Translations under genes and position numbers: made by a program | IMG/VR virus record: IMGVR_UViG_2660238642_000001 | Length of the DNA stretch: 33,492 nt | Strand: one strand, 5' to 3' | Origin: a virus | Lineage: Duplodnaviria > Heunggongvirae > Uroviricota > Caudoviricetes | The notes under the pieces: model-generated | Seen by the model: only the letters and a program-made list of their open reading frames with translations | Database searches by the model: none | What the model was told of the DNA's origin: nothing | Shown here: in pieces, positions 1-33,492 of the stretch | Layout of the letters: each line of letters starts with the position of its first letter | Numbering within the stretch: position 1 is the first letter of the stretch

Positions 1-996
1 TTATGGACGCATTATGGACATTCCTGACACCGGGTTAAGAGTCACAGCATCTTGTAAGAAATCCGGTGCAAAGTGTGCGTAGGTCATAGTTTGCTGAATG
101 TTAGAATGACCCAGGATGCGCTGCAATGTGATTATGTTACCTCCATTCATTATAAAATGTGTGGCAAATGTATGCCTCAAAACATGTACTGCTTGTCCGT
201 CAGGTAAATCGGGTTTTACTTCCCTGAGAGCGTTACGCACTTTGTAGTAACTGGCATTAAAAAGCCTGCCTGAATTTTTGGTCTTGATCCGTTTAATCAG
301 GTCCTGCGAAACGGGAATTGTCCTGCGTTTTCCGTTTTTAGTTTTCATAAACGTAACCATCTGGTTAATGATGTGTTCAGCTTTTAAATTAGATACTTCA
401 CTCCACCGTCCACCTGTAGAAAGGCAGACCAGAGTTGCATTTAATTCATCACCATCAAGCATGGATAACAGCCGCGTAATCTCTTCACTGGACAAAAAAG
501 CCATTTCCGTAACAGCTTCACGTAACCGTTTAATCTCACGGAACGGGTTGTGAGAGTGGTATTCACCGGCGTCAATTAACTTGGTGAACATCCCGCTCAT
601 TATTGCCAGATGTCGATTTACGCTGGCTGGTTTCAGACCATCGTTCATCATTACAACGCGATAATCAGTTATCGTTTTCTTTGTTAGCTGGTCAGCTCTG
701 GACACTCCCATTTCTGCAAATTTGGCGATTATTGTCGTTAAACGCCCCCGTTCAATATCTCCACGCTCATGTGATTTTCCGTGATATATCCACCATCTGC
801 CTAACAACTCTGTAAGAGTTCGGCGGTCGGCTGGTTTCTCCAACCACTCTTTGTTGTGGTAGTTAACCAGTACATGACGTTCGAATGCTTGAGCTTCACC
901 TTTAGTTTTAAATTTCCGCCTGATACGTTTTCCATCTGCACCCTGCGGTCTGACGTCCACTTCATAACGACCATCATCGAGCTTTTTAATAGACAT
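1..996 (-). CDS. int: Phage integrase, tyrosine recombinase (P2 Int family)
   Basis: 331-aa ORF. C-terminal catalytic region shows HVLRHTFATH and LGHSNIQQTMTYAH (box II and Tyr nucleophile of tyrosine recombinases). N-terminus MSIKKLDDGRYEVD resembles P2 Int as recalled. Position is next to the C repressor as in P2. The window starts exactly at the stop codon. Confidence 0.9.
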   Translation of the reverse strand: MSIKKLDDGRYEVDVRPQGADGKRIRRKFKTKGEAQAFERHVLVNYHNKEWLEKPADRRTLTELLGRWWIYHGKSHERGDIERGRLTTIIAKFAEMGVSRADQLTKKTITDYRVVMMNDGLKPASVNRHLAIMSGMFTKLIDAGEYHSHNPFREIKRLREAVTEMAFLSSEEITRLLSMLDGDELNATLVCLSTGGRWSEVSNLKAEHIINQMVTFMKTKNGKRRTIPVSQDLIKRIKTKNSGRLFNASYYKVRNALREVKPDLPDGQAVHVLRHTFATHFIMNGGNIITLQRILGHSNIQQTMTYAHFAPDFLQDAVTLNPVSGMSIMRP

Positions 997-1089
997 AAAG
1001 CCCTCCGATGACGCTGTTTACTTCTACTACTTGAAAATTAATGCAATTTTCTTTCGTACATTTACTGCACACATATGCTGAATAAATCG

Positions 1090-1401
1090 TCAGCCAGTCT
1101 TTTGGTCTGAGTGGTGCAAGGTTGTTGAGTCTTGCCCAATGTGCGCGAGCGCCGGGGCTATTTGTCCGCCAGCGGGATCAGTTTCATCAAACATGAACCA
1201 GTCACGGTACTTGCGAAATCTTTCTGGCTTGAAAAATTTCATACCTGCGTCAAAAGACATCTTTACTTTTCCCTGCTCATATCCAGCATAGGTGTTGTAG
1301 TTAATCCCAGTTAATTCAGCGACTTGCTTCCTTGTCATCCTTTCTGACTCCCTAATAAGTGCGAGTTTCTCTGCTTGAGATGTGATTTGTGTATTTGACA
1401 T
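1090..1401 (-). CDS. C: Immunity repressor C (P2 C-like, helix-turn-helix)
   Basis: The ORF track gives a 119-aa frame. An internal start MSNTQITSQ... gives ~103 aa, matching the P2 C size (99 aa). The C-terminus ...GQIAPALAH.GQ...HSDQKTG matches the P2 C tail as recalled. Transcribed divergently from cox. Confidence 0.8.
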   Translation of the reverse strand: MSNTQITSQAEKLALIRESERMTRKQVAELTGINYNTYAGYEQGKVKMSFDAGMKFFKPERFRKYRDWFMFDETDPAGGQIAPALAHIGQDSTTLHHSDQKTG

Positions 1402-1505
1402 GAATTGTCGTATCTCGTAATTTATGTTGCATGCGACAAGCCAGAACAACGCAGAGCGGCTTCAAATAGCTCTGGTTGAATGGCACCAAAGTTGAGGATA
1501 TCAAA
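1402..1505. promoter_or_regulatory. Divergent early promoter and operator region (Pc/Pe-type lysis-lysogeny switch)
   Basis: ~100-bp AT-rich intergenic spacer between the divergently transcribed C and cox, as in the P2 switch. I could not assign -35/-10 hexamers or operator repeats with confidence. Confidence 0.4.
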
Positions 1506-1862
1506 ATGAGTATTGGATCAGAAATGAATAACGATGTTGGAGAAAAAGTATCTGATCTCACAAAAAGTAAAAAATGTGACATCAAGCTCGCTGCCGCACC
1601 GTCGGATCTACTCTCGAAAGAGGGTTTTGCTCTTTACATCGGTAAGACGCCTCGCGCTGTAGCTGAAATGGCGAAAGCAGGCAAGCTGCCTGCCTTTTAC
1701 ATGGCAGACCCATTAAAGCCGGGAGGTCATGCTGAGTTATGGATTAATCGTCGTGAGTGGGACAAGTACGCAGCACAGCTAGTCGATGAAGCTCCATCAG
1801 AATGGCACGACTGGAAAAATCGCATTAGTTATAGCAAATCAAGACATGGCCGTGCGGCTTAA
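1506..1862 (+). CDS. cox: Cox-like excisionase and early transcriptional regulator
   Basis: First rightward gene after the switch region. The ATG at 1506 is preceded by GAGGAT. The track ORF starts at 1476 and an ATG at 1524 is also possible. ~118 aa, longer than P2 Cox (91 aa); assigned by position and small basic character. Confidence 0.65.
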   Translation: MSIGSEMNNDVGEKVSDLTKSKKCDIKLAAAPSDLLSKEGFALYIGKTPRAVAEMAKAGKLPAFYMADPLKPGGHAELWINRREWDKYAAQLVDEAPSEWHDWKNRISYSKSRHGRAA

Positions 1863-1872
1863 GGTGGAAAGG

Positions 1873-2043
1873 ATGAATGAGCCTCGTTGTATTGCTCAGT
1901 TATTGCGTAACGAAAGCCCCAGGGCGATTGACTTCACCATCACCCACGGTAAGGGGCGTAAGGGAATCATTATCCGCACCAAAAAACAGAGTCCGTTAAA
2001 GAGGGCTCTGACCTTTCTGAAAAGCCGGAGGGTCTGGAAATGA
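1873..2043 (+). CDS. Small basic hypothetical protein (position of P2 orf78)
   Basis: The ATG at 1873 is preceded by AAGGTGGAAAGG. The 56-aa Lys/Arg-rich product has a stop overlapping the B start (ATGA). Confidence 0.4.
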   Translation: MNEPRCIAQLLRNESPRAIDFTITHGKGRKGIIIRTKKQSPLKRALTFLKSRRVWK

Positions 2044-2540
2044 CAGTGATGACACTTAATCTTGTCGAAAAACAGCCAGCAGCTATGCGCCGGATAATTG
2101 GTAAGCATCTGGCCGTCCCTCGCTGGCAGGAGACATGTGATTATTATAATCAGATGATGGAACGCGAACGGCTAACGGTTTGCTTCCATGCACAGTTAAA
2201 ACAGCGTCACGCAACGATGCGTTTTGAAGAAATGAACGACGTCGAACGTGAACGACTGGTATGTGCAATTGATGAATTGCGTGGGGCATTCTCAAAACGC
2301 CGTCAGGTCGGTGCAAGTGAGTATGCATATATTAGTTTTTTAACAGTCAGTCAGCGTCGTACTTTATTTATGCATGCCGGATTGACTGAAAAAGAATTCA
2401 ACCAGCCATACTGGCGAATTAATGAAGAATCATGTTACTGGCGTGATGCTTTATTCCGTGCATTACGTGAATTATTCAGCCTGTTTGAGTATGCACCGAC
2501 AATTCTGACGTCGGTAAAACCAGAGCAATATCTGCATTAA
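2040..2540 (+). CDS. B: Replication protein B (helicase-loader-like)
   Basis: 166 aa, the same length as P2 gpB, at the same position between cox and A. Start is coupled to the upstream ORF. Confidence 0.75.
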   Translation: MTVMTLNLVEKQPAAMRRIIGKHLAVPRWQETCDYYNQMMERERLTVCFHAQLKQRHATMRFEEMNDVERERLVCAIDELRGAFSKRRQVGASEYAYISFLTVSQRRTLFMHAGLTEKEFNQPYWRINEESCYWRDALFRALRELFSLFEYAPTILTSVKPEQYLH

Positions 2541-2603
2541 GTAATTAACCAGAGTTTTTAACGCACTTAATCGTGCGGGGCTTCTTTTTGCCTGGAGAAA
2601 GTC

Positions 2604-2828
2604 ATGCATACAGTTTCTGAAAATCAGTGCGGTAAATACGCATTACTGCTGCAACAGGCCAGAACCGAAGCACAGGCCGATGCAGCGACGCGCTTTTCTT
2701 CTCATCTTGACGCCATGATTCGCCACATCACAAAGGCGGAGTTATCCCGCGTGGAGATAGTCGAGCTGCTCAGTCAGGAGTCGGAAAAATTTCACAATAT
2801 CGGATTGTCTCGCAGGGAGGTGCTTTGA
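2604..2828 (+). CDS. Hypothetical early protein (P2 orf80 position)
   Basis: 74-aa ORF in the early operon with backbone-like composition. Confidence 0.5.
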
Positions 2829-3130
2829 TGTCCTGTTCTCGTTCGGTTGTATTACCGAATAACGCCTTAAAAATCGCCGTTATGAAAAATGGTGATTTGT
2901 CTCTTATTCAACTTGGTCTTGATAAAGAGAAGTGCGACATAACTGAATCTGTTATCGCGATTTATCAGAGTGAATTAAACCTCCTGTCTGATGTGGTCAA
3001 TTTACTTGTTAAACGCGCTGTATTTCACAAGCAAATTTCATCCGTGGATGAGCTGACAAAATTAACGACAGAAATCGCCAGCTATTGCGCTGATGAATTT
3101 AAGAAACTGAACGACAAAAGGAACTGGTAA
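2825..3130 (+). CDS. Hypothetical early protein (P2 orf81 position)
   Basis: 101-aa ORF overlapping its neighbours by 4 nt (ATGA-type coupling). Confidence 0.5.
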
Positions 3131-3354
3131 TGCCGGACAACGTAGATTTCATTCAGGAACAACAGGCTGAATTACTGGAGCGCCAGATTAACGCGGCGAG
3201 GGTAAAACATTGCGGTGCTTCTGCGCTGGTTTGCGAAGAGTGTGATGTGCCAATACCTGCTGCCCGTCGTGCGGCTTATCCGTCAGCCACGCGTTGTGTT
3301 TCCTGTCAGTCAGTCTTTGAAGCAAAAAACAAACATTACCGGAGAACGTCATGA
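3130..3354 (+). CDS. TraR/DksA-family C4 zinc-finger protein (P2 orf82-like)
   Basis: 74 aa with CEECDVPIP...RCVSCQ (CxxC-N17-CxxC) near the C-terminus, typical of phage TraR homologues. Confidence 0.7.
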   Translation: MPDNVDFIQEQQAELLERQINAARVKHCGASALVCEECDVPIPAARRAAYPSATRCVSCQSVFEAKNKHYRRTS

Positions 3355-3626
3355 GTATTCGTATTGAAATTGGCGAACGTTATGTCGTTACCAGTGACAG
3401 CTTTCAGTTTATTCTCCACGAGAAAAAGAGAGCGGAAAGCGGTAAAAACGCCGGTCAGGAATGGTTGGCGGTGGTTGGTTATTACCCGAAATTAAGCCAG
3501 CTCGTTTCCGGCCTGATGCATCACGATATTCTGACCGGAAGCGCAAAGTCTTTTGCTGATTTAAACGCGCAGGTTGAGCAACTCAGCAAGCGTTGTTCAG
3601 AGGCTTTGGGCTCATATGGCCGTTAA
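3351..3626 (+). CDS. Hypothetical early protein (P2 orf83 position)
   Basis: 91-aa ORF coupled to its neighbours, overlapping the start of A. Confidence 0.5.
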   Translation: MSIRIEIGERYVVTSDSFQFILHEKKRAESGKNAGQEWLAVVGYYPKLSQLVSGLMHHDILTGSAKSFADLNAQVEQLSKRCSEALGSYGR

Positions 3627-5895
3627 AGCCTCCGGGCGTTTTGTCCCTCCGTCAGCATTTGCCGCAGGCACCGGTAAGACGTTTACCGGTGCTTATGCAT
3701 GGAACGCGCCACGCGAGGCTGTCGGGCGCGAAAGACCCCTTACACGTGACGAGATGCGTCAGGTGCAAGGTGTTTTATCCACGATTAACCGCCTGCCTTA
3801 TTTTTTGCGCTCGCTGTTTACTTCACGCTACGACTACATCCGGCGCACTAAAAGCCCGGTGCACGGGTTTTATTTCCTCACATCCACTTTTCAGCGTCGT
3901 TTATGGCCGCGCATTGAGCGCGTTAATCAGCGCCATGAAATGAACACCGACGCGTCGTTGCTGTTTCTGACAGAGCGTGACCATTATGCGCGTCTGCCGG
4001 GGATGAATGACAAGGAGCTGAAAAAGTTTGCCGCCCGTATTTCATCGCAGCTTTTCATGATGTATGAGGAACTCTGCGATGCATGGGTTGATGCACATGG
4101 CGAAAAAGAATCGCTGTTTACGGATGAGGCGCAGGCGCATCTGTATGGTCATGTTGCTGGCGCTGCACGTGCTTTCAATATTTCCCCGCTCTACTGGAAA
4201 AAATACCGTAAAGGACAGATGACCACGAGGCAGGCATATTCTGCCATTGCCCGTCTGTTTAATGATGAGTGGTGGACTCATCAGCTTAAAGGACAGCGTA
4301 TGCGCTGGCATGAAGCGTTACTGATAGCTGTCGGGGAGGTTAATAAAGACCGCTCACCTTATGCCAGTAAACACGCCATTCGTGATGTGCGTGCACGCCG
4401 CCAGGCAAATCTGGAATTTCTTAAATCGTGTGACCTTGAAAACAGGGAAACCGGCGAGCGCATCGACCTTATCAGTAAGGTGATGGGCAGTATTTCTAAT
4501 CCAGAAATTCGCCGGATGGAGCTGATGAACACCATCGCCGGTATTGAGCGTTACGCCGCCGCAGAGGGTGATGTGGGGATGTTTATCACGCTGACCGCAC
4601 CGTCAAAGTATCACCCGACACGTCAGGTCGGAAAAGGCGAAAGTAAAACCGTTCAGCTTAATCACGGCTGGAACGATGAGGCATTTAATCCAAAGGATGC
4701 GCAGCGTTATCTCTGCCGTATCTGGAGCCTGATGCGCACGGCATTCAAGGATAATGATTTACAGGCCTACGGTTTGCGTGTCGTCGAGCCACACCATGAC
4801 GGAACGCCACACTGGCATATGATGCTTTTTTGTAATCCACGCCAGCGTAACCAGATTATCGAAATCATGCGTCGCTATGCGCTCAAAGAGGATGGCGACG
4901 AAAGAGGTGCCGCGCGAAACCGTTTTCAGGCAAAACATCTTAATCGGGGCGGTGCTGCGGGGTATATCGCGAAATACATCTCAAAAAATATCGACGGCTA
5001 TGCACTGGATGGGCAGCTCGATAACGATACCGGCAGACCGCTGAAAGATACTGCCGCGGCTGTTACCGCATGGGCGTCAACGTGGCGCATTCCGCAATTT
5101 AAAACGGTTGGCCTGCCGACAATGGGGGCTTACCGTGAACTACGCAAATTGCCTCGCGGCGTCAGCATTGCTGATGAGTTTGACGAGCGCGTCGAGGCTG
5201 CACGCGCCGCCGCAGACAGTGGTGATTTTGCGTTGTATATCAGCGCGCAGGGTGGGGCAAATGTCCCGCGCGATTGTCAGACTGTCAGGGTCGCCCGTAG
5301 CCCGTCGGATGACGTTAACGAGTACGAGGAAGAAGTCGAGAGAGTGGTCGGCATTTACGCGCCGCATCTCGGCGCGCGTCATATTCATATCACCAGAACG
5401 ACGGACTGGCGCATTGTACCGAAAGTTCCGGTCGTTGAGCCTTTGACTTTAAAAAGCGGCATCGCCGCGCCTCGGAGTCCTGTCAATAACTGTGGAAAGC
5501 TCACCGGTGGTGATACTTCGTCACCGGCTCCCACGCCTTCTGAACACGCCTCAGCAGTGCTTAATCTGGTTGATGACGGTGTCATCGAATGGAGTGACCC
5601 GGAGGTCGTGAGGGCGCTCAGGGGGGCATTAAAACACGGACTGAGAAGACCAAACCGCCAGCAAAGAAACGGAAGCACGTTAAAACCACATGAAATTGCA
5701 CCATCGGCCAGACTGAGCCGGTCGGAACGATTGCAAATTACCCGTATCCGCGTTGACCTTGCTCAGAACGGTATCAGGCCGCAGCGATGGGAGCTTGAGG
5801 CGCTGGCGCGTGGGGCAACAGTAAATTATGACGGGAAAAAATTCATGTATCCGGTCGCTGACGAATGGCCGGGACTCTCAACATATTATCAATGA
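3616..5895 (+). CDS. A: Rolling-circle replication initiator (endonuclease) A
   Basis: ~760 aa from the ATG at 3616 (MAVKASGRF..., matching the P2 gpA N-terminus as recalled; the track ORF begins earlier at 3574). Contains the HUH motif EPHHDGTPHWHMMLF and paired catalytic tyrosines in GYIAKYISK. Confidence 0.9.
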   Translation: MAVKASGRFVPPSAFAAGTGKTFTGAYAWNAPREAVGRERPLTRDEMRQVQGVLSTINRLPYFLRSLFTSRYDYIRRTKSPVHGFYFLTSTFQRRLWPRIERVNQRHEMNTDASLLFLTERDHYARLPGMNDKELKKFAARISSQLFMMYEELCDAWVDAHGEKESLFTDEAQAHLYGHVAGAARAFNISPLYWKKYRKGQMTTRQAYSAIARLFNDEWWTHQLKGQRMRWHEALLIAVGEVNKDRSPYASKHAIRDVRARRQANLEFLKSCDLENRETGERIDLISKVMGSISNPEIRRMELMNTIAGIERYAAAEGDVGMFITLTAPSKYHPTRQVGKGESKTVQLNHGWNDEAFNPKDAQRYLCRIWSLMRTAFKDNDLQAYGLRVVEPHHDGTPHWHMMLFCNPRQRNQIIEIMRRYALKEDGDERGAARNRFQAKHLNRGGAAGYIAKYISKNIDGYALDGQLDNDTGRPLKDTAAAVTAWASTWRIPQFKTVGLPTMGAYRELRKLPRGVSIADEFDERVEAARAAADSGDFALYISAQGGANVPRDCQTVRVARSPSDDVNEYEEEVERVVGIYAPHLGARHIHITRTTDWRIVPKVPVVEPLTLKSGIAAPRSPVNNCGKLTGGDTSSPAPTPSEHASAVLNLVDDGVIEWSDPEVVRALRGALKHGLRRPNRQQRNGSTLKPHEIAPSARLSRSERLQITRIRVDLAQNGIRPQRWELEALARGATVNYDGKKFMYPVADEWPGLSTYYQ

Positions 5896-6308
5896 TGATT
5901 GACATGAATATACTACTGAGATTAATCAGATCATCGATTGATTCCAAGATTATAGTATGGAATGGGAACCGTAAACCGCTCTGAGAGTTGTATGCATATA
6001 TGCCTGAGGGCAAAGCTTAACGTGGTTATTTTGACCAACGTCAGCTACCTAAGAGTTATGGCTGGTCTTATGCTTCTGCATTCCCACAAGCATGTGATGT
6101 GTGGGAAAATGGAGCAGGGAAATCTAAGTTAAGTTGGATTCTAATGTAATTAAGATGCCTAAGTTTGCTTATCTTTCGCTGTGACGTGGAACTTTGTTAT
6201 GATACTGCATGCATAAACAGTTGTTTTCTGCTGTTTAAATTACCAGTGAGCACTTTTGCTTGCTAAGTATAGAATGTAGTCATTTTAAACATGTTGCAAG
6301 GTAGTATC

Positions 6309-7451
6309 ATGGCTGAAGAAGCAGGGCGCTTAACATTTTTTGATGTAACGAAAGCTGGTTTTTACAATCTTAAGGATGAAGTTCAAAAAAGCACGGATAT
6401 TGTAAATATATTAGACTCCCTGTCCAACTGGGTTTGTTCTCGTTCTTTTGAAGAAACCCTACCATTGGTTGATGACTCTAGACTGCGGAAAAAGGTTTAT
6501 TGTCGAGGTGTGCATAAAGATGAAAAGACAGGCGATTATTTTTTTGTGCTTTGGAAATCAGAACTTGATGGCAATGGTAATCTTCAGGGGGTTGCGCCAG
6601 ATTCACAGGTAAATTCATCATCTAGTGACGTTAAGATGCTTTCGGATGATATGACTGATGGGGTTAAATATATTTGGGGTAAGCCATGTTATTACTGGTA
6701 CATCCCTGAGTTCAATAAATTTGCTGCAATTCGTTTCCCTCACTCAAACTCAGACACTTATCTTTTTAGTCGCTATATTAGAGATTATGCTAATTTCAGA
6801 ATGCCATATCCCGGGCGTAAAATTGCAGAAGTATGCAGACCAAATCCAGGTGGGAAAGACATAAAGTTTAGTGTTGTTACATTTGAAAGTGATGACGGAA
6901 GTTCACGAGTAAGATTTTTATTTGAAGCGCAGCAGTATATGAAAAAAGCTGGGCGTATAAATATAAAGAAGATTCGTGACTCTATAACACATATTGTAAT
7001 AAGAGATACAATTGGAGCTAAAGTTCCAGATAAAAGAGCTTGGTGGGTAAAGGCTTTTGATAAATTTCCTGTATTACGTGATGAAGTACCTAAGACTCAT
7101 AAAGAACGACAGATAGAGTTAATTATTGAAGAAAGACCAACTGAAAAGCAAATTGACGAACTTTTCGATTTTTATGAAGAGGATTATGCTTTCGGCTCTT
7201 CTTGGAACAATATCGGCTTCAAACAGGATGGTAAGAATGGGCAGACTAAGTGGTTAGATGAATATGTTATGCGTGATTATTTGAATGCTACTTATACTGT
7301 AAATGATAACGCACATATCTCGGCTGAGAAATTGGCAGAGTTAATTAATGATAAACGAAAAGAACTCGTAAGTGGTCTCGATGGTTATGAGATTGATAAA
7401 ACTCAAGTTATACCTTCGGGAAATAACAATGAGGTCGCTATAGGAGGATGA
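6309..7451 (+). CDS. Hypothetical soluble protein, first gene of the island-1 two-gene operon (candidate defence protein)
   Basis: ~380-aa ORF in a clearly AT-rich island. The ATG at 6309 is preceded by AAGG; the track start is 6291. No Walker, RT, or nuclease motifs recognised. An Rx4H string (RDSITH) is present but not diagnostic. The stop is 1 nt from the start of the next gene. Confidence 0.6.
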   Translation: MAEEAGRLTFFDVTKAGFYNLKDEVQKSTDIVNILDSLSNWVCSRSFEETLPLVDDSRLRKKVYCRGVHKDEKTGDYFFVLWKSELDGNGNLQGVAPDSQVNSSSSDVKMLSDDMTDGVKYIWGKPCYYWYIPEFNKFAAIRFPHSNSDTYLFSRYIRDYANFRMPYPGRKIAEVCRPNPGGKDIKFSVVTFESDDGSSRVRFLFEAQQYMKKAGRINIKKIRDSITHIVIRDTIGAKVPDKRAWWVKAFDKFPVLRDEVPKTHKERQIELIIEERPTEKQIDELFDFYEEDYAFGSSWNNIGFKQDGKNGQTKWLDEYVMRDYLNATYTVNDNAHISAEKLAELINDKRKELVSGLDGYEIDKTQVIPSGNNNEVAIGG

Positions 7452-7452
7452 T

Positions 7453-7959
7453 GTGATAATAAAGATCCTTATTGGGATTCTCATGGCCTTCGTTCTGCTT
7501 GTTGGCGGTTTTAGCATTTCAGAAAGCGTCAAATATTCATATGTTGTTGATCTTCTTGGTGTTTTGCAAAATACGTCCGCGATGATTTTTGCAATTGCTG
7601 GTATTTGGCTAGCTTATCTCTATCCAAATGCAATCGCTGGTTTGATGAAATCTGAAAAAGTGGATTTTTTAGCAAGCAAAAGTGAAGCGAAGCGCATAGA
7701 AGGTATGATTCTTATTATCATTATGTCCGCTACTGTATTAATTTTTATTATTGCTTTTTACGCATTTAATGCTGTTCTCCGCGGTACGGATTTCTATGCG
7801 AACAATCGTCACCTTATTAAAGGTGTGAGTTGTGTATATATCTTGAGTATATTACTGACTCAACTGTCATGCGTTATTGTTCTTATTTGGAGAAATGTCT
7901 CGTTTATAAATAGGTTGTATACAGTAATAAACGAAAAAGAATTGGAGGAAAAGTTATAG
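7453..7959 (+). CDS. Small 4-TM integral membrane protein, translationally coupled partner
   Basis: GTG start 4 nt after AGGAGG (7443-7448) and 1 nt after the upstream stop. 168 aa with four hydrophobic stretches of ~20 residues (IIKILIGILMAFVLLVGGFSI, AMIFAIAGIWLAYLY, MILIIIMSATVLIFIIAFYAF, VSCVYILSILLTQLSCVIVLIW). Confidence 0.6.
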   Translation: MIIKILIGILMAFVLLVGGFSISESVKYSYVVDLLGVLQNTSAMIFAIAGIWLAYLYPNAIAGLMKSEKVDFLASKSEAKRIEGMILIIIMSATVLIFIIAFYAFNAVLRGTDFYANNRHLIKGVSCVYILSILLTQLSCVIVLIWRNVSFINRLYTVINEKELEEKL

Positions 7960-7991
7960 CGAACGGCATTTAATGCTGTTTTAATGATCTT

Positions 7992-8030
7992 AAGGGGTGT
8001 TTTTAATGCACCCCTTTCATGATTTTTTTT
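7992..8030 (+). terminator. Rho-independent terminator closing the island-1 two-gene operon
   Basis: Perfect 8-bp stem AAGGGGTG / CACCCCTT with a 9-nt loop, followed within 6 nt by a T8 run. Confidence 0.55.
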
Positions 8031-8076
8031 AGTGTTTGTTGTTTTTAATAAGAATTGTGAATTAACAGGAGAGGAT

Positions 8077-8808
8077 GTGATACACATAACAAAGCCAGGA
8101 ATTTTATTTAAGTATCGTAAGTTTGATAAAAACAATCTGAAGCTGTTATTGAATCGTGAGTTATGGTTTGCAAAACCAGATACTCTTAATGATCCTTTTG
8201 AAGCAAATTCTTCATTTTCAAATGTGCTTGATGCTGTTTGGAAACATTATCCACTGCCTCTTGATATGAGAATTAAATATGAGAGATATCTTAAACAGTC
8301 ATTGCAGCAAGTCGGAATTTGTTCCTTTAGTAAAGCGAGGAAAAATCAATTGATGTGGTCACATTATGCCGATGAACATAAAGGTATTTGCATTGGCTTT
8401 AAAGAGGAGTATTTGAAGAAAGCTGGGGTTTCTTTTTTGGAAGCAGATGTGGAATATCAGGATAATTATCCCTTTGATGATATTGTTAAACGTATTCATT
8501 ATTTTGAGGATAATGAATGCCTTAACGGGTTTGATAATATTTGCGGGGATATTTTACTTTCTATTTTAACGACAAAGTACACAAGTTGGAAATATGAAAG
8601 GGAGCGCCGATTGATTGTGGAGAATTTTGGAGCAAGGAAATTTGAACCTTTAGCGGTCAATTCTATAGCTTTTGGGTTAAGAATGAAGGAAAGAGATAAA
8701 AAAACGCTACTGACTCTATTGTCAGGCCCAGAGTGGTCGCATTTGAAATGGTTTCAATCAACGAAATCATCAATTAAATACTCTTTAGATTTCATACGTA
8801 TTAAATAG
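8077..8808 (+). CDS. DUF2971-like protein (unknown function)
   Basis: LWFAKPDTLNDPFE and MWSHYADEHKGICIGF match my recollection of the DUF2971 signature. The track ORF starts at GTG 8032, but a GTG at 8077 preceded by AGGAGAGG and lying downstream of the terminator is the more likely start. Confidence 0.55.
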   Translation: MIHITKPGILFKYRKFDKNNLKLLLNRELWFAKPDTLNDPFEANSSFSNVLDAVWKHYPLPLDMRIKYERYLKQSLQQVGICSFSKARKNQLMWSHYADEHKGICIGFKEEYLKKAGVSFLEADVEYQDNYPFDDIVKRIHYFEDNECLNGFDNICGDILLSILTTKYTSWKYERERRLIVENFGARKFEPLAVNSIAFGLRMKERDKKTLLTLLSGPEWSHLKWFQSTKSSIKYSLDFIRIK

Positions 8809-9211
8809 CTTTCAAATAGTTACGGTGGTTGTCATGTTATCGTCCCTCTTAACTGTCAGATCTGATTGAATACTGGATATGTAACCTATCAGTTGGTGTC
8901 TGAGTTAATACAACTGAAAGTATCAAACTGATGGCTTTTGTTCACAGTCGGCAGCAGATAATGAAGCACGAAAATCTGATGCTTGATGCGTTGGTTGGAG
9001 GGCAATTAGTCCGGGAGAATTACGGGTTGCTTAACGATATCAGTCCATCCAGAATGGCTCCGTCATCACACAGATGATAGAGAACGCCGCTAGCCGTGAA
9101 ACTTGTTTCTAGTGTTAGCGGGGGGGAACAATGAGTGCAGCGATGCGTTAGACTTATTTGTGTATTATGGCTTAATCTCGGATAGAGTTTGTTATCTGGA
9201 GAATAGGTTAT

Positions 9212-9631
9212 ATGGTGACGCTTGATACTGTGTATTGGAAGTTTGGTTATGCATCGGAAGCTGCCCAATTATTGGAGACTGAATTAATAAATGCCCTCAC
9301 TGAGTATGATATGAAGCAAGGGGGGGATATAGCGTCGTTGAAAAAACAGTTTCTAGAAATGGATAAGTACACGCTGGGTAAACTGAATTACGCACTGAAG
9401 TCAAGGATGGTGGGGGATGCTGATACACTGGAGCATGTGTCAGATGCTCTTAAAGCCAGAAACTACTTGGCACATGAGTTTTATCGCAAACATGCTGATG
9501 GTAAATTCACTCCAGAAGGAAGGCAGAGAATGCTTGCTGACTTAAAAAATATACATCAAATAATTTTTGAGGCTTACCGCAAGGTTCTGCAACTAAGTGA
9601 CATTGATATTCCTCCTTTAGAGCATGATTAA
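9212..9631 (+). CDS. Small alpha-helical HEPN-like protein (putative RNase or toxin)
   Basis: 139 aa, charged and helix-prone, with ARNYLAHEFY (R83-x4-H88-x2-Y91) resembling the HEPN Rx4-6H motif. Stand-alone gene at the distal end of the island. Confidence 0.45.
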   Translation: MVTLDTVYWKFGYASEAAQLLETELINALTEYDMKQGGDIASLKKQFLEMDKYTLGKLNYALKSRMVGDADTLEHVSDALKARNYLAHEFYRKHADGKFTPEGRQRMLADLKNIHQIIFEAYRKVLQLSDIDIPPLEHD

Positions 9632-9633
9632 AT

Positions 9634-9673
9634 CTTGCATGCATTAGATGCATTAGATGCATTAGTTTGCATG
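9634..9673. repeat. Tandem 9-bp repeat GCATTAGAT (about 2.8 copies) bracketed by TTGCATGC direct repeats
   Basis: Directly visible: ttGCATGCATTAGATGCATTAGATGCATTAGtttGCATGC immediately after the stop of the HEPN-like gene. Confidence 0.6.
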
Positions 9674-9768
9674 CCTCATTCGTTATTTTCATATTCGAGT
9701 GCCGTCAGTGTCGGCATGGTTTTGACGGATTCATACATCTGCATTAAAACCGCCCCATGAAGCGGGCG

Positions 9769-9787
9769 GGCGAGGCGGGGAAAGCAC
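9769..9787. other. cos site (19-nt cohesive-end sequence of P2)
   Basis: GGCGAGGCGGGGAAAGCAC matches the P2 cohesive end as I recall it. It lies between the accessory island and the portal gene Q, the position expected for a linearly integrated P2-type genome. Confidence 0.65.
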
Positions 9788-9956
9788 TGCGCGCTGGCGG
9801 TGGTGCTGATTTTATTTTTTCAGCGTCTGAGCGCGTCGTGATGGCGTTTAGATTGTGCGCCGGGGCGTTGGTGTGTCTGCGGGGTGTTTTGTGCGGTGGT
9901 GAGCGTGTGAGGGCGTGATGACGGGATGTAAAAAAGCCGCCCGCAGGCGGCGATGT

Positions 9957-10991
9957 TCAGCCGTTGTCAGTGTCCAGTGAGTAGTTTTTAAAGCGGATGA
10001 CCTCCTGACCGAGCCAGCCGTTTATCTCGCGGATCCTGTCCTGTAGCGGGATAAGCTCATTGCGGACAAAGACCTTAGCCACTTTCTCAATATCACCCAG
10101 CGACCCGACGTTCTCCGGCTTGCCGCCCATCAACTGAAAGGGGATGCGGTGCGCGTCCAGCAGGTCAGCGGCGCTGGCTTTTTTGATATTAAAAAAATCG
10201 TCCTTCGTCGCCACTTCACTGAGCGGGATAATTTTAATGCCGTCGGCTTTTCCCTGTGGGGCATAGAGAAACAGGTTTTTAAAGTTGTTGCGGCCTTTCG
10301 ACTTCACCATGTTTTCGCGAAGCATTTCGATATCGTTGCGATCCTGCACGGCATCGGTGACGTACATGATGTATCCGGCATGTGCGCCGTTTTCGTAATA
10401 CTTGCGGCGGAACAGCGTGGCCGACTCATTCAGCCAGGCAGAGTTAAGGCCGCTGAGATATTCCGGCAGGCCGTACAGCTCCTGATTAATATCCGGCTCC
10501 AGCAGATGAAACACGGAGCCGGGCGCGAAAGGTGCCGGCTCGTTGAAGGACGGCACCCACCAGTAAACATCCTCCTCCACGCCACGGCGGGTATATTTTG
10601 CCGGTGAGGTTTCCAGTCTGATGACCTTACCGGTAGTGCTGTAACGCTTTTCCAGAAACGCATTACCGAACACCAGAAAATCCAGCACAAAGCGGCTGAA
10701 ATCCTGCTGGGAAAGCCACGGGTGCGGGATAAACGTTGAAGCCAGAATATTACGTTTGACGTAAATCGGTGAGCTGTGATGCACGGCAGCACGCAGGCTT
10801 TTTGCCAGACCGGTAAAGCTGACCGGGGGTTCATACCATCTGCCGTTACTGATACATTCGACATAATCCAGAATGTCACGGCGGTCGAGTACCGGCACCG
10901 GATCACCAAAGGTGAATGCCTCCATTTTCGGGGCGCTGGCGGTCATTTTTTTTGCCGCAGGTTGCGGTGTTTTCCCTTTTTTCTTGCTCAT
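9957..10991 (-). CDS. Q: Portal (capsid vertex) protein
   Basis: 344 aa, the P2 gpQ length. First gene leftward of cos and followed by the large terminase gene, as in P2. Confidence 0.9.
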   Translation of the reverse strand: MSKKKGKTPQPAAKKMTASAPKMEAFTFGDPVPVLDRRDILDYVECISNGRWYEPPVSFTGLAKSLRAAVHHSSPIYVKRNILASTFIPHPWLSQQDFSRFVLDFLVFGNAFLEKRYSTTGKVIRLETSPAKYTRRGVEEDVYWWVPSFNEPAPFAPGSVFHLLEPDINQELYGLPEYLSGLNSAWLNESATLFRRKYYENGAHAGYIMYVTDAVQDRNDIEMLRENMVKSKGRNNFKNLFLYAPQGKADGIKIIPLSEVATKDDFFNIKKASAADLLDAHRIPFQLMGGKPENVGSLGDIEKVAKVFVRNELIPLQDRIREINGWLGQEVIRFKNYSLDTDNG

Positions 10992-12763
10992 CAGTAAAAC
11001 TCCAGAATGGTGGATGTCAGCGGAGTGCTGATACCGGCGGTGAGTGGCTCATTTAACAGAGCGTGCATGGTCGCCCAGGCGAGGTCGGCGTGGCTGGCTT
11101 CCTCGCTGCGGCTGGCCTCATAGGTGGCGCTGCGTCCGCTGCTGGTCATGGTCTTGCGGATAGCCATAAACGAGCTGGTGATGTCGGTGGCGCTGACGTC
11201 ATATTCCAGACAGCCACGGCGGATGACGTCTTTTGCCTTGAGCACCATTGCGGTTTTCATTTCCGGCGTGTAGCGGATGTCGCGCGCGGCGGGATAGAAC
11301 GAGCGCACGAGCTGGAACACGCCGACACCAAGGCCGGTGGCATCAATACCGATGTATTCGACGTTGTATTTTTCGGTGAGTTTGCGGATGGATTCAGCCT
11401 GGGTGGCAAAGTCCATGCCTTTCCACTGGTGACGCTCAAGTATCCTGAATTTGCCACCGGCCACCACCGGCGGTGCCAGCACCACGCATCCGGCGCTGTC
11501 GCCACGGTGTGACGGGTCGTAACCAATCCATACCGGGCGGGAGCCGAACGGATTTGCGGCAAACGGCGCGTAGTCTTCCCATTCTTCCAGAGTGTCGACC
11601 ATGCAGCGTTGCAGCTCCTCGAACGGGAACACCGACGCCTTGTCGTCAACAAATTCACACATGAACAGGTTTTTAAAATCGTCGGCGCTGTTTTCGCGTT
11701 TGAGCTGCTCAATGTCGAACAGCGTGCAGCCGCCTTTCAGCGCGTCCTCAATGGTGACAATCTGCCGCCACTGGCCGTCCGCACAGAGAAGACCTCCGGC
11801 AAGGGCGTTATGACTGACGTCGATTTCCACGCGTTCGGCGGCGCTGGCGCGTCCCCGGTTGAACAGTTCACCCGACCAGAACGGGTAGGCGTCGTGCGCC
11901 AGCGTGGACGGGGTGGAGAAATAGGTCGAGCGCAGGTGGCTCTGTGAGGCCATACCTGATGCCACCTTACGCAGTACCTGAAAATTCGGGATCCAGAAAA
12001 TCTCGTCGACGTACAGGTCGCCGTTATGGCTCTGCGCGGTGTTGGAGTTGGTGCCGAGAAAAATCAGTTTTGCGCCGTTATTGCCCAGGACAATCGGGTC
12101 ACCGGTCAGGTCAACGTCAACCAGACGGGCAAAGGCGATGATGTATTCGCGGAACACATACGCCTGCGTTTTACTGGCCGACAGAAAAATCTGGTTATGA
12201 CCGGTTTTCAGGGCGCGCAGCAGCGCCTCGCGGGAAAAATAAAACGTTGCGCCAATCTGGCGGGATTTCAGGATATCGCGGATGCGGTGCTCAAGCCCGG
12301 CGCGATACCAGTGCAACTGATAGTCGAAAGACTGCTCAAAGAAAATCTGCTCCAGCTTTTCGATGGCCTCGTCACTGAAAAAATTCTTTTTCGGTTTGCG
12401 CCGCCCGCCTTTGTTGCGGTTAGCGACGTTCGGATTAAGGTCTGCCTCGTTGCCGGTCTGACTGTAACGGTTGACCCGTGCCAGTCGTTCAATCTGACGT
12501 CCCAGCAGGTCAATTTCCTTGAAGTCACCGCCGGTTTTCTGCGGTTTGATGATGAGCTGGGTCAGCCGCGCTTCCAGACTCATTTCGACACGGCTGATGG
12601 GGGCAACGCTGTCCCAGCCGTCGCGCTGTTTCCAGCTCTGCACCGTCGGGCGTTTCATCTGCAACATGGCGGCAATCTGCGGCACGGAAAACCCCTGCCA
12701 GTACAGCAGCGCCGCCTGACGACGCGGGTCGTGTAAAAGAGTGGTGTCTGTGGTGATGGTCAT
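10991..12763 (-). CDS. P: Terminase large subunit (ATPase)
   Basis: 590 aa from the ATG at 12763, which is preceded by GAGGT; the track extends to a TTG at 12793. Same length as P2 gpP and coupled to Q. Confidence 0.9.
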   Translation of the reverse strand: MTITTDTTLLHDPRRQAALLYWQGFSVPQIAAMLQMKRPTVQSWKQRDGWDSVAPISRVEMSLEARLTQLIIKPQKTGGDFKEIDLLGRQIERLARVNRYSQTGNEADLNPNVANRNKGGRRKPKKNFFSDEAIEKLEQIFFEQSFDYQLHWYRAGLEHRIRDILKSRQIGATFYFSREALLRALKTGHNQIFLSASKTQAYVFREYIIAFARLVDVDLTGDPIVLGNNGAKLIFLGTNSNTAQSHNGDLYVDEIFWIPNFQVLRKVASGMASQSHLRSTYFSTPSTLAHDAYPFWSGELFNRGRASAAERVEIDVSHNALAGGLLCADGQWRQIVTIEDALKGGCTLFDIEQLKRENSADDFKNLFMCEFVDDKASVFPFEELQRCMVDTLEEWEDYAPFAANPFGSRPVWIGYDPSHRGDSAGCVVLAPPVVAGGKFRILERHQWKGMDFATQAESIRKLTEKYNVEYIGIDATGLGVGVFQLVRSFYPAARDIRYTPEMKTAMVLKAKDVIRRGCLEYDVSATDITSSFMAIRKTMTSSGRSATYEASRSEEASHADLAWATMHALLNEPLTAGISTPLTSTILEFY

Positions 12764-12793
12764 GAATACCTCGCCGTGATGAATACACGGCAA

Positions 12794-12936
12794 GGCTACT
12801 GAGTCGCGCCCCGCGATTCGCTAAGGTGCTGTTGTGTCAGTGATAAGCCATCCGGGACTGATGGCGGAGGATGCGTATCGTCGGGAAACTGATGCCGACA
12901 TGTGACTCCTCTAATCACTATTCAGGACTCCTGACA
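12794..12936. promoter_or_regulatory. Divergent late promoter region (P-Q leftward, O-N-M-L rightward), presumed Ogr-dependent
   Basis: Intergenic spacer between divergent late operons. P2 late promoters are Ogr-activated (established knowledge). I could not identify a TGT-N12-ACA element unambiguously. Confidence 0.35.
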
Positions 12937-13791
12937 ATGGCAAAAAAAGTCTCAAAATTCTTTCGTATCGGCGTTGAGGGTGACACCTGTGACGGGCGTG
13001 TCATCAGTGCGCAGGATATTCAGGAAATGGCCGAAACCTTTGACCCGCGAGTCTATGGTTGCCGCATTAACCTGGAACATCTGCGCGGCATCCTGCCTGA
13101 CGGTATTTTTAAGCGTTATGGCGATGTGGCCGAACTGAAGGCCGAAAAGATTGACGATGATTCGGCGCTGAAAGGCAAATGGGCGCTGTTTGCGAAAATC
13201 ACCCCGACCGATGACCTTATCGCGATGAACAAGGCCGCGCAGAAGGTCTACACCTCAATGGAAATTCAGCCGAACTTTGCCAACACCGGCAAATGTTATC
13301 TGGTGGGGCTGGCCGTCACCGATGACCCGGCAAGCCTCGGCACGGAATACCTGGAATTCTGCCGCACGGCAAAACACAACCCCCTGAACCGCTTCAAATT
13401 AAGCCCTGAAAATCTGATTTCAGTGGCAACGCCTGTTGAGCTGGAATTTGAAGACCTGCCTGAAACCGTGTTCACCGCCCTGACCGAAAAGGTGAAATCC
13501 ATTTTTGGCCGCAAACAGGCCAGCGATGACGCCCGTCTGAATGACGTGCATGAAGCGGTGACCGCTGTCGCTGAACATGTGCAGGAAAAACTGAGCGCCA
13601 CTGAGCAGCGCCTCGCAGAGATGGAAACCGCCTTTTCTGCACTTAAGCAGGAAGTGACTGACAGGGCGGATGAAACCAGCCAGGCATTCACCCGCCTGAA
13701 AAACAGTCTCGACAGCACCGAAAGTCTGACCCAGCAGCGCCGCAGCAAAGCCACCGGCGGTGGCGGTGACGCCCTGATGACGAACTGCTGA
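12937..13791 (+). CDS. O: Capsid scaffolding protein
   Basis: 284 aa from the internal ATG (MAKKVSKFFRIGVEGDTCDGR...), matching the P2 gpO length and N-terminus as recalled. Confidence 0.85.
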   Translation: MAKKVSKFFRIGVEGDTCDGRVISAQDIQEMAETFDPRVYGCRINLEHLRGILPDGIFKRYGDVAELKAEKIDDDSALKGKWALFAKITPTDDLIAMNKAAQKVYTSMEIQPNFANTGKCYLVGLAVTDDPASLGTEYLEFCRTAKHNPLNRFKLSPENLISVATPVELEFEDLPETVFTALTEKVKSIFGRKQASDDARLNDVHEAVTAVAEHVQEKLSATEQRLAEMETAFSALKQEVTDRADETSQAFTRLKNSLDSTESLTQQRRSKATGGGGDALMTNC

Positions 13792-13849
13792 CCGGCGTCA
13801 GTCAGTCCGGGAAAACCTTCACGATTAACCCTTAATTTCAGGAAAAAAT

Positions 13850-14923
13850 ATGCGCCAGGAAACCCGCTTTAAATTTAATGCCTACCTGTCCCGTGTTGCC
13901 GAACTGAACGGCATCGACGCCGGTGATGTGTCGAAAAAGTTCACCGTTGAACCGTCGGTCACCCAGACCCTGATGAACACCATGCAGGAGTCCTCTGATT
14001 TTCTGACCCGCATCAATATTGTGCCGGTCAGCGAAATGAAAGGGGAAAAAATTGGTATCGGTGTCACCGGCTCCATCGCCAGCACCACCGACACCGCCGG
14101 TGGCACCGAGCGTCAGCCAAAGGACTTCTCGAAGCTGGTGTCAAACAAGTACGAATGCGACCAGATTAACTTCGATTTTTATATCCGCTACAAAACGCTT
14201 GACCTGTGGGCGCGTTATCAGGATTTCCAGCTCCGTGTCCGTAACGCCATTATCAAACGCCAGTCCCTTGATTTAATCATGGCCGGTTTTAACGGCGTGA
14301 AGCGTGCCGAAACTTCTGACCGCAGCAGCAATCCGATGTTGCAGGATGTGGCGGTCGGCTGGTTGCAGAAATACCGCAATGAAGCCCCGGCGCGCGTGAT
14401 GAGCAAGGTCACTGACGAGGAAGGGCGCACCACCTCTGAGGTTATCCGCGTGGGTAAGGGCGGCGATTATGCCAGCCTTGATGCACTGGTGATGGATGCG
14501 ACCAACAACCTGATTGAACCGTGGTATCAGGAAGACCCTGACCTTGTGGTGATTGTGGGACGTCAGCTACTGGCGGACAAGTATTTCCCCATCGTTAACA
14601 AGGAGCAGGACAACAGCGAAATGCTGGCCGCTGACGTCATCATCAGCCAGAAACGCATCGGTAACCTGCCGGCGGTACGCGTCCCGTATTTCCCGGCGGA
14701 TGCGATGCTCATCACGAAGCTGGAAAACCTGTCCATCTACTACATGGATGACAGCCATCGCCGCGTGATTGTGGAAAACCCGAAACTCGACCGCGTGGAG
14801 AACTACGAGTCAATGAACATTGATTACGTGGTGGAAGACTACGCCGCCGGTTGTCTGGTGGAAAAAATTAAGGTCGGTGATTTCTCCACACCGGCTAAGG
14901 CGACCGCAGAGCCGGGAGCGTAA
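13850..14923 (+). CDS. N: Major capsid protein
   Basis: 357 aa, the P2 gpN length, in the O-N-M-L order. Confidence 0.9.
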   Translation: MRQETRFKFNAYLSRVAELNGIDAGDVSKKFTVEPSVTQTLMNTMQESSDFLTRINIVPVSEMKGEKIGIGVTGSIASTTDTAGGTERQPKDFSKLVSNKYECDQINFDFYIRYKTLDLWARYQDFQLRVRNAIIKRQSLDLIMAGFNGVKRAETSDRSSNPMLQDVAVGWLQKYRNEAPARVMSKVTDEEGRTTSEVIRVGKGGDYASLDALVMDATNNLIEPWYQEDPDLVVIVGRQLLADKYFPIVNKEQDNSEMLAADVIISQKRIGNLPAVRVPYFPADAMLITKLENLSIYYMDDSHRRVIVENPKLDRVENYESMNIDYVVEDYAAGCLVEKIKVGDFSTPAKATAEPGA

Positions 14924-14926
14924 CCG

Positions 14927-15670
14927 ATGACGAGTCCCGCACAGCGCCACATGATGCGGGTCTCGGCAGCGATGACCGCGCAGCGGGAAGCCGCCCCGCT
15001 GCGACATGCAACTGTCTATGAGCAGATGCTGGTCAAGCTGGCCGCAGACCAGCGCACACTGAAAGCGATTTATTCAAAAGAGCTGAAGGCCGCGAAAAAG
15101 CGCGAACTGCTGCCGTTCTGGTTGCCGTGGGTGAACGGCGTGCTGGAGCAGGGCAAAGGTGCACAGGATGACATTCTGATGACGGTCATGCTGTGGCGTC
15201 TGGATACCGGCGATATTGCCGGTGCGCTGGAGATTGCCCGTTATGCCCTGAAGTACGGTCTGACCATGCCGGGTAAACACCGCCGCACCCCGCCGTACAT
15301 GTTCACCGAGGAGGTGGCACTTGCGGCCATGCGCGCTCACGCTGCCGGTGAGTCTGTGGACACCCGCCTGCTGACGGACACCCTCGAACTGACCGCCACG
15401 GCTGACATGCCTGATGAAGTGCGCGCAAAGCTGCACAAAATCACCGGTCTGTTTCTGCGTGACGCTGGTGATGCCGGAGGTGCGCTGGCGCACCTGCAAC
15501 GTGCGACACAGCTCGACTGTCAGGCAGGCGTCAAAAAAGAGATTGAACGACTGGAGCGGGAGCTGAAACCGAAGCCGGAGCCGCAGCCAAAAGCGGTCAC
15601 CCGCGCCCCGCGTAAGACCCGGAGCGTGACCCCGGCAAAACGTGGACGCCCGAAAAAGAAAGCCAGTTAA
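14927..15670 (+). CDS. M: Terminase small subunit / endonuclease
   Basis: 247 aa, the P2 gpM length, with a basic Lys/Arg/Pro-rich C-terminus. Confidence 0.85.
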   Translation: MTSPAQRHMMRVSAAMTAQREAAPLRHATVYEQMLVKLAADQRTLKAIYSKELKAAKKRELLPFWLPWVNGVLEQGKGAQDDILMTVMLWRLDTGDIAGALEIARYALKYGLTMPGKHRRTPPYMFTEEVALAAMRAHAAGESVDTRLLTDTLELTATADMPDEVRAKLHKITGLFLRDAGDAGGALAHLQRATQLDCQAGVKKEIERLERELKPKPEPQPKAVTRAPRKTRSVTPAKRGRPKKKAS

Positions 15671-15769
15671 CAACCGAATGCGCCCCGCGCCAGGGCGGCA
15701 CGCCGGTCAGTGACGGTGAATCACCTGACACTGCACCGGCGTCCACCGCCCGACTTTTCAGAGGTAGTC

Positions 15770-16279
15770 ATGATGACGCTGATTATTCCGCGAAAGGAGG
15801 CTCCTGTATCCGGTGAGGGTACGGTGGTCATCCCGCAACCGGCAGGCGACGAGCCGGTGATTAAAAACACGTTCTTTTTTCCCGATATCGACCCGAAGCG
15901 CGTCCGGGAACGTATGCGCCTTGAGCAGACCGTCGCCCCCGCCCGTCTGCGTGAGGCCATCAAGTCAGGCATGGCTGAAACGAATGCGGAGCTGTACGAG
16001 TACCGCGAACAGAAAATTGCTGCCGGTTTTACGCGTCTGGCGGACGTCCCGGCGGACGACATCGACGGTGAAAGCATCAAAGTTTTTTACTACGAGCGCG
16101 CCGTGTGTGCGATGGCGACCGCGTCGCTTTATGAGCGTTATCGCGGCGTGGATGCCAGTGCGAAAGGCGACAAGAAGGCCGACAGCATTGACAGCACCAT
16201 TGATGAACTGTGGCGGGATATGCGCTGGGCGGTGGCGCGTATCCAGGACAAGCCGCGCTGCATCGTGAGTCAAATCTGA
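15770..16279 (+). CDS. L: Head completion / stabilisation protein
   Basis: 169 aa from the ATG at 15770 (MMTLIIPRKEAPVSGEG...), preceded by GAGGT. The track ORF starts upstream at 15710. Confidence 0.8.
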   Translation: MMTLIIPRKEAPVSGEGTVVIPQPAGDEPVIKNTFFFPDIDPKRVRERMRLEQTVAPARLREAIKSGMAETNAELYEYREQKIAAGFTRLADVPADDIDGESIKVFYYERAVCAMATASLYERYRGVDASAKGDKKADSIDSTIDELWRDMRWAVARIQDKPRCIVSQI

Positions 16280-16482
16280 TGAAGACCTTTGCGCTACAGG
16301 GCGACACGCTCGACGCCATTTGTGTCCGGTATTACGGGCGCACTGAGGGCGTGGTTGAAGCCGTGCTCGCCGCAAATCCGGGACTGGCTGAACTGGGTGC
16401 GGTGCTGCCACACGGCACCGCCGTCGAACTGCCCGACGTTCAGACCGCGCCCGTGGCTGAAACTGTCAATCTGTGGGAGTAA
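16279..16482 (+). CDS. X: Tail protein X (LysM-like)
   Basis: 67 aa starting MKTFALQGDTLDAICVRYYGRTEG. The start overlaps the stop of L (TGATG). Confidence 0.75.
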   Translation: MKTFALQGDTLDAICVRYYGRTEGVVEAVLAANPGLAELGAVLPHGTAVELPDVQTAPVAETVNLWE

Positions 16483-16485
16483 CGC

Positions 16486-16767
16486 ATGACAGCAGAAGAA
16501 AAAAGCGTCCTGTCGCTTTTCATGATTGGGGTGCTGATTGTTGTCGGCAAGGTGCTTGCCGGTGGTGAACCCATCACCCCGCGTCTGTTTATCGGGCGCA
16601 TGTTGCTCGGTGGTTTTGTCTCGATGGTTGCCGGTGTTGTTCTGGTGCAGTTTCCTGACCTGTCACTGCCTGCGGTGTGCGGCATCGGCTCCATGCTGGG
16701 TATCGCCGGTTATCAGGTGATTGAGATTGCCATTCAGCGCCGCTTTAAGGGCAGGGGGAAACAGTAA
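16486..16767 (+). CDS. Y: Holin
   Basis: 93 aa with hydrophobic TM segments, directly upstream of the endolysin gene; same length as P2 gpY. Confidence 0.8.
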   Translation: MTAEEKSVLSLFMIGVLIVVGKVLAGGEPITPRLFIGRMLLGGFVSMVAGVVLVQFPDLSLPAVCGIGSMLGIAGYQVIEIAIQRRFKGRGKQ

Positions 16768-17264
16768 TGCCGGTAATTAACACGCATCAGAATATCGCCG
16801 CCTTTCTCGACATGCTGGCCGTGTCCGAAGGGACGGCGAACCATCCGCTGACGAAAAACCGGGGCTATGACGTGATAGTCACCGGACTGGACGGAAAGCC
16901 GGAAATTTTCACCGACTACAGTGACCACCCGTTCGCACATGGCCGACCGGCGAAGGTGTTTAACCGTCGCGGTGAAAAATCCACGGCCTCCGGTCGCTAT
17001 CAGCAGCTTTATCTGTTCTGGCCGCACTACCGCAAACAGCTTGCCCTGCCGGATTTCAGTTCGTTGTCACAGGACAGACTCGCCATTCAGTTGATCCGCG
17101 AACGCGGTGCACTGGATGACATCCGGGCGGGACGCATTGAGCGCGCCATTTCACGCTGTCGCAATATCTGGGCGTCCCTGCCGGGTGCCGGTTACGGTCA
17201 GCGTGAGCATTCACTGGAAAAACTGGTCACCGTCTGGCGTACCGCTGGCGGCGTACCGGCTTAA
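16767..17264 (+). CDS. K: Endolysin (lysozyme / murein hydrolase)
   Basis: 165 aa, the P2 gpK length, immediately after the holin. Confidence 0.85.
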   Translation: MPVINTHQNIAAFLDMLAVSEGTANHPLTKNRGYDVIVTGLDGKPEIFTDYSDHPFAHGRPAKVFNRRGEKSTASGRYQQLYLFWPHYRKQLALPDFSSLSQDRLAIQLIRERGALDDIRAGRIERAISRCRNIWASLPGAGYGQREHSLEKLVTVWRTAGGVPA

Positions 17265-17278
17265 ACGGAGTAAACACC

Positions 17279-17704
17279 ATGAAGAAATTATCCCTTTCAC
17301 TGATGCTGAACGTGTCGCTGGCGCTGATGCTGGCACTGTCCCTGATTTACCCGCAGAGCGTGGCCGTCAGTTTTGTCGCCACCTGGGCGATTCTGGCGAC
17401 GGTTATCTGTGTGGTTGCCGGTGGTGTCGGCGTGTATGCCACTGAGTATGTGCTGGAACGCTACGGGCGGGAGCTGCCGCCTGAATCGCTGGCCGTGAAG
17501 ATTGTCACGTCGCTGTTTTTGCAGCCGGTGCCGTGGCGCAGACGGGCGGCGGCTCTGGTGGTGATGGTGGCGACGTTTATCTCGCTGGTCGCTGCCGGGT
17601 GGATTTTTACTGCGCTGATTTACCTTGTGGCGTCGGTGTTTTTCCGGCTGATACGTAAAGCCTGTCGTCAGCGTCTTGAGGGGCGAGAATTATGTCAAAG
17701 CTGA
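17279..17704 (+). CDS. lysA: Lysis timing membrane protein LysA
   Basis: 141 aa, strongly hydrophobic with multiple TM segments, after the K gene. Confidence 0.7.
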   Translation: MKKLSLSLMLNVSLALMLALSLIYPQSVAVSFVATWAILATVICVVAGGVGVYATEYVLERYGRELPPESLAVKIVTSLFLQPVPWRRRAAALVVMVATFISLVAAGWIFTALIYLVASVFFRLIRKACRQRLEGRELCQS

Positions 17705-18117
17705 TGATTGTGCTGGTCGTGTTGTTATCGCTGGCGGTGGCGGGGCTGTTTCTGGCGAAGCATAAAAACGCCAGACTGCGCGCCTCACTGGACAGGGCGA
17801 ACAACGTCGCCAGTGAACAGCAGGCGACTATCTCCATGCTGAAAAATCAGCTTCATGTTGCCCTCTCCAGGGCAGACAAAAACGAGCTGGCGCAGGTGGT
17901 ACTGCGTCAGGAACTGGAGAACGCCGCGAAGCGTGAAGCACAGCGCGAGAAAACCATTACGAGGTTACTCAATGAAAACGAAGATTTTCGCCACTGGTAC
18001 GGTGCTGACCTGCCTGATGCTGTGCGCCGGTTGCACCAGCGCCCCGCCTGCACTGACGCCAGTGATTGTCCCCAACGCCTGCCCGAAAGTGAGCCTTTGC
18101 CCGATGCCGGGCAGTGA
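17692..18117 (+). CDS. lysB: LysB, Rz-like inner-membrane spanin
   Basis: 141 aa with an N-terminal TM helix (LMIVLVVLLSLAVAGLFLA), a charged coiled-coil-like middle and a Pro-rich C-terminus. Confidence 0.75.
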   Translation: MSKLMIVLVVLLSLAVAGLFLAKHKNARLRASLDRANNVASEQQATISMLKNQLHVALSRADKNELAQVVLRQELENAAKREAQREKTITRLLNENEDFRHWYGADLPDAVRRLHQRPACTDASDCPQRLPESEPLPDAGQ

Positions 18118-18262
18118 CCCGCAGACGAACGGCGATTTAAGTGCCGATATCCGGCAGCTTGAGAACGCGCTGGCACGGTGTGCCAGCCAGATAAAAATGA
18201 TTAAACACTGTCAGGACGAAAATGATGCTCAAACCCGACAGCCTGCGCAGGGCGCTGACTGA
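17972..18262 (+). CDS. lysC: LysC, Rz1-like outer-membrane lipoprotein spanin
   Basis: 96 aa from an internal ATG in an alternative frame overlapping lysB. Signal peptide with lipobox LCAGC; Pro-rich mature part. Confidence 0.7.
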   Translation: MKTKIFATGTVLTCLMLCAGCTSAPPALTPVIVPNACPKVSLCPMPGSDPQTNGDLSADIRQLENALARCASQIKMIKHCQDENDAQTRQPAQGAD

Positions 18263-18692
18263 TGCCGTCACGGTGCTGAAAACTAACCCCGATATGCTGC
18301 GGATATTCGTGGATAACGGGAGTATTGCCTCCACACTGGCGACGTCGCTGTCATTCGAAAAGCGTTACACGCTCAATGTCATTGTGACCGACTTTACCGG
18401 TGATTTTGACCTGCTCATCGTGCCGGTGCTGGCGTGGCTGCGGGAAAATCAGCCCGACATCATGACCACCGACGCAGGCCAGAAAAAGGGCTTCACGTTT
18501 TATGCAGACATCAACAATGACAGCAGTTTTGATATCAGCATCAGCCTGATGCTGACCGAGCGAACGCTGGTCAGTGAGGTGGACGGCGCACTGCATGTGA
18601 AGAATATCCCGGAACCCCCGCCGCCGGAGCCGGTCACCCGCCCGATGGAGCTTTATATCAATGGCGAACTGGTGAGCAAGTGGGATGAATGA
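18225..18692 (+). CDS. R: Tail completion protein R
   Basis: 155 aa, the P2 gpR length, taking the second ATG of the track ORF that starts at 18222. Confidence 0.8.
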   Translation: MLKPDSLRRALTDAVTVLKTNPDMLRIFVDNGSIASTLATSLSFEKRYTLNVIVTDFTGDFDLLIVPVLAWLRENQPDIMTTDAGQKKGFTFYADINNDSSFDISISLMLTERTLVSEVDGALHVKNIPEPPPPEPVTRPMELYINGELVSKWDE

Positions 18693-19137
18693 GTTTAAGC
18701 GTTTTGAAGACCGGCTGACCGGACTGATTGAGTCGCTGTCACCGTCAGGGCGTCGGCGGCTGAGTGCAGAGCTGGCGAAGCGTCTGCGGCAGAGTCAGCA
18801 GCGTCGGGTGATGGCACAGAAAGCCCCGGACGGCACACCCTACGCGCCACGCCAGCAGCAGAGCGCCAGAAAAAAGACCGGTCGTGTTAAGCGAAAAATG
18901 TTTGCGAAACTTATCACCAGTCGTTTTTTGCATATCCGCGCCAGCCCGGAACAGGCATCAATGGAATTTTACGGCGGGAAGTCGCCGAAAATCGCCAGTG
19001 TGCATCAGTTCGGTCTGTCGGAAGAAACCCGGAAAGACGGTAAGAAAATTGATTATCCGGCGCGTCCTCTGCTCGGCTTTACCGGTGAGGATGTGCAGAT
19101 GATTGAAGAGATTATTCTGGCTCACCTCGACCGTTAG
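18685..19137 (+). CDS. S: Tail completion protein S
   Basis: 150 aa, coupled to R. Confidence 0.8.
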   Translation: MNEFKRFEDRLTGLIESLSPSGRRRLSAELAKRLRQSQQRRVMAQKAPDGTPYAPRQQQSARKKTGRVKRKMFAKLITSRFLHIRASPEQASMEFYGGKSPKIASVHQFGLSEETRKDGKKIDYPARPLLGFTGEDVQMIEEIILAHLDR

Positions 19138-19203
19138 TTGTGCCATTCCCGACACCTCATCGTCACATTGCCGCCGGTATGACCCGGCGGCATCCTTCCC
19201 GTT

Positions 19204-19839
19204 ATGAACACTCTCGCAAATATTCAGGAACTCGCGCGCGCACTGCGCAACATGATCCGCACCGGCATTATCGTCGAAACCGACCTTAACGCCGGTCGCT
19301 GCCGTGTGCAGACCGGCGGCATGTGCACCGACTGGCTTCAGTGGCTGACCCATCGCGCAGGACGTTCGCGCACATGGTGGGCACCTTCCGTGGGGGAACA
19401 GGTGCTGATTCTGGCCGTGGGTGGTGAACTTGACACGGCGTTTGTTCTGCCGGGGATTTATTCCGGCGATAACCCCGCGCCGTCTGCGTCGGCTGATGCC
19501 CTGCATATCCGTTTCCCTGACGGGGCGGTGATTGAGTATGAACCCGAAACCAGTGCACTCACGGTAAGCGGAATTAAAACGGCCAGCGTGACGGCTTCTG
19601 ATTCTGTTACTGCCACGGTGCCGGTGGTCATGGTGAAAGCATCAACCCGCATCACCCTGGACACACCGGAGGTGGTCTGCACCAACAGGCTGATTACCGG
19701 CACGCTGAAAGTGCAGAAGGGCGGGACGATGCGCGGCAACATTGAACACACCGGCGGTGAACTCTCATCAAACGGTAAGGTACTGCATACCCATAAACAC
19801 CCCGGCGACAGCGGCGGCACAACCGGGAGTCCTCTATGA
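19204..19839 (+). CDS. V: Baseplate spike protein
   Basis: 211 aa, the P2 gpV length. First gene of the V-W-J-I-H-G operon. Confidence 0.85.
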   Translation: MNTLANIQELARALRNMIRTGIIVETDLNAGRCRVQTGGMCTDWLQWLTHRAGRSRTWWAPSVGEQVLILAVGGELDTAFVLPGIYSGDNPAPSASADALHIRFPDGAVIEYEPETSALTVSGIKTASVTASDSVTATVPVVMVKASTRITLDTPEVVCTNRLITGTLKVQKGGTMRGNIEHTGGELSSNGKVLHTHKHPGDSGGTTGSPL

Positions 19840-20183
19840 CAGCGCGTTATCTCGGAATGAATCGCAGTGATGGCCTGACTGTCACTGACCTTGAGCATAT
19901 CAGCCAGAGTATCGGCGATATCCTGCGCACACCGGTCGGCTCACGGGTGATGCGTCGTGATTACGGCTCGTTGCTGGCGTCAATGATTGACCAGCCGCAG
20001 ACCCCGGCGCTTGAGTTGCAGATTAAGGTCGCCTGTTACATGGCCGTGCTGAAATGGGAACCCCGCGTCACCCTGTCATCCGTCACTACGGCGCGCAGTT
20101 TTGACGGGCGAATGACGGTCACGTTAACCGGCCAGCACAACGACACCGGCCAGCCACTTTCGTTAACCATCCCTGTGAGTTGA
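19836..20183 (+). CDS. W: Baseplate wedge protein (gp25-like)
   Basis: 115 aa, the P2 gpW length, coupled to V. Confidence 0.85.
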   Translation: MTARYLGMNRSDGLTVTDLEHISQSIGDILRTPVGSRVMRRDYGSLLASMIDQPQTPALELQIKVACYMAVLKWEPRVTLSSVTTARSFDGRMTVTLTGQHNDTGQPLSLTIPVS

Positions 20184-20187
20184 AACC

Positions 20188-21096
20188 ATGCCGATTATCG
20201 ACCTGAACCAGCTACCCGCACCGGATGTGGTCGAGGAGCTGGACTTTGAAACCATTCTCGCTGAACGCAAGGCGACACTGATTTCCCTTTACCCGGAAGA
20301 CCAGCAGGAGGCGGTCGCCCGTACCCTGACGCTGGAATCTGAGCCTCTCGTCAAACTGCTGGAGGAAAATGCTTATCGTGAGCTTATCTGGCGTCAGCGT
20401 GTGAATGAGGCTGCACGGGCGGTGATGCTGGCCTGTGCAGCCGGTAATGACCTTGATGTGATTGGTGCCAATTACAACACCACGCGCCTGACTATCACCC
20501 CGGCAGATGATTCGACCATCCCGCCGACACCGGCAGTGATGGAGTCTGACACCGATTATCGTCTGCGTATTCAGCAGGCGTTTGAAGGTTTAAGCGTCGC
20601 CGGGTCGGTGGGAGCCTATCAGTATCATGGTCGCAGTGCCGATGGGCGTGTCGCGGATATCTCTGTCACCAGTCCGTCTCCGGCCTGCGTCACCATCTCT
20701 GTGCTGTCACGTGAAAATAACGGTGTGGCATCCGAAGACCTGCTGGCGGTGGTGCGTAACGCCCTTAATGGCGAGGACGTCAGGCCGGTGGCCGACCGCG
20801 TGACCGTGCAGTCTGCCGCCATTGTTGAATACCAGATAAACGCCACGCTTTACCTTTACCCTGGTCCCGAAAGCGAACCCATCCGCGCTGCTGCCGTGAA
20901 AAAACTGGAAGCGTACATCACGGCACAGCACCGGCTGGGGCGCGACATCCGTCTGTCTGCCATTTATGCCGCTTTGCATGTGGAAGGCGTGCAGCGTGTC
21001 GAGCTGGCCGCACCACTGGCCGACATTGTGCTCAACAGTACGCAGGCGTCTTTCTGCACCGAATACAGCGTCGTGACCGGAGGCTCGGATGAGTGA
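20188..21096 (+). CDS. J: Baseplate protein J
   Basis: 302 aa, the P2 gpJ length. Confidence 0.85.
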   Translation: MPIIDLNQLPAPDVVEELDFETILAERKATLISLYPEDQQEAVARTLTLESEPLVKLLEENAYRELIWRQRVNEAARAVMLACAAGNDLDVIGANYNTTRLTITPADDSTIPPTPAVMESDTDYRLRIQQAFEGLSVAGSVGAYQYHGRSADGRVADISVTSPSPACVTISVLSRENNGVASEDLLAVVRNALNGEDVRPVADRVTVQSAAIVEYQINATLYLYPGPESEPIRAAAVKKLEAYITAQHRLGRDIRLSAIYAALHVEGVQRVELAAPLADIVLNSTQASFCTEYSVVTGGSDE

Positions 21097-21619
21097 TTCG
21101 CGACTGCTGCCGACTGGCTCATCACCGCTTGAAGTCGCCGCCGCAAAAGCCTGTGCGGAAATTGAAAAAACGCCGGTCAGTATTCGTGAGCTGTGGAACC
21201 CGGACACCTGCCCGGCAAATCTACTGCCGTGGCTGGCGTGGTCATTTTCGGTTGACCGCTGGGATGAAAAGTGGCCGGAAGCGACAAAACGCGCCGTTAT
21301 CCGCGATGCCTATTTCATTCATTGTCATAAAGGCACTGTCGGCGCAATCCGGCGTGTGGTGGAGCCGCTCGGCTATCTCATTAACGTAAAGGAATGGTGG
21401 GAGACAAACGACCCGCCAGGAACCTTCCGCCTTGATATCGGCGTACTGGAAAGCGGCATCACGGAGGAGATGTATCTGGAAATGGAACGGCTGATTGCCG
21501 ATGCCAAACCCGCAAGTCGCCACCTTATCGGTCTGAACATTATCCAGGACATTCCCGGCTATCTGTATACAGGCGGTGTGGTCTGTGATGGTGATGTTAT
21601 TACTGTTTATCCCGGATAA
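21089..21619 (+). CDS. I: Baseplate protein I
   Basis: 176 aa, the P2 gpI length, overlapping the end of J. Confidence 0.85.
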   Translation: MSDSRLLPTGSSPLEVAAAKACAEIEKTPVSIRELWNPDTCPANLLPWLAWSFSVDRWDEKWPEATKRAVIRDAYFIHCHKGTVGAIRRVVEPLGYLINVKEWWETNDPPGTFRLDIGVLESGITEEMYLEMERLIADAKPASRHLIGLNIIQDIPGYLYTGGVVCDGDVITVYPG

Positions 21620-21629
21620 GTGAGAAACA

Positions 21630-24254
21630 ATGAGCACGAAATTTAAAACCGTTATCACTACTGCCGGAGCCGCAAAGCTGGCAGCCGCCACTGTCCCCGG
21701 CGGGAAAAAAGTAAACCTGTCTGCAATGGCCGTGGGTGACGGTAATGGCAAATTGCCGGTGCCGGATGCCGGTCAGACGAAACTGGTGCATGAGGTCTGG
21801 CGTCACGCTCTGAATAAAGTCAGCGTGGATAACAAGAATAAAAACTATATCGTGGCTGAACTGGTTGTACCGCCAGAAGTGGGCGGCTTCTGGATGCGTG
21901 AACTTGGTCTGTATGATGATGCCGGAACACTGATTGCGGTCGCTAACATGGCAGAAAGCTATAAGCCTGAACTGGCTGAAGGCTCCGGGCGTGCGCAGAC
22001 CTGCCGCATGGTCATTATTGTCAGTAACGTGGCGTCTGTTGAGCTGAGTATTGATGCCAGCACAGTGATGGCGACGCAGGATTACGTCGATGACAAAATC
22101 GCAGAGCATGAGCAGTCCCGCCGCCATCCTGACGCCACGCTGACAGAAAAAGGTTTTACTCAGTTAAGCAGTGCAACAAACAGCACCAGTGAAAAGCTGG
22201 CAGCAACGCCAAAGGCAGTAAAAGCAGCCTATGACAATGCTGAGAAACGTCTGCAGAAAGACCAGAACGGTGGCGATATTCCAGATAAGGGCGCTTTTCT
22301 GGACAATATTGGCGTTACCAGCCTGACGTTTATGAAACACAATGGAATGATTCCAACCACTGACAATCTTGATTCCTATGGCCCAGAAGAAAAATATCTT
22401 GGAACGTGGTCATGTCCGTCACAATCCACTGCAAAACCAGAGTCTGGTTACCCTGAAGATAAAGGCAATGGGGTTCTGGAAGTATTCAATGCTGGTCGCT
22501 TTCACTGCACACAACGCTACACCACCCGAACCGGTAATATTTACATTCGGATGCTTGATGCAGAATGGAACCCTGTCAGTCCTGTATGGAGTGCATGGAG
22601 AGCTATTACAAGCGGGACTCGCCCATTAAGCACGTCAATTGACCTGAATTCTTTAGGTGGTGCGGAACACCTGGGAATATGGCGCAATAGCAGTACATCA
22701 ATAGCCTCATTTGACCGTCATTTCCCGGAGGAAGGGAGTTTTGGACAGGGTATTCTGGAAGTCTTTGAAGGCGGTCTGTATGGGAGGATGCAACGTTATA
22801 CCACCCGTAGTGGGACTATGTACATTCGCGGACTGACAGCCTCATGGGATGCAGAAAATCCACAATGGGAGGACTGGATTGCTGTTGGGTATCAGTCCAC
22901 GGGATGGACTTATTCAGGGGATCTTGATGACCTTTTAAAGCCTGGTATTTATAGCGTCACGAAACAGGCCACAAATGCACCTGTCACCGACTCTAAAGAT
23001 CTTGCTGTTGGCTCAATAGTTGAGGTGAAAAAACGTTGTGATATTGAATCGTATATCCAGACATATACGACTGTTTCAGCAACGGATGCCTATAAAAACC
23101 GGACATTTCAGCGAACCCGCGCCAGCGGTGAAACTGACTGGGGGGAATGGGCGGAAGTATACAACTCAAAATCATTACTCACTAAATTAGGTGTCGGCGG
23201 TGTTACCGACAGGTTATCCAGTCTGGACTGGCAGACCTACGACTTTATACCGGGCAGCATGATAACTGTCAGGCTTTCAGATATGACCAATATTCCCGAT
23301 GGGATGGAATGGGGCGTCATTGATACTAACCTGATAAATATCACTGTTGGCCCCAGTGAAGGCGGAGGTGTCGCCCGTTCAATGCAGGTATGGCGCAGCA
23401 CTTCAAACAAAACCAACTATCGTTTTTTTACAGTCCGCTTATATGGCAATCCTGGGGAGCGTAGCTTCAATATTCGTCGGCTACCAATTATCGACGAAGC
23501 CCAGACATGGGAGGCAAAACAGACATTCAGTGCAGGCCTTTCTGGTGAACTGTCCGGCAATGCGGCTACAGCAACAAAGCTGAAAACGGCAAGGACAATT
23601 AACGGCGTAAAATTTGACGGCTCGGCAAATATTGAAGCGTTTCCGCCTGGTGTTCCGCTGCCGTGGCCATCAGATACACCACCTGCAGGCTATGCAATCA
23701 TGCAGGGGCAGACGTTTGATAAGGCAGCATATCCGAAACTGGCTATAGCCTATCCTTCTGGTGTTATTCCTGATATGCGCGGCTGGACAATCAAGGGCAA
23801 ACCCGCCAGTGGGCGTGCCGTATTGTCACAGGAACAGGACGGGATTAAATCGCATACTCACAGTGCCAGTGCGTCAAATACGGATTTGGGAACGAAAACA
23901 ACCAGTTCGTTTGATTACGGGACGAAGACAGTCAGTACGTTTAACTACGGAACAAAAACCACTAATACCACTGGTAACCATACACATACCATTTACAGAG
24001 GGAATGCCAATACTAATGGTGAAACCGGTAAAACAGGCTTTGACAACCCATCGTTTAATGGCACATCAGGAGCTGCCGGGAATCATGCCCACACGGTAGA
24101 TATTGGTGCACATAATCATACGGTTGGTATTGGTGCACATTCACACACGGTTGCTATTGGCTCACACGGGCACTCTATTACCGTTAATGCTACAGGTAAT
24201 ACAGAAAACACCGTCAAAAACATCGCATTTAACTATATTGTGAGGCTTGCATAA
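21630..24254 (+). CDS. H: Tail fibre protein (P2 H-like N-terminus, divergent repeat-containing distal part)
   Basis: 874 aa. The N-terminal ~190 aa resemble P2 gpH as recalled. The middle carries three ~45-aa internal repeats (QRYTTR[TS]G..YIR...W..W). The C-terminus is Gly/Thr/His-rich with HxH repeats ([32 protein letters not shown]). Confidence 0.85.
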
Positions 24255-24832
24255 TGGCTTTCAGAATGAGTGCAGAAGCACAAACTATCCGCGTTTTCAA
24301 TTTACTTGATGGAACCAATGAGTTTATTGGCGAAAGTGATGCATATATTCCGCCGCATACAGGTCTGCCTGCAAACAGTACAGATATTGCACCACCTGAT
24401 ATTCCTGCTGGTTATGCAGCCGTTTTCAATGCAGATGAAATGAAATGGGAGTTGATGGAAGATCATCGCGGAAAGACTGTCTACGAAACGAAAACGGGAG
24501 CAGCCATTTATATTTCTGAACTTGGTGCATTACCTCCAGACGTGACAGCCATTTCCCCGGATGGGGATTATCAGAAATGGAACGGAAATGCGTGGGTGAA
24601 TGATGAGAATGCAGAGCATGATGCACTTGTCAGAGCGGCGGAGTCTCAGAAGAAAGAGCAGATTGCATATGCCGGTGAAATTATTGGCACTCTGCAGGAT
24701 GCTGTCGATTTAGATATGGCTACCGAGGAAGAAAAGTTAAGCCTGACACACTGGAAAAAATACCGTGTGCTACTGAATCGCGTTCAGCCGGAAAATGCTC
24801 CGGATATAGAATGGCCAGAAATGCCGCAATAA
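24254..24832 (+). CDS. G: Tail fibre assembly chaperone
   Basis: 192 aa immediately after H with a coupled start. Confidence 0.75.
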
Positions 24833-24902
24833 ATCGTATTAGCTCTGGTATGAGATTACTCATCTATGGCACAGAGTAAAACCTAATCAGGCTGTCCGTT
24901 CC

Positions 24903-24918
24903 GTGCCAGGAGCGGACG
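24903..24918. repeat. Copy 1 of a direct repeat GTGCCAGGAGCGGACG (within a ~27-bp imperfect repeat that forms a hairpin)
   Basis: Exact 16-mer seen again at 25827-25842. The surrounding sequence GTCCGTTccgtgccagGAGCGGAC can fold as a stem-loop. Lies just downstream of G. Confidence 0.6.
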
Positions 24919-25229
24919 TTGTAAAGTTTATTTGGAGAATAATGGTTAGAAGAACTATGTAGATCATAGCCCTCTAAAGTCAGTAGTCTTACACCATATA
25001 AATGGTCATTTAGAGATAGTACACCACCTACAAAAAACGAGATAAAGCGTGCAAGCGGCATGAAGATACATAAAATACTCCATTCTGCACTTGATGTTAG
25101 GATGAATACTGACACTCGCTTTGTAAAGATAAAGATGATCTTGAGGATGATTAGTTTATTAATTATCTCCAATGTTTGTTATTTTGTGATGATAAAGATT
25201 CTCTGGATTAATAGGATGGTAATTCAATT

Positions 25230-25257
25230 AAAAGAGACCTTATAGAAGGCCTCTTTT
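25230..25257. terminator. Hairpin with A-run and T-run flanks (candidate bidirectional terminator for the reverse-strand 3-TM gene)
   Basis: AAAAGAGACC ttatagaa GGCCTCTTTT: 9 of 10 complementary positions, about 55 bp beyond the 3' end of the minus-strand ORF. Confidence 0.45.
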
Positions 25258-25312
25258 AAGTTATGAGAGCTGATTTTATATTCAATAGAGTATTCTCATC
25301 GAAGAAATAACC

Positions 25313-25660
25313 TCATAAAATGTAAAGACAGCCAGCAAAAAAAATACAGATAAAGATAAGGGAAATAGCACACTTAACTAAGGACTGAATCCCCCGAGGT
25401 GTTCCCCATGGTTTAGACATTTGGGTTATAACCCAAATAAATAGGGCCATAAAACAGCAAACACCAGCCAATCCGAGCAGAGATATTATGACAACTCCAA
25501 ACAGATTTCCAACATCTAGTTTATCTGTTTTTGCAACTAGGGTTAACAAACCAGCAATAATAGTTGCTATCGATATTCCCGCAATGGTTGTGAGATCAGC
25601 GATAACAGCCAGTTTTTCTTTAGTATTTCCTTGAGTAAAAACCTCTAAAATTGATTTCAT
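25313..25660 (-). CDS. Small 3-TM membrane protein (island-2 cargo, unknown function)
   Basis: 115 aa. ATG preceded on the minus strand by AGGTGG. Three hydrophobic segments of ~22-26 residues. AT-rich, reverse orientation relative to the late operons. Confidence 0.55.
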   Translation of the reverse strand: MKSILEVFTQGNTKEKLAVIADLTTIAGISIATIIAGLLTLVAKTDKLDVGNLFGVVIISLLGLAGVCCFMALFIWVITQMSKPWGTPRGIQSLVKCAISLIFICIFFAGCLYIL

Positions 25661-25826
25661 GGAAAATAACCACCTACTATCGATTATATTCAGGAACTTT
25701 TTATCATAACAATATCAGATAGATAAGGATATTGTAATATTTTGGATGATTTAAACTTACTTTTGTAACTCTAATGTCCACTTTTCGCTCACAGCGGACC
25801 TTTAGCTCAGTTACCTCGTCCGCTTT

Positions 25827-25842
25827 GTGCCAGGAGCGGACG
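25827..25842. repeat. Copy 2 of the direct repeat GTGCCAGGAGCGGACG with overlapping alternative hairpins
   Basis: GCGGAC..GTCCGC and CGTCCGCT..AGCGGACG are mutually exclusive stems in gcggacctttagctcagttacctcgtccgctttgtgccaggagcggacg. Lies between the divergent island-2 genes. Confidence 0.6.
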
Positions 25843-26102
25843 CTAACCTGATTGACGGGAAATCATATTAAGTCGGCATAAAAAATTAGAATATCTTTAG
25901 TGATTATTACTAATGTGTGTGTATAACTTATGCCTAATTTATCGCTCCGGCTGAGGGAATCTTGCCTCCGCTGTCACTTTTAGGTATGTTAACAACTATT
26001 TTTACAGTGGTTCCGAGTTATGCTATCTAACAGATTACTTGAACCGAGTCCGTTTATCAGTATGGCGTTTTATATGCTCAGAGTCCATCCAAGGAGTGAC
26101 TT

Positions 26103-26579
26103 TTGAAATTTGAACAAATCTATAAAAATATTACTGGCCTTAGCTGTCCCATATTCGGGATTCAGTGGAATGCTCCAATAATAGAAACTGACGAAGCGAA
26201 GAAGATCGTCATTTTTCTTGAGGACAAGCGCGTTCTTTTCAATCCTGTCGACATGGAGGGTGCTAGTCATTGCACTTCGAGTGTTATCAACATTAGATCT
26301 GAATTGACTAAAGTCCTACAAGGTTTGCCGAGCGATTCACATTTAGCAAAACAATTAAGGAAAATGAGAAAAGCATGCCAAGAATTCTGTGACAGCGTTG
26401 GCTCCCCTCACTTTATCCAACTTGATCATCCTGTTCAAATATCCATACTTGAGCGAGCCCTTTTTAAACTGCGACAAAAGTGTGGTAACTCTCTGGCAGA
26501 AATAGCGGTTACCTATGGTCTTGATGTTGATGACGGATTGGCCAGTATTATCCCTTTTAATAATCCCAGTAACATATAG
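26103..26579 (+). CDS. Hypothetical protein (island-2 cargo, unknown function)
   Basis: 158-aa ORF (track coordinates), AT-rich, non-canonical start, divergent from the 3-TM gene and followed by a strong terminator. No recognisable motifs. Confidence 0.5.
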   Translation: MKFEQIYKNITGLSCPIFGIQWNAPIIETDEAKKIVIFLEDKRVLFNPVDMEGASHCTSSVINIRSELTKVLQGLPSDSHLAKQLRKMRKACQEFCDSVGSPHFIQLDHPVQISILERALFKLRQKCGNSLAEIAVTYGLDVDDGLASIIPFNNPSNI

Positions 26580-26766
26580 CAATGACTATGAATTTGCTTG
26601 CTGGATTAATTATCATGCAACCGACAGTTTTGGGTCGGAAGCGGTTAGCAAATTAGTCATTAGTGAGTCGTTATGTCCGTTCATCGCTCAAAGCAGACTG
26701 TCAGATTTAATAGCGTTTTGATTATGTAACTTGTCAGTTGGAAGCTGAGTGAGAACAAATCAAGGC

Positions 26767-26795
26767 AGGCGGGCTGATTGCCCGCCTTTTCTTTA
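26767..26795 (+). terminator. Rho-independent terminator separating island 2 from the FI late operon
   Basis: Perfect 8-bp stem AGGCGGGC / GCCCGCCT with loop TGATT, followed by TTTCTTTATTT. Confidence 0.65.
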
Positions 26796-26890
26796 TTTGT
26801 TGTTTCATCCACTGGCCAGCCAGGTCAAATAGCGTCTCATGCTCTGCACAACAGAAAATAGTTGCACCCATTAACCACGGAGTTAAACGG

Positions 26891-28081
26891 ATGAGTGACT
26901 ATCATCACGGCGTGCAGGTGCTGGAGATTAACGACGGCACCCGCGTCATTTCCACCGTATCCACGGCCATTGTCGGCATGGTCTGCACGGCCAGCGATGC
27001 GGATGCGGAAACCTTCCCCCTCAATAAACCGGTGCTGATAACCAATGTGCAGAGCGCAATTGCAAAGGCCGGTAAAAAAGGCACGCTGGCGGCATCGTTG
27101 CAGGCCATCGCCGACCAGTCAAAACCGGTCACCGTTGTCGTGCGTGTGGAAGACGGCACCGGCGACGACGAAGAAACGAAACTTGCGCAGACCATTTCCA
27201 ATATCATCGGCACCACCGACGAAAACGGTCAGTACACCGGACTGAAAGCCCTGCTGGCGGCGGAGTCGGTAACCGGTGTTAAACCGCGTATTCTTGGTGT
27301 GCCGGGACTGGACACCAAAGAGGTTGCCGTCGCACTGGCATCAGTCTGTCAGAAGCTGCGCGCTTTCGGGTATATCAGCGCATGGGGCTGTAAGACCATT
27401 TCCGAGGTGAAAGCCTACCGCCAGAATTTCAGCCAGCGTGAGCTGATGGTCATCTGGCCGGATTTCCTCGCATGGGATACGGTCGCCAGTACCACCGCCA
27501 CCGCGTATGCCACCGCTCGTGCACTGGGCCTGCGTGCTAAAATCGACCAGGAGCAGGGCTGGCATAAAACGCTGTCCAACGTCGGGGTAAGCGGTGTTAC
27601 CGGCATCAGCGCCTCTGTATTCTGGGATTTGCAGGAGTCCGGTACCGATGCTGACCTGCTTAACGAGTCAGGCGTCACAACGCTGATTCGCCGTGACGGT
27701 TTCCGCTTCTGGGGTAACCGTACCTGCTCTGATGACCCGCTGTTCCTCTTTGAAAACTACACCCGCACCGCGCAGGTGCTTGCCGACACGATGGCTGAGG
27801 CGCACATGTGGGCGGTGGACAAGCCCATCACCGCAACGCTGATTCGCGACATCGTTGACGGCATCAATGCCAAATTCCGTGAGCTGAAAACAAACGGCTA
27901 TATCGTGGATGCGACCTGCTGGTTCAGCGAAGAATCCAACGATGCGGAAACCCTCAAGGCCGGAAAACTGTATATCGACTACGACTATACACCGGTGCCT
28001 CCTCTTGAAAACCTGACCCTGCGCCAGCGTATTACCGATAAATACCTGGCAAATCTGGTCACCTCGGTTAACAGCAATTAA
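26891..28081 (+). CDS. FI: Contractile tail sheath protein
   Basis: 396 aa, the P2 gpFI length, followed by the tube gene. Confidence 0.9.
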   Translation: MSDYHHGVQVLEINDGTRVISTVSTAIVGMVCTASDADAETFPLNKPVLITNVQSAIAKAGKKGTLAASLQAIADQSKPVTVVVRVEDGTGDDEETKLAQTISNIIGTTDENGQYTGLKALLAAESVTGVKPRILGVPGLDTKEVAVALASVCQKLRAFGYISAWGCKTISEVKAYRQNFSQRELMVIWPDFLAWDTVASTTATAYATARALGLRAKIDQEQGWHKTLSNVGVSGVTGISASVFWDLQESGTDADLLNESGVTTLIRRDGFRFWGNRTCSDDPLFLFENYTRTAQVLADTMAEAHMWAVDKPITATLIRDIVDGINAKFRELKTNGYIVDATCWFSEESNDAETLKAGKLYIDYDYTPVPPLENLTLRQRITDKYLANLVTSVNSN

Positions 28082-28093
28082 GGAGCCTGACCG

Positions 28094-28612
28094 ATGGCAA
28101 TGCCGCGCAAACTCAAGTTAATGAACGTCTTTCTGAACGGCTACAGCTATCAGGGCGTTGCAAAGTCCGTCACGCTGCCAAAACTGACCCGTAAGCTCGA
28201 AAACTATCGCGGTGCGGGGATGAACGGCAGCGCACCGGTAGACCTCGGCCTTGATGACGATGCGCTGTCAATGGAGTGGTCGCTCGGGGGCTTCCCGGAT
28301 TCGGTTATCTGGGAGCTTTACGCCGCAACCGGCGTGGATGCCGTGCCGATTCGTTTTGCAGGCTCTTACCAGCGTGACGATACCGGCGAAACGGTGGCCG
28401 TCGAAGTGGTCATGCGTGGACGTCAGAAAGAAATCGACACCGGAGAGGGTAAACAGGGAGAAGACACCGAGTCGAAAATCTCCGTGGTCTGCACCTATTT
28501 CCGGCTGACGATGGACGGTAAGGAGCTGGTCGAAATCGACACCATCAACATGATTGAGAAGGTGAACGGCGTCGACCGGCTGGAGCAACACCGCCGCAAT
28601 ATCGGCCTGTGA
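28094..28612 (+). CDS. FII: Tail tube protein
   Basis: 172 aa, the P2 gpFII length. Confidence 0.9.
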   Translation: MAMPRKLKLMNVFLNGYSYQGVAKSVTLPKLTRKLENYRGAGMNGSAPVDLGLDDDALSMEWSLGGFPDSVIWELYAATGVDAVPIRFAGSYQRDDTGETVAVEVVMRGRQKEIDTGEGKQGEDTESKISVVCTYFRLTMDGKELVEIDTINMIEKVNGVDRLEQHRRNIGL

Positions 28613-28668
28613 TTTTCATCCGGTCAGCCAGGCTGACCGGTTAACCCTGATTCAGAAGTGAGAAAACC

Positions 28669-33492: not shown

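Follow-up and report, generated by a model that had tools for sequence, protein, structure and literature searches.

The AT-rich island at positions 5896-9768, between replication gene A and cos of a P2-like prophage, is probably a mosaic in the known A-cos-Q variable hotspot, made up of three cargo modules that move independently, each of which likely protects the lysogen against other phages by abortive infection. It was analysed within a 33,492-nucleotide stretch of DNA (Caudoviricetes, IMG/VR record IMGVR_UViG_2660238642_000001), hereafter the window. The modules consist of a RexA-like gene with a four-transmembrane (4-TM) partner, a DUF2971 gene, and a small ORF followed by a gene for a 139-aa helical protein (Table 1). 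All three are predicted anti-phage modules that already occur in published surveys. The island is thus a real but ordinary addition to known kinds, with predicted functions and of modest interest.

Calculation confirmed the low GC content that the initial annotation had judged by eye: 37.3% at 5896-9768 vs 52.5% in the remainder of the window, with values of 0.533 for gene A and 0.56 for Q-P in the neighbouring backbone. A horizontal origin would explain this composition. For segments of 3873 bp taken in 50-bp steps, the GC minimum of the window started at 5851, in agreement with an island at 5896-9768. A composition break extending from the stop codon of gene A to cos had been proposed; its left edge was borne out by this minimum, whereas the last ~30-115 bp before cos belong to the backbone. 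Nucleotide homology to P2 stops at 5883 and restarts at 9740, homology to other P2-like phages stops at 5908, and from ~9655 the DNA looks, on visual comparison, like the cos-flanking sequence of P4 clones in Table S2 of PMC9122126. The 19-nt P2 cos sequence GGCGAGGCGGGGAAAGCAC has a single exact match in the window (chance expectation 0). Two stretches of about 400 bp had been described as non-coding. The first, 5896-6290 (GC 0.38), indeed lacks a credible ORF, its sole ORF encoding 56 aa at 5962-6132; the junction spacer within it has no Rfam match, and the block common to other elements begins at 6123. The second, 8809-9211, contains a conserved 48-aa ORF.

Table 1. Features of the island and its flanks in the window.
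Feature	Position	Strand	Remarks
Gene A	3574-5895		Phage_GPA, E 1e-123; 97% aa identity to P2 A over 756 aa
Junction spacer	5896-6122	.	From gene A stop to mobile block; AT-rich, no credible ORF
Upstream region travelling with block	6123-6308	+	Presumed promoter and 5' UTR of rexA-like operon
rexA-like gene (orfA), 380 aa	6309-7451	+	PADLOC PDC-M18A; predicted cytoplasmic DNA-binding sensor, RexA/RdgC fold
rexB-like gene (orfB), 168 aa from GTG	7453-7959	+	PADLOC PDC-M18B; predicted membrane effector
Intrinsic-terminator-like hairpin and U-run	7992-8016	+	Between rexAB-like operon and DUF2971 gene
DUF2971 gene (orfC), 243 aa	8077-8808	+	PADLOC PDC-S31; predicted ADP-ribosyltransferase-like single-gene module
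Small ORF, 48 aa	8931-9077	+	PSP3 gp37-like; short gene or N-terminally truncated relic
139-aa all-helical protein	9212-9631	+	PSP3 gp38 homologue; putative minimal HEPN-like RNase
cos, P2 cohesive-end sequence	9769-9787	+	Right boundary landmark; backbone rather than cargo
Portal gene Q	9957-10991	-	Downstream of cos
Terminase gene P	10991-12793	-	Beyond Q

Rousset et al. (2022; PMC9122126) have described the gpA-gpQ region of P2-like phages as an antiviral hotspot. The island, a variable segment of a P2-like prophage that is flanked by replication gene A on one side and by cos and portal gene Q on the other, is an instance of this hotspot and shows no difference from it. The proposal that the P2 tin/old slot here holds exchangeable, horizontally acquired cargo was supported, the slot being a published anti-phage hotspot. 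The reported absence of old, tin and orf91 also held: a tblastn search of the window with the Old, Tin and Orf91 proteins of P2 gave a best E value of 0.88. The island occupies the same slot as these P2 genes and presumably shares their phage-exclusion role in lysogenic conversion, but its genes show no homology to them and are all on the plus strand, whereas P2 carries old and tin on the minus strand. The initial annotation had also considered that the island might already be described, with characterised genes. The four-protein arrangement (WP_001576644, WP_125093550, WP_001576647 and WP_001576649) is indeed present in Table S5A of PMC9122126, but that study catalogues the genes without function or phenotype. 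Its Table S5B lists the rexA-like/4-TM pair as P2 system #48 (82 occurrences) and the DUF2971 gene as an entry of its own (about 60 occurrences). PADLOC, a check that had been suggested, matched three of the four ORFs.

Those four ORFs had been called unrelated; however, orfA and orfB form a conserved pair, and the cargo resolves into three modules with differing distributions. In module 1 (6123-8030), PADLOC assigned residues 7-361 of the first protein to PDC-M18A (E 1e-40) and residues 1-145 of the second to PDC-M18B (E 1e-19), the two genes being adjacent. The rexA-like gene, with its likely start at 6309, has AAGGTAG 6 nt ahead of its ATG. For orfB the annotated start is probably wrong and GTG 7453, located 1 nt past the orfA stop and preceded by AGGAGG, is the preferred start; the two genes are probably translationally coupled. 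Among 40 loci from other species, spanning Gamma- and Betaproteobacteria, Planctomycetota and Gordonia, an orfB homologue immediately followed the rexA-like gene in 35, and the remaining five were fragments or cut at a contig end. Homologues of the pair also occur as morons, at varied sites, in Yersinia, Xenorhabdus, Proteus and Klebsiella prophages and in eight deposited phage genomes. The upstream region is conserved together with the genes, from 6123 in E. coli NH-21, from 6192 in Brenneria and from 6200 in Klebsiella lambdoid prophages.

Sequence-based searches did not connect the pair to lambda RexAB. Pfam RexA (PF15969) matched neither the orfA protein nor 40 family members, hhalign of orfA against lambda RexA was negative (probability 0.2), and so was a PDB profile search with orfA. 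Pfam RexB (PF15968) did not match orfB, and lambda RexB was likewise not recognised when hhalign compared it with a profile of 37 sequences (probability 0.5). Foldseek likewise yielded no link between the pair and RexA/RexB. Modelling showed a RexA/RdgC fold for the orfA protein. Moreover, the four hydrophobic segments of orfB are centred near residues 14, 48, 96 and 134, as compared with 16, 55, 97 and 124 in lambda RexB. The resemblance to lambda RexAB lies in this fold and in a neighbouring gene of the same orientation that encodes a small membrane protein with four TM segments, whereas sequence similarity is undetectable and the first protein has 380 aa instead of 279 aa. Location also differs: lambda rexAB adjoins the repressor gene, whereas in this prophage ~4.5 kb separate the repressor gene from the pair, which follows gene A in the P2 hotspot. 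RexABpp of P. putida (PMC12894663) is a RexAB-type system to which the pair is likened by type rather than by sequence family. The modelling supports naming the PADLOC candidate PDC-M18 a RexAB analogue.

In Domainator, PDC-M18 and P4 system #4 are treated as the same. The P4 homologue pFR81 shares 36% identity in the rexA-like protein and 28% (E 2e-21) in the 4-TM protein; PDC-M18, P4 system #4 and pFR81 are all candidates, of which the window copy represents a diverged, P2-borne subfamily. A 2021 preprint reported 'moderate protection against P1vir' by an unspecified 'distant analog of RexAB', which was later not retained, and no confirmed phenotype was found for any member of the exact rexA-like/4-TM family.

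Between orfB and orfC, a hairpin with a stem of 9 pairs is followed by TCATGATTTTTTTT. A GC-rich hairpin of different sequence occurs at the equivalent intergenic site in E. coli NH-21, Klebsiella and Brenneria, with a U-run after it in E. coli NH-21 and Klebsiella, so that three of the four versions are terminator-like. Together with the differing distributions of the genes, this hairpin indicated that the modules are independent.

Module 2, the DUF2971 gene with its likely start at 8077, matched PF11185 with 43.4 bits (cutoff 22) and PDC-S31 with an E value of 5e-47; a profile search of its protein against PDB found nothing. DUF2971 proteins have been described as ART-fold and DarT-like (PMC11381338, PMC12522546), with R/H in motif I, Y in motif II and ExE in motif III (PMC12522546). 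Residues R14 (FKYR), Y97 (WSHYADEH) and E174/E176 (YExE) were invariant in all 26 homologues. This set appears to be an ADP-ribosyltransferase-like signature, a reading of our own guided by PMC12522546 rather than by structural alignment. Aristaios, a validated DUF2971 antiphage protein from a lactococcal plasmid (PMC11381338), has PF11185 and a single-gene organisation in common with module 2; it is longer (316 vs 243 aa) and comes from an unrelated organism, the comparison being one of family and size, not of sequence. The gene also differs from DarT-type DNA ADP-ribosyltransferases in having no DarG-like antitoxin.

Module 3 (8908-9654) has a counterpart in Salmonella phage PSP3, where gp37-gp38 is a homologous pair of ORFs in the same position near cos; nucleotide homology to PSP3 at 8912-9654 spans both genes, of which gp38 is uncharacterised. 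The 48-aa ORF shows 53% aa identity (E 1e-15) to WP_000554771 (68 aa), and for the DNA at 8908-9151 there are matches in 385 further E. coli genomes, with identities of 60-80%, mostly 74-77% among the matches listed. The RNxLxH motif of the 139-aa protein did not vary among 25 sequences, and its conservation in 68 was 90% or higher. The protein displays two HEPN features, Rx4-6H with a polar residue after R and, in its AF2 model (pLDDT 93; helices 4-35, 40-50, 55-64, 70-93 and 101-127), an alpha-helical bundle within the size range of ~120-150 aa; comparison with HEPN Pfam models and structures gave scattered weak matches, none of them significant. The motif suggests a HEPN RNase, although this is the least secure of the three module assignments. 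Minimal HEPN RNases (HepT and the AF0298/TTHA0636 type) are alike in Rx4H, N after R and a helical bundle of ~140 aa, but the 139-aa gene differs in having no MNT-type antitoxin neighbour. The protein may stand for a large family, ~1,900 clusters at 50% identity, that is absent from Pfam, NCBIfam and PADLOC. It recurs in P2/186 hotspots and in other mobile elements beside varied defence genes, and its neighbours include defence or mobile-element genes such as GmrSD, HNH, VapC and ArdC. That it is a stand-alone minimal HEPN-like nuclease, acting as a single-gene anti-phage defence, is a tentative proposal, with a limited chance of being correct. This unnamed family would be cheap to test.

If the mosaic reading is correct, module 1 would act as a distant analogue of RexAB. 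By analogy with lambda RexA and P. putida RexApp, its RexA/RdgC-fold protein probably forms dimers on DNA or on an intermediate of phage replication or recombination, and would then activate the co-translated 4-TM partner, which would permeabilise or depolarise the membrane and stop growth. Upon infection, the DUF2971 protein probably ADP-ribosylates DNA or an essential protein, as suggested by its similarity to DarT and by the Aristaios phenotype. In module 3, the small ORF is accompanied by a five-helix Rx4H protein that is probably a HEPN-type RNase.

The rexA-like, 4-TM and DUF2971 genes may instead cooperate as a single three-gene system, in which one sensor would act with two effectors or the ART would be a second sensor. 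They do move as a block, being found together in a P2-like prophage, in an IS1-flanked islet (E. coli NH-21), in Klebsiella lambdoid prophages and in Brenneria, the block DNA being 79-86% identical to the window for the first two of these. Outside the closest clade, however, the pair occurs without DUF2971, at 71% identity in Yersinia, 58% in Xenorhabdus, 49% in Proteus and in more than 30 distant loci, and DUF2971 homologues are widespread without the pair. The hairpin between orfB and orfC, the unequal occurrences in PMC9122126, the separate treatment of pair and DUF2971 as PADLOC candidates and the uneven divergence within the Brenneria block (88%, 73% and 57% aa) also argue against a single system, which was considered quite improbable.

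Another explanation is that the cargo is not anti-phage, the pair serving prophage biology (the lysis-lysogeny switch or membrane physiology) and the DUF2971 protein being a lysogenic-conversion or virulence effector of a pathogenic lineage. Lambda RexA biases the bistable switch without need of RexB (PMC11077077), and ~18% of the DUF2971 family is predicted to act as effectors in pathogens (PMC12522546). Cargo unrelated to defence, for instance partition systems or toxins, occupies about a quarter of P2 hotspot loci, and pFR81 ('RexA + 4TM') appears among the 'additional tested systems' of Table S2B rather than among the validated ones (PMC9122126). Against this, the pair, membrane partner included, persists in many prophages that are unrelated and differ in their regulatory circuits, at moron sites in tail and lysis modules, the pair and DUF2971 modules both came from PADLOC's defence-association screen, and the validated relatives RexABpp and Aristaios are defence systems. 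A non-defence role was thus judged unlikely. Decaying, silenced foreign DNA without current function would fit the low GC content, the two long intergenic gaps and the apparently N-terminally shortened small ORF; a strong sigma-70 consensus was not found in 6123-6308, nor was a convincing promoter found in the island. This explanation is highly improbable, as none of the four main ORFs is disrupted and each has a good Shine-Dalgarno sequence, motif residues are conserved across 26-68 homologues, and PMC13586616 reports pseudogenes to be rare in such hotspots. In diverged copies, moreover, aa identity exceeds nt identity; for orfA the values between the window and E. coli NH-21 are 93% and 86%, which was counted as a sign of selection.

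On the favoured mosaic reading, one P2 hotspot stacks three small modules, each of which also circulates in other elements. Blocks of the island recur in lambdoid and other siphovirus-type prophages and in an IS1-flanked islet, and 186-like phages are further carriers. This stacking agrees with published accounts in which defences are rapidly exchanged as modules; it holds nothing surprising to specialists, and its practical value is modest. Identical copies of the island were found in 18 complete E. coli genomes, several of them belonging to clinical isolates from humans, and the cargo could therefore influence susceptibility to phage therapy. The prophage adjoins pflA, and the E. coli lineage carrying it has an O25:H4 strain among its members.

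Nucleotides 5896-9768 had a GC content of 37.3%, versus 52.5% in the remaining window (exact computation). In a 500-bp profile, GC was 0.50-0.58 across gene A, fell to 0.32-0.39 over 6001-9000 and rose to 0.49-0.60 past 9500. Among all windows of island length, the one starting at 5851 had the lowest GC, a minimum that matched the island. The AT-rich island placed between A and cos by the initial annotation was thereby borne out, with both flanks identified. The left flank (3574-5895) encoded a Phage_GPA protein (E 1e-123) with 97% identity to P2 A, while the P2 cohesive-end sequence occurred a single time in the window, at 9769-9787, with portal and terminase genes on the minus strand beyond it. 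Nucleotide homology to P2 stopped at 5883 and picked up again at 9740. As had been claimed for tin, old and orf91, no homologue of P2 Old, Tin or Orf91 was found anywhere in the window. Of 5426 complete E. coli genomes, 18 carried the island in identical form; in strain CD306, it lay within a P2-like prophage adjoining pflA. Human clinical isolates accounted for several of the island-carrying strains, among them an O25:H4 strain. A search of Rfam over 5700-10100 (E <= 1) gave no match, NCBIfam held no model for any island protein, and sequence-profile searches of the PDB with all three families yielded nothing meaningful. Immediately 3' of the stop codon of orfD (the PSP3 gp38-like gene), a perfect tandem repeat of three 9-bp units (ATGCATTAG) occupied 9639-9665, bordered by TTGCATGC...GCATGC, where the conserved cos-flanking region joins.

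Genes of the AT-rich island and genes flanking a further AT-rich segment
Feature	Coordinates	Strand	Likeliest start	Remarks
orfA (rexA-like)	6309-7451	+	6309	380 aa; AAGGTAG upstream; agrees with RefSeq
orfB (rexB-like)	7453-7959	+	GTG 7453	1 nt past orfA stop; AGGAGG Shine-Dalgarno
orfC (DUF2971)	8077-8808	+	GTG 8077	243 aa, like most homologues
small ORF	8931-9077	+		48 aa, inside 8809-9211; 53% identity to WP_000554771 (68 aa)
orfD (PSP3 gp38-like)	9212-9631	+		139 aa
tail-fibre assembly gene	24254-24832			flanks segment 24850-26880
tail sheath gene	26891-28081			flanks segment 24850-26880

A survey of 18,150 E. coli loci has covered the variable gpA-gpQ hotspot beside cos in P2-like phages, and the exact four-protein arrangement of the island is included in Table S5A of that study, with its parts in Table S5B (Rousset et al., 2022; PMC9122126). 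Prior description of the island with characterised genes, which the initial annotation had named as a refuting outcome, was found in part: the arrangement is already catalogued, and the functions of its genes are all predictions. No component of the island is categorically new. The present analysis adds evidence for a division of the island into three modules (the orfA-orfB pair, the DUF2971 gene orfC, and a gp37/gp38-like unit), a proposed correction of the orfB start, and a HEPN-like hypothesis for an unnamed, widespread small protein.

Blocks were defined by nucleotide comparison of the island with related elements. The block at ~6123-8823 was common to three other contexts: an IS1-flanked islet in E. 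coli strain NH-21 (86% nucleotide identity), Klebsiella lambdoid prophages (79%), in which it directly followed a lambda-P-like replication gene, and Brenneria corticis. A second block (8908-9654) was shared by Salmonella phage PSP3 (76%), in which it takes in gp37 and gp38. From 9135 on, the sequence also occurred in other E. coli P2-like phages, in which the orfD gene was preceded by a gene for an HNH-motif protein. These distributions match the rapid swapping of defence genes and their sharing with other mobile elements described in a 2026 re-examination of the hotspot (PMC13586616). In NH-21 (L002, 4233-11507), the three-gene block lay between two IS1 copies, beside truncated tyrosine recombinase and truncated oxidoreductase genes, suggesting either a composite bounded by IS1 or the remains of a degraded island. 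In the Klebsiella lambdoid prophages (L050 and L053, 12750-15143), the three-gene block was followed, a few kb further on, by genes for a DNA methylase, a HEPN_MAE_28990/RiboL-PSP protein and a GmrSD_N protein, which look like another putative defence cluster.

Within the first block, the orfB-orfC gap contained a GC-rich hairpin with a U-run after it (7992-8016), which argues for two transcription units, orfA-orfB and orfC. In NH-21, Klebsiella and Brenneria, this gap likewise contained a hairpin, of different sequence, with a U-run after it in NH-21 and Klebsiella. Linkage of the DUF2971 gene to the Rex-like pair was confined to the closest clade, comprising E. coli, Klebsiella and Brenneria, and outside it the pair and the DUF2971 gene were each found alone; in the Rousset table, the pair is counted 82 times and the DUF2971 gene about 60 times (PMC9122126). 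The two were therefore treated as co-mobilised neighbours, not as one system. A perfect 16-nt inverted repeat linked the orfA leader (6251-6266) to the orfB coding sequence (7669-7684), with a chance expectation of ~0.002-0.01 in 4.2 kb. Long-range RNA pairing by this repeat was considered and dropped: since its complementarity was weaker in NH-21 (two wobbles and one mismatch) and largely lost in Brenneria, with no compensation, the repeat is probably fortuitous or recent.

The products of orfA and orfB matched PADLOC models PDC-M18A (1e-40) and PDC-M18B (1e-19), respectively, and neither had a match in Pfam or NCBIfam. According to the Domainator paper, PDC-M18 corresponds to P4 hotspot system #4. 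A P4-borne pair of this type, with 36% identity to orfA and 28% to orfB, was cloned as 'RexA + 4TM' (pFR81) and placed only in Table S2B, among additional tested systems outside the validated set (Rousset et al., 2022; PMC9122126). According to a 2021 preprint by the same group, 'a distant analog of RexAB', whose construct is unspecified, protected moderately against P1vir. The validated 'Hydrolase + 3TM' system of Rousset was rejected as the identity of the pair, its first protein being an HAD hydrolase of unrelated sequence. In a search of one genome per species, orfA relatives were found at 40 loci, 35 of which had an orfB relative directly downstream; the remaining five were either fragmentary or interrupted at a contig end. 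These loci ranged over Gamma- and Betaproteobacteria, one planctomycete and Gordonia. Closer homologues were morons of Yersinia, Xenorhabdus and Proteus prophages, and eight deposited phage genomes carried one, annotated as hypothetical.

A link to lambda RexA and RexB was absent at the sequence level: Pfam RexA and RexB matched none of the window proteins, the orfA homologues (0 of 40) or the pFR81 proteins, and hhalign gave no signal for the orfA family against lambda RexA or for the 37-member orfB family against lambda RexB. The four hydrophobic segments of orfB, centred near residues 14, 48, 96 and 134, compare with segments near 16, 55, 97 and 124 in lambda RexB. An AlphaFold2 model of orfA built from the 40 homologues reached pLDDT 79 and pTM 0.73, and a Foldseek search of the PDB with it found nothing. 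From modelling, the RexA label of the PDC-M18 family gains fold-level support, which is added by this analysis. [quoted passage not shown] The seven mutated RexBpp residues named in that study matched the orfB family no better than shuffles.

RefSeq entry WP_125093550 begins orfB at ATG 7483, giving a protein of 158 aa in which the first hydrophobic segment is cut. Starting at GTG 7453, this segment was complete and many distant homologues aligned from residue 1; Klebsiella gene calls for the homologue were 168 aa long. The annotated orfB is probably too short.

The orfC protein scored above threshold with Pfam PF11185 and matched PADLOC PDC-S31 (5e-47). Among 26 homologues, down to 35% identity, invariant residues included R14 (FKYR), Y97 (in NQLMWSHYADEH), and E174 and E176 (WxYExExR). 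A survey places DUF2971 among the ADP-ribosyltransferases, near DarT, with a strictly conserved motif-II Tyr and an ExE motif III (PMC12522546). By our own assignment, made from sequence rather than structural alignment, R14, Y97 and E174/E176 are read as the motif-I, motif-II and ExE motif-III residues. Aristaios, a lactococcal DUF2971 protein with an ART-like model, is a validated single-gene antiphage system (PMC11381338).

The interval 8809-9211, previously regarded as non-coding, contained a small ORF with homologues, among them PSP3 gp37 and WP_000554771, a hypothetical protein common in P2-like hotspots. For DNA from 8908-9151, matches of 60-80% identity were obtained in 385 further E. 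coli genomes. Compared with the longer forms, the small ORF was missing about 20 residues at the N-terminus, and a stop closed its upstream frame, so that it may be either a shorter version or a relic left by truncation. The orfD protein had no match in Pfam, PADLOC or NCBIfam; a profile search (E <= 0.001) gave 1894 family representatives. The motif R83-N84-x-L86-x-H88 occurred in 25 of 25 close homologues, and its conservation was 90% or higher across 68 distant homologues. It fits the Rx4-6H pattern, in which a polar residue follows the R, reported as typical of HEPN RNases by Anantharaman et al. (2013). The AlphaFold2 model of orfD was confident (pLDDT 93) and had five helices, and family members gave weak, scattered matches to six HEPN-type Pfam families. 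It is plausible that orfD is a HEPN-like protein; that its family represents an uncatalogued single-gene HEPN-like defence seems rather doubtful. In P0235, a metagenomic protein of 279 aa, an orfD-like domain (1-143) was fused to a HepT-like HEPN RNase domain (169-263, Pfam E 1.5e-5). Comparison of the orfD family with the latter domain by hhalign was negative, and the Pfam HepT match concerned this separate C-terminal domain rather than the orfD-like one. Neighbours of orfD family genes were varied (HNH protein, DinI, GmrSD, VapC, ArdC), with no conserved partner gene among them.

A further AT-rich segment (24850-26880, GC 0.35-0.41) was observed in the P2 Z/fun slot. Its ORFs had no match in PADLOC or NCBIfam; two on the minus strand (102 and 115 aa) had no matches, and a 158-aa ORF at 26103-26579 matched DUF6650 (E 2e-16).

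Follow-up and report, generated by a model that had tools for sequence, protein, structure and literature searches.

A prophage-borne DUF2971 protein with a predicted ADP-ribosyltransferase fold as a plausible single-gene anti-phage candidate in the P2 defence hotspot

Aristaios, a 316-aa DUF2971 protein encoded by the Lactococcus plasmid pUCCL641D, is a validated single-gene, Abi-like system (Grafakou et al., 2024; PMC11381338). According to later work, it blocks phage transcription or protein production. In a published survey of ADP-ribosyltransferases (ARTs), DUF2971 is placed in the H-Y-E clade, its catalytic motifs are defined as HYx, Yxx, and ExE (Table 1 of that survey), and its likely substrate is given as "protein or bacteriophage DNA" (PMC12522546). 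The PDC systems form a set of 145 candidates nominated by guilt-by-embedding (Payne et al., bioRxiv 10.1101/2024.01.29.577857), among which PDC-S31 is a single-gene model of a family nominated from members embedded in defence systems; no paper turned up when the literature was searched for "PDC-S31". In P2-like phages, the region between gpA and gpQ constitutes a defence hotspot, where old and tin sit in P2, and P2 hotspots also house cargo unrelated to defence, for example cytolethal distending toxin (Rousset et al., 2022; PMC9122126).

The window analysed herein, i.e. the whole 33,492-nt stretch of the IMG/VR record IMGVR_UViG_2660238642_000001, is a complete P2-like prophage, running from the integrase through capsid and tail genes (Table 1). 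The ~4-kb cargo stretch between gpA and the portal gene differs from the rest in base composition, with a GC content of 32-39% across 6000-9000 versus 50-60% in the phage backbone. The DUF2971 gene within it is foreign cargo in the known P2 defence hotspot. It shares with old, tin, and other gpA-gpQ cargo the slot, the low GC, and a presumed role in inter-virus competition, whereas the proteins encoded by those genes are unrelated to the DUF2971 protein.

This cargo was already catalogued. An entry in Table S5 of Rousset et al. lists WP_001576644, WP_001576647, WP_001576649, and WP_125093550 under the label "hypothetical + DUF2971 + hypothetical + hypothetical" and matches the window exactly, and the exact 243-aa DUF2971 protein is also included in the same table as a single-gene P2-hotspot entry (PMC9122126). 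The 243-aa protein is absent from the evaluated systems in Table S2 of the same study, and sequence fragments of this protein and of the two proteins encoded upstream occur in the catalogue table only, not in the table of tested systems (PMC9122126). The validated three-gene P2 system described by those authors (phage AC1) was considered as a possible counterpart of this locus and ruled out, as it consists of TIR and TM proteins. A megablast search against sequenced phages found no record with this cargo, PSP3 matching only the conserved flank and orf139.

Table 1. Features of the prophage, its cargo region, and the DUF2971 gene (positions in the window; residues numbered from GTG 8077).
Feature	Position	Strand	Remarks
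Integrase	1-996	minus	
Cox	1476-1862		
gpA replication protein (Phage_GPA)	3574-5895		
Variable cargo region, gpA to portal	5896-9956		Published P2 defence hotspot
Cargo ORFs	6291/6309-7451, 7453-7959, 8032-8808, 9212-9631	plus	
PDC-M18A	6309-7451	plus	First gene of the adjacent two-gene candidate system; PGAP start
PDC-M18B	7453-7959	plus	Transmembrane protein ending at 7959
Smaller first hairpin	7961-7981	plus	Directly 3' of the stop of the upstream gene; folding analysis
Terminator-like hairpin and T-run	7992-8030	plus	Hairpin 7992-8016, then T8 run 8023-8030; between the upstream pair and the DUF2971 gene
Mechanical ORF	8032-8808	plus	From the ORF list of the window
Shine-Dalgarno-like AGGAGAGG	8067-8074	plus	AGGAG core 5 nt ahead of GTG 8077
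DUF2971/PDC-S31 coding sequence	8077-8808	plus	243 aa and stop; predicted ART-fold protein
LNDPFE motif, residues 37-42	8185-8202	plus	N38-D39-P40 invariant in the divergent family; identical in Aristaios
H96-Y97-A98	8362-8370	plus	Published DUF2971 motif I, HYx; Y97 100%, H96 at least 90%
Y127	8455-8457	plus	Published motif II, Yxx (here Y127-Q-D); invariant; 31 residues past H96
E174-R175-E176	8596-8604	plus	Published motif III, ExE; opens strand 176-181 of the model
Portal (Phage_portal)	9957-10991	minus	
Terminase	10991-12793	minus	

The coding sequence almost certainly begins at GTG 8077, behind AGGAGAGG, and the extension of the mechanical ORF from 8032 to 8076 is probably untranslated. 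A first-pass annotation of the sequence had proposed this ORF with the same GTG as its probable start, which is borne out by the PGAP annotation of E. coli, where 18 identical chromosomes have this start (243 aa, WP_001576647.1), by ~120 homologues 239-244 aa in length whose alignment starts at the residue encoded by this codon, and by the AGGAG-N5-GTG arrangement kept in two diverged cassettes (NH-21 and L084). Comparison with an 83%-identical copy gave a dN/dS of 0.13, indicating that the reading frame is maintained by purifying selection.

Membership of the DUF2971 family, recognised in the first-pass annotation from the LNDPFE motif and from WSHYADEHKGICIGF (residues 94-108), both of which are present, was confirmed by Pfam (PF11185), with a match above the gathering threshold (E 9.2e-11, 43.4 bits against a cut-off of 22) that extends over model positions 1-89 of 89. 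The same Pfam family was matched by all 25 divergent relatives examined. PADLOC matched five PDC-S31 models to the 243-aa protein (best E 5.4e-47), and PHROGs assigned it to phrog_1762, of unknown function. The family is large: among clusters at 50% identity, a profile built from 35 orthologues retrieved 30,300 when E was allowed up to 1e-3 and 590 when it was limited to 1e-30.

In the alignment of the 25 divergent relatives, which has a mean column identity of 21%, N38, D39, P40, W94, Y97, G103, Y127, K167, W171, E174, E176, R178, and G200 are invariant, and L92, H96, and Y173 are conserved in at least 90% of the sequences. The residues corresponding to the three published catalytic motifs (H96-Y97, Y127, and E174-x-E176) vary little or not at all in sets of 25-96 divergent relatives, a conservation that is partly circular for two motifs, because both served as peptide patterns in retrieving the loci. 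The retrieval patterns did not include Y127, K167, G103, G200, or the NDP motif.

Aristaios is the nearest characterised relative. Its gene, at 2812-3759 of the retrieved pUCCL641D sequence, was identified by strain, plasmid, length, and domain rather than by a published sequence. The two proteins share 26% identity over ~210 residues (BLASTP E 2e-12, 223 aligned columns), and hhalign relates them with 98.5% probability (E 3.6e-15, ~206 columns); Aristaios matches the PDC-S31 models of PADLOC too (5.3e-33). LNDPFE, MW-HYA-HKG-C, and W-YE-E-R are common to both, YENEFR in Aristaios being the conserved counterpart of the E174-R175-E176 motif. They are also alike in being single genes with a DUF2971 domain, a predicted ART fold, and carriage on a mobile element. 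Aristaios differs in having an N-terminal extension of ~60 residues and a Y in place of R14, and it resides on a conjugative plasmid of a Gram-positive host, whereas the DUF2971 gene belongs to a P2-like prophage. The phenotype of Aristaios was tested experimentally, whereas the 243-aa protein is a candidate by homology; a literature search found no published test of this protein or of a close orthologue.

The genomic contexts of orthologues were surveyed in a sample of ~10 neighbourhoods, which illustrates the range of settings and is not a statistical test of enrichment. The orthologues of K. aerogenes (56% identity) and Leclercia (55%) occupy the same gpA-portal hotspot of P2/186-like prophages, with other cargo. 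In Providencia (61%), the gene lies in a P2-like remnant, between a tail-fibre assembly gene and gpU/gpD, with an AAA_15 system nearby, while in K. quasipneumoniae (53%) it is found at a prophage edge, adjoining tail-fibre genes. The Citrobacter orthologue (66%) is carried by a P4-like satellite island, that of Serratia (65%) is located behind an AbiC/AbiP-like gene, and that of Photobacterium (62%) adjoins hsdM-hsdS-SIR2-hsdR, i.e. a type I restriction-modification (R-M) system with an embedded SIR2, a setting akin to that from which the PDC-S31 family was nominated. Across the sample, the gene is met in phage, satellite, and defence settings. Relatives were also encountered on ~600 plasmids, and several sequenced phages and phage-plasmids, SSU5 and Cyrano among them, encode one. 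The mobile carriers comprise prophages, satellites, plasmids, and Tn7-like transposons. No conserved partner gene was observed, the neighbours being different in every sampled lineage. A GNAT or other ORF of ~177 aa upstream of marine orthologues was considered as a partner and rejected because such ORFs are mutually non-homologous.

An AF2 model of the 243-aa protein, built on the orthologue alignment, had a pLDDT of 82.7 and a pTM of 0.80. In Foldseek, DarT was the sole credible match (probability 0.98 and 0.96), with a moderate fold similarity (TM ~0.4, 141/243 residues aligned, 9% identity). DarT has one catalytic Glu, and Tpt1/KptA RNA 2'-phosphotransferases are housekeeping RNA-repair enzymes with other catalytic residues. 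The genomic context of Tpt1/KptA is unlike that of the DUF2971 gene, and the DUF2971 protein differs from DarT in bearing ExE instead of a single catalytic Glu and in its large helical insertions (residues 47-78 and 133-164). The resemblance to DarT is one of fold, with no similarity at the sequence level: neither the subfamily profile nor the broad family profile matched any PDB chain at E up to 10, which makes a residue-level alignment to DarT impossible, and the H-Y-E catalytic residues were located through their motifs rather than by superposing structures. Likewise, the 243-aa protein matched only DUF2971 and no DarT family in Pfam at E up to 0.1, and the 25 relatives yielded no ART-family match besides DUF2971 at E up to 1. 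The genetic arrangement differs as well, DarT being paired with the DarG macrodomain antitoxin in DarTG, whereas the DUF2971 gene has neither DarG nor a conserved partner. No DarG macrodomain was detected by Pfam in the flanking ORFs 6291-7451, 7453-7959, and 9212-9631, none of which had a Pfam match above the curated cut-off.

From the model and the motifs, the 243-aa protein is predicted to adopt a DarT-like ADP-ribosyltransferase fold in which the H-Y-E motifs are kept. The description of DUF2971 as a family of unknown function, adopted in the first-pass annotation, is outdated: the published survey assigned the ART fold independently and predicts an H-Y-E-clade ADP-ribosyltransferase, with which the fold search agrees (PMC12522546).

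On balance, and with moderate confidence, the gene is interpreted as autonomous single-gene cargo of mobile elements that encodes a cytoplasmic, infection-triggered ART of the DUF2971/PDC-S31/Aristaios family. An anti-phage role of the 243-aa protein appears fairly likely from its genomic context and its homology with Aristaios, while the modelled fold tips the balance slightly towards ADP-ribosyl transfer as its chemistry. In the lysogen, the protein would be made and held in an inactive or harmless state. Upon infection by a second phage, it would spend NAD+ to ADP-ribosylate a target needed in phage gene expression, most likely a nucleic acid because of the fold, or alternatively one of the proteins that carry out transcription or translation. 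The infection would then be halted in an abortive or exclusion-like manner, which would protect the lysogens as a population together with their resident prophage. Besides the anti-phage activity of the 243-aa protein itself, the features that we infer are catalysis with NAD+, what the target and the trigger are, and a promoter belonging to the gene.

A more elaborate mechanism, which is regarded as unlikely, envisages a stand-alone DarT-like ART that has no antitoxin and is kept inactive by an intrinsic mechanism; activated by a specific cue from the phage, it would ADP-ribosylate phage nucleic acid, either DNA or RNA, with a specificity of a new kind. In a variant, it would cooperate with the neighbouring PDC-M18 sensor/membrane pair within the co-inherited three-gene block, although each part can exist alone. 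The ART fold could also support another chemistry, the protein being an NAD+ glycohydrolase, a Tpt1-like RNA 2'-phosphotransferase, or a non-catalytic nucleic-acid binder, with defence exerted through NAD+ depletion or RNA processing instead of ADP-ribosylation. This is deemed unlikely, as the structure search points foremost to DarT transferases and the conserved ExE is typical of transferases (PMC12522546). The block of phage transcription or protein synthesis ascribed to Aristaios suits the modification of a target, but would be compatible with NAD+ depletion too.

The interpretation as an autonomous ART depends on how the gene relates to the PDC-M18A/B pair encoded upstream, which the first-pass annotation had left as a choice between an independent single-gene unit and a third component of the pair. 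The 117-nt spacer separating them is highly structured, folding better than 200 of 200 shuffled sequences (z = -4.5). In diverged cassettes, its first hairpin is retained in part, the changes being paired, and the second recurs together with its T-run in NH-21 and L084, with a different stem sequence. The hairpin at 7992-8016, which had been taken for a strong terminator, is real, but its strength can only be presumed, given that 6 nt lie between the stem and the T8 run. A scan for sigma-70 consensus promoters found none between the hairpin and GTG 8077, so that the promoter that had been attributed to the gene, and with it transcriptional independence, is conjectural. An Rfam search of 5800-10000 with E up to 1 gave zero matches, hence no sign of an RNA antitoxin or riboswitch.

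The empty promoter scan would be consistent with a three-component system in which the DUF2971 protein is the effector of PDC-M18A/B and the hairpins only tune the expression ratio. The pair accompanies the DUF2971 gene in 19/19 complete E. coli genomes that hold it, and the same trio is found in a Klebsiella-type scaffold and in E. coli NH-21, one of these 19 genomes, which carries a diverged version (83-93% protein identity) in the same gene order, located in a non-P2 island that is flanked by IS1 and lies beside rclR/ykgE. Moreover, the three genes diverged jointly (dS 0.49, 0.68, and 0.74), all under purifying selection. However, the trio is limited to one closely related block, in which none of the three genes falls below 79% identity, and beyond it the two parts separate. 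None of 80 species-representative loci with DUF2971 relatives contained detectable relatives of M18A, M18B, or orf139 within 8 kb, and the pair was absent from the nine sampled contexts of DUF2971 orthologues at 50-66% identity (9/9), as well as from viral contigs with orthologues at 50-56% identity. Conversely, M18A and M18B are kept together in seven viral contigs (71%/54% and 49%/37% identity) with no DUF2971 gene within 6 kb. In these contigs, which represent other prophage types, the pair is followed on the 3' side by a CI-like repressor, a Cro-like HTH, or a tape-measure gene; the notion that the M18 pair is invariably followed by some variable effector was rejected, as these downstream genes are phage backbone.

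With the pair occurring without DUF2971 and DUF2971 without the pair, the trio is best described as one co-inherited block of two separable modules. The P2 hotspot entries of Rousset et al. list the two separately and in unequal numbers, with 82 loci for the pair and 60 for the DUF2971 protein (PMC9122126), PADLOC treats them as separate units, with PDC-S31 modelled as a single gene and PDC-M18 as two, and Aristaios functions alone (PMC11381338). Comparative genomics therefore favours the independent single-gene unit over the third component, a role that appears quite improbable; judged from gene distribution, the DUF2971 gene is very probably genetically autonomous.

An autonomous ART need not serve defence. 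It could act for the benefit of the phage or element itself, in host takeover, in anti-defence (like T4 Alt/ModA/ModB), or as a lysogenic-conversion effector on eukaryotic hosts. Relatives encoded by sequenced phages and phage-plasmids, SSU5 and Cyrano included, are in keeping with such a function, as are the ~18% of DUF2971 proteins predicted to be secreted effectors (PMC12522546) and the occurrence of cytolethal distending toxin among the cargo of P2 hotspots (PMC9122126). Orthologues, however, are also present outside phages, namely in islands, next to R-M and Abi genes, and on a large number of plasmids, a distribution that fits the defence of the host or element better than a function in the lytic cycle. 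Furthermore, the nearest characterised relative, Aristaios, is a plasmid-borne defence protein (PMC11381338), and plain inspection of the 243-aa protein revealed no secretion-related feature. A role of this kind is accordingly rated as distinctly improbable. A selfish addiction toxin that stabilises mobile elements with no part in phage defence, as consistent carriage on such elements and a toxin-like fold related to DarT might suggest, is the most improbable explanation, given that Pfam revealed no macrodomain and no conserved antitoxin is adjacent, that the ORFs upstream of the orthologues are mutually unrelated, and that cells tolerate Aristaios on a high-copy vector and are protected from phage by it (PMC11381338).

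The 243-aa DUF2971 protein is therefore regarded as a plausible candidate for a single-gene anti-phage factor. Its locus is already in two public catalogues, so that the present work chiefly corroborates and refines a candidate already on record. The prophage that carries it seems common in clinical ST131-type strains, the lineage being guessed from strain names rather than typed. If the protein is active as proposed, ADP-ribosylation-based immunity, exemplified by DarTG and CmdTAC, would be extended to a very large, antitoxin-free single-gene family, of which this prophage-borne member, tractable in E. coli, would give access to the target and the trigger.

The two-gene M18 pair lying upstream of the DUF2971 gene is a separate predicted candidate system in its own right. 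Neither member contained a Pfam domain above the curated cut-off, PDC-M18B is given as the membrane partner in Table S5 of Rousset et al. 2022 (PMC9122126), and the same source counts 82 P2 loci with the pair. Its dN/dS values of 0.07 and 0.10 indicate strong purifying selection. The pair is also carried by non-P2 prophages as a two-gene moron, adjoining CI/Cro-like or tape-measure genes.

Membrane proteins repeatedly adjoin the DUF2971 gene, namely M18B in the window and the small ORFs next to the Photobacterium and Providencia orthologues, which gave weak PADLOC matches to SLATT/2TM effector or DRT-associated TM models (E 8e-7 and 8e-11); these three proteins are unrelated to one another in sequence ancestry. 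The Citrobacter orthologue (66% identity), located in a P4-like satellite island, overlaps by 4 bp the stop codon of an upstream ORF for which Pfam and PADLOC returned no match, and the two genes could represent a lineage-specific two-gene variant. DUF2971 relatives at 31-36% identity were found in Pseudoalteromonas, Colwellia and Rheinheimera (loci L010, L012 and L013), where a Tn7-like module (tnsA, tnsB-like, tniB and tniQ) begins approximately 20 bp downstream on the same strand. Since this gap looks too small to accommodate a transposon end, the transposition operon may start with the ART-like gene; alternatively, that gene may be tightly linked cargo.

Features neighbouring DUF2971 genes and in the second variable region of the prophage
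Feature	Location	Strand	Details
M18 pair	window 6291-7959	+	PADLOC PDC-M18A (1e-40) and PDC-M18B (1e-19)
139-aa ORF, fourth hotspot gene	window 9212-9631	+	phrog_12893
Second variable region	window 24833-26890		between tail-fibre assembly gene and probable tail sheath gene
DUF6650 ORF in second variable region	window 26103-26579		E 2e-16
ORF upstream of Citrobacter orthologue	L089-L092, ~7117/7222-8004		260-295 aa, unannotated
Small ORF beside orthologue	L101 6057-6626		Photobacterium
Small ORF beside orthologue	L093 6125-6823		Providencia
DUF2971 relative and Tn7-like module	L010 8001-13087		same layout in L012 and L013

The fourth gene of the hotspot, encoding 139 aa, matched neither Pfam nor PADLOC models, and window 9097-9654 shares ~81% nucleotide identity with gp38 of Salmonella phage PSP3. 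Because the diverged cassette of the E. coli genome NH-21 lacks this ORF, it counts as a distinct cargo element. It is preceded by 400 bp of non-coding DNA (8809-9211), in which Rfam gave no match. In the second variable region, where the bounding tail sheath gene was assigned from position alone, the small unannotated ORFs other than the DUF6650 ORF had no PADLOC match.

Within the hotspot catalogue, row 71 of the Table S5 summary sheet is the exact DUF2971 protein of the window (243 aa), listed as 'Peptidase_M78/HTH_31/HTH_3' in what looks like a shifted label, while row 65 holds a different DUF2971 protein of ~370 aa, present in 65 loci (Rousset et al. 2022, PMC9122126). Thus, at least two DUF2971 types of unrelated length occupy the P2 hotspot. 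Identical cargo was detected in 18 of the 5,426 complete E. coli genomes (H21-H38). Judging only by strain names, among them SaT040, CD306 and that of an O25:H4 isolate, these genomes may belong to the ST131 lineage; on these grounds, the cargo appears to reflect the clonal spread of a single prophage and not repeated independent gains.

Follow-up and report, generated by a model that had tools for sequence, protein, structure and literature searches.

A truncated small gene and a degraded hairpin element in the gap downstream of defence cargo in a P2-like prophage of E. coli

The interval between replication gene A and the cos site and portal gene of P2-like phages is a known hotspot that holds anti-phage cargo (PMC9122126, PMC13586616). 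A 2026 survey reported that the defence systems at P2 hotspots are swapped rapidly by recombination, without naming a specific site, described most of the pseudogenes predicted in P2/P4 as very small intergenic sequences, and regarded those located in defence loci as probable leftovers of intense recombination (PMC13586616). In most of the P2-like phages sampled here, the usual order was gene A, orf91, a small gene for a protein of 67 to 78 amino acids, a short hairpin element which we refer to as E, variable cargo, cos, and the portal gene.

The window, by which we mean the whole stretch of 33,492 nucleotides that was analysed (IMGVR_UViG_2660238642_000001), is a P2-like (Peduovirus) prophage of E. 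coli. The positions of gene A, cos and the portal gene identify 5893-9631 as the hotspot between gene A and cos/portal, with its right edge fixed by the cos sequence (Table 1). The orf91 gene, which is normally located between gene A and the small gene, was absent from the window prophage.

Table 1. Features in and around the hotspot of the window prophage
Feature	Position	Strand	Description
Replication gene A	end ~5890		
Cargo gene 1	6291-7451	+	PADLOC PDC-M18A, 1e-40
Cargo gene 2	7453-7959	+	PADLOC PDC-M18B, 1e-19
Cargo gene 3	8032-8808	+	PADLOC PDC-S31, 5e-47; Pfam DUF2971
Cargo block 3' flank	8809-~8850	+	similarity to NH-21 fades ~40 nt past the DUF2971 stop codon
Junction sequence	8851-8907	+	BLAST: no match outside the 18 identical prophages
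Small-gene relic	8908-9077	+	5'-truncated, drifting; phrog_11386 / PSP3 gp37 family
Element E copy	9083-9151	+	AACGCC...hairpin...GGGGTTGAACAAC...mini-hairpin...GGCGTTAG; 69 nt, two hairpins
139-aa gene leader	9152-9211	+	GGAG at 9198-9201, 10 nt before ATG 9212
139-aa gene, intact	9212-9631	+	phrog_12893; PSP3 gp38-like; possibly HEPN-like
P2 cos sequence GGCGAGGCGGGGAAAGCAC	9769-9787	+	exact 19-nt match, 0.01 expected by chance
Portal and terminase genes	9957-12793	minus	

The cargo and the 403-bp gap

The cargo block, which extends from about 6123 to about 8850, recurred with all three genes together and about 87% sequence identity in E. coli NH-21, where it was located in a non-phage island with IS1 on the flanks. 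The last cargo gene, the DUF2971 ORF, ended at 8808 and the ORF for a protein of 139 amino acids started at 9212, leaving 403 bp between them (8809-9211). The initial annotation had described a non-coding gap of about 400 bp at this site, and both its coordinates and its content were correct: 8809-9211 had no annotated feature in any of the 18 complete E. coli genomes that contain the stretch at 99.8% to 100% identity.

The sole plus-strand frame of note in the gap consisted of 48 codons (MAFVHSRQQIMKHENLMLDALVGG...) at 8931-9077, including the stop codon. Inspection of the sequence upstream of its ATG revealed no GGAG-like or Shine-Dalgarno-like sequence, in agreement with the earlier remark that this frame has no convincing ribosome-binding site. 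A frame of 82 amino acids with a TTG start on the minus strand (9020-9268), which had been omitted earlier, overlapped both the gap and the start of the 139-aa gene. We treated it as spurious because it is antisense to a frame on which purifying selection is strong in the relatives.

With a G+C content of 42.7%, the gap was intermediate between the cargo (35.3% at 6123-8808) and the backbone genes (53% to 56% for gene A, portal and terminase). Its central part was the most backbone-like (44.6% at 8908-9082 and 53.6% at 9083-9151). The earlier remark that the composition is closer to the backbone than to the cargo is explained by the centre being the phage family's own small gene, as set out below. 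Searches for direct, inverted and tandem repeats in the gap yielded no tandem or significant repeats and only short matches at chance level, and the structure of the whole gap folded as RNA was not unusual (z = -1.16).

A small gene of the phage backbone and its relic in the window

Sensitive BLASTN searches showed that 8908-9151 is 67% to 78% identical to a segment in about 385 further complete E. coli genomes, which was also identified in Wphi, PSP3, P24A7b, P22H4, several Yersinia and Salmonella phages, and others. Among the P2-like members examined, the segment directly followed gene A and orf91 and preceded the variable cargo; in PSP3, it followed tum. Its annotation was inconsistent: it was partly covered by "gp92" in Wphi and by "gp37" in PSP3, was annotated as a minus-strand ORF in P24A7b, and was without annotation in others.

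Alignment of the relatives revealed a plus-strand gene of 67 to 78 codons, in which the indels were in frame and the differences mainly synonymous. Its product, which matched phrog_11386, formed 179 clusters at 90% identity, named mostly from genera of the Enterobacteriaceae. The names given to this protein at NCBI include the spurious "meiotically up-regulated 80 protein". The intact protein had a near-invariant core, MAIVHRLQQIMVNENLTPxELVGCAEIVRDNYG, and the pairwise dN/dS values of eleven diverse intact copies ranged from 0.00 to 0.13 at dS values of about 1 or more. AlphaFold predicted a two-helix hairpin with disordered ends, for which the fold search gave no match in PDB. The usual N-terminus was absent from some of the relatives (P0105, L018 and L024), in which the core was perfect; a short isoform starting at the internal methionine might therefore be viable in principle.

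The segment in the window was clearly homologous to this gene. The relic showed 74% to 78% nucleotide identity to the copies in the E. coli prophages (about 385), Wphi, PSP3 and P24A7b in BLASTN searches, 52.7% identity over 55 amino acids in tblastn searches, and a match to profile positions 19-60 of 69 in phrog_11386 in an hmmscan search (E = 1e-9). Detectable homology started at about 8908, within the N-terminal extension of the relatives, and the 48-codon frame started at Met19, which is an internal methionine in the relatives; the open frame began only 10 codons ahead of it. The first 18 codons, comprising the start codon and the MHRxPGEIPxHKTKxIKL segment, were missing, with stop codons (ATG TAA ...) and a 2-nt length change in their place. 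When compared with these 18 codons, the junction sequence at 8851-8907 showed a weak positional resemblance, with the 2-nt length difference and three in-frame stops. To judge from this resemblance, it may hold a vestigial start of the small gene, with an ATG at 8878 that is directly followed by TAA.

The remaining part of the gene has also diverged in a manner that sets it apart from the intact copies. Of the 32 alignable core residues, 12 to 15 were changed in the window copy, while any two intact copies differed at 0 to 5. The dN of the window copy was 0.21 to 0.30. Against its nearest relatives, it had a dN of 0.21 and a dS of only 0.47, and the purifying selection on the 33-codon core that characterizes the family was not found in it (dN/dS 0.44 to 0.52, compared with 0.00 to 0.13). 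The last sense codon has been mutated from CGA to TGA, which places a stop one codon before the TAG of the family. The single indel was a 3-nt, in-frame deletion. In simulations at this level of divergence, a 48-codon frame was open by chance in 34% to 44% of the runs, and the openness of the frame therefore carries no weight. Nor does conservation within the lineage say anything either way, because all 18 genomes carry an identical sequence.

Judged by these comparisons, 8908-9077 is a pseudogene of the phrog_11386 family and not a working member, and the stump is presumably untranslated. It was also noted that the combination of an open frame and an in-frame deletion is weakly compatible with residual coding constraint, and that dN/dS, at about 0.5 for the path as a whole, does not reach 1, although a constrained ancestor accounts for part of that path.

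We consider it very probable that the gap is a recombination scar, which joins the flank of the cargo to a decaying backbone gene, a worn E copy and the leader of the next gene, and not a functional locus in itself. In the proposed history, orf91 and the initial codons of the small gene would have given way to a block of about 3 kb that contains the PDC-M18A/B and DUF2971 cargo with short flanks. Its left breakpoint would be located where gene A ends (~5890), and its right one within the small gene, no further downstream than 8908. A headless small gene without its start context would have been left behind and would have drifted since then, its 48-codon frame being kept by happenstance. In this order of events, the gap would show how defence cargo landed in a P2-like prophage, at the cost of orf91 and the 5' part of a conserved small gene.

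The initial annotation had suggested that the gap might be the remnant of a displaced gene. A truncated remnant is indeed what we found, but it is the phage's own small gene cut at the 5' end by cargo and not a piece of displaced cargo. The BLAST searches that it had proposed thus returned a clear match to a degraded known gene, the outcome that it had itself named as speaking against its reading, and the proposed covariance-model search of 8809-9211 against Rfam gave no match at E <= 10. The finding is real but ordinary, and the family of element E is the only new item of wider interest.

Element E, its structure and its possible roles

In the relatives, a block of 68 to 70 nt with the consensus AACGCCGCCAGTCGTGAAACTTGTTTTCAGGGCTGGCGGGGTTGAACAACGAGCGAAGCGAGGCGTTAG, which starts 2 nt past the stop codon of the small gene, was more conserved than the gene: the mean difference among intact relatives was 11.6% for this block, element E, compared with 36% for the third codon positions of the adjacent gene. 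A scan with a sequence pattern identified E on 61 IMG/VR contigs. A covariance model, R1, was built from 31 sequences, one of which was the copy in the window. The first hairpin of the structure (positions 1-43) is long and imperfect; the second (45-67) is short and contains tandem G-A/A-G pairs that are replaced by Watson-Crick pairs in some members.

An alignment of 54 distinct copies supported this structure, with 96% of the cells paired and compensatory changes in 8 pairs, counts that lean towards the structure as the alignment was fitted to the model. None of 500 shuffled alignments reached the observed score, and only 29% to 46% of the cells were paired in the slid controls. An independent MAFFT/RNAalifold analysis of 31 copies reproduced the fold, with 3 compensated pairs. 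The consensus fold had an energy of -30.6 kcal/mol (z = -3.4) on the plus strand versus -19.4 on the minus strand, and G-U was the commonest state at two adjacent pairs, both of which identify the plus strand as the folded strand.

The distribution of E was limited to P2/186-like phages and F-like plasmids of Enterobacterales, with one or two copies per genome. A scan at the species level confined it to Enterobacterales, save for a few records that resemble contaminants. Among 5,426 complete E. coli genomes, 522 contained E in one or two copies, and the annotation under the match was almost always empty. Rfam scans of the better-preserved copies in 186, PSP3, F and an IncC plasmid gave no match, and no description of E was found in the literature on the hotspot, the hairpins between traT and traD, and orf97/t95b of 186, or with the sequence string of E as the query. 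The E family is thus undescribed and absent from Rfam.

The element started 2 to 14 nt past the stop codon of one of three different genes (the small gene, tum or orf97). Many genomes contained two copies, which flank either the small gene at a spacing of 405 bp or an orf97-like gene at a spacing of about 970 bp. Similarity ended sharply at both edges in 62 copies, before the initial AACGCC and after the final GGCGTTAG, with unrelated sequence beyond. The gene following E was either co-oriented, with a start 25 to 135 nt later, or convergent, with a stop codon 2 to 36 nt past E, and the small gene together with E preceded dozens of unrelated cargo genes in either orientation. In phage 186, E was located between orf97 and the annotated p95 terminator t95b, which follows it by 24 nt, and hence inside the mapped p95 transcript. 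A clear member of the family (62 bits) was also identified in F and F-like plasmids, where it is located between traT and traD in antisense orientation to the tra operon; the apical stem of this member differed, but was compensated between plasmid types.

The copy in the window matched R1 over model positions 1-69 with 67.8 bits (E = 1.6e-14), a score that is not independent since this copy was included in the training set. For comparison, the other primary copies of the P2/186 type scored 80 to 100 bits, and second copies and the F-plasmid type 59 to 63 bits. No second copy that might mark a left border of the cargo was found in the window, where the next best score was 13 bits. The window copy has lost two basal A-U pairs (AAC/GUU), with TT changed to GG, and both the tail, which is GGGGUUGAACAAC in the family, and the second hairpin were changed at near-invariant positions. 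The main stem was kept, including one compensated pair (C-G to U-A), but the fold (-20.8 kcal/mol, z = -0.8) was no better than that of shuffled sequence. The copy differed from its relatives by 19% to 25%, about twice the family norm, although the adjoining gene relic was closer in dS to the P2-type copies than PSP3 is. It is the most degraded copy of its type and looks relaxed like the gene beside it, with a surviving main stem.

A regulatory RNA had been among the earlier suggestions for the gap. This was borne out to the extent that the gap contains one copy of a conserved, covarying 69-nt element, although the element is not specific to this locus and the copy is the most worn of its type.

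The best reading of E in general is that of a plus-strand RNA hairpin module, 3' untranslated or intercistronic, that follows accessory genes. This role is favoured by the position of E, its strand specificity and its location in a mapped transcript, and its predicted function would be to protect or process the 3' ends of mRNAs or to insulate adjacent cassettes from each other. A side effect would be that E offers a 69-bp patch of homology for the swapping of cassettes, a use that fits the sharp borders and the paired copies around cassettes. The antisense orientation of the F copy leaves room for a role as single-stranded DNA.

It is possible, though doubtful, that the copy in the window is itself a working cis-acting RNA element, which sets the DUF2971 transcript apart from the 139-aa gene or belongs to the leader of that gene, as a 3'-end stabilizer, a processing site or a terminator-like insulator. 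The constraint on sequence and structure in the family, which is specific to the plus strand, is consistent with such a role, as are the positions of E at the 3' ends of genes, between convergent genes and inside the p95 transcript of 186. The main stem with its compensated pair has been kept, so the window copy may still be able to fold and act, and its score is similar to those of second copies and the F type. Against this, the basal pairs are gone, the near-invariant tail is changed, and the divergence is twice the usual. A canonical intrinsic terminator is not an option, since the hairpin has no U-tract after it in any member of the family: it is followed by GGGAACAAT in the window and by GUUGAACAAC in the relatives, and terminator scans flagged nothing at E. 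The antisense location in F-like plasmids is also awkward for a purely mRNA-borne role.

Another reading, which we consider unlikely, is that E acts primarily at the DNA level as a cassette-boundary site for the exchange of accessory-gene cassettes, either as a patch of homology or as a specific single-strand hairpin site, and that a unit of E and the 139-aa gene entered the prophage by this route. The abrupt loss of similarity at both ends of E argues for it, as does the arrangement of one or two copies that bracket the small gene or the orf97-like gene, but sharp borders arise for any conserved patch that adjoins variable DNA. The junction to the 139-aa cassette, GTTAG/ACTT, was the same in the window, PSP3 and Kosakonia, although the upstream genes differ. 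The occurrence of a family member in F-like plasmids, which we take to lie on the transferred strand given the direction of F transfer, is also in line with this reading.

The report that recombination quickly exchanges the defence systems at P2 hotspots (PMC13586616) is a further point in its favour. However, no dedicated recombinase has been linked to E, the integron attC cores did not fit when inspected by eye, and there was no similarity to the nick site of gpA in P2 and 186. Moreover, the conserved G-U pairs and the single-stranded tail point to a folded single strand and not to duplex homology alone.

Several specific candidates were rejected. An integron attC site is contradicted by the bases before AAC, which varied without constraint and showed no complementarity to those after GTT in the 62 copies inspected, and no integron integrase was seen in the annotated loci examined. 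The nick sequences at the origins of P2 and 186, the targets of the HUH nickase gpA (GCGCC/TCGGAGTCCTGTCAATAAC, nicked at the slash), were unrelated to E. The 8-mer GCGAGGCG was the only sequence shared by E and the 19-nt cos and was treated as a chance match, and a Chi-like octamer (GCTGGCGG), noted by eye, was dropped since the arm that contains it varies freely among members. Resemblances to the rrn boxA (UUGAACAA vs UUUAACAA) and lambda boxB, to sigma-70 -35/-10 boxes within the tail, and to the target-site duplications of MITEs were likewise seen by eye and were inconsistent across copies.

A bolder proposal, for which we see only a slim chance, is that E represents an undescribed class of cassette-border elements, in which a strand-specific two-hairpin module, placed behind each accessory gene at the right end of P2/186-like phage genomes and present in F-like plasmids as well, would be recognized by a trans-acting factor and serve as the physical site at which defence and other cargo is exchanged. 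If so, the P2 defence hotspot would gain a mechanism comparable in logic to that of integron attC. In any case, E is present in about 10% of the complete E. coli genomes, has never been annotated, and sits at the left border of a well-studied anti-phage hotspot as well as between cassettes. If it is a recombination anchor or an insulator of cargo expression, it would provide a testable handle on the rapid swapping at P2 hotspots, and also a simple sequence marker for delimiting the cargo.

The 139-aa gene and comparison with described systems

Downstream of E, the leader of the 139-aa gene was close to identical, as judged by eye, to the stretch upstream of PSP3 gp38, from directly after the GTTAG of E. 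No consensus promoter was found at 9152-9211, and promoter and terminator scans gave no hits at E or before the 139-aa gene. The 139-aa protein contained the sequence RNYLAH at residues 83-88, which conforms to the Rx4-6H motif of HEPN proteins, and R83, N84, L86 and H88 were invariant in 20 homologues. The predicted model was a confident helical bundle, and the fold search retrieved generic helical bundles only, HEPN among them.

In Kosakonia, the order was tum, E and the 139-aa gene without an intervening small gene, and the GTTAG/ACTT junction was the same as in the window. The distant homologues of the 139-aa protein were encoded outside phage contexts, and both the small gene and E were absent there. 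Neither of the two is therefore a partner of the 139-aa gene. This contradicts the suggestion in the initial annotation of an antitoxin-like element for the HEPN-like gene, as do the unrelated cargos that follow the small gene elsewhere and the decay of the small gene next to an intact 139-aa gene. A type II or type III antitoxin was rejected, as there was no obligate co-occurrence with the 139-aa gene and, for type III, there were no tandem repeats in the gap.

That the 48-aa frame encodes a functional short protein from the internal methionine, for example an antitoxin or regulator of the HEPN-like protein, is highly improbable: the frame is open with its sole indel in frame, a few relatives do without the usual N-terminal extension, and the frame is located directly upstream of a gene with an invariant RNxLxH motif, but it has no ribosome-binding site, 12 to 15 of 32 near-invariant core residues are changed at a dN/dS of about 0.45 to 0.5 (compared with at most 0.13), chance alone would leave such a frame open about 40% of the time, the gene family precedes many unrelated cargos while the 139-aa gene occurs without it, PADLOC and Pfam searches gave nothing, and the intact protein is predicted to be a bare helical hairpin with no match in PDB. 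There is thus no longer reason to suspect that an antitoxin or sRNA gene linked to the HEPN-like protein is hidden in the gap.

Among described elements, E invites comparison with the REP/BIME repeats and the conserved "boundary sequences" between phage modules. Like these, E is a short, repeated imperfect palindrome that is located after stop codons, between convergent genes and at mosaic junctions. It differs in its length of 69 nt, its fixed two-hairpin architecture, its conserved single-stranded tail, its restricted range and its one or two copies per genome, and no sequence relation to REP was seen. E also resembles Rho-independent terminators and the lambda sib-type RNase III retroregulator in being a long, G+C-rich hairpin at the 3' end of an operon; in 186, it belongs to the 3' untranslated region of the p95 transcript. 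However, E is not followed by a U-tract, and 186 has the separate terminator t95b.

The likeness to integron attC sites, noted by eye, lies in imperfect hairpins of 60 to 140 nt after each cassette gene, strand-specific folding and sharp cassette borders, and both start with AAC and end with GTT-purine-purine. Unlike in attC, the 7-nt cores (RYYYAAC / GTTRRRY) are not kept in E, the upstream flanks of which vary and the GTTAG of which is followed by any base, and attC sites are without the second hairpin and the conserved tail of E.

The stretch at 8908-9077 is homologous to PSP3 gp37 and the phrog_11386 family, and shares with these both the orientation and the position directly before E. The window copy differs in that its first 18 codons and its start context are missing, its core carries substitutions and its stop comes early. 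It represents a case of the pseudogene remnants described from P2/P4 defence hotspots (PMC13586616), located in the A-to-portal hotspot (PMC9122126), with the difference that the remnant here is a small gene of the phage backbone clipped by incoming cargo, and not a dead defence gene.

Distribution of the element E

In P2/186-like phages, accessory genes are followed by E, a sharply bordered 69-nt element of two hairpins, and a cassette is often bracketed by 2 copies of it. A relative of E is also found in F-like plasmids, where it is located between traT and traD, antisense to tra. Rfam has no entry for the element, and annotated features almost never overlap it. Among 5,426 complete E. coli genomes, 522 contained it. 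It was also noted that a P2-like prophage segment, spanning gene A to the portal gene, is carried by the 205-kb conjugative IncC plasmid KP1768_p1 from Klebsiella (L069 1-8056). This segment contained a decayed small gene and a copy of E, and its cargo was a convergent reverse-transcriptase gene.

Coordinates of E copies and of the conserved end of the small protein (L-numbers designate comparison loci)
Feature	Locus	Coordinates
E copy	Window	9083-9151
E copies	L003	3774-3841 and 4178-4246
E copies	L060	1712-1780 and 2679-2747
E copy	L070	3001-3069
E copy	L068	2464-2533
PPPRR(R/P) end of small protein	Relatives of window 9040-9082, e.g. L004 (P24A7b)	4130-4178

The small gene upstream of E

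Most of the intact small proteins terminate in PPPRR(R/P) directly before E, and this ending is kept although the preceding 15 to 25 residues differ greatly in both length and sequence. The 9-mer AGACGATAG, located just before E, recurs where tum ends, although in a different reading frame, ahead of the copy of E that belongs to tum. This may reflect a constraint on the nucleic acid that reaches a few bases upstream of E.

Several annotations of this region look like artefacts. The small gene in the Wphi record (L002, about 4030-4060) is frameshifted by one extra C, which is probably the reason for the odd "gp92" annotation. In P24A7b, a minus-strand ORF was annotated across both the small gene and E (L004 4042-4341), and the 50- to 51-amino acid version of the small protein is named "meiotically up-regulated 80 protein" in RefSeq.

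The 139-amino acid protein and the cargo block

Two blocks are invariant in the family of the 139-amino acid protein (window 9212-9631), which comprised 30 clusters: SEAAQLLETEL, located close to the N-terminus, and RNxLxH. The predicted model was a confident helical bundle. Distant homologs with 35% to 44% identity were encoded adjacent to genes for PIN/HTH and ArdC, on DNA that looks like a plasmid (L091). Located 8 nt past the stop codon of the gene, before cos, was a perfect tandem array of 3 copies of the 9-mer ATGCATTAG (window 9639-9665).

Upstream of the cargo, about 230 bp with a G+C content of 41% separate the end of gene A from the start of the cargo homology (window 5893-6122). This segment, which had no match in the relatives or in the NH-21 island, is the left junction of the cargo insertion. 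The 3 cargo genes, PDC-M18A, PDC-M18B, and DUF2971/PDC-S31, travel together (window 6123-8850), and a counterpart with about 87% identity was identified in E. coli NH-21 (L087 3501-6184), within a non-phage island that has IS1 copies on either side and lies beside a broken integrase gene. Their joint occurrence and recurrence in this island suggests that they represent one candidate defence unit of 3 genes rather than 2 separate systems.

What the first reader, a model, noticed from the sequence alone, without database searches (positions are those of the whole stretch)
9212..9631. Small HEPN-like protein with an Rx4HxxY motif at the island edge next to cos
The 139-aa protein is predicted helical and has R83-N-Y-L-A-H88-E-F-Y91. 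That fits the Rx4-6H catalytic motif of HEPN RNases (toxins of HEPN/MNT pairs, Abi proteins), though the HepT-type spacing is Rx4HxY. No MNT or antitoxin partner gene is visible, so it is either a solitary effector, uses an RNA or small-peptide partner from the adjacent non-coding region, or is not HEPN at all.
Basis: inference. Interest (0 to 1): 0.6.

Follow-up and report, generated by a model that had tools for sequence, protein, structure and literature searches.

The report
Solo HEPN-like gene beside prophage cos
The 139-residue protein is a real, conserved gene in the cargo slot next to the packaging site of a P2-like E. coli prophage, and it most likely belongs to a large unannotated family of stand-alone HEPN-type RNA-cutting enzymes, a kind of prophage anti-phage weapon first characterised in 2026.

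Summary
ORF 9212-9631 (+) encodes 139 aa with R83-N-Y-L-A-H88-E-F90-Y91, is all-helical (AF2 pLDDT 93) and is the last gene before cos (9769-9787) of a P2-like E. coli prophage.

The bare Rx4-6H motif is not significant, since 47% of shuffles contain one. Its conservation is: RNxLxHxF is kept in about 95% of full-length relatives, in a family of about 1,900 clusters (50% identity) across many phyla. No Pfam, NCBIfam or PADLOC model covers the family.

HEPN is the best-supported superfamily, but only through convergent sub-threshold evidence. No single test is significant.

It is not HepT/MntA: the residue at H+2 is Phe, not Tyr, and there is no MNT neighbour. No protein neighbour is conserved in 75 diverse loci.

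It accompanies the gene in five of six enterobacterial lineages.

Best reading: a stand-alone, latent HEPN RNase used for phage exclusion, working like HepS of Gifsy-1 but not detectably related to it. That makes it a new member of a known kind, of moderate interest.

The parts
9212..9631 (+). Gene for the 139-aa HEPN-like protein (WP_001576649; PSP3 gp38 homologue; phrog_12893)
   Evidence: ORF. It is 100% identical in 18 complete E. coli genomes and 76% identical to PSP3 gp38. dN/dS is 0.06-0.24. AF2 pLDDT is 93.
9458..9481 (+). Codons for R83-N-Y-L-A-H88-E-F90, the family's RNxLxHxF signature and putative HEPN catalytic motif, lying in the C-terminal third of helix 70-93
   Evidence: Invariant columns in A1 and at least 90% conserved in A2. 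Tally over 304 proteins. Helix limits.
8931..9077 (+). Small ORF of 48 aa, a homologue of PSP3 gp37 (phrog_11386). Homology starts at 8913, so the N-terminus is truncated compared with the 69-79 aa forms. Predicted as one long helix followed by a disordered Pro-rich tail. Possible partner or regulator.
   Evidence: tblastn gives 52% identity over gp37 residues 13-68. phrog_11386 match E 1e-9. dN/dS is 0.09-0.23 in five lineages. AF2 single-sequence model has helix 2-37, pLDDT 77.
9085..9123 (+). Conserved hairpin just after the gp37-like stop codon, with no U-tract. Role unknown.
   Evidence: RNAalifold on five lineages finds a stem of about 18 bp, with 2 pairs showing compensatory changes. 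The window copy folds at -18.1 kcal/mol, z = -2.2.
9135..9211 (+). Conserved 5' region that travels with the gene. It contains a promoter-like TAGACT (9149-9154), a 16-nt spacer, CTTAAT (9171-9176) and a Shine-Dalgarno GGAG (9198-9201).
   Evidence: DNA homology to the gp37-less E. coli W13-16 type starts at 9135. GCGTTAGA and other columns are invariant in six lineages. The hexamers were read by eye; the consensus scan did not call them.
9639..9665 (+). Tandem repeat ATGCATTAG x3 directly after the stop codon, part of a conserved TGCAT-rich block between the gene and cos. Probably belongs to the packaging region, not to the gene.
   Evidence: TRF. Other lineages carry 2 copies and share the invariant GCATTAG-TGCAT-TGCATG block.
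9769..9787 (+). cos cohesive-end sequence, which forms the right border of the cargo hotspot
   Evidence: Exact match, with none expected by chance. The PSP3 linear record ends immediately before the aligned position and annotates cos at its bases 1-19.

Best explanation
The gene encodes a stand-alone member of a large, so far unannotated family of small HEPN-type proteins. It is carried as cargo in the cos-proximal defence hotspot of a P2-like prophage.

Proposed mechanism:
1. The protein is made from its own weak promoter in the lysogen.
2. It assembles into a homo-oligomer, at least a dimer, in which two RNxLxH motifs (R83, H88, probably helped by E22 and H94) would form a composite, metal-independent RNase site.
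3. It stays latent, which is why no antitoxin is needed.
4. A component of a superinfecting phage switches it on, and it then cuts tRNA or mRNA and aborts that infection.

In this it would work like HepS of Gifsy-1.

Shown here: the gene is real and under purifying selection; the motif is conserved; the fold is helical; the location is a defence hotspot; there is no MNT or other conserved partner; the gene persists intact without gp37.

Inferred: the HEPN homology itself (about 0.7), RNase activity, oligomerisation, latency, the trigger, and the defence phenotype.
For: Gene and motif.

[quoted passage not shown] The model has R83-H88 in the last third of helix 70-93, followed by a loop and helix 101-127, and E22 is invariant.

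Convergent weak HEPN signals:
- Pfam consensus hits to HEPN_Apea and DUF4145.
- Member hits to six HEPN-clan Pfams.
- PADLOC hits to Cas13-ApeA, Cas13a/b and Csx1/Csm6.
- The UniProt name of A0A4R5PQ46.

A natural tandem duplication, P0161, has RNxLAHH in both halves. This hints that the working unit contains two domains.

Location: the gene lies between gpA and cos/gpQ, which is the P2 anti-phage hotspot (PMC9122126). This exact protein is listed there as 'hypothetical' in one hotspot arrangement. Its neighbours are PADLOC candidates PDC-M18A/B and PDC-S31.

Cargo-like behaviour: it is present in 30 of 5,426 complete E. coli genomes, against 2,156 that match the cos-proximal region. The genes upstream of it vary between lineages. 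Its GC content (41-43%) differs from both the phage backbone and the neighbouring cargo.

Solitary: no conserved neighbour in 75 loci.

Precedent: HepS is a prophage-encoded single HEPN protein. It is made constitutively, held inactive as a tetramer, activated by a phage protein, cuts tRNA, and has no conserved partner (PMC13043305).
Against: No HEPN match is statistically significant:
- The best Pfam score is below its gathering threshold.
- hhalign against MAE_28990/RiboL-PSP gives P = 0.13.
- The family profile hits no HEPN chain in the PDB by sequence.
- Foldseek is uninformative.

I could not inspect the model coordinates, so the geometry of R83, H88 and E22 is unverified.

Many distant family members sit beside housekeeping genes rather than in obvious defence islands. 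The family is rare on plasmids, with 6 matches in 72,556 records.

There are no expression, toxicity or phage-challenge data. The promoter is only a weak consensus match.
Confidence: 0.5

Rival explanations
1. Two-gene module. The small gp37-like protein (one helix plus a disordered tail, basic) is the antitoxin, inhibitor or self-immunity factor of the acidic HEPN-like protein. The pair would behave like a toxin-antitoxin or 'toxin plus phage-escape' unit.
For: gp37-like and gp38-like genes are adjacent in the same order, about 131-134 bp apart, in PSP3, Salmonella, Citrobacter, Klebsiella and this E. coli prophage. Both are under purifying selection. Their charges are complementary, pI 8.4-9.7 against 5.7. 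The helix-plus-disordered-tail shape resembles many small antitoxins (the comparison is from general knowledge).
Against: The gp37-like gene is absent in the E. coli W13-16 lineage (12 complete genomes), where gp38 is intact and still constrained. It is also absent in all 75 distant loci. In this window it is N-terminally truncated and has no clear ribosome-binding site. A conserved hairpin and a promoter-like region separate the two genes, which is unlike the tight operons of type II toxin-antitoxin pairs.
Confidence: 0.15
2. Not a nuclease. The protein is a helical-bundle protein with a different role, such as a regulator, an RNA- or protein-binding adaptor, or a phage accessory factor. The conserved R/N/H/E residues would be a binding or structural site. 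Non-catalytic HEPN-fold proteins such as MtlR and sacsin are known.
Against: RNxLxHxF plus an invariant Glu is the pattern of catalytic HEPN families. It is kept in about 95% of full-length members over very wide phylogenetic distances. All weak hits across three libraries point to catalytic HEPN families, which is not what a chance resemblance would give. The position in a defence hotspot also argues against this reading.
Confidence: 0.25
3. Accessory component or effector of the upstream candidate systems (PDC-M18A/B or the DUF2971 protein PDC-S31), not an independent unit.
For: In E. coli the identical protein is always found with the same three upstream genes (26 contigs read, one arrangement; the same 18 complete genomes). 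Rousset et al. list the four genes as one arrangement.
Against: Homologues at 61-81% identity occupy the same cos-proximal position behind entirely different genes: DinI plus phrog_3403, DUF7415, an IS-disrupted HNH gene, or nothing recognisable. A 404-bp gap and a step in GC content separate it from the DUF2971 gene. No PADLOC model matches the protein itself.
Confidence: 0.05

Closest known systems
HepS ('HEPN Solo'), Gifsy-1 prophage of S. Typhimurium (PMC13043305; PDB 9OIJ/9OIK)
   Same: Prophage-encoded in an accessory-gene slot. A single small HEPN-type domain with an R-N-x3-H motif. No conserved partner or antitoxin, and tolerated by the host.
HepT/MntA (HEPN/MNT) class I toxin-antitoxin (PMC7641770)
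   Same: A small HEPN-size protein (about 130-140 aa) with an Rx4H motif followed by an aromatic residue at H+2.
   Different: H+2 is Phe (93% of members), not the Tyr that MntA polyadenylylates. There is no adjacent MNT gene in any locus and no PF01934 or PF08780 match.
ApeA-like, DUF4145 and MAE_28990/RiboL-PSP families of HEPN domains (Anantharaman et al. 2013, PMC3710099)
   Same: An RN-type motif, a conserved Glu in an N-terminal helix, and association with defence loci. These families are the best, though sub-threshold, profile hits. HEPN_Apea and HEPN_MAE_28990 proteins occur in P2 and P4 hotspots.
   Different: Scores are below the gathering thresholds, and hhalign to MAE_28990 gives P = 0.13. 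Those families are usually larger or fused to other domains, or sit in restriction-modification operons. This family is a bare domain of about 140-160 aa.
P2 old/tin and other cargo of the gpA-cos hotspot (Rousset et al. 2022, PMC9122126)
   Same: The same locus between gpA and cos/gpQ, with variable, horizontally acquired, low-GC genes.
   Different: Unrelated proteins. This gene has not been tested. The 'Putative HEPN' from a P2 locus listed in their table of additional tested systems (pFR103, E. coli S88) is a different protein.

Membership tests
HEPN superfamily (Pfam clan CL0291; Anantharaman et al. 2013) | Conserved Rx4-6H motif, typically with a polar residue (N/H/D) after the Arg | tested here: met
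   RNxLxH is invariant in A1 and at least 90% conserved in A2. R+1 is Asn in 267 of 276 motif-bearing members.
HEPN superfamily (Pfam clan CL0291; Anantharaman et al. 2013) | [quoted passage not shown] | tested here: inconclusive
HEPN superfamily (Pfam clan CL0291; Anantharaman et al. 2013) | Significant sequence or profile similarity to an established HEPN family | tested here: not met
   No Pfam or NCBIfam hit for the protein. The consensus scores 19.7 bits against a 24.4 cut-off for HEPN_Apea. hhalign against a verified PF18737/PF18735 alignment gives P = 0.13. The direction of the weak hits is nonetheless consistently HEPN.
HEPN superfamily (Pfam clan CL0291; Anantharaman et al. 2013) | Metal-independent endoribonuclease activity from a dimeric composite site | not testable with these tools
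   The only hint is a natural tandem-domain member, P0161, with the motif in both halves.
HepT/MntA class I HEPN/MNT toxin-antitoxin | RX4HXY motif whose Tyr is adenylylated by MntA | tested here: not met
   H+2 is Phe in 257 of 276 members and Tyr in 6. Motif definition.
HepT/MntA class I HEPN/MNT toxin-antitoxin | Adjacent MNT (PF01909, GSX10DXD) antitoxin gene | tested here: not met
   No neighbour family recurs in more than 3-4 of 75 loci. PF01909 is not among the families found in at least 2 of 148 flanking proteins. None is present in the enterobacterial loci.
HepS solo-HEPN defence family | Sequence or structural relatedness to HepS (PDB 9OIJ) | tested here: not met
HepS solo-HEPN defence family | Single domain, prophage-borne, no conserved partner | tested here: met
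HepS solo-HEPN defence family | Inactive oligomer activated by a phage structural protein; anticodon nuclease | not testable with these tools
   Needs biochemistry and phage genetics.
PADLOC candidates PDC-S31 / PDC-M18 (the upstream genes) | Match to the system's protein models | tested here: not met
   The 139-aa protein has 0 PADLOC hits at E <= 1, while the three upstream proteins hit M18A, M18B and S31 strongly.

The most novel reading that the evidence does not exclude
The gp37-like and gp38-like genes form a new kind of cos-linked module. In it, a solo HEPN RNase unrelated to HepS guards the lysogen, and the single-helix gp37-like protein is the prophage's own escape or immunity factor. 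That factor would be read through from the early operon on induction, so that the P2-like phage is not killed by its own nuclease. The roughly 1,900-cluster chromosomal family would then be a widespread class of partner-less, trigger-gated RNases that no current defence database covers.
Probability: 0.12. Interest if true: 0.65.

Novelty: new member of a known kind. Interest (0 to 1): 0.42.

Why it matters
If the reading is right, this is a second lineage of stand-alone HEPN defence nucleases, with no detectable relationship to HepS. It would represent about 1,900 sequence clusters across many phyla, none of which Pfam, NCBIfam, PADLOC or PHROG annotation recognises. It would add a testable single-gene system to the P2 hotspot catalogue, where this protein is currently listed only as 'hypothetical'. 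It would also raise the question of how a partner-less RNase is kept silent and what switches it on. The accompanying gp37-like mini-protein offers a simple handle for testing how the prophage itself escapes.

Tried and rejected
- Foldseek against PDB and BFVD found nothing below E = 0.07. The afdb50 library was unavailable.
- Family profiles against PDB sequences gave only chance hits.
- hhalign of the family against a Pfam-verified MAE_28990/RiboL-PSP alignment was not significant.
- The search for a conserved partner found none. I used all-vs-all BLAST and phmmer clustering of neighbours in 75 loci, plus a Pfam scan of 148 flanking proteins. Only a few tandem paralogues turned up.
- No MNT gene was found.
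- Rfam on 8700-10000 gave no match. The consensus promoter scan found nothing upstream of the gene.
- I tried to obtain the HepS sequence from the Gifsy-1 (LT2) record, but no protein there has R100/H105. That paper has no supplement held as text.
- The 'Putative HEPN' pFR103 from a P2 locus in Rousset et al. is a different protein.
- P0071, which looks like a fusion to a HepT-like domain, is a single metagenomic sequence whose C-terminal half lacks the motif. I gave it little weight.
- Alignment A2 was too divergent for the search for related loci, so A1 was used instead.

Full report
**Setting**

The window is a P2-like (Peduoviridae) prophage of E. coli. The stretch 6000-9950 is 100% identical to E. 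coli LS4 and is found almost complete in 18 of 5,426 complete genomes.

The gene order around the finding is as follows:
- gpA replication endonuclease, ending at 5895.
- PDC-M18A (6291-7451).
- PDC-M18B, a membrane protein (7453-7959).
- DUF2971/PDC-S31 (8032-8808).
- A 404-bp gap.
- The 139-aa ORF (9212-9631).
- cos.
- The portal gene gpQ (9957-10991, minus strand) and the terminase gene (10991-12793, minus strand).

The cos cohesive end GGCGAGGCGGGGAAAGCAC is at 9769-9787. The linear PSP3 genome ends exactly at the aligned position and annotates cos at its first 19 bases.

The interval between gpA and cos/gpQ is the published P2 anti-phage hotspot (PMC9122126). That paper's supplement lists this very protein, WP_001576649, as a 'hypothetical' member of one hotspot arrangement.

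**Observation**

The AF2 model is confident (pLDDT 93.2, pTM 0.85) and all-helical, with helices 4-35, 40-50, 55-64, 70-93 and 101-127.

A bare Rx4-6H appears in 47% of shuffles of this sequence, and RNxxxH in 0.5%. The motif by itself is therefore not evidence.

Conservation is the evidence:
- In 25 homologues down to 34% identity, K10, G12, E16-AAQLLE22, E24, L25, T54, A79, R83, N84, L86, H88, F90, H94, G103, M107, L111, H115 and A121 are invariant.
- In 62 representatives down to 25% identity, G12, E22 and G103 are invariant. Q19, T54, G56, A79, R83, N84, L86, H88, F90, H94, M107 and L111 are at least 90% conserved.
- Over 304 family proteins, 276 carry the motif. R+1 is Asn in 267, R+3 is Leu in 263, and H+2 is Phe in 257. 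Most of the rest are fragments. A handful of full-length members have H replaced by Q, or have lost the Arg.

Between six enterobacterial lineages dN/dS is 0.06-0.24. The gene is real and constrained.

**Size and annotation of the family**

A profile search of 1.84 billion cluster representatives found 1,894 proteins at E <= 1e-3 and 615 at E <= 1e-10. Nearly all are 140-190 aa. Genome hits span Acidobacteriota, Proteobacteria, Planctomycetota, Gemmatimonadota, Nitrospirota, Cyanobacteria and others.

The protein has no Pfam, NCBIfam or PADLOC match. Its only label is phrog_12893, 'unknown function'. The only phage genome in the collection that encodes it is Salmonella phage PSP3 (gp38, 76% identity). 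There too it is the last gene before cos.

**Is it HEPN?**

The published definition is a four-helix up-down bundle, frequent inserts between helices 2 and 3, Rx4-6H at the end of helix 3 running into the loop to helix 4, and a nearby conserved acidic residue in an N-terminal helix (PMC3710099).

The model's secondary structure fits this. A long first helix carries the invariant E22. Two short helices flank the conserved T54-x-G56 kink. R83-H88 sits in the last third of helix 70-93, followed by a loop and then helix 101-127. I could not inspect coordinates, so the spatial arrangement is unverified.

Evidence that converges on HEPN:
- The two best Pfam hits of the family consensus, out of 24,736 models, are HEPN_Apea (E 1.2e-3) and DUF4145 (E 3.5e-3). 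Both are HEPN-clan and both align over the segment that holds the motif.
- Scanning the 62 members individually gave 17 weak hits spread over HEPN_Apea, DUF4145, RiboL-PSP, Cthe2314, LA2681 and MAE_28990.
- Weak PADLOC hits are dominated by HEPN-bearing models: Cas13-ApeA, Cas13a/b and Csx1/Csm6.
- UniProt names member A0A4R5PQ46 a 'MAE-28990/MAE-18760-like HEPN domain-containing protein'.

Evidence against:
- No hit reaches a curated cut-off.
- hhalign against a Pfam-verified MAE_28990/RiboL-PSP alignment aligns the RN..H segments but gives only P = 0.13.
- Family profiles hit no HEPN chain in the PDB.
- Foldseek is uninformative.

My estimate is about 0.7 that this is a genuine, divergent HEPN domain.

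**Partners**

I called ORFs in 75 loci from diverse genomes and clustered all proteins within 3.5 kb. Nothing recurs beyond local synteny. A Pfam scan of 148 flanking proteins shows a mixture of housekeeping genes, mobile-element genes and a few defence genes. No MNT gene recurs.

A few loci carry tandem paralogues. One protein, P0161, is a head-to-tail duplication with RNxLAHH in both halves. That fits a two-domain working unit, as is usual for HEPN enzymes.

The HepT/MntA model fails on both of its defining features. The adenylylated Tyr at H+2 is Phe here, and there is no MNT neighbour.

The 'non-coding' DNA upstream contains ORF 8931-9077, which encodes 48 aa. It is 52% identical to residues 13-68 of PSP3 gp37 and matches phrog_11386.

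gp37-like genes of 69-79 aa lie 131-134 bp upstream of the gp38-like gene in PSP3 and in Salmonella, Citrobacter and Klebsiella prophages. Their dN/dS is 0.09-0.17, or 0.13-0.23 against the window copy. The window copy has lost its first 12-18 codons at the junction with the upstream cargo and starts at a conserved internal Met. It is predicted to be one long helix followed by a disordered Pro-rich tail, and it is basic, whereas gp38 is acidic.

A conserved hairpin (9085-9123) follows its stop codon.

The pairing is not obligatory. The E. coli W13-16 lineage (12 complete genomes) keeps an intact, constrained gp38-like gene behind an IS3-disrupted HNH gene and has no gp37. The distant loci have none either. 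Homology to that lineage begins at 9135, so the gene travels with about 77 bp of its own 5' region. That region contains a weak promoter-like TAGACT-16-CTTAAT and a GGAG Shine-Dalgarno sequence. These were read by eye and were not called by the consensus scan.

**Cargo or core?**

The gene behaves as cargo:
- It occurs in 30 of 5,426 complete E. coli genomes, against 2,156 that match the cos-proximal region.
- Its GC content (41-43%) differs from the backbone (52-58%) and from the neighbouring cargo (31-38%).
- The genes upstream of it differ between lineages.

Its position about 325 bp from the portal stop codon is nevertheless very constant. One exception, L096, has two extra genes inserted downstream. 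The simplest reading is that it is an older resident of the hotspot, and that newer cargo inserts on its gpA side.

**Mechanism**

The best analogy is HepS of the Gifsy-1 prophage. HepS is a single HEPN-domain protein with no partner. It is made constitutively and held as an inactive tetramer. The tail-tip protein of infecting siphoviruses opens it, and it then cleaves tRNA anticodon loops (PMC13043305).

I propose the same logic here: a latent homo-oligomeric RNase, activated by a trigger from a superinfecting phage, that aborts or excludes the infection. The absence of an antitoxin in most loci, and survival of the gene without gp37, fit latency rather than a classical toxin.

By the tests available the protein is not a HepS homologue. 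9OIJ is not retrieved by sequence or by fold. This is indirect, because I could not obtain the HepS sequence itself.

The rival readings are a gp37/gp38 toxin-antitoxin or self-immunity pair, a non-catalytic helical protein, and an accessory part of the upstream PDC systems. They are weighed in the rival section.

**Verdict**

This is a new, unannotated family within a known kind, the solo HEPN prophage cargo. Interest is moderate. It is a good and cheap experimental candidate, but it is conceptually anticipated by HepS and by the P2 hotspot literature.

Noticed in passing
window 6291-8808: Three low-GC cargo genes upstream match PADLOC 'phage defence candidate' models. They are PDC-M18A (386 aa, E 1e-40), PDC-M18B (168 aa, membrane, E 1e-19) and PDC-S31/DUF2971 (258 aa, E 5e-47). 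None has been experimentally characterised to my knowledge. Rousset et al. 2022 list the arrangement as hypothetical + DUF2971 + hypothetical + hypothetical.
   Followed up: partly
window 9639-9665 and 9632-9768: A perfect 9-bp tandem repeat, ATGCATTAG x3, sits directly after the stop codon. Other lineages have two copies. It lies inside a TGCAT-rich block and is followed by CTGCATTAAAACCG-CCCAT-AAGCGGGC, both conserved in all six lineages up to the cos cut site. These are probably terminase recognition elements of the packaging region.
   Followed up: partly
window 9085-9123: A conserved hairpin of about 18 bp lies between the gp37-like stop codon and the gp38-like promoter region. Two base pairs change in a compensatory way across five lineages, and there is no U-tract. 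Its role is unknown; a terminator, an RNA stability element or a protein-binding palindrome are all possible.
   Followed up: partly
L002 (E. coli W13-16, NZ_CP080235) 2319-4986: The gene upstream of the gp38 homologue is an HNH_2 protein (phrog_20585) split into two ORFs by an IS3 insertion. A related HNH protein lies downstream of a distant family member in L036.
   Followed up: no
L096 5677-7220 (Citrobacter-type prophage contig): Two extra genes of unknown function (phrog_13337 at 273 aa, phrog_8999 at 239 aa) are inserted between the gp38-like gene and the portal gene. Cargo can therefore also enter on the cos side.
   Followed up: no
P0161, P0071; loci L026, L033, L051, L068: The family shows occasional tandem paralogues and one head-to-tail domain duplication (P0161, 331 aa, with the motif in both halves). 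There is also one apparent fusion to a degenerate HepT-like domain (P0071, PF01934 E 1.5e-5).
   Followed up: partly
flanks of distant family members (alignment A6): Among the 148 flanking proteins are two Hypoth_Ymh and two DUF4145 proteins, both of which are HEPN families. There are also McrBC, Tn3 transposase and integrases, so some copies sit in defence or mobile contexts. Others lie beside housekeeping genes such as SHMT, a tRNA synthetase and SmpB.
   Followed up: no

Follow-up and report, generated by a model that had tools for sequence, protein, structure and literature searches.

A perfect tandem repeat lies at the junction between the cargo genes and the packaging region of a P2-like prophage, and its position raises the question of whether it is a property of the cargo, a trace of cargo exchange, or a part of the phage backbone. 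The window analysed here, by which we mean the whole stretch of 33,492 nucleotides of IMG/VR record IMGVR_UViG_2660238642_000001, is a complete P2-like prophage with the integrase at 1-996 and replication gene A (a long ORF listed as 3574-5895) upstream of the cargo. The cargo includes the PADLOC candidate defence families PDC-M18A (6291-7451), PDC-M18B (7453-7959), and PDC-S31/DUF2971 (8032-8808) and ends with a gene for a 139-aa protein (9212-9631, + strand; coordinates from the ORF list), which lies outside the repeat and serves here as context only. That protein is assigned to phrog_12893, has been labelled 'HEPN-like' because of its RNYLAH (Rx4H) motif, and matched no Pfam or PADLOC family. 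The cargo occupies the tin/old hotspot of Rousset et al. (PMC9122126), whose account of this region agrees with the layout of the window.

To the right of the cargo (6291-9631) follow cos, the Q terminator, and Q, an order that places this cos between the tin/old hotspot and Q, the location of cos in the P2 family. The intrinsic terminator of the Q-P operon (9936-9951, - strand) was found by a terminator scan, and P2 and 186 have a terminator annotated in the corresponding position. Beyond it are the portal gene Q (9957-10991, - strand; Pfam Phage_portal, RefSeq annotation), the gene for the terminase large subunit gpP (10991-12793, - strand; Pfam Terminase_5, HTH_23, Terminase_6N, and Terminase_6C, with an N-terminal helix-turn-helix at residues 22-79), and that for the terminase small subunit gpM (14927-15670, + strand; Pfam Phage_term_smal, E = 3.5e-48), for which a search by sequence found no solved structure.

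The repeat itself consists of three perfect tandem copies of ATGCATTAG at 9639-9665 (Tandem Repeats Finder: period 9, 3.0 copies, 100% matches, score 54). An independent repeat search returned the same three ATGCATTAG copies and located TTGCATGC on both sides of them, at 9635-9642 and 9667-9674, in agreement with the 8-bp direct repeat that had been described as a bracket. Written out, 9631-9680 reads taa-atc-TTGCATGC-ATTAG-ATGCATTAG-ATGCATTAG-TTTGCATGC-ctcatt, and the feature begins 3 nt past the stop codon (9629-9631) of the 139-aa ORF at 9212-9631. The original prediction, which gave about 2.8 copies of a 9-bp unit at 9634-9673, had a real repeat at the right locus; the copy number is 3.0, the unit GCATTAGAT is ATGCATTAG in another register, and the right end of the feature is 9674. 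Its remark that the array is too short for a CRISPR array holds, as the 9-nt units are contiguous and have no spacers, whereas CRISPR arrays have repeats of 23-50 nt and unique spacers.

The tandem and its bracket are confirmed as real and stand far above chance expectation. At 27 nt, the tandem is the longest perfect one in the window; in 100 first-order Markov simulations, no perfect tandem was longer than 21 nt. Five TGCAT words fall within 40 nt, where the simulated sequences had 3 at most. The ATGCATTAG 9-mer has no further occurrence in the window outside the tandem. Elsewhere, the sole other adjacent TGCAT words (CTGCATGCATAA) lie at 6206-6214, in the intergenic space upstream of the first cargo gene, and may be due to chance; in the late-gene region, two imperfect tandem arrays (23892-23959 and 24090-24160; periods 30 and 27, 2.3-2.6 copies, 76-81% matches) were also noted.

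Counted from the first base of the cohesive-end overhang, the TGCAT words of the repeat begin at -133, -129, -120, -111, and -101. This overhang, the 19-nt sequence GGCGAGGCGGGGAAAGCAC at the cut site (9769-9787), matches exactly the P2 cosL/cosR annotated in AF063097, and many phage records begin precisely at its first base. It lies within a 55-bp cos core (9740-9794), which corresponds to the block of P2/P4 identity from -29 to about +26, opens with a proximal box, TGCATTAAAACC, at -29, aligns with P4, P2, 186, and PSP3, and is near-invariant over the 64 cos flanks described below. By these matches, the window has a bona fide P2-type cos. The '55-bp core' of the P2/P4 cos derives from Ziermann & Calendar 1990, as cited in PMC5694545, PMC3931495, and PMC9594776; in our numbering, it corresponds to -29 to +26 and hence starts exactly at a TGCAT box. 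The tandem repeat is located 72-104 bp outside this core. A 53-aa ORF (9757-9918, + strand) crosses the cos cut site and has equivalents annotated as hypothetical (L002 4614-4775; KC618326 8779-8940); the call is probably spurious.

Whether the TGCAT words belong to the cargo or to cos can be judged from other members of the family. An alignment of the junction that included prophages with unrelated cargo, P2 with its leftward old gene, and a cdt-carrying relative of P2 has an invariant GCAT-N6-TGCAT at the same place. For a broader sample, 120 IMG/VR loci were retrieved by a 26-nt cos core alone, which does not overlap the boxes, and were reduced to 64 non-redundant cos flanks (under 80% identity). 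The proximal TGCAT at -29 is present in 59 of the 64 flanks, and the distal words at -101 ± 1 and -111 ± 1 in 53/64 and 44/64, respectively; a further TGCAT around -121 to -124 occurs in at least 22/64. The consensus of these flanks is TGCATgaaTTTGCATGcgt. Information content is near zero upstream of about -125, is low or near zero again from about -92 to -66, and then climbs to the core. Because a variable spacer separates them from the core in this profile, the distal boxes are islands of conservation and not the decaying edge of homology around cos. The spacer is fixed in length (±1 bp) but variable in sequence, and that of P2 is unrelated to the others.

The same layout recurs in individual phages. 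Boxes lie at -111, -101, and -29 in P2, 186, PSP3, the satellite P4, and Ralstonia RSY1, accompanied by an outer box at -123 in P2, -124 in 186, P4, and RSY1, and -120 in PSP3; a Klebsiella Vimunumvirus has boxes at -124, -120, -111, -101, and -29, and Ralstonia RSA1 has them at -129, -110, -100, and -29. Klebsiella RCIP0057, Enterobacter ENT4, and Erwinia ENT90 share this arrangement. P4 is packaged by the P2 terminase, and cos is the only sequence common to P4 and P2 (PMC9122126). On the Q side, the similarity of P4 to P2-like phages ends ~8 bp beyond the overhang, whereas on the other side of cos it continues to about -125 and includes the boxes at -124, -111, -101, and -29.

On the evidence of these alignments, the boxes are phage backbone and part of the packaging signal, and not a cargo feature. 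The repeat had been predicted to lie between the last cargo gene and the cos region; its position is as described, but it is itself a part of the conserved cos region. The -111 and -101 boxes stand at the same distance from cos beside unrelated cargo, which in essence refutes the proposed association with cargo. A recombination scar marking the cargo boundary is likewise hard to reconcile with boxes at a fixed distance from cos in prophages with unrelated cargo and in P2, 186, PSP3, and P4. Of the suggested iteron-like protein-binding site, the notion of a protein-binding repeat survives in another sense, namely as cos boxes, and that of a cargo-associated iteron does not. The only part of the repeat that is lineage-specific is its extra unit.

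About 20% of lineages are without one or both distal boxes (e.g. L155, L232, L236, and L250), so their role may be to improve packaging without being indispensable to it. HP1 has CACGGAAAAT repeats of its own near its ends, but its cos is too divergent for positions to be compared. Within the spacer, a semi-conserved element (9704-9719, or -65 to -50; consensus g.CAG..CTGG.G.GG) was recognized from the information-content profile and the alignments. It is absent from P2 itself and could be a second protein site within cos, for which we regard it as a candidate. In several lineages, this element is partly palindromic (e.g. CCGCGCC-N6-GGCGCGG in P4).

The neighbouring 139-aa gene was considered in the same comparisons. 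Its homologues adjoin cos in PSP3 (gp38, 76% identity) and in UPEC85 (81%), and their upstream partners differ: M18/S31 genes in the window, an HNH endonuclease gene in UPEC85, and gp37 in PSP3. The Rx4H gene was always found directly beside the cos boxes (window 9212-9631; L130 190-609; L001 4078-4497) and may be a semi-autonomous module. The relative in E. coli W13-16 (L002 1319-5233) is a degraded prophage, its HNH cargo gene interrupted by an IS3 element and its portal gene truncated, yet the box array and cos are kept.

The individual parts of the repeat can be matched to the family layout. The right TTGCATGC (9667-9674) is the canonical -101 box, with TGCAT at 9668-9672 and a family consensus of TTTGCATGcg. 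The TGCAT at 9658-9662 is the canonical -111 box found in P2, P4, 186, PSP3, and RSY1, and that at 9649-9653 is a -120 box, which PSP3 has at the same position and which corresponds to a third box at -120 to -124 across the family. The left TTGCATGC (9635-9642) contains overlapping TGCAT words at 9636 (-133) and 9640 (-129), that is, TGCATGCAT; it is the distal palindromic element of the family, TGCATGCA, shifted 9 bp outward from its usual place at -124. The canonical form, ATGCATGCA, is found at about -124 in many lineages.

Two sister loci explain the shift. A metagenome contig (L264) and an IMG/VR contig (L267) have the same cargo, cos, Q, and P and are 98.7% identical to the window over 7 kb; the single indel is a 9-nt gap that leaves two ATGCATTAG units in place of three. 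This two-unit form has the canonical -124/-120/-111/-101 layout with the spacing seen throughout the family, and its ATGCATGCA is at -124. In the window, where the tandem at 9639-9665 has the unit missing from both sisters, the boxes at -101, -111, and -120 remain canonical, and the duplicated unit moves the outermost TGCATGCA from -124 to -133. The distance from the stop codon of the 139-aa gene to the -101 box tells the same story: it is 27 nt in PSP3 and in UPEC85-type prophages and 36 nt in the window, a difference of exactly one 9-bp unit. Among 98 unique flanks, the stretch from -145 to -93 mostly contains two or three exact TGCAT words; four occur only in L012, in which one 10-bp box unit is duplicated relative to its sister L030, and five only in the window.

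Judged against these sister alleles, the tandem repeat is a recent slippage duplication inside the box array, and such events have taken place at least two independent times. The check that had been recommended, copy-number variation among strains, thus has a positive outcome in same-cargo sister prophages with two units instead of three. The variation was seen only in the metagenome and IMG/VR contigs: none was found among 18 complete E. coli records with the allele, all of which have three units. Over an 861-bp stretch of the region, 17 complete E. coli genomes show 100% identity to the window and one further genome shows 99.9%. Replication slippage between neighbouring boxes would have produced the extra unit. 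Since the outermost element alone is displaced and the two best-conserved boxes stay in place, the unit is probably neutral or mildly modulating; a modest change in terminase affinity is possible.

What, then, are the boxes for? We consider it probable, if well short of certain, that the repeat is the distal terminase-recognition box array of an extended cos shared by the P2 family, enlarged by one 9-bp slippage unit. The boxes would be read by the phage terminase, with gpM and/or the N-terminal helix-turn-helix of gpP as candidate readers. An oligomer would assemble on one face of the DNA at the distal boxes, which are 10 bp apart and lie 72 and 82 bp from the core box. Simultaneous binding at the distal and core boxes, about 7-8 helical turns apart, would then wrap or bend the spacer so that the nuclease is positioned over the 19-nt cut site, in a working mode like that of the R sites of lambda cosB. 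An experimental hint at such a function comes from P2/P4 cosmids, among which those with longer cos flanks had ~2000-fold better transduction (0.035 versus 1.7e-5) in a comparison that is confounded (PMC9594776).

The identity of the boxes, and not only their position, connects the distal array to the core. One genome per species was scanned with a degenerate cos core, which yielded 118 usable loci, including roughly 15-20 chance matches in non-phage DNA. Selecting among the loci by a match to the portal gene was uninformative, as many of them are satellites or truncated. A GCAT core box is present at 88 loci, 70 of which also have GCAT both at -100 ± 2 and at -110 ± 2; the control figure is 2 of 176 position pairs. 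With another word in the core, the distal boxes tend to change as well. A GCAG core is matched by both distal GCAG boxes at 3/3 Stenotrophomonas loci and in phiCTX and Smp131; the latter two have no TGCAT; their core box at -29 is TGCAG, and (T/C)GCAG stands at about -110 and -100. Both distal boxes likewise match a GCGT core in one Sphingomonas locus (L211), a GCAC core in another (L202), and a CCGTCG core in a Comamonas locus (L178). Exceptions are L204 and L215, which have a GCAC core without matching distal boxes, the Aeromonas loci described next, and some lineages in which distal boxes are missing altogether.

Two observations were made alongside these scans. In Aeromonas (L151 and L177), the stretch from about -135 to -95 contains 3-4 AAGGATC repeats, each with a Dam GATC site, and the core box is still GCAT. 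Additionally, the gpP helix-turn-helix has the form TV(Q/H)SWKxRD in GCAT-type phages from Enterobacterales to Chromobacterium and TVHEWKQAD in the CCGTCG-type L178, a difference that is a hint as to which subunit may read the boxes and that comes from a single example.

The same covariation bears on the question of who reads the boxes. They might be bound by a host nucleoid or DNA-bending protein in a role like that of IHF at lambda cosB, or by another phage protein that aids cos cleavage, with the terminase not being the reader. Fixed positions, fixed spacing, and presence in P4 would fit any cos-associated binding protein, and the box type does track the host clade in part, as with GCAG in Xanthomonadales and Pseudomonas. 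Such a protein would have to account, however, for the same motif opening the 55-bp core by the cut and covarying with the distal boxes. The distribution of words is also hard to square with one conserved host factor: GCAT is common to hosts as diverse as Enterobacterales, Ralstonia, Chromobacterium, and Pandoraea, sphingomonads use three words (GCAT, GCGT, and GCAC), and betaproteobacterial hosts have both GCAT and CCGTCG. The occurrence of several box types within sphingomonads and within betaproteobacterial hosts speaks for a reader encoded by the phage and against a host factor. A site made of TGCAT direct repeats is not known to us for any E. coli protein. Taken together, we regard a reader other than the terminase as fairly unlikely.

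The boxes could also be without function, a patch of shared homology bordering the hotspot of cargo exchange that acts as a recombination anchor or persists as a scar, with the tandem as slippage noise. Recombination near cos has been proposed by Rousset et al. as a driver of cargo exchange (PMC9122126), the variable hotspot starts immediately upstream of the boxes, and the extra unit is a typical product of slippage, all of which would suit such an account. Passive homology would not be expected to form islands of conservation around a variable spacer of fixed length, without a gradient from cos, and the coordinates of the boxes are unchanged in P4, whose hotspot is on the other side of cos, as well as in Ralstonia phages. 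Four concerted switches of motif, moreover, indicate selection on box identity. An absence of function is therefore distinctly unlikely.

A role in transcription was suggested by P2 itself. If the boxes were a conserved promoter or operator module for the cargo beside cos, the tandem repeat would alter cargo expression. The P2 old-tin mRNA starts at 33424/33426 on the minus strand, and the predicted -35 hexamer (TTGAAT) would overlap the -123 box, with the -111 and -101 boxes just upstream of it. This overlap with the P2 old promoter does not generalize to other lineages, and we rejected the promoter as a general explanation. In the window, PSP3, and UPEC85, the neighbouring gene converges on cos; in P4, the boxes are downstream of psu and there is no leftward gene. 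No promoter-like site was found in 9630-9700, and both the fixed distance to the cut and the covariation with the core box would be left unexplained. A conserved promoter module is quite improbable on these grounds.

The original prediction had further raised the possibility of a type III-toxin-like RNA repeat, and one may ask more generally whether the repeat acts within the transcript of the HEPN-like gene, either as an intrinsic terminator or as a ToxI-like antitoxin RNA. It does start 3 nt past the stop codon, and its GCATGC/ATGCAT palindromes are able to form a hairpin. The fold, however, has z = -1.5 and is equalled in 14 of 200 shuffles, and folding of the repeat as DNA likewise gave nothing significant. 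A scan of 9631-9790 found no + strand terminator, the hairpin being followed by CCUCAUUCG and not by a U-tract. A search of Rfam gave no match; the unit, at 9 nt as opposed to about 36 nt in ToxI, lies downstream rather than upstream of the gene; and the boxes are kept beside unrelated genes in either orientation. An RNA-level element, including the type III-toxin-like repeat, is accordingly very improbable. The last candidate, a replication iteron array, is very unlikely despite the short direct repeats and their roughly helical spacing. Replication of P2 starts from an origin within gene A, and that of P4 depends on alpha-protein iterons of its own at ori and crr, yet both have boxes by cos, and the distance of the boxes to the cos cut is fixed.

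Returning to terminase recognition, a broader and tentative proposal, which we would sooner doubt than adopt, is that the distal and core boxes are the two halves of a recognition code of Peduoviridae terminases. The terminase and the word (GCAT, GCAG, GCGT, GCAC, or CCGTCG) would evolve together, satellites of the P4 type would need a copy of the code in order to be packaged, the functional cos would measure ~150 bp rather than 55, and changes in copy number would tune the competition for terminase with co-resident helpers or satellites. The P2-type cos is of an already known kind, and repeats around cos have been noticed before, in the phiCTX annotation. We found no description of distal boxes, of a recognition code, or of gpM binding in the accessible P2/P4 cos literature, in which the 1990 primary paper is represented by its citations. 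What may be new, judged against this literature, is the family-level array of distal boxes, whose word varies together with that of the core box and which carries cos out to about -125.

Some consequences are practical. For annotation, the repeat belongs to cos and is neither a cargo feature nor an RNA element, and the P2 defence hotspot ends on its right at the outermost box, some 125-135 bp away from the cut. Should the boxes be terminase sites, the pattern of fixed positions and concerted word switches would offer a direct handle on what P2-family terminases recognize and on what a P4-like satellite must mimic. Designs of P2/P4 cosmids and transducing particles that are built on a '55-bp cos' may omit sequence relevant to packaging efficiency.

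Among known systems, the more superficial likenesses are to repeats of other kinds. ToxI of type III toxin-antitoxin systems is also a tandem repeat beside a small putative nuclease gene, but its repeats are about 34-36 nt long and lie upstream of a toxin of the ToxN/AbiQ family, whereas those described here are 9 nt long and lie downstream of a gene whose product has no family match. Plasmid and phage replication iterons resemble the boxes in being short direct repeats, tandem or phased, to which a protein binds (here putatively); the boxes differ in being away from the origin, tied to the cos cut, and common to P2 and P4 with their unrelated replication systems.

The likeness to lambda cosB, which consists of the gpNu1-binding sites R3, R2, and R1 and the IHF site I1, would be one of working mode only: about 50-150 bp from the nicking site there are several short repeats, which belong to a cos signal read (here putatively) by terminase and whose spacing implies bending of the DNA. 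The sequences are unrelated, the small terminase is of a different family (Phage_term_smal), and the boxes are direct repeats of 5-9 bp. No IHF site was identified. The boxes also sit on the opposite (right-end) side of the genome map, and an equivalence to lambda cosB, which lies inside the end that is packaged first, would be conjectural. Closer to the window is phiCTX, for which 'R4, R5, R6 repeats' are annotated in GenBank NC_003278 (region 3, spanning cos); its TGCAG at -110, CGCAG at -100, and TGCAG at -29 form the same architecture and differ in the word, GCAG instead of GCAT. Closest is the cos of P2 and P4 with its 55-bp core. The window has the same locus and the same 19-nt overhang, and the first bases of the core are the TGCAT box at -29; relative to this core, the present comparison would extend the putative functional cos to about -125, on the right-end side only.

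Follow-up and report, generated by a model that had tools for sequence, protein, structure and literature searches.

A P2-like tail fibre gene with blocks of apparently different history and its assembly chaperone gene

Results

The DNA analysed here (33,492 nucleotides, hereafter the window) carries the tail fibre gene H within a V-W-J-I-H-G late operon. The gene is followed by that of an assembly chaperone and occupies a P2 gpH-type position. P2 V, W, J and I align collinearly with the ORFs at 19204-21619 (92% DNA identity). H and G are intact ORFs, as are their neighbours V, W, J, I and FI. The ATG of G overlaps the stop codon of H. H exceeds canonical P2 gpH (NC_001895, 669 aa) by 205 residues, in line with an initial annotation of the sequence that had put the excess at about 200. 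The features of the two genes are collected in Table 1.

Table 1 Features of the H-G locus (positions in the window; aa, residues of H or G)
Feature	Positions	Strand	Evidence
Gene H, tail fibre, 874 aa	21630..24254	+	ORF
N-terminal baseplate-attachment domain (Pfam Phage_tail_fib), aa 1-151	21630..22082	+	PF12571, E 6.8e-58
Phage_fiber_2 repeat with candidate left recombination junction, aa 170-210	22137..22259	+	PF03406, E 2.8e-21
Predicted knob domain A, aa 240-330, conserved core 281-326	22347..22619	+	A-B z = 31; hhalign A-B 100% probability; AF2 pLDDT 70-82
Predicted knob domain B, aa 331-423, conserved core 374-419	22620..22898	+	Smith-Waterman, hhalign, AF2, HMM
Predicted knob domain C, diverged, aa 426-513, conserved core 459-511	22905..23168	+	hhalign, HMM, alignment, AF2
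Conserved shaft segment, aa 514-637	23169..23540	+	Nearly invariant among homologues; AF2 monomer pLDDT < 40
Fibre-repeat joint (23-letter protein sequence) with candidate right recombination junction ~23590-23602, aa 638-668	23541..23633	+	End of L-413C identity
Collar of gp37/Stf-type tip, aa 669-740	23634..23849	+	Pfam Collar PF07484, E 2.6e-10, at 674-721
Needle with six HxH motifs, aa 741-858	23850..24203	+	Aligned to 2XGF, E 3.4e-76
Divergent apex inside needle, aa 787-818	23988-24083	+	Per-segment identities
C-terminal strand back to collar (17-letter protein sequence), aa 859-874	24204..24251	+	16/16 identical to T4 gp37 and lambda Stf
Gene G, tail-fibre assembly chaperone, 192 aa	24254..24832	+	PF02413, E 3.2e-40, at 72-192
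G N-domain, tip-specific, aa 1-94	24254-24535	+	No P2 G similarity in this half
G C-domain, conserved Caudo_TAP, aa 95-192	24536-24829	+	~40% identity to P2 G

Protein similarity to P2 gpH is confined to residues 1-207 of H (84.5% identity). The rest of H gave no further HSP with P2 gpH at E < 0.01, and whole-length collinearity is therefore absent. At the DNA level, similarity to P2 (92%) collapses after position 22235, in codon 202 of H, which gives a sharp left breakpoint. The initial annotation had rightly restricted the P2 likeness to the N-terminal attachment part. The non-P2 part that it described also exists, with a start at 22235 rather than at 22300, which lies about 65 nt inside it. 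The Phage_fiber_2 repeat of H has counterparts in Mu S (5YVQ/8JU3) and in lambda orf401 (355-394). Residues 1-~207 consist of a P2-type baseplate-attachment domain and a first fibre repeat, and would keep the fibre fitted to the P2 baseplate.

Similarity to gpH of the Yersinia phage L-413C extends beyond this block, with 95.7% identity over residues 1-675 of H, a range that takes in the shaft (residues ~208-658). Searches of the middle region (205-654) in Pfam and NCBIfam, as well as a direct phmmer search against the PDB, gave no match. Its knob identity was found only by a repeat-unit profile and by fold searches. Three repeats of about 45 residues had been proposed in H, with self-comparison as the way to confirm them. 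A blastp of H against itself gave no off-diagonal matches. Repeats were therefore tested by segment-wise Smith-Waterman alignment with shuffled sequences and by profiles, and these tests do show three units. Units A (240-330) and B (331-423) align over ~88 residues with a Smith-Waterman score of 169, versus a shuffle mean of 25 (z = 31). Unit C (426-513) is not significantly similar to A or B in pairwise Smith-Waterman comparisons with shuffles (z < 2). hhalign relates A and C with 82.6% probability (E 1e-5). An HMM built from the A/B units alone picks up 459-511 (i-E 0.012), and one built from the C units of other homologues picks up 281-326 (0.002) and 374-419 (0.028). Seven positions (L, G, P, E, Q, W and W) are invariant in the three-unit alignment, and unit C has the same strand pattern as the other units in the AF2 model. 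From these comparisons, the signal common to the three units is a core of ~45-53 residues that forms the C-terminal half of a ~90-residue domain. The repeats first described are these cores, and hence half-domains. A fourth repeat in residues 516-622 was considered and rejected, as this stretch has no pairwise or profile similarity to A-C (hhalign probability < 1%).

The repeat-unit profile matched 9B45 (Pa193 gp47; 8.5e-5), 6CL5 (7.6e-4), 6CL6 (1.2e-3) and 6CT8 (1.8e-3). The best-scoring stretches of 6CL5 (chain residues 140-211) and 6CL6 (134-207) correspond to Knob2 of the R1/R2 pyocin fibres. Search for structural similarities using Foldseek also gave 6CL5_A as the best match (E 2.8e-5), and homologues of H are named "pyocin knob domain-containing protein" at NCBI. 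Pfam holds no model of the knob domain. No knob was found with the knob HMM in canonical P2 H, T4 gp37 or lambda Stf. Taken with the AF2 model, these matches indicate that units A-C fold as three tandem ~90-residue pyocin-knob-type domains with an antiparallel beta-sheet. The R1/R2 pyocin fibres (6CL5, 6CL6, 6CU2) have two knobs, versus three in H, and sequence identity is only ~16-27%. After the knobs, the pyocin fibre continues with a shaft and a lectin-like foot (PMC6116203), whereas H continues with the conserved shaft segment and a collar/needle tip.

The segment 514-637 has no Pfam or PDB sequence match. A PDB search with the whole homologue alignment yielded matches to tips alone, those of other homologues (Mu S, gp37), and none in 514-637. 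The AF2 model represents a monomer of a trimeric protein, with a mean pLDDT of 60.7, and is uninformative for residues 512-625. Within the shaft, homologues vary in the knob units (55-60% identity), and the segment after them is nearly invariant. Knob shafts of the L-413C type recur widely in the knob-shaft tail fibres of Peduovirus phages and of E. coli prophages. Residues ~208-658 of H are a shaft of this type, made of the three knob-type beta domains followed by a conserved segment of ~125 residues.

The DNA identity with L-413C (96.8%) ends at 23602, with mismatches from ~23588, and backbone similarity resumes at 24809, shortly before G ends. Relative to L-413C, differences are limited to the last ~216 residues of H and to codons 1-185 of G. 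GC content drops from 0.55-0.58 (~57%) upstream to 0.44-0.48 (~47%) across 22000-25000, in the distal part. Both junctions fall inside conserved fibre-repeat motifs. Homologous shafts carry at least three kinds of tip at the joint motif: L-413C-type (36), collar/HxH-type (11) and P2-type (6).

The alignments show that the tip of H is truly homologous to that of T4 gp37 and to the C-terminus of lambda Stf. phmmer aligned it with the T4 gp37 tip in 2XGF (Table 1), and similarity to T4 gp37 spans residues 638-874. The lambda Stf C-terminus (orf314 59-314) is 59% identical to residues 660-874. Within the collar, identities are 54/71 with T4 gp37 and 59/72 with lambda Stf. HxH motifs are found at 742, 784, 819, 828, 837 and 846, two on the up-strand and four on the down-strand. 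T4 has seven such motifs and lambda eight; P2 H and L-413C H have none. With 20 histidines in 874 residues, we calculate that about 0.5 HxH motifs would arise by chance, versus the six seen. The C-terminal HxH segment had been compared with the tips of T4 gp37 and lambda Stf from the start, and these alignments bear the comparison out.

The T4 needle is lined by seven iron atoms, each held in a His6 site formed by an HxH motif of all three chains (PMC6957217, PMC6116203). By analogy, residues ~659-874 of H would form a Stf/gp37-type tip in which the collar is followed by a needle of six strands that six predicted His6-metal (iron) sites hold together. The divergent 32-residue apex of the needle would contact the receptor. 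In a low-confidence alignment of the apex with T4, 4/11 receptor-contact residues are identical (residue list from PMC6957217). The OmpC patch of T4 (K945/I951/Y953) is not conserved in the same alignment. These differences bear on the predicted receptor and leave the assignment of the fold untouched. Since the apex resembles neither that of T4 nor that of lambda, the receptor cannot be read from homology. Its class is most likely an outer-membrane porin and/or the LPS core.

G is 65% identical to lambda Tfa from end to end (191 aa), 28% identical to T4 gp38 and 89% identical to the STYP1 protein. Similarity to P2 G is limited to residues 95-192. The phages whose tips are closest to that of H are also those whose G is closest, and G lies directly 3' of the tip gene in most of them. 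In Tfa, a variable N-domain binds the fibre and a conserved C-domain trimerises (PMC9608196, citing North et al. 2019). G would accordingly be a lambda-Tfa-type chaperone whose variable N-terminal half suits this kind of tip and whose conserved C-terminal half drives trimerisation starting at the fibre C-terminus. Some E. coli genomes carry the same G gene with an ISEc12 insertion after codon 22.

The same H gene is already present in public phage and E. coli records. The Peduovirus P24A7b (NC_049390; tail fibre YP_009877362, assembly protein YP_009877363) has the same V-W-J-I-H-G order and is 97.6% identical in DNA to the window over 19204-24920. At the protein level, H is 99.3% identical over 874/874 residues and G 97.4% identical. 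The cargo between G and FI is unlike, as similarity ends at 24920 and restarts at 26711. No paper mentioning P24A7b was found in a literature search. In addition, H-G DNA occurs at 100.0% identity in nine complete E. coli genomes, one of which is an O25:H4 strain. In E. coli O25:H4 CU568-3, the DNA-identical H is annotated as WP_001576667.1, "phage tail protein".

Discussion

We propose, with a probability of roughly 0.88, that H is the tail fibre of a P2-like (Peduovirus) E. coli prophage, probably trimeric, and is built of three blocks with different histories, the last of which was exchanged together with G. The location of the junctions in fibre-repeat motifs, along with the GC fall across the distal part, supports an exchange of modules along with the matching chaperone. 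Codons 1-185 of G and the tip would have been exchanged as one cassette, by homologous recombination between the fibre-repeat motif (11 residues) on one side and the conserved 3' terminus of G on the other. Extant sequences do not set the direction or the order of the recombination events. The initial annotation had viewed the distal part as one swapped receptor-binding module with its cognate G. The swap is supported by the breakpoints and by the co-occurrence of tip and G, but the distal part is two separately inherited modules, a knob shaft and then a Stf/gp37-type tip. As an example of module swapping in tail fibres, H is unremarkable. Horizontal transfer of fibre segments among P2, Mu, P1, lambda and T-even phages has reportedly been described since the early 1990s, in work ascribed to Haggard-Ljungquist et al. 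in 1992.

Several known fibres share parts of this organisation. L-413C gpH (NP_839867) is a published four-part mosaic (Garcia et al. 2008, as summarised in PMC7460101). It has in common with H the P2-type N-terminus, the three knob domains and the conserved shaft. Its tip is P2-H-like, with residues 772-913 being 51% identical to P2 H 472-669, whereas that of H is of the collar/HxH type. Likewise, L-413C G is P2-type (175 aa) and G of the window is lambda-Tfa-type. T4 gp37 (residues 785-1026, 2XGF) has the same collar-needle-tip architecture as H, and its HxH motifs build iron sites (PMC6957217). Lambda Stf (orf-314 part) and Tfa (orf-194) show the same order of tip and chaperone genes as the window, and an FDYGTKT motif is duplicated on the up-strand in both Stf and H. 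The apex insertion of Stf is much larger than that of H, and its N-terminal part attaches to a siphovirus tail. A literature search for the joint GAGENS, which we take to be that of lambda Stf, found no match.

A vertically inherited Peduovirus H gene, collinear with a known P2-like H, would account for the likeness to P24A7b in H and across V-W-J-I-H-G, as well as for the identical H-G DNA in the nine E. coli genomes, where the allele is inherited as a unit within the lineage. A full-length match of this kind had been regarded beforehand as evidence against a mosaic. The match is there, but it says only that both carry the same mosaic allele, which removes the novelty and not the mosaicism. 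The sharp identity breaks against P2 (22235) and L-413C (23602), downstream blocks nearest to lambda Stf/Tfa and T4 gp37, a GC content lower by ~10 points and the joining of the same shaft to several kinds of tip make purely vertical descent very improbable. Decay of H and G as remnants of a defective prophage also seems improbable, if slightly less so. The ISEc12 insertion in G of some E. coli genomes would fit it, but in the window H and G are intact, together with V, W, J, I and FI around them, and the same allele is found in P24A7b, which was deposited as a complete phage genome. That the HxH-rich stretch could be a compositional, low-complexity feature with no structural role is hardly credible. 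The region is indeed Gly/Thr/His-rich with short tandem repeats (20 protein letters), yet it can be matched residue by residue to the crystallised iron needle of T4 gp37, with the four HxH motifs of the down-strand in register and no difference in the last 16 residues, and the motif count is far above the chance value.

It is possible, though we think it unlikely, that the knobs are receptor-binding sites too, for instance for O-antigen or LPS sugars, so that the fibre would have two separated binding sites, as proposed for R-type pyocin fibres. Buth et al. placed putative R1/R2 sites on Knob2 and on the C-terminal domain, ~100 Å apart (PMC6116203), and the variability of the knobs beside a nearly invariant segment would agree with such a role. 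However, host-range determinants of gp37/Stf-type fibres map to the tip (PMC6957217). Moreover, the knob block is 95.7% identical to that of L-413C, which is specific for Y. pestis, yet the host here is E. coli; this argues that the knobs alone do not set host specificity. A further-reaching and rather doubtful idea is that the apex (787-818) of the shortened six-site needle recognises a receptor other than T4 OmpC/LPS-glucose and Ur-lambda OmpC, while the knobs add a second, sugar-binding contact. The fibre would then bind at two sites and be adapted to particular E. coli lineages, O25:H4 for example.

We therefore keep to the three-block mosaic with joint exchange of tip and G as the preferred reading. 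As the whole allele is common to the window and P24A7b, the swaps would be older than this prophage. The view of tail-fibre evolution is unchanged, and the value of the analysis is practical rather than conceptual. It fixes the exact limits of the modules in a naturally chimeric P2-type fibre (1-~207, ~208-658 and ~659-874 plus G) and shows the 11-residue motif to be the natural joint for tip exchange. These boundaries may be used to annotate genes now labelled just "phage tail protein" and to design host-range swaps in P2-based particles.

Gene setting and the P2-like part of H

The entire window is a P2-like prophage, from an integrase-sized ORF through P2-collinear tail genes to the window end. 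The tail-fibre gene H is followed by G, which encodes its assembly chaperone.

Features of the window and domains of H and G
Feature	Position	Strand	Description
Integrase-sized ORF	position 1 of the window	-	
P2 V, W, J, I counterparts	19204-21619		ORFs collinear with P2 genes, upstream of H
H	21630-24254	+	single ORF, 874 aa
G	24254-24832	+	192-aa ORF; ATG overlaps the stop codon of H
FI (tail sheath)	from 26891		gene downstream of G
Phage_tail_fib	H residues 1-151		Pfam
Phage_fiber_2 repeat	H residues 170-210		Pfam
Tail Collar domain	H residues 674-721		Pfam
Caudo_TAP	G residues 72-192		Pfam

H is 205 residues longer than canonical P2 gpH (874 versus 669), close to the excess of about 200 residues given in the initial annotation. 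At the protein level, the only HSP to P2 gpH at E < 0.01 covers residues 1-207 (84.5%), and the 92% DNA identity to P2 stops at window 22235, codon 202 of H. Thus, as first proposed, only the N-terminal part of H is P2-like. The gpH of Yersinia phage L-413C has residues 1-675 in common with H at 95.7%. In the account of Garcia et al. 2008, as summarised in PMC7460101, it is a mosaic of four parts whose ends are P2-like.

Three tandem knob-type domains

The three repeats of about 45 residues noticed at first are real and form the conserved C-terminal halves of three domains of about 90 residues, units A (240-330), B (331-423) and C (426-513). Units A and B are clearly alike in pairwise comparison (z = 31, about 88 residues aligned). 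Unit C gives no pairwise significance and is seen by profile (hhalign A-C 82.6%, E 1e-5). An HMM from the A/B units alone matches H 459-511 (i-E 0.012), and one from third units of other homologues matches H 281-326 (0.002) and 374-419 (0.028). A joint alignment of 23 units stays in register from end to end; L, G, P, E, Q, W and W are invariant. A fourth copy in residues 516-622 was tested and rejected.

Searches of Pfam and NCBIfam, and of the PDB directly by sequence, gave no match to residues 205-654. A homologue search yielded 83 cluster representatives; E. coli is the source of nearly all of them, and NCBI names many "pyocin knob domain-containing protein". The repeat-unit profile matches the Knob2 region of R1/R2 pyocin fibres (6CL5, E 7.6e-4; 6CL6, 1.2e-3; 6CT8, 1.8e-3) and the gp47 fibre of Pseudomonas phage Pa193 (9B45, 8.5e-5). 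In the AlphaFold2 monomer model of H 230-625, three beta units that share a strand pattern follow one another (pLDDT 70-85); pLDDT is below 40 for residues 512-625. Because of these profile matches and the model, we identify the three repeats as tandem pyocin-knob-type domains. A sugar-binding role has been proposed for pyocin Knob2 (PMC6116203). The knobs of H would be structural beads, which may also bind sugars in a secondary role as proposed there.

The shaft segment H 514-637 (window 23169-23540) is nearly invariant among homologues, while the preceding knobs and following tips vary. It matches no family and no PDB entry, and its monomer model is not confident. Shigella phage JK23 (168-kb contig) also has the three-knob cassette, in its distal long-tail-fibre subunit (P0039), where identity is 52% across 99% of the query.

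Collar, needle and apex of the tip

The likeness to T4 gp37 and lambda Stf tips was well founded. H 655-874 matches the crystallised T4 gp37 receptor-binding tip (2XGF, E 3.4e-76), and the H tip is 58% identical to T4 gp37 785-1026 and 59% to the lambda Stf C-terminus (orf-314). Identity to T4 and lambda is high in the collar (54/71 and 59/72) and in both needle strands, complete in the C-terminal strand (16/16) and low in the apex (residues 787-818; 10/25 and 7/25). Solved structural representatives exist for all three module classes of H.

The HxH-rich C-terminal segment is also confirmed, with six motifs at residues 742, 784, 819, 828, 837 and 846, where a content of 20 His in 874 residues would give only about 0.5 by chance. 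The motif is absent from P2 H and L-413C H; the T4 and lambda tips have seven and eight. In the T4 needle, each of seven iron atoms is bound by six histidines, one HxH motif per chain from three chains (PMC6957217, PMC6116203). Because H has six motifs versus seven in T4, its needle is predicted to hold six metal sites and to be one layer shorter. The apex, from the last up-strand to the first down-strand HxH, spans 32 residues in H versus 34 in T4.

Module junctions and exchange

The left junction (~22235) lies inside a 13-residue stretch of the Phage_fiber_2 repeat, which is common to P2 H, Mu S and lambda orf-401. The right junction (~23590-23602) lies inside a 20-residue motif. Similarity to P2 and L-413C returns at 24809, codon 186 of G. 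GC content is 0.55-0.58 in the upstream tail genes versus 0.44-0.48 across 22000-25000. In 56 homologue representatives, the joint motif is followed by 60 residues or more; the tip is L-413C-type in 36 of these, collar/HxH in 11 and P2-H-type in 6. The joint motif (11 residues) occurs directly upstream of the knob cassette in JK23 gp37 and several E. coli proteins; therefore, it can flank the knob block on either side. Representatives P0003, P0018, P0010 and P0056 are listed beside the JK23 protein for the cassette and motif. Together, these features bear the signature of cassettes exchanged at conserved linkers by homologous recombination.

The initial annotation held that full-length collinear similarity to one known P2-like H would refute a mosaic. 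Such a match exists literally: Peduovirus phage P24A7b (NC_049390) has this H (99.3%, 874/874) and this G (97.4%). The match means that the allele has been recorded before; it does not mean that mosaicism is absent. The mosaic interpretation, with a swapped receptor-binding module, is thus supported by junctions, GC content, tip variety and G pairing, and the allele is already known. Nine complete E. coli genomes also carry H-G at 100.0% DNA identity; in one of them, O25:H4 strain CU568-3, the annotation goes no further than "phage tail protein" and "tail fiber assembly protein". In 20 of 5426 complete genomes, at least 80% of the query is present. The name "Peduovirus P2" on NC_070906/OU784746 is misleading for comparisons: its H has 919 residues and three knob domains, is 73% identical to the window H over residues 1-675, and is not the 669-residue gpH of NC_001895.

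Low-GC islands

One low-GC island (~6000-9600, 34-40%) has the replication gene (3574-5895) on one side and the minus-strand portal gene (9957-10991) on the other. ORF 6291-7451 matches component A (E 1e-40) of PADLOC candidate defence system PDC-M18, ORF 7453-7959 matches its component B (E 1e-19), and ORF 8032-8808 matches PDC-S31 (E 5e-47) and Pfam DUF2971. In P2, the site equivalent to 6291-8808 is the old/tin hotspot for anti-phage cargo. A second island (24864-26800, 35-40%) lies between G and FI, the Z/fun position in P2. It contains a hydrophobic 115-residue ORF with no family match (25313-25660, minus strand) and, at 26103-26579, a DUF6650 protein (E 2e-16); PADLOC matches neither of them. 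A bidirectional terminator-like hairpin is at 26767-26787. P24A7b differs in this cargo, similarity ending at 24920 and resuming at 26711.

Chaperone pairing and receptor

Over 191 residues, G shares 65% identity with lambda Tfa; identity is 28% to T4 gp38 and, over residues 95-192 only, about 40% to P2 G. This pattern fits the two-domain logic of Tfa proteins, whose variable N-domain binds the fibre tip and whose conserved C-domain drives trimerisation (North et al. 2019, as cited in PMC9608196). In the phage collection, the closest tips and the closest G occur in the same genomes (P24A7b, Chuche, phiNP, STYP1, Ro157c2YLVW, JL22 and lambda-like phages), mostly as adjacent genes, which argues for G as the cognate chaperone. 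In several E. coli genomes with identical H, ISEc12 (IS21 family) splits G after codon 22 (for example L008, E. coli CD306, NZ_CP013831, 5625-8691), leaving the fibre without its chaperone; the window G is intact.

Homology and anatomy show a P2-type attachment domain, three knobs and a collar/needle/apex tip with six HxH motifs, together with a Tfa-type chaperone whose N-domain is tip-matched and recombination joints in conserved motifs. The fibre would be a trimer whose folding G would nucleate from the C-terminus; each HxH triplet would bind one iron, and the 32-residue apex would contact the receptor. In T4, 11 tip residues contact LPS and/or OmpC by mutagenesis (PMC6957217); 4 of the 11 align to identical residues in H, in a low-confidence alignment of the apex. 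The OmpC-specific patch of T4 (K945, I951, Y953) is not conserved, and the receptor of H cannot be transferred by homology from T4. By analogy with T4 (PMC6957217) and with Ur-lambda, H most likely has a receptor of the porin and/or LPS-core class.

Follow-up and report, generated by a model that had tools for sequence, protein, structure and literature searches.

At the Z/fun locus of phage P2, a site among the tail genes that is documented as a hotspot of accessory and defence genes (PMC13586616), foreign ORFs are surrounded by left and right inverted repeats (GenBank entries AJ512683 and AJ512685). P2 hotspots are also known to carry non-defence cargo (PMC9122126). A role of the DUF6650 domain in immunity has come to light very recently. 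According to a 2025 preprint it corresponds to ThsG, which in type VI Thoeris senses 2'cADPR and, activated specifically by this molecule, acts as the effector that arrests growth; ThsG is modelled as a homo-hexameric ring whose pockets between protomers are positively charged. The E. coli ThsG effectors tested in that work are fusions of TM and DUF6650. The Bacillus effectors consist of DUF6650 alone, yet they defend; the preprint's own authors leave unexplained by what means ThsG proteins without TM helices are toxic. DUF6650 is also newly implicated in defence by DS-27, a validated single-gene system that encodes a 299-aa fusion of SMEK and DUF6650 (PMC13092281). In the same study DefensePredictor lists WP_010377994.1, a DUF6650 protein of 158 aa from E. 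coli, among its predicted novel defence genes, with a log-odds of 6.5 (PMC13092281); the protein was not found in the table of tested systems of that paper.

We analysed a 33,492-nucleotide stretch of viral DNA, a P2-like prophage referred to here as the window, and in particular the island between its equivalents of P2 genes G and FI (Table 1). The GC content is 0.35-0.41 over positions 25001-26500, compared with 0.55-0.60 in the tail genes on either side. The left-flanking gene is annotated 'tail fiber assembly protein' in prophage record L001. The first-pass annotation had proposed AT-rich cargo between G and FI, at the Z/fun position, and the GC profile and the identities of the flanking genes agree with this, the G-FI interval being the Z/fun locus of P2. 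The inverted repeats around the foreign ORFs are likewise the same as in P2, whereas the cargo differs and is arranged here as two tandem cassettes with an R-spacer-L junction. P2 and its relatives match only the last ∼220 bp of the island (26673-26890). A tblastn search with both island proteins against 50,697 GenBank phage records gave no match, and neither protein has a counterpart in P2, so nothing links these proteins to Z/fun itself. An Rfam scan of the island returned solely a sub-threshold IS009 match inside gene G. The first hotspot of the window carries PDC-M18A/B and PDC-S31 and contains no TIR.

Table 1. Coordinates of the island features and flanking genes, numbered from the first letter of the window.
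Feature	Position	Strand	Details
Tail-fibre-assembly gene (P2 G equivalent), left flank	24254-24832	+	Pfam Caudo_TAP, E=3e-40
Cassette 1 (decayed; 3-TM gene and ATPase remnant)	24894-25799		
L-type palindrome GTCCGTTCCGTGCCAGGAGCGGAC, left border of cassette 1	24894-24917		Matches 'left inverted repeat' of AJ512685
Pseudogene fragment of Sll1717-family / nSTAND1 P-loop ATPase	24976-25134	+	Last 53 codons of a 556-aa protein
AT-rich hairpin 3' of the TM gene, putative terminator	25228-25259	-	14-nt arms, 4-nt loop, 93% complementary
3-TM membrane protein ORF	25313-25660	-	115 aa; three hydrophobic segments; PHROG 4155
Homopolymer frameshifting the TM C-terminus	25337-25344	-	T8 on coding strand, T7 in relatives
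TM-gene promoter-like site TTGTTA-18-TATAAT	25683-25712	-	10/12 sigma-70-like; consensus match only
Junction J	25774-25841		R-type palindrome 25776-25799, 18-nt spacer, L-type palindrome 25818-25841
Cassette 2 (intact DUF6650 gene)	25818-26704		
AAGGAG RBS, 6 nt 5' of the DUF6650 TTG start	26091-26096	+	Read from sequence
DUF6650 (ThsG-like) protein, intact	26103-26579	+	158 aa; TTG start
R-type palindrome GTCCGTTCATCGCTCAAAGCAGAC, right border of cassette 2	26675-26698		Conserved P2 'right inverted repeat' region begins here
Strong bidirectional intrinsic terminator	26767-26787		8-bp stem, 7 GC pairs, T tract; conserved P2 backbone
Tail sheath gene (P2 FI equivalent), right flank	26891-28081	+	Annotation in identical prophages (L001/L002)

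The island had been described as a single divergent unit. It consists instead of two independently acquired accessory cassettes in the order L-cassette 1-R, an 18 nt spacer and L-cassette 2-R, each cassette being bracketed by a 24-nt imperfect palindrome GTCCGCT-N10-AGCGGAC. The island contains four copies of this palindrome, against 0.1 expected by chance. Among the 141 E. coli genomes matched by the island query, the complete island is present in 18 only. E. coli A30 holds the TM cassette by itself between G and FI, the DUF6650 gene occurs without the TM gene in ten additional E. coli genomes as well as in other genera, and cassette 2 recurs as a unit with its repeats in E. coli genomic islands, a lambdoid prophage array and Pectobacterium. 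Because each gene is found without the other, the 3-TM and DUF6650 genes are not a divergent functional pair. The same observations bear on the idea that the two genes form a split 'DUF6650 and TM' ThsG effector, one divergently transcribed system. Such an arrangement would recall the TM-DUF6650 fusions tested in E. coli and would account for the adjacency of both genes in the 18 E. coli genomes and in a lambdoid prophage array. We nevertheless give it very little credence, as the genes lie in separate repeat-bounded cassettes and are divergent, without co-transcription, cassettes with the TM gene alone are far more frequent, and this gene, which previously had an ATPase as its neighbour, carries a frameshift in the window. 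The description of the 158-aa gene as divergent from the TM gene holds, but the gene does not end at the strong terminator, which lies 188 nt past the stop codon and is also present in other P2-like phages.

Cassette 2 contains an intact gene, for which the PGAP annotation gives the same coordinates and the name DUF6650 family protein. The 158-aa product had been reported to have no recognisable motif; it is a member of Pfam DUF6650 (PF20355), with a score of 60.7 bits against a gathering cutoff of 27 (E=2e-16), and is assigned to PHROG 29952. All residues conserved across the family are kept (G12, P16, G19, W22, L39, R43, L45, E52, S60, R65, R124, G128 and L146), and the TTG start is conserved among homologues. 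With dN/dS values of 0.08-0.40, the gene is under purifying selection over long distances. No promoter-like site was detected upstream of it. The AlphaFold2 monomer model (pLDDT 82) is all-helical and predicts a generic four-helix bundle, for which no informative structural neighbour was found.

The protein shares the PF20355 domain and its conserved residues with ThsG of type VI Thoeris, and in size and in consisting of DUF6650 alone it matches the Bacillus ThsG effectors. It differs from the tested E. coli ThsG proteins in that it lacks their N-terminal TM helices. The conserved arginines are compatible with charged pockets of the ThsG type, without being proof of them. Kinship with DS-27 was considered and rejected (hhalign probability 0.2%, the SMEK system not being alignable to the subfamily of the window protein). 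WP_010377994.1 can be equated with the window protein by length, species and domain span only.

A type VI Thoeris system comprises a DUF6650 effector and a TIR-domain ThsB gene at the same locus, and of these only the effector was found here. In the window no TIR domain was found in the three island ORFs of at least 100 aa, the flanking G-like gene or the genes of the first hotspot with their flanks, which were the genes scanned. Cassette 2 itself encodes no ThsB. Among relatives, the neighbour survey comprised 65 species-representative loci, 58 of them with a callable DUF6650 ORF, and BLAST clustering together with Pfam revealed no conserved partner gene in the 65 loci. TIR was absent from the ten nearest-relative neighbours and from ten tightly linked neighbours; in 69 other neighbours each family was matched by two members at most, and no TIR family was among the 25 families listed. 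The exception is Pseudomonas spirodelae, where a ThsB-type TIR gene is found two genes away from a homologue with 68% identity, and a phmmer search with this TIR protein against all locus ORFs matched itself alone. As there is no TIR partner in the island, in the scanned window genes or beside close relatives, we regard the gene as an orphan ThsG-like gene and not as Thoeris, and the ThsG mechanism may therefore not transfer.

A phage-borne copy of a signal-binding domain that has neither TM helices nor a TIR partner might also act as a counter-defence decoy, a captured, non-toxic form of the Thoeris effector's ligand-binding ring that soaks up 2'cADPR and blunts host TIR immunity in the manner of Tad1/Tad2. 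Sponges share the ring architecture with charged pockets that is modelled for ThsG, and the arginines that are candidates for ligand contact are kept. The distribution of the gene makes this improbable, however. The same 158-aa gene is located in islands of the chromosome, next to Gabija and further defence genes, as well as in chromosomal loci of many phyla without nearby phage genes, while it is present in 0 of the 50,697 GenBank phage records. In addition, the DUF6650-only proteins of Bacillus are effectors and DefensePredictor rates the 158-aa E. coli protein as defensive.

For this two-cassette array with its decayed cassette 1, we consider it somewhat probable that the DUF6650 protein of cassette 2 is functional and defends on its own. 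Anatomy, domain membership, modularity, purifying selection, the deletion and the frameshift are shown here, whereas defence function, oligomer, ligand and trigger are inferred. By homology to ThsG, the DUF6650 protein would assemble into a ring, and its arginine-lined pockets may bind a small signal derived from a nucleotide, or some other cue of infection. Once activated, the protein would arrest growth of the infected lysogen, a response of the abortive-infection type from which the prophage would benefit. With no TIR gene nearby to make the signal, the trigger would either be supplied in trans by a TIR protein of the same cell or be detected independently of TIR. Cassette 2 is an intact, conserved, TIR-less DUF6650 copy that moves as a 0.9-kb cassette in a P2 prophage and other mobile elements. 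It makes testable whether Thoeris-type effectors act alone or on signals from TIR proteins encoded elsewhere, and how TM-less ThsG proteins halt growth.

The first-pass annotation had named both genes as candidate exclusion or defence genes. A PADLOC v2 check for defence genes gave no match for the TM protein, the DUF6650 protein or the 102-aa ORF at 24864-25172 on the minus strand. We do not count this last ORF as a gene, because the A30 and Serratia copies are interrupted by in-frame stops and PGAP does not annotate it. The lack of a PADLOC match and of a structural analogue would suit cargo that is neutral or selfish, or that serves another purpose, such as changing the envelope by lysogenic conversion or excluding superinfecting phages at the membrane through the TM protein only, at a site that is merely recombination-prone. 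The non-defence cargo of P2 hotspots (PMC9122126) and the visible decay of cassette 1 point the same way. We consider this unlikely, given that both genes are under purifying selection over long distances, that DUF6650 is a validated defence effector domain and that the neighbours of its homologues, which include Gabija, HEPN/Toprim, AbiEii and RM genes, are mostly defence genes. For the DUF6650 gene the defence candidacy is thus credible, supported by the ThsG family, DefensePredictor and these neighbours. Since cassette 1 has decayed, the island is a good defence candidate in part only.

Cassette 1 is the leftover of a unit that earlier held a STAND-type ATPase gene convergent with a 125-aa 3-TM gene. 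The ATPase remnant is 89% identical to residues 498-550 of a Serratia ATPase (tblastn), and Serratia and Enterobacter have the full ATPase gene, intact and in convergent orientation to the TM gene. This ATPase matches NCBIfam ATPase_Sll1717 (NF047389; 209 bits) and Pfam nSTAND1 (PF20703), a family that is located in prophage and defence hotspots; against the anti-phage model DS41_1 it remains below threshold (55.8 bits, cutoff 370). Compared with these ATPases and with DS-41, merely the C-terminus of one is left in the window, the gene having been deleted to 53 codons, and an intact NTPase gene beside the TM gene, as expected for a pair of STAND ATPase and membrane effector, was not found in the window. 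Since the Sll1717 ATPase is also encountered where there is no TM gene, the two proteins may never have been partners, and cassettes with just the TM gene may work by themselves. A 561-aa neighbour of the TM gene in Pectobacterium was examined as a possible Sll1717 ATPase and is not homologous.

The minus-strand three-helix protein, its RBS (AGGTGG) and the downstream hairpin are as first described, but 115 aa is not the length of the family form. In relatives the protein has 125 aa, and here an ORF of family length would stop near position 25283. The C-terminus is frameshifted at the homopolymer, where the T8/T7 difference was read from an alignment with the SaT040 and A30 prophages, and the 115-aa form is found on one public contig only. 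Against distant copies the TM gene has a dN/dS of 0.21-0.36, indicative of purifying selection over long distances. In the window cassette 1 is probably inactive or just partly active.

The boundary repeats that bracket both cassettes also delimit cargo in other prophages, in islands and in a plasmid. In other elements they are often adjoined by a 200-aa tyrosine recombinase, of which there is none at the P2 locus. The arrangement resembles integron arrays and recombinase-less attC clusters, with one- or two-gene cassettes separated by ∼66-bp imperfect palindromic junctions and with the same cargo turning up in different arrays. Integron arrays have an IntI integrase with attI next to them, whereas the island has cargo genes in both orientations, no recombinase and no IntI-type integrase. 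The 200-aa recombinase of the other elements scores far below the integron-integrase cutoffs. Whereas attC sites have R''/R' GTTRRRY cores and a structure-based conservation, the junction alignment shows a conserved sequence in which no GTTRRRY core is visible by reading and no compensatory pairing occurs. A structured RNA or ssDNA element was rejected for the same reason, the arms being conserved in sequence without compensatory changes.

The repeats and the nearby 200-aa recombinase hint at an integron-like exchange platform. As a tentative proposal, in which we place rather low confidence, the L and R palindromes and the 66-bp R-spacer-L junctions could be the recombination sites of a cassette-exchange platform not yet described as one and served in trans by the widespread 200-aa, catalytic-domain-only tyrosine recombinase, the P2 locus being a recombinase-less array. 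With the same reserve, this platform might shuttle defence cassettes of one or two genes (DUF6650, DUF2971, GIY-YIG, STAND ATPase and TM proteins) between P2 Z/fun loci, lambdoid prophages, CP4-type islands and plasmids. Repeat-bounded cassettes together with a small tyrosine recombinase are a concrete candidate explanation of why cargo is swapped so rapidly at P2 hotspots, which has lacked one until now. If the platform exists, the orphan ThsG-like gene would be circulating cargo that could use the TIR signalling of the recipient cell. Elements resembling junction J occur in 873 of 5426 E. coli genomes.

The window is a P2-like prophage in which a low-GC island (GC 0.35–0.41 vs 0.55–0.60 in the flanks) separates the tail-fibre-assembly gene from the tail sheath gene, the Z/fun position of P2. 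Only about 220 bp of it is common to other P2-like phages. Both ORFs that the first-pass annotation placed in AT-rich DNA between G and FI are present, but they do not form one divergent gene pair: the island consists of two repeat-bounded cassettes that behave independently. The island has four copies of a 24-nt imperfect palindrome (GTCCGCT-N10-AGCGGAC) vs about 0.1 expected by chance, and the rest of the window has none with one mismatch allowed per arm. Two loop types are found, L (yTGTGCCArr) and R (CnTCGCTCnC), the R loop being a diverged inverted copy of L. Each cassette has an L on its left and an R on its right, and 18 nt separate the R of cassette 1 from the L of cassette 2. The outer L and R match what is annotated in GenBank as 'left' and 'right inverted repeat' of the Z-region of P2-EC67. 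The strong terminator said to end the 158-aa gene is real, but lies beyond its stop in the P2-shared DNA.

Features of the prophage, its island and two comparison loci (window coordinates unless a locus is named)
Feature	Position	Strand	Remarks
GpA	3574–5895
Portal gene	9957–10991
Tail-fibre gene	21630–24254		intact 874-aa ORF
Tail-fibre-assembly gene	24254–24832		Caudo_TAP
24-nt palindromes	24894–24917, 25776–25799, 25818–25841, 26675–26698
Hairpin downstream of TM gene	25228–25259		putative terminator
3-TM ORF	25313–25660	−	115 aa, three hydrophobic segments, AGGTGG RBS
Promoter-like site of TM gene	25712–25683	−	10/12 match
158-aa ORF	26103–26579	+	TTG start after AAGGAG; same coordinates in PGAP
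Strong terminator	26767–26787		188 nt past the 158-aa ORF stop, within the ~220 bp common to P2-like phages
Tail sheath gene	26891–28081
L082 (lambdoid prophage) array region	4793–7862		with L/R sites
Pseudomonas spirodelae locus (L006/L012)	6001–8821 in L006		DUF6650, 243-aa gene without assigned function, ThsA_Macro, ThsB_TIR

The full island is found in 18 of 5,426 complete E. coli genomes, and 123 further ones match it only partially. Both partial matches listed (A30 and KSC207) span the left part, 24848–25799, which in A30, the one such prophage inspected, sits alone directly between G and FI. The DUF6650 gene of cassette 2 is present in 28 E. coli genomes, ten of which lack the TM cassette and carry the gene in other islands; in strain 14EC033 it lies beside Gabija (nuclease and helicase). 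The segment 25818–26704 is found again as one block, complete with its repeats, in E. coli islands, in Pectobacterium and in the lambdoid prophage L082, where the array reads L-TM-J-DUF6650-J-251 aa-J-GIY-YIG, J being a conserved 66-bp junction. The 251-aa gene without assigned function (L082 6758–7513, −), which follows the TM and DUF6650 cassettes across the same junctions, and the 275-aa LEM-3-like GIY-YIG nuclease gene further along (7950–8777, +) are further candidate cargos of this array type.

The 158-aa product, first described as lacking a recognizable motif, matches Pfam DUF6650 well above threshold and has a separate PHROG, to which no function is assigned. Its close relatives are stand-alone proteins of 155–160 aa, 46–95% identical, in Gamma- and Betaproteobacteria; a profile search gave 1,749 clusters at 50% identity, the best 150 of which are mostly 150–180 aa long. 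Conservation is higher in the coding region than on either side of it, dN/dS is 0.08–0.40, and all family-wide conserved positions are kept, including three arginines, Trp22, Glu52 and Ser60. The selection speaks against a non-defence or neutral cargo and the decay of cassette 1 for it; such a cargo seems unlikely to us. AlphaFold2 predicts an all-helical bundle (pLDDT 82), for which no informative structural neighbour was found, and no promoter-like site was found upstream of the gene.

According to a December 2025 preprint, operons that pair TIR with DUF6650 (type VI Thoeris) protect against phage, their TIR proteins produce 2'cADPR upon infection, and external 2'cADPR leads to growth arrest of cells carrying the system. 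The DUF6650 effector ThsG was modelled there as a hexameric tube whose pockets are positively charged. TM helices are present in the E. coli effectors tested, and the Bacillus ones consist of DUF6650 only, the cause of toxicity of the latter being unknown to the authors. DefensePredictor (PMC13092281) newly implicates DUF6650 in defence via DS-27. Its predicted defence genes include one for a 158-aa E. coli DUF6650 protein (log-odds 6.5), which is absent from the searched table of tested systems. DS-27 was given no weight because it does not align to the DUF6650 subfamily of the window protein. The anatomy, domain membership, modularity, selection, deletion and frameshift in the island are established, and from them and these papers we infer function, oligomeric state, ligand and expression as follows. 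Cassette 2 would express a ring-forming, signal-binding protein that would arrest growth of the infected lysogen in response either to a cADPR isomer that a TIR protein makes in trans or to a TIR-independent cue. Jointly with a decayed cassette 1, such a growth-arrest effector is our best explanation of the two-cassette array, which we rate slightly better than even. The protein could instead be a 2'cADPR sponge, which we consider quite improbable.

Type VI Thoeris is defined by its TIR partner, whereas no TIR gene was found among the window proteins scanned, namely the island ORFs and the first (GpA–GpQ) hotspot (6291–8808). Therefore we file the gene as an orphan, prophage-borne ThsG-like effector gene and not as a Thoeris system. 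That hotspot holds genes matching the PADLOC candidates PDC-M18A (386 aa), PDC-M18B (168 aa) and PDC-S31 (258 aa, DUF2971); in E. coli AR_0149 (L092) an L/R-bounded cassette likewise carries a DUF2971 gene. DUF6650 homologues have no conserved neighbour in 65 species-representative loci. No TIR protein occurs among 20 neighbours scanned singly; among 69 further ones each family matched at most two proteins, and the 25 families listed include no TIR family. The neighbours are mixed and often defence-related (HEPN/Toprim, AbiEii, type I RM, restriction endonuclease, RhuM). The sole TIR linkage seen in the subfamily is in P. spirodelae, where a 68%-identical 158-aa homologue lies two genes from a ThsA-Macro/ThsB-TIR pair, perhaps forming a two-effector Thoeris locus with it. 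In two Bacteroidales genomes (L028 8485–9666 and L035 1813–2997) a HEPN/Toprim (OLD-like) protein is encoded 4 bp downstream of a DUF6650 homologue, a tight, recurrent pairing that may represent a different DUF6650-containing system.

In cassette 1, the minus-strand ORF described as a three-helix membrane protein gene with an RBS and a downstream hairpin is borne out. Its family occurs only in Enterobacterales, has no Pfam domain and belongs to a PHROG without assigned function; dN/dS vs distant copies is 0.21–0.36. The protein is 125 aa long in relatives, which have T7 where the window has T8; this frameshift replaces the last 18 residues by eight different ones and shortens the third helix, and the 115-aa form is recorded from one contig only. 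The stretch of approximately 310 bp from the L site to the terminator hairpin is not spacer: 24976–25134 (+) encodes residues 498–550 of a 556-aa P-loop ATPase (89% identity). A 102-aa ORF in this stretch was ruled out as a gene by stop codons in relatives. In Serratia marcescens and Enterobacter ludwigii the ATPase gene is intact and convergent with the TM gene. Deletion is the only way for a gene fragment to arise, so the E. coli TM cassette descends from one with two genes. The ATPase belongs to the NCBIfam 'Sll1717 family', passes Pfam nSTAND1 marginally and is far below threshold for the DS41_1 anti-phage model. In E. coli, Edwardsiella and Pseudomonas it is also present where the TM gene is missing; the two genes may once have been functional partners. 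In Pseudomonas citronellolis (L102 3001–5823) the ATPase gene lies directly upstream of a DUF4238 gene; a DUF4238 domain from a P2 hotspot protects against T7 (Rousset et al. 2022). Cassette 1 is a decaying remnant, probably impaired in this window. The proposed defence role of the island is partly supported. That the TM and DUF6650 proteins form a split effector, recalling ThsG effectors with TM helices, is very improbable beside the independent occurrence of the cassettes.

Cargo cassettes of one or two genes, with L/R palindromes and 66-bp R-spacer-L junctions as their borders, are found at the P2 Z locus and in lambdoid prophages, CP4-type islands and one plasmid (window, L082, L090–L092, L099, L100, L106–L108). 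J-like junctions occur in 873/5426 E. coli genomes, with no annotated feature beneath 29 of 30 sampled matches; the three contexts inspected are accessory regions of a Qin-type prophage and of CP4-type islands, in which the junctions delimit, for example, DUF2971 and acetyltransferase genes. A 200-aa tyrosine recombinase that has just the catalytic domain and distantly resembles Xer recombinases and FimB/E-type invertases is present in 848/5426 E. coli genomes. L/R sites lie within 7 kb of it in five of six distinct loci sampled (background of the pattern, two matches in 840 kb), and in four of these (three chromosomal, one plasmid) the gene is between an L and an R site. A 94%-identical recombinase adjoins the TM+ATPase pair in Enterobacter, and a remnant adjoins the DUF6650 cassette in E. 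coli 181.1. This suggests a site-specific cassette-exchange system with the P2 Z locus as a recombinase-less array. Both the title of a 2004 paper by Nilsson and coworkers and the inverted repeats annotated in their GenBank records are in line with this reading. This lead is more novel than an orphan ThsG-like gene, but unproven.

A match to Rfam IS009 (24604–24795, +; 40 bits vs a gathering score of 117) falls inside the 3' end of the tail-fibre-assembly gene and probably reflects relatedness among such genes, not an RNA. The otherwise 99.9% identical SaT040 prophage (L001) has its tail-fibre gene (1–2422) annotated as frameshifted, as is its tape-measure gene, while the window has the T8 frameshift in the TM gene; the copies differ in homopolymer errors or real decay.

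Follow-up and report, generated by a model that had tools for sequence, protein, structure and literature searches.

Inverted pairs of conserved 24-bp sites border the cargo cassettes of a P2-like hotspot and may be substrates of a small tyrosine recombinase

The stretch of DNA that was analysed, hereafter the window, comprised the 33,492 nucleotides of a Caudoviricetes record (IMGVR_UViG_2660238642_000001). Between the P2 genes G and FI, foreign AT-rich DNA was found, with a GC content of 30–40% compared with 45–60% in the flanks. This DNA consisted of two tandem cassettes separated by 18 nt, in the order site A, 3-TM gene, site B, 18 nt, site C, DUF6650 gene, site D (Table 1). The sites were of two types, T1 and T2, and a cassette was defined as the DNA from one T1 to the next T2. 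Cassette 1 contained its own promoter-like site on the minus strand (25712–25683) and an inverted repeat resembling a bidirectional terminator (25228–25259). Regarding the function of the cargo, Pfam returned DUF6650 only, PADLOC returned nothing and the PHROGs families had no assigned function. Both cassettes recurred elsewhere. The part of cassette 1 from position 25241 to site B adjoined FI in E. coli SF-468, and in that strain, with the same cargo, the left part of site B was identical and the right arm was different. Cassette 2 was also present (97% amino acid identity) in an unrelated e14-like prophage remnant adjoining paoD, and loci L022 and L395 carried it with a different left arm of site C.

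Table 1. Features of the G–FI hotspot, in window coordinates.
Feature	Position	Strand	Basis or remark
P2 gene G, tail fibre assembly, left backbone gene	24254–24832	+	ORF; annotation of the identical E. coli SaT040 locus
Left adaptor, about 61 nt, G stop to first site	24833–24893	+	Alignment of P2-like loci
Site A, T1, GTCCGTT-CC-GTGCCAGG-AGCGGAC	24894–24917	+	Left edge of cassette 1; holds first 16-mer copy
Cassette 1, about 860 bp, 30–39% GC	24918–25775	not assigned	
Cargo gene 1, 125 aa, three hydrophobic segments (3-TM), phrog_4155	25313–25690	-	
Site B, T2, GTCCACT-TT-TCGCTCA-C-AGCGGAC	25776–25799	+	Right edge of cassette 1
18-nt spacer, CTTTAGCTCAGTTACCTC	25800–25817	+	With the outer arms of sites B and C, makes up the "junction core"
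Site C, T1, GTCCGCT-TT-GTGCCAGG-AGCGGAC	25818–25841	+	Left edge of cassette 2; holds second 16-mer copy
Cassette 2, about 830 bp, roughly 40% GC	25842–26674	not assigned	
Cargo gene 2, 158 aa, DUF6650 (PF20355, E 2e-16), phrog_29952	26103–26579	+	
Site D, T2, GTCCGTT-CA-TCGCTCA-A-AGCAGAC	26675–26698	+	Right edge of cassette 2 and of the hotspot
Right adaptor, TGTCAGATTTAATAGC...	26699–26766	+	Kept in cargo-bearing P2-like phages
Intrinsic terminator, AGGCGGGCTGATTGCCCGCCT then TTTTCTTTATT	26767–26787	+	Terminator scan
P2 gene FI, tail sheath, right backbone gene	26891–28081	+	

The left adaptor was likewise kept in cargo-bearing P2-like phages and was missing from empty ones, in which the G–FI spacers measured 129–165 nt. 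Homology of the P2-like backbones stopped directly after site A, and megablast homology to other P2-like phages began at window positions 26673–26684. The first bases of the right adaptor mirrored the left adaptor (left ...AATCTGACA-GTCCGCT; right AGCAGAC-TGTCAGATT...). In empty hotspots, the terminator element was located directly 3′ of G, and in the window it is a candidate for the real end of the H–G (V) operon.

The sequence-only reading had described an exact 16-mer, GTGCCAGGAGCGGACG, in two direct copies, and both were recovered on the plus strand (24903–24918 and 25827–25842). None of 100 shuffles contained two matches, with a mean of 0.01 expected by chance. The surrounding imperfect direct repeat extended to 25 nt (88% identity; 24894–24918 and 25818–25842). 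The two 16-mer copies did enclose the minus-strand cargo gene 1, with three hydrophobic segments in its translation. Hairpin potential was also borne out, as both copies could fold as RNA (−19.2 and −28.9 kcal/mol; z −3.0 and −2.7) and as DNA (−7.5 and −9.3 kcal/mol; z −3.1 and −3.5). The competing stem noted upstream of the second copy arose from a third site, B, whose right arm faces the left arm of that copy. The degenerate pattern GTCYRYT-N10-AGCRGAC matched at 24894, 25776, 25818 and 26675 only in the 33.5 kb scanned, giving 8 strand-hits compared with 0.09 expected. The window thus held four related 24-bp sites instead of two, with the arms GTCCGCT...AGCGGAC in common. A chance repeat was ruled out by the shuffle counts and the site-pattern counts, and a local duplication was rejected because hundreds of different flanks surrounded the recurring sites. 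Since the four sites form T1/T2 pairs, the direct repeat marks the left end of both tandem cassettes. The proposed geometry of a direct repeat flanking the membrane gene was therefore wrong: the sites around each cassette form an inverted pair, T1 to the left and T2 to the right.

Each site consisted of two inverted arms of approximately 8 bp (GTCCGCTN and NAGCGGAC) around an asymmetric 7-bp centre, which is the layout of tyrosine-recombinase core sites (inverted arms around an asymmetric centre of 6–8 bp). The T1 centre was GTGCCAGG (7-bp core TGTGCCA; sites at 24894 and 25818) and the T2 centre was TCGCTCA (sites at 25776 and 26675). The T2 centre resembled a reverse-complemented T1 centre with two bases changed. 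Across 263 unique T1 contexts and 174 unique T2 contexts, arms and centres were near-invariant, with the consensus sequences GTCCGCT-N-TGTGCCA-GG-AGCGGAC and GTCCGCT-YN-TCGCTCA-N-AGCRGAC, respectively. Approximately 90 viral loci, and approximately 100 in bacteria, showed the order T1(+)...T2(+). Where one cassette followed another, the start-to-start spacing from T2 to T1 was 42 nt in 50 of approximately 60 junctions, corresponding to an 18-nt joint, and in ten pairs an identical junction core had different cargo on both sides. The ends of arrays carried only half of this composite (T1 alone after G, T2 alone before FI). The direction of the longest ORF in the cassettes (67 plus, 41 minus) was independent of site orientation. 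When the same cargo occurred at two loci, its orientation relative to the sites was the same in 29 cases and inverted in none, which excluded inversion by T1 × T2 recombination among these 29 shared pairs.

The flank signature was detected in 44 of 79 P2-like loci, around 31 cargo types. The same sites bordered variable cargo in unrelated backbones as well, and occurred in Enterobacterales chromosomes, genomic islands and other prophages. A 71-nt query spanning the composite (window 25774–25844) was matched over at least 80% in 993 of 5426 E. coli genomes, where it was unannotated. In phage P2 (NC_001895), fun(Z) was flanked by T1 at 15335 and T2 at 17432. Comparative mapping placed the homology breakpoints inside the 7-bp centres (T1 positions ~9–15, T2 positions ~10–16). 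In eight P2-like loci, homology was lost exactly after T1 and regained inside T2. One clean swap was seen between two E. coli loci that were 99.9% and 99.2% identical outside the sites and differed only between T1 position ~15 and T2 position ~10; one carried a DUF6650 gene and the other a gene annotated as 'lysogenic conversion protein'. The suggestion that the repeats are footprints of cassette exchange or recombination therefore gained support from the variable cargo between the sites, the unrelated backbones and the breakpoints inside the sites. Absence of the repeat from related prophages with different cargo, along with structures too weak to form, had been named as grounds for refuting the reading; the repeat was present in such prophages.

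In many arrays, a gene for a tyrosine recombinase of approximately 200 aa occupied a fixed position between a T2-type and a T1-type site. The protein matched PF00589, with R, K, H-x-x-R, H and Y residues that did not vary over 59–100% identity. The gene lay 63 nt after a T2-type site and 30 nt before a T1 half-site in six of seven site-sampled loci, and the same placement was found in most loci of at least 85% identity sampled by the recombinase. Its position and orientation relative to the sites were fixed over 57–100% identity. In Idiomarina, the gene adjoined a T1 half-site, and T1/T2 arrays contained it in a Nissle-derived strain and in a Qin-like prophage. WP_001305361 is an example of the protein from Nissle-type strains. 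Clades at approximately 62% identity were accompanied by sites with the same arm and another centre, CGGCCAAA. The sites beside the gene were partly degenerate: on one side the outer arm read AAGGGAC, and on the other a terminator hairpin stood in its place. The gene was present in 872 of 5426 complete E. coli genomes (~16%) and in only ~3% of the site-sampled loci within the DNA fetched. The window itself contained no such gene. The protein weakly matched a 'tyrosine-type DNA invertase' model (E 5e-5), had no sequence relatives in the PDB at E ≤ 0.001, and its single-sequence AlphaFold model was too poor for use, with a pLDDT of 34. From its placement, the small recombinase is the probable enzyme for the T1 and T2 sites; binding and cutting of the sites by this protein are suggested by the adjacency of gene and sites and by the clade-specific centres.

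We propose, with a probability of roughly 0.6, that the 24-bp sites act as double-stranded substrates of a tyrosine recombinase that swaps the segment between T1 and T2 across two DNA molecules. Strand exchange would take place inside the 7-bp centres, T1 pairing with T1 and T2 pairing with T2, and would replace the segment between the two sites of one molecule with that of another. Because their centres differ, T1 and T2 would not recombine with each other; with T1 and T2 heterospecific in this way, cassettes would be neither inverted nor lost. The enzyme would be the ~200-aa recombinase encoded at the junction position, between a T2-type site and a T1-type half-site. As the window lacks this gene, exchange within it would rely on recombinase supplied in trans, and given its presence in ~3% of the sampled loci, most arrays would depend on such a supply. 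Simple T1 × T1 plus T2 × T2 exchange does not account for the origin of the first T2–18 nt–T1 junction. Tentatively, T1, T2 and the recombinase may together constitute a widespread and as yet unnamed gene-cassette exchange system, with heterospecific 24-bp sites, own-promoter cassettes and an enzyme acting in trans, that moves defence and accessory genes in the manner of dif modules or of a natural form of recombinase-mediated cassette exchange. Such a system would range over the P2 Z/fun locus, lambdoid and e14- or Qin-like prophages, genomic islands and chromosomes, in Enterobacterales and other Gammaproteobacteria and, with variant centres, in Alphaproteobacteria.

Cassettes might instead be swapped by RecA, Red or RecET, with the sites as short patches conserved for another reason, such as insulating cargo from late transcription, and the small recombinase as a passenger. 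The backbones of P2-like hotspots are 86–100% identical, and since P2-like backbone flanks are approximately 90–99% identical, cargo could also be swapped by ordinary homologous recombination within G and FI. The adaptors beside the sites are conserved too, most arrays have no recombinase gene nearby, and an identical patch of 24 bp could itself allow rare homology-dependent exchange. A 2026 survey of P2/P4 hotspots also named homologous recombination, together with illegitimate recombination, as candidate mechanisms (PMC13586616). We nevertheless consider this explanation unlikely. The window and loci L022 and L395 share the same cassette in backbones that have nothing in common except the 24-bp sites, and a length of 24 bp lies at the minimum that RecA-dependent exchange requires. 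The breakpoints cluster in the 7-bp centre and not across the longer conserved adaptors. Two distinct centres are kept from Enterobacterales to Alphaproteobacteria, which an arbitrary patch of homology would not need, and the recombinase gene keeps its place and direction relative to the sites across divergent homologues. We infer from these patterns that the exchange is probably site-specific rather than homology-driven.

A mobile junction was weighed as well: the T2–18 nt–T1 composite could be a 66-bp miniature transposable element, with the ~750-bp T2–recombinase–T1 unit as its autonomous form and the cassettes as DNA between insertions that was later shuffled. The constant geometry of the composite, its unannotated recurrence in the E. 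coli genomes that matched the 71-nt query, the recombinase gene in the exact place of the 18-nt spacer and the separation of unrelated cargos by identical junction cores would all fit such an element. We regard it as very unlikely, because the array ends carry half-composites, the 66-bp unit showed neither a target-site duplication nor an empty-versus-filled pair, and the clean swap exchanged the DNA between sites and not the junction. Hardly credible is an RNA-level role, in which the hairpins would govern termination, attenuation, processing or stability for the H–G late transcript and the cargo genes. The T1 copies do out-fold shuffled sequences as RNA, and the first lies 62 nt after the G stop. 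However, the T2 sites B and D did not fold (z −1.5 and −0.2), a T-run followed none of the four sites (3′ sequences GTTGTAAAG, CTTTAGC, GCTAACC and TGTCAGA), and the terminator scan pointed to the element before FI. At arm pair 4/21, 25–36% of sites had C-A or T-G (T1: CG 177, TG 41, CA 24, TA 3; T2: CG 89, CA 54, TG 8, TA 3), with TA no commoner than independence predicts and hence no excess of compensated T-A pairs. Site orientation was constant with cargo genes facing either way (67:41), the sites are homology breakpoints, which an RNA element does not require, and Rfam gave no match at the sites. The earlier proposal of paired terminators or attenuators was abandoned on the grounds of the missing T-runs, the unfolded T2 sites, the uncompensated arms and the orientation independent of cargo.

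The G–FI hotspot was already known; its edges are conserved 24-bp sites, which elsewhere often lie beside a small tyrosine recombinase gene, and the same sites border swappable cassettes in many other phages and in bacterial chromosomes. P2-like hotspots are a main hunting ground for anti-phage systems, and the 2026 survey left open by which mechanism their cargo is swapped, especially between unrelated elements (PMC13586616). An exchange system of the kind proposed would, if true, be the missing mechanism for fast swaps of hotspot cargo between unrelated mobile elements. If the sites are recombinase substrates, cassette boundaries would be predictable to the base, hotspots could be located by a DNA motif rather than by flanking genes, and exchange could be tested, and perhaps exploited, using a single 200-aa protein and a pair of short sites. 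For the window, the 3-TM and DUF6650 genes are to be read as two independent mobile cassettes and not as one operon, and its hairpins should not be annotated as terminators. Searches of the literature by motif, accession and keyword returned no description of the sites or of the small recombinase.

Nilsson, Karlsson and Haggard-Ljungquist reportedly described inverted repeats at the Z/fun insert of P2-like coliphages (Mol Biol Evol 2004). A review states that P2 fun is flanked by inverted repeats allowing site-specific recombination (PMC8987985). Going by that account, the 2004 repeats credited to Nilsson et al. are probably the T1 and T2 sites on either side of fun(Z) in P2, and the two descriptions share the G–FI locus, foreign AT-rich genes within inverted repeats and exchange with bacterial genomes. 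The window differs in having two tandem cassettes and other cargo (3-TM, DUF6650). The later P2-hotspot literature that was accessible described neither two types of site nor a 42-nt junction, 7-bp crossover centres or a recombinase. Rousset 2022, the 2026 P2/P4 paper and the iLund4u preprint made no mention of hotspot repeats.

In Acinetobacter, dif modules are bounded by short sites of two inverted arms and a short centre in alternating inverted orientation, and their accessory cargo is shuffled between replicons without a transposase of its own (PMC13141974, PMC6449649). The T1 and T2 sites, too, delimit shuffled modules in alternating inverted orientation. However, the pdif sites are dif-like, 28 bp long (11-6-11) and served by the host XerC/XerD, whereas those described here are 24 bp long with two centre types and a dedicated ~200-aa recombinase, and adjoining modules are parted by a T2–18 nt–T1 joint where dif modules share one site. 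By eye, T1 and T2 are presumably unrelated in sequence to dif or cer. The recombinase scored 43 and 26 bits, far below the cut-offs of ~330 for XerC and XerD.

Integrons resemble the present arrays in their small, AT-rich and diverse cassettes, in imperfect palindromic separators of ~60–70 nt, in a tyrosine recombinase gene fixed beside a site and in the existence of recombinase-free arrays (cf. CALINs). The site consensus had no RYYYAAC/GTTRRRY boxes and was thus not that of attC; an attC-like long hairpin was not the predicted fold of the 66-nt composite. There was no sign of folded single-strand substrates, as neither the T2 sites nor the composite form a long hairpin. With 18 bits against integron integrase cut-offs of 265–435 and a length of only 200 aa, the recombinase was not an IntI. 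Integron cassettes are mostly promoterless and co-oriented with one crossover point per junction, whereas those described here have their own promoters, face either direction and have two. Elements of the IS200/IS605 or REP/RAYT kind were also rejected: no HUH (Y1) transposase was found among the recurrent neighbours, and the associated enzyme belongs to PF00589. The survey of GTAG/CGTC REPs contained neither GTCCGC nor GCGGAC anywhere in its text.

The shufflon (sfx/Rci) and FimB/FimE systems share with T1 and T2 small or arm-less tyrosine recombinases and short asymmetric sites with a 7-bp centre. FimB and FimE measure ~200 aa. The sfx centre, GTGCCAA, compares with GTGCCAG here, a resemblance that may be coincidence. 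These systems invert DNA at one locus, whereas the present cargo was never inverted and the sites are spread across many replicons. Engineered recombinase-mediated cassette exchange (RMCE) uses heterospecific lox or FRT sites, with the same arms and incompatible centres, on either side of a segment. Recombination joins like sites on different molecules, and the segment is thereby exchanged with no excision or inversion. RMCE is artificial, and the heterospecificity of T1 and T2 is predicted from their centres, but the 29:0 orientation result and the clean swap fit an exchange of this form.

The exact 16-mer GTGCCAGGAGCGGACG was found at 24903–24918 and 25827–25842, both on the plus strand (0.01 matches expected as the mean of shuffles), and its copies could be extended to 25 nt with 88% identity. 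They enclosed a membrane gene (25313–25690, minus strand), the 125-aa product of which had three long hydrophobic stretches. The sequence-only reading had taken the copies as a two-copy direct repeat around one gene. The repeat is real and its copies are direct, but they are the T1 sites of two tandem cassettes, and four related 24-bp sites are present, not two. With a repeat finder and a degenerate pattern, these were the only such sites in the 33.5 kb (8 strand-hits versus 0.09 expected): two of type T1 and two of type T2, with shared arms and different centres. Because T2 was close to the reverse complement of T1 across many sites (centres TGGCACA versus TCGCTCA), the flanks of each cassette, defined as the DNA from T1 to the next T2, form an imperfect inverted pair. 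The stem proposed earlier could be folded in both copies, and its supposed competitor corresponded to the right arm of site B opposite the left arm of site C. The region between the P2-type late genes G (tail fibre assembly) and FI (tail sheath) was AT-rich (30–40% GC).

Table. Features of the G–FI region in the window
Feature	Position	Type or length	Description
Gene G	24254–24832		P2-type late gene, left of the region
Left adaptor		61 nt	between G and site A
Site A	24894	T1	GTCCGTT-CC-GTGCCAGG-AGCGGAC
Cassette 1	A to B		3-TM gene, promoter-like site of its own, hairpin 25228–25259
Site B	25776	T2	GTCCACT-TT-TCGCTCA-C-AGCGGAC
Spacer		18 nt	between B and C
Site C	25818	T1	GTCCGCT-TT-GTGCCAGG-AGCGGAC
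Cassette 2	C to D		DUF6650 gene
Site D	26675	T2	GTCCGTT-CA-TCGCTCA-A-AGCAGAC
Right adaptor		68 nt	after D
Intrinsic terminator	26767–26787		after the right adaptor; followed by the FI promoter region and FI
Gene FI	26891–28081		P2-type late gene, right of the region

The hairpin a short way downstream of the 3-TM gene (an inverted repeat of 14 nt with 93% complementarity and a 4-nt loop; TTAAAAGAGACCTT / AAGGCCTCTTTTAA) looks like a cassette-internal bidirectional terminator; it received no call in a simple terminator scan. The left 320 nt of cassette 1 (24918–25240) contained no convincing gene. A 102-aa ORF (24864–25172, minus strand) crossed site A, had no family hit and was unannotated in the identical locus of E. 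coli SaT040. Since homology of the 3-TM cassette copy in E. coli SF-468 to the window began only at 25241, cassette 1 may be of composite make-up or include a remnant. The 3' end of gene G (24700–24795, plus strand) partially matched Rfam RF02111 'IS009' (34.9 bits, below the gathering score of 117; E 7e-6; positions 104–199 of the model), with the match ending at the edge of the searched stretch, perhaps only because a tail-fibre-assembly gene region served to define this candidate sRNA family. The SaT040 record (L003) was 100% identical to the window over 24500–27100. The tail fibre gene H was annotated as frameshifted there, whereas the window has an intact 874-aa ORF (21630–24254), so the window may be a different, near-identical prophage copy.

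The suggestion that the repeats are footprints of a recombination site was supported by 79 P2-like loci sampled by FI, with T1/T2 flanks in 44 and 31 distinct cargo types. Approximately eight loci were empty (G–FI distance 129–165 nt, no sites), and 15 loci from IMG/VR had an unrelated invertase-type insert (L318–L322, L344, L353, L358, L361, L363, L365 and others). These 15 had, in place of T1/T2 cassettes, a gene for a Hin/Gin-type invertase and a tail-fibre-assembly segment in the opposite orientation; thus, one position has two unrelated kinds of occupant. In phage P2, fun(Z) lay between T1 at 15335 and T2 at 17432. Recombination-type inverted repeats at this Z/fun hotspot have been known since 2004 (Nilsson et al., as cited in the review PMC8987985). 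All testable features of those repeats were found in the window's sites, which we therefore assign to them; the window contributes an example with two cassettes and new cargo. The later P2-hotspot work examined did not mention the repeats, and a 2026 survey of P2/P4 hotspots treated the swap mechanism as unresolved (PMC13586616). Features that may go beyond published work, the 2004 study being represented here by the citing review, are the grammar of two site types, the junction of 42 nt, crossovers localised to the centres, the wide distribution and the association with one specific recombinase of 200 aa.

In pairs of loci sharing only cargo or only flanks, divergence set in within the 24-bp site or at its edge. 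Backbone homology in approximately nine P2-like loci continued through T1, was lost right after it and was regained inside T2. Strains EC01307 and ZYS9073 shared 99.9% identity as far as about T1 position 15 and 99.2% identity from about T2 position 10 onward; in the stretch between, EC01307 carried DUF6650 and ZYS9073 a 'lysogenic conversion protein'. By alignment, these limits locate the DNA exchange within the 7-bp centres TGTGCCA (T1) and TCGCTCA (T2). The 3-TM cassette beside FI in SF-468 had the same inner T2 part and a different outer arm, and the DUF6650 cassette (97% aa identity) also occurred in an e14-like prophage remnant adjoining paoD. Ten pairs had an identical junction core (outer arm, 18 nt, outer arm) with both neighbouring cargos different. 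Shared cargo had the same orientation relative to the sites in 29 cases and was inverted in none.

An exact 15-mer scan of IMG/VR yielded at least 120 loci; among the matches listed, most had a full T1 site, with many different flanks, and P2-type G or FI adjoined only about a quarter. Scanning one genome per species with a T1 pattern also gave at least 120 loci, among the matches listed mostly from Enterobacterales (Enterobacter, Klebsiella, Pantoea, Erwinia, Citrobacter, Rahnella, Serratia, Pectobacterium), with others from Idiomarina, Halioglobus, numerous MAGs of Alphaproteobacteria and a few contigs whose labels name other phyla. The order in loci from both scans was T1...T2, with tandem cassettes joined by T2–18 nt–T1. 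The start-to-start spacing from T2 to T1 was 42 nt in 50 of approximately 60 junctions, and the longest arrays had at least four cassettes. In Alphaproteobacteria, the partner site had the same arms and other centres (e.g. CTGGGTCAGA or TTACCCCCGA). Four of these MAGs (L182, L139, L156, L242) contained several T1-type sites per 8 kb, including three with 46-nt spacing (L182 6845–6960); these 8-kb stretches showed no recombinase homologue.

The 109–125 unique cassettes were 0.34–6.9 kb long (median 1.5 kb, 40% GC). Their cargo was very diverse, including LysR, MFS, SDR, AraC and GNAT proteins and defence-type proteins (Old, PD-T4-3, AriA/PtuA/GajA-like ATPases, SIR2), and UmuDC genes were recurrent neighbours of the sites. 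Of 5426 complete E. coli genomes, 993 matched at least 80% of a 71-nt query containing the composite junction (window 25774–25844); the listed matches had no annotation. In the Qin prophage of K-12 MG1655 (L392, 1645981–1646995), T1 lay within the ORF annotated as ydfV, and a T2-like site followed 990 nt downstream. This places flxA within a T1...T2 cassette, so that K-12, judged by its sites, has one such cassette. No recombinase homologue was found in the 18 kb examined.

The window contained no recombinase gene. At the same hotspot, SF-468 encoded a 194-aa PF00589 protein (L002 1935–2519; also in L258, L259 and L270), a tyrosine recombinase. The final 12 residues, together with the T1 half-site downstream of the gene, were replaced, the protein being fused to the interior of the 3-TM cassette (ending ...YLGIEVDIEGLF at the stop) with the catalytic Tyr kept; this copy may or may not be active. 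Full-length relatives had 200 aa and formed a very large family (at least 7985 hits at E ≤ 1e-10), with 72–92% identity across Enterobacterales, Proteus/Providencia, Idiomarina, Cycloclasticus and others. Down to 59% identity, none of the catalytic residues (R, K, H-x-x-R, H and Y) varied. The gene occupied a junction position: upstream, at 63 nt, was a T2-type site whose outer arm was degenerate; downstream came a short terminator hairpin followed, at 30 nt, by a T1 half-site (GTGCCAGGAGCGGAC); and ordinary T1 and T2 sites lay farther out. This arrangement occurred in six of seven site-sampled loci, the seventh being SF-468 with its lost half-site, and in most independently int-sampled loci at ≥85% identity. 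Clades at approximately 62% recombinase identity had the same site arm with a different centre, CGGCCAAA. From this adjacency and co-variation, we infer the link between recombinase and sites. The gene unit was present in 872 of 5426 E. coli genomes.

In a Qin-like prophage, a T2-type site preceded the recombinase gene and T1/T2 sites lay on both sides. Both sides were also occupied in a genomic island of the Nissle-derived E. coli SYNB1934, with a T1 half-site after the gene. This island held an array of about four cassettes around the gene (L312, approximately 7489–17500), one of 5.7 kb with an operon for a TonB-dependent receptor and an ABC transporter, and another (10739–11548) between two T2 sites with no recognisable T1. 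In Idiomarina sp. X4 (L244 10001–17534), the gene directly followed the core gcvTHP operon, the upstream T2-type site was absent, a T1 half-site came after the gene and a T2 site farther out. The 7-kb cassette encoded a PhoQ-like kinase, a regulator, EptA, PAP2, DAGK and a sulfatase; the arrangement of recombinase gene, half-site, cassette and T2 is reminiscent of an integron platform.

That the sites act at the RNA level, as the paired terminators or attenuators also considered in the sequence-only reading, is hardly credible. No T-run followed any site, the terminator in the scan lay downstream of D, and empty hotspots had the same terminator directly after G. Rfam gave no match at the sites. 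As single-stranded DNA, the T1 sites folded (−7.5 and −9.3 kcal/mol, z about −3); sites B and D did not (z −1.5 and −0.2). Among 263 unique T1 sites, arm pair 4/21 was CG in 177, TG in 41, CA in 24 and TA in 3; among 174 unique T2 sites, it was CG in 89, CA in 54, TG in 8 and TA in 3. Compensated T-A was not in excess, and uncompensated combinations were many. The longest cargo ORF ran in either direction (67:41), with site orientation constant relative to the cassette. The sites were therefore probably not selected as hairpins, and their two-fold symmetry resembles that of an inverted repeat bound by protein as duplex DNA.

Homologous recombination at conserved patches could explain swaps among P2-like phages, but we consider it unlikely, as it fails on transfer between backbones sharing only 24 bp, on the clustering of junctions in 7 bp and on two centres conserved across classes. 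The constant junction would also fit a 66-bp miniature element with T2-int-T1 as its master copy; with half-junctions at array ends and clean replacement of the inside segment as misfits, this origin is improbable.

Starting from what the compared sequences show (site anatomy, grammar, distribution, breakpoints lying in the centres, and a recombinase gene at a constant place beside the sites), we propose site-specific cassette exchange. The candidate recombinase would bind the arms and exchange strands across the 7-bp centre. T1 would pair with T1 and T2 with T2, between molecules, and the segment between them would be replaced. With two or three positions differing between the centres, T1×T2 reactions would be blocked, so that cassettes would be neither inverted nor deleted. 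Alternating inverted sites would split the DNA into 'inside' segments (cassettes) and 'outside' segments, the latter being the 18-nt spacer, the recombinase gene or the whole phage backbone. Exchange in this prophage would need the recombinase in trans. This mechanism does not account for how the first tandem junction arose.

The closest analogue in operation is the dif modules of Acinetobacter, which also have alternating inverted sites and shuffled modules, although the sites here are different and the recombinase is apparently dedicated. Arrays and a recombinase gene beside a site are shared with integrons, but the system lacks their defining features: the site boxes, an IntI-type enzyme, the integron-like cassette orientation and a single crossover at each junction. 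The T1 centre resembles the shufflon sfx spacer, perhaps by coincidence. The logic of heterospecific centres matches that of engineered cassette exchange.
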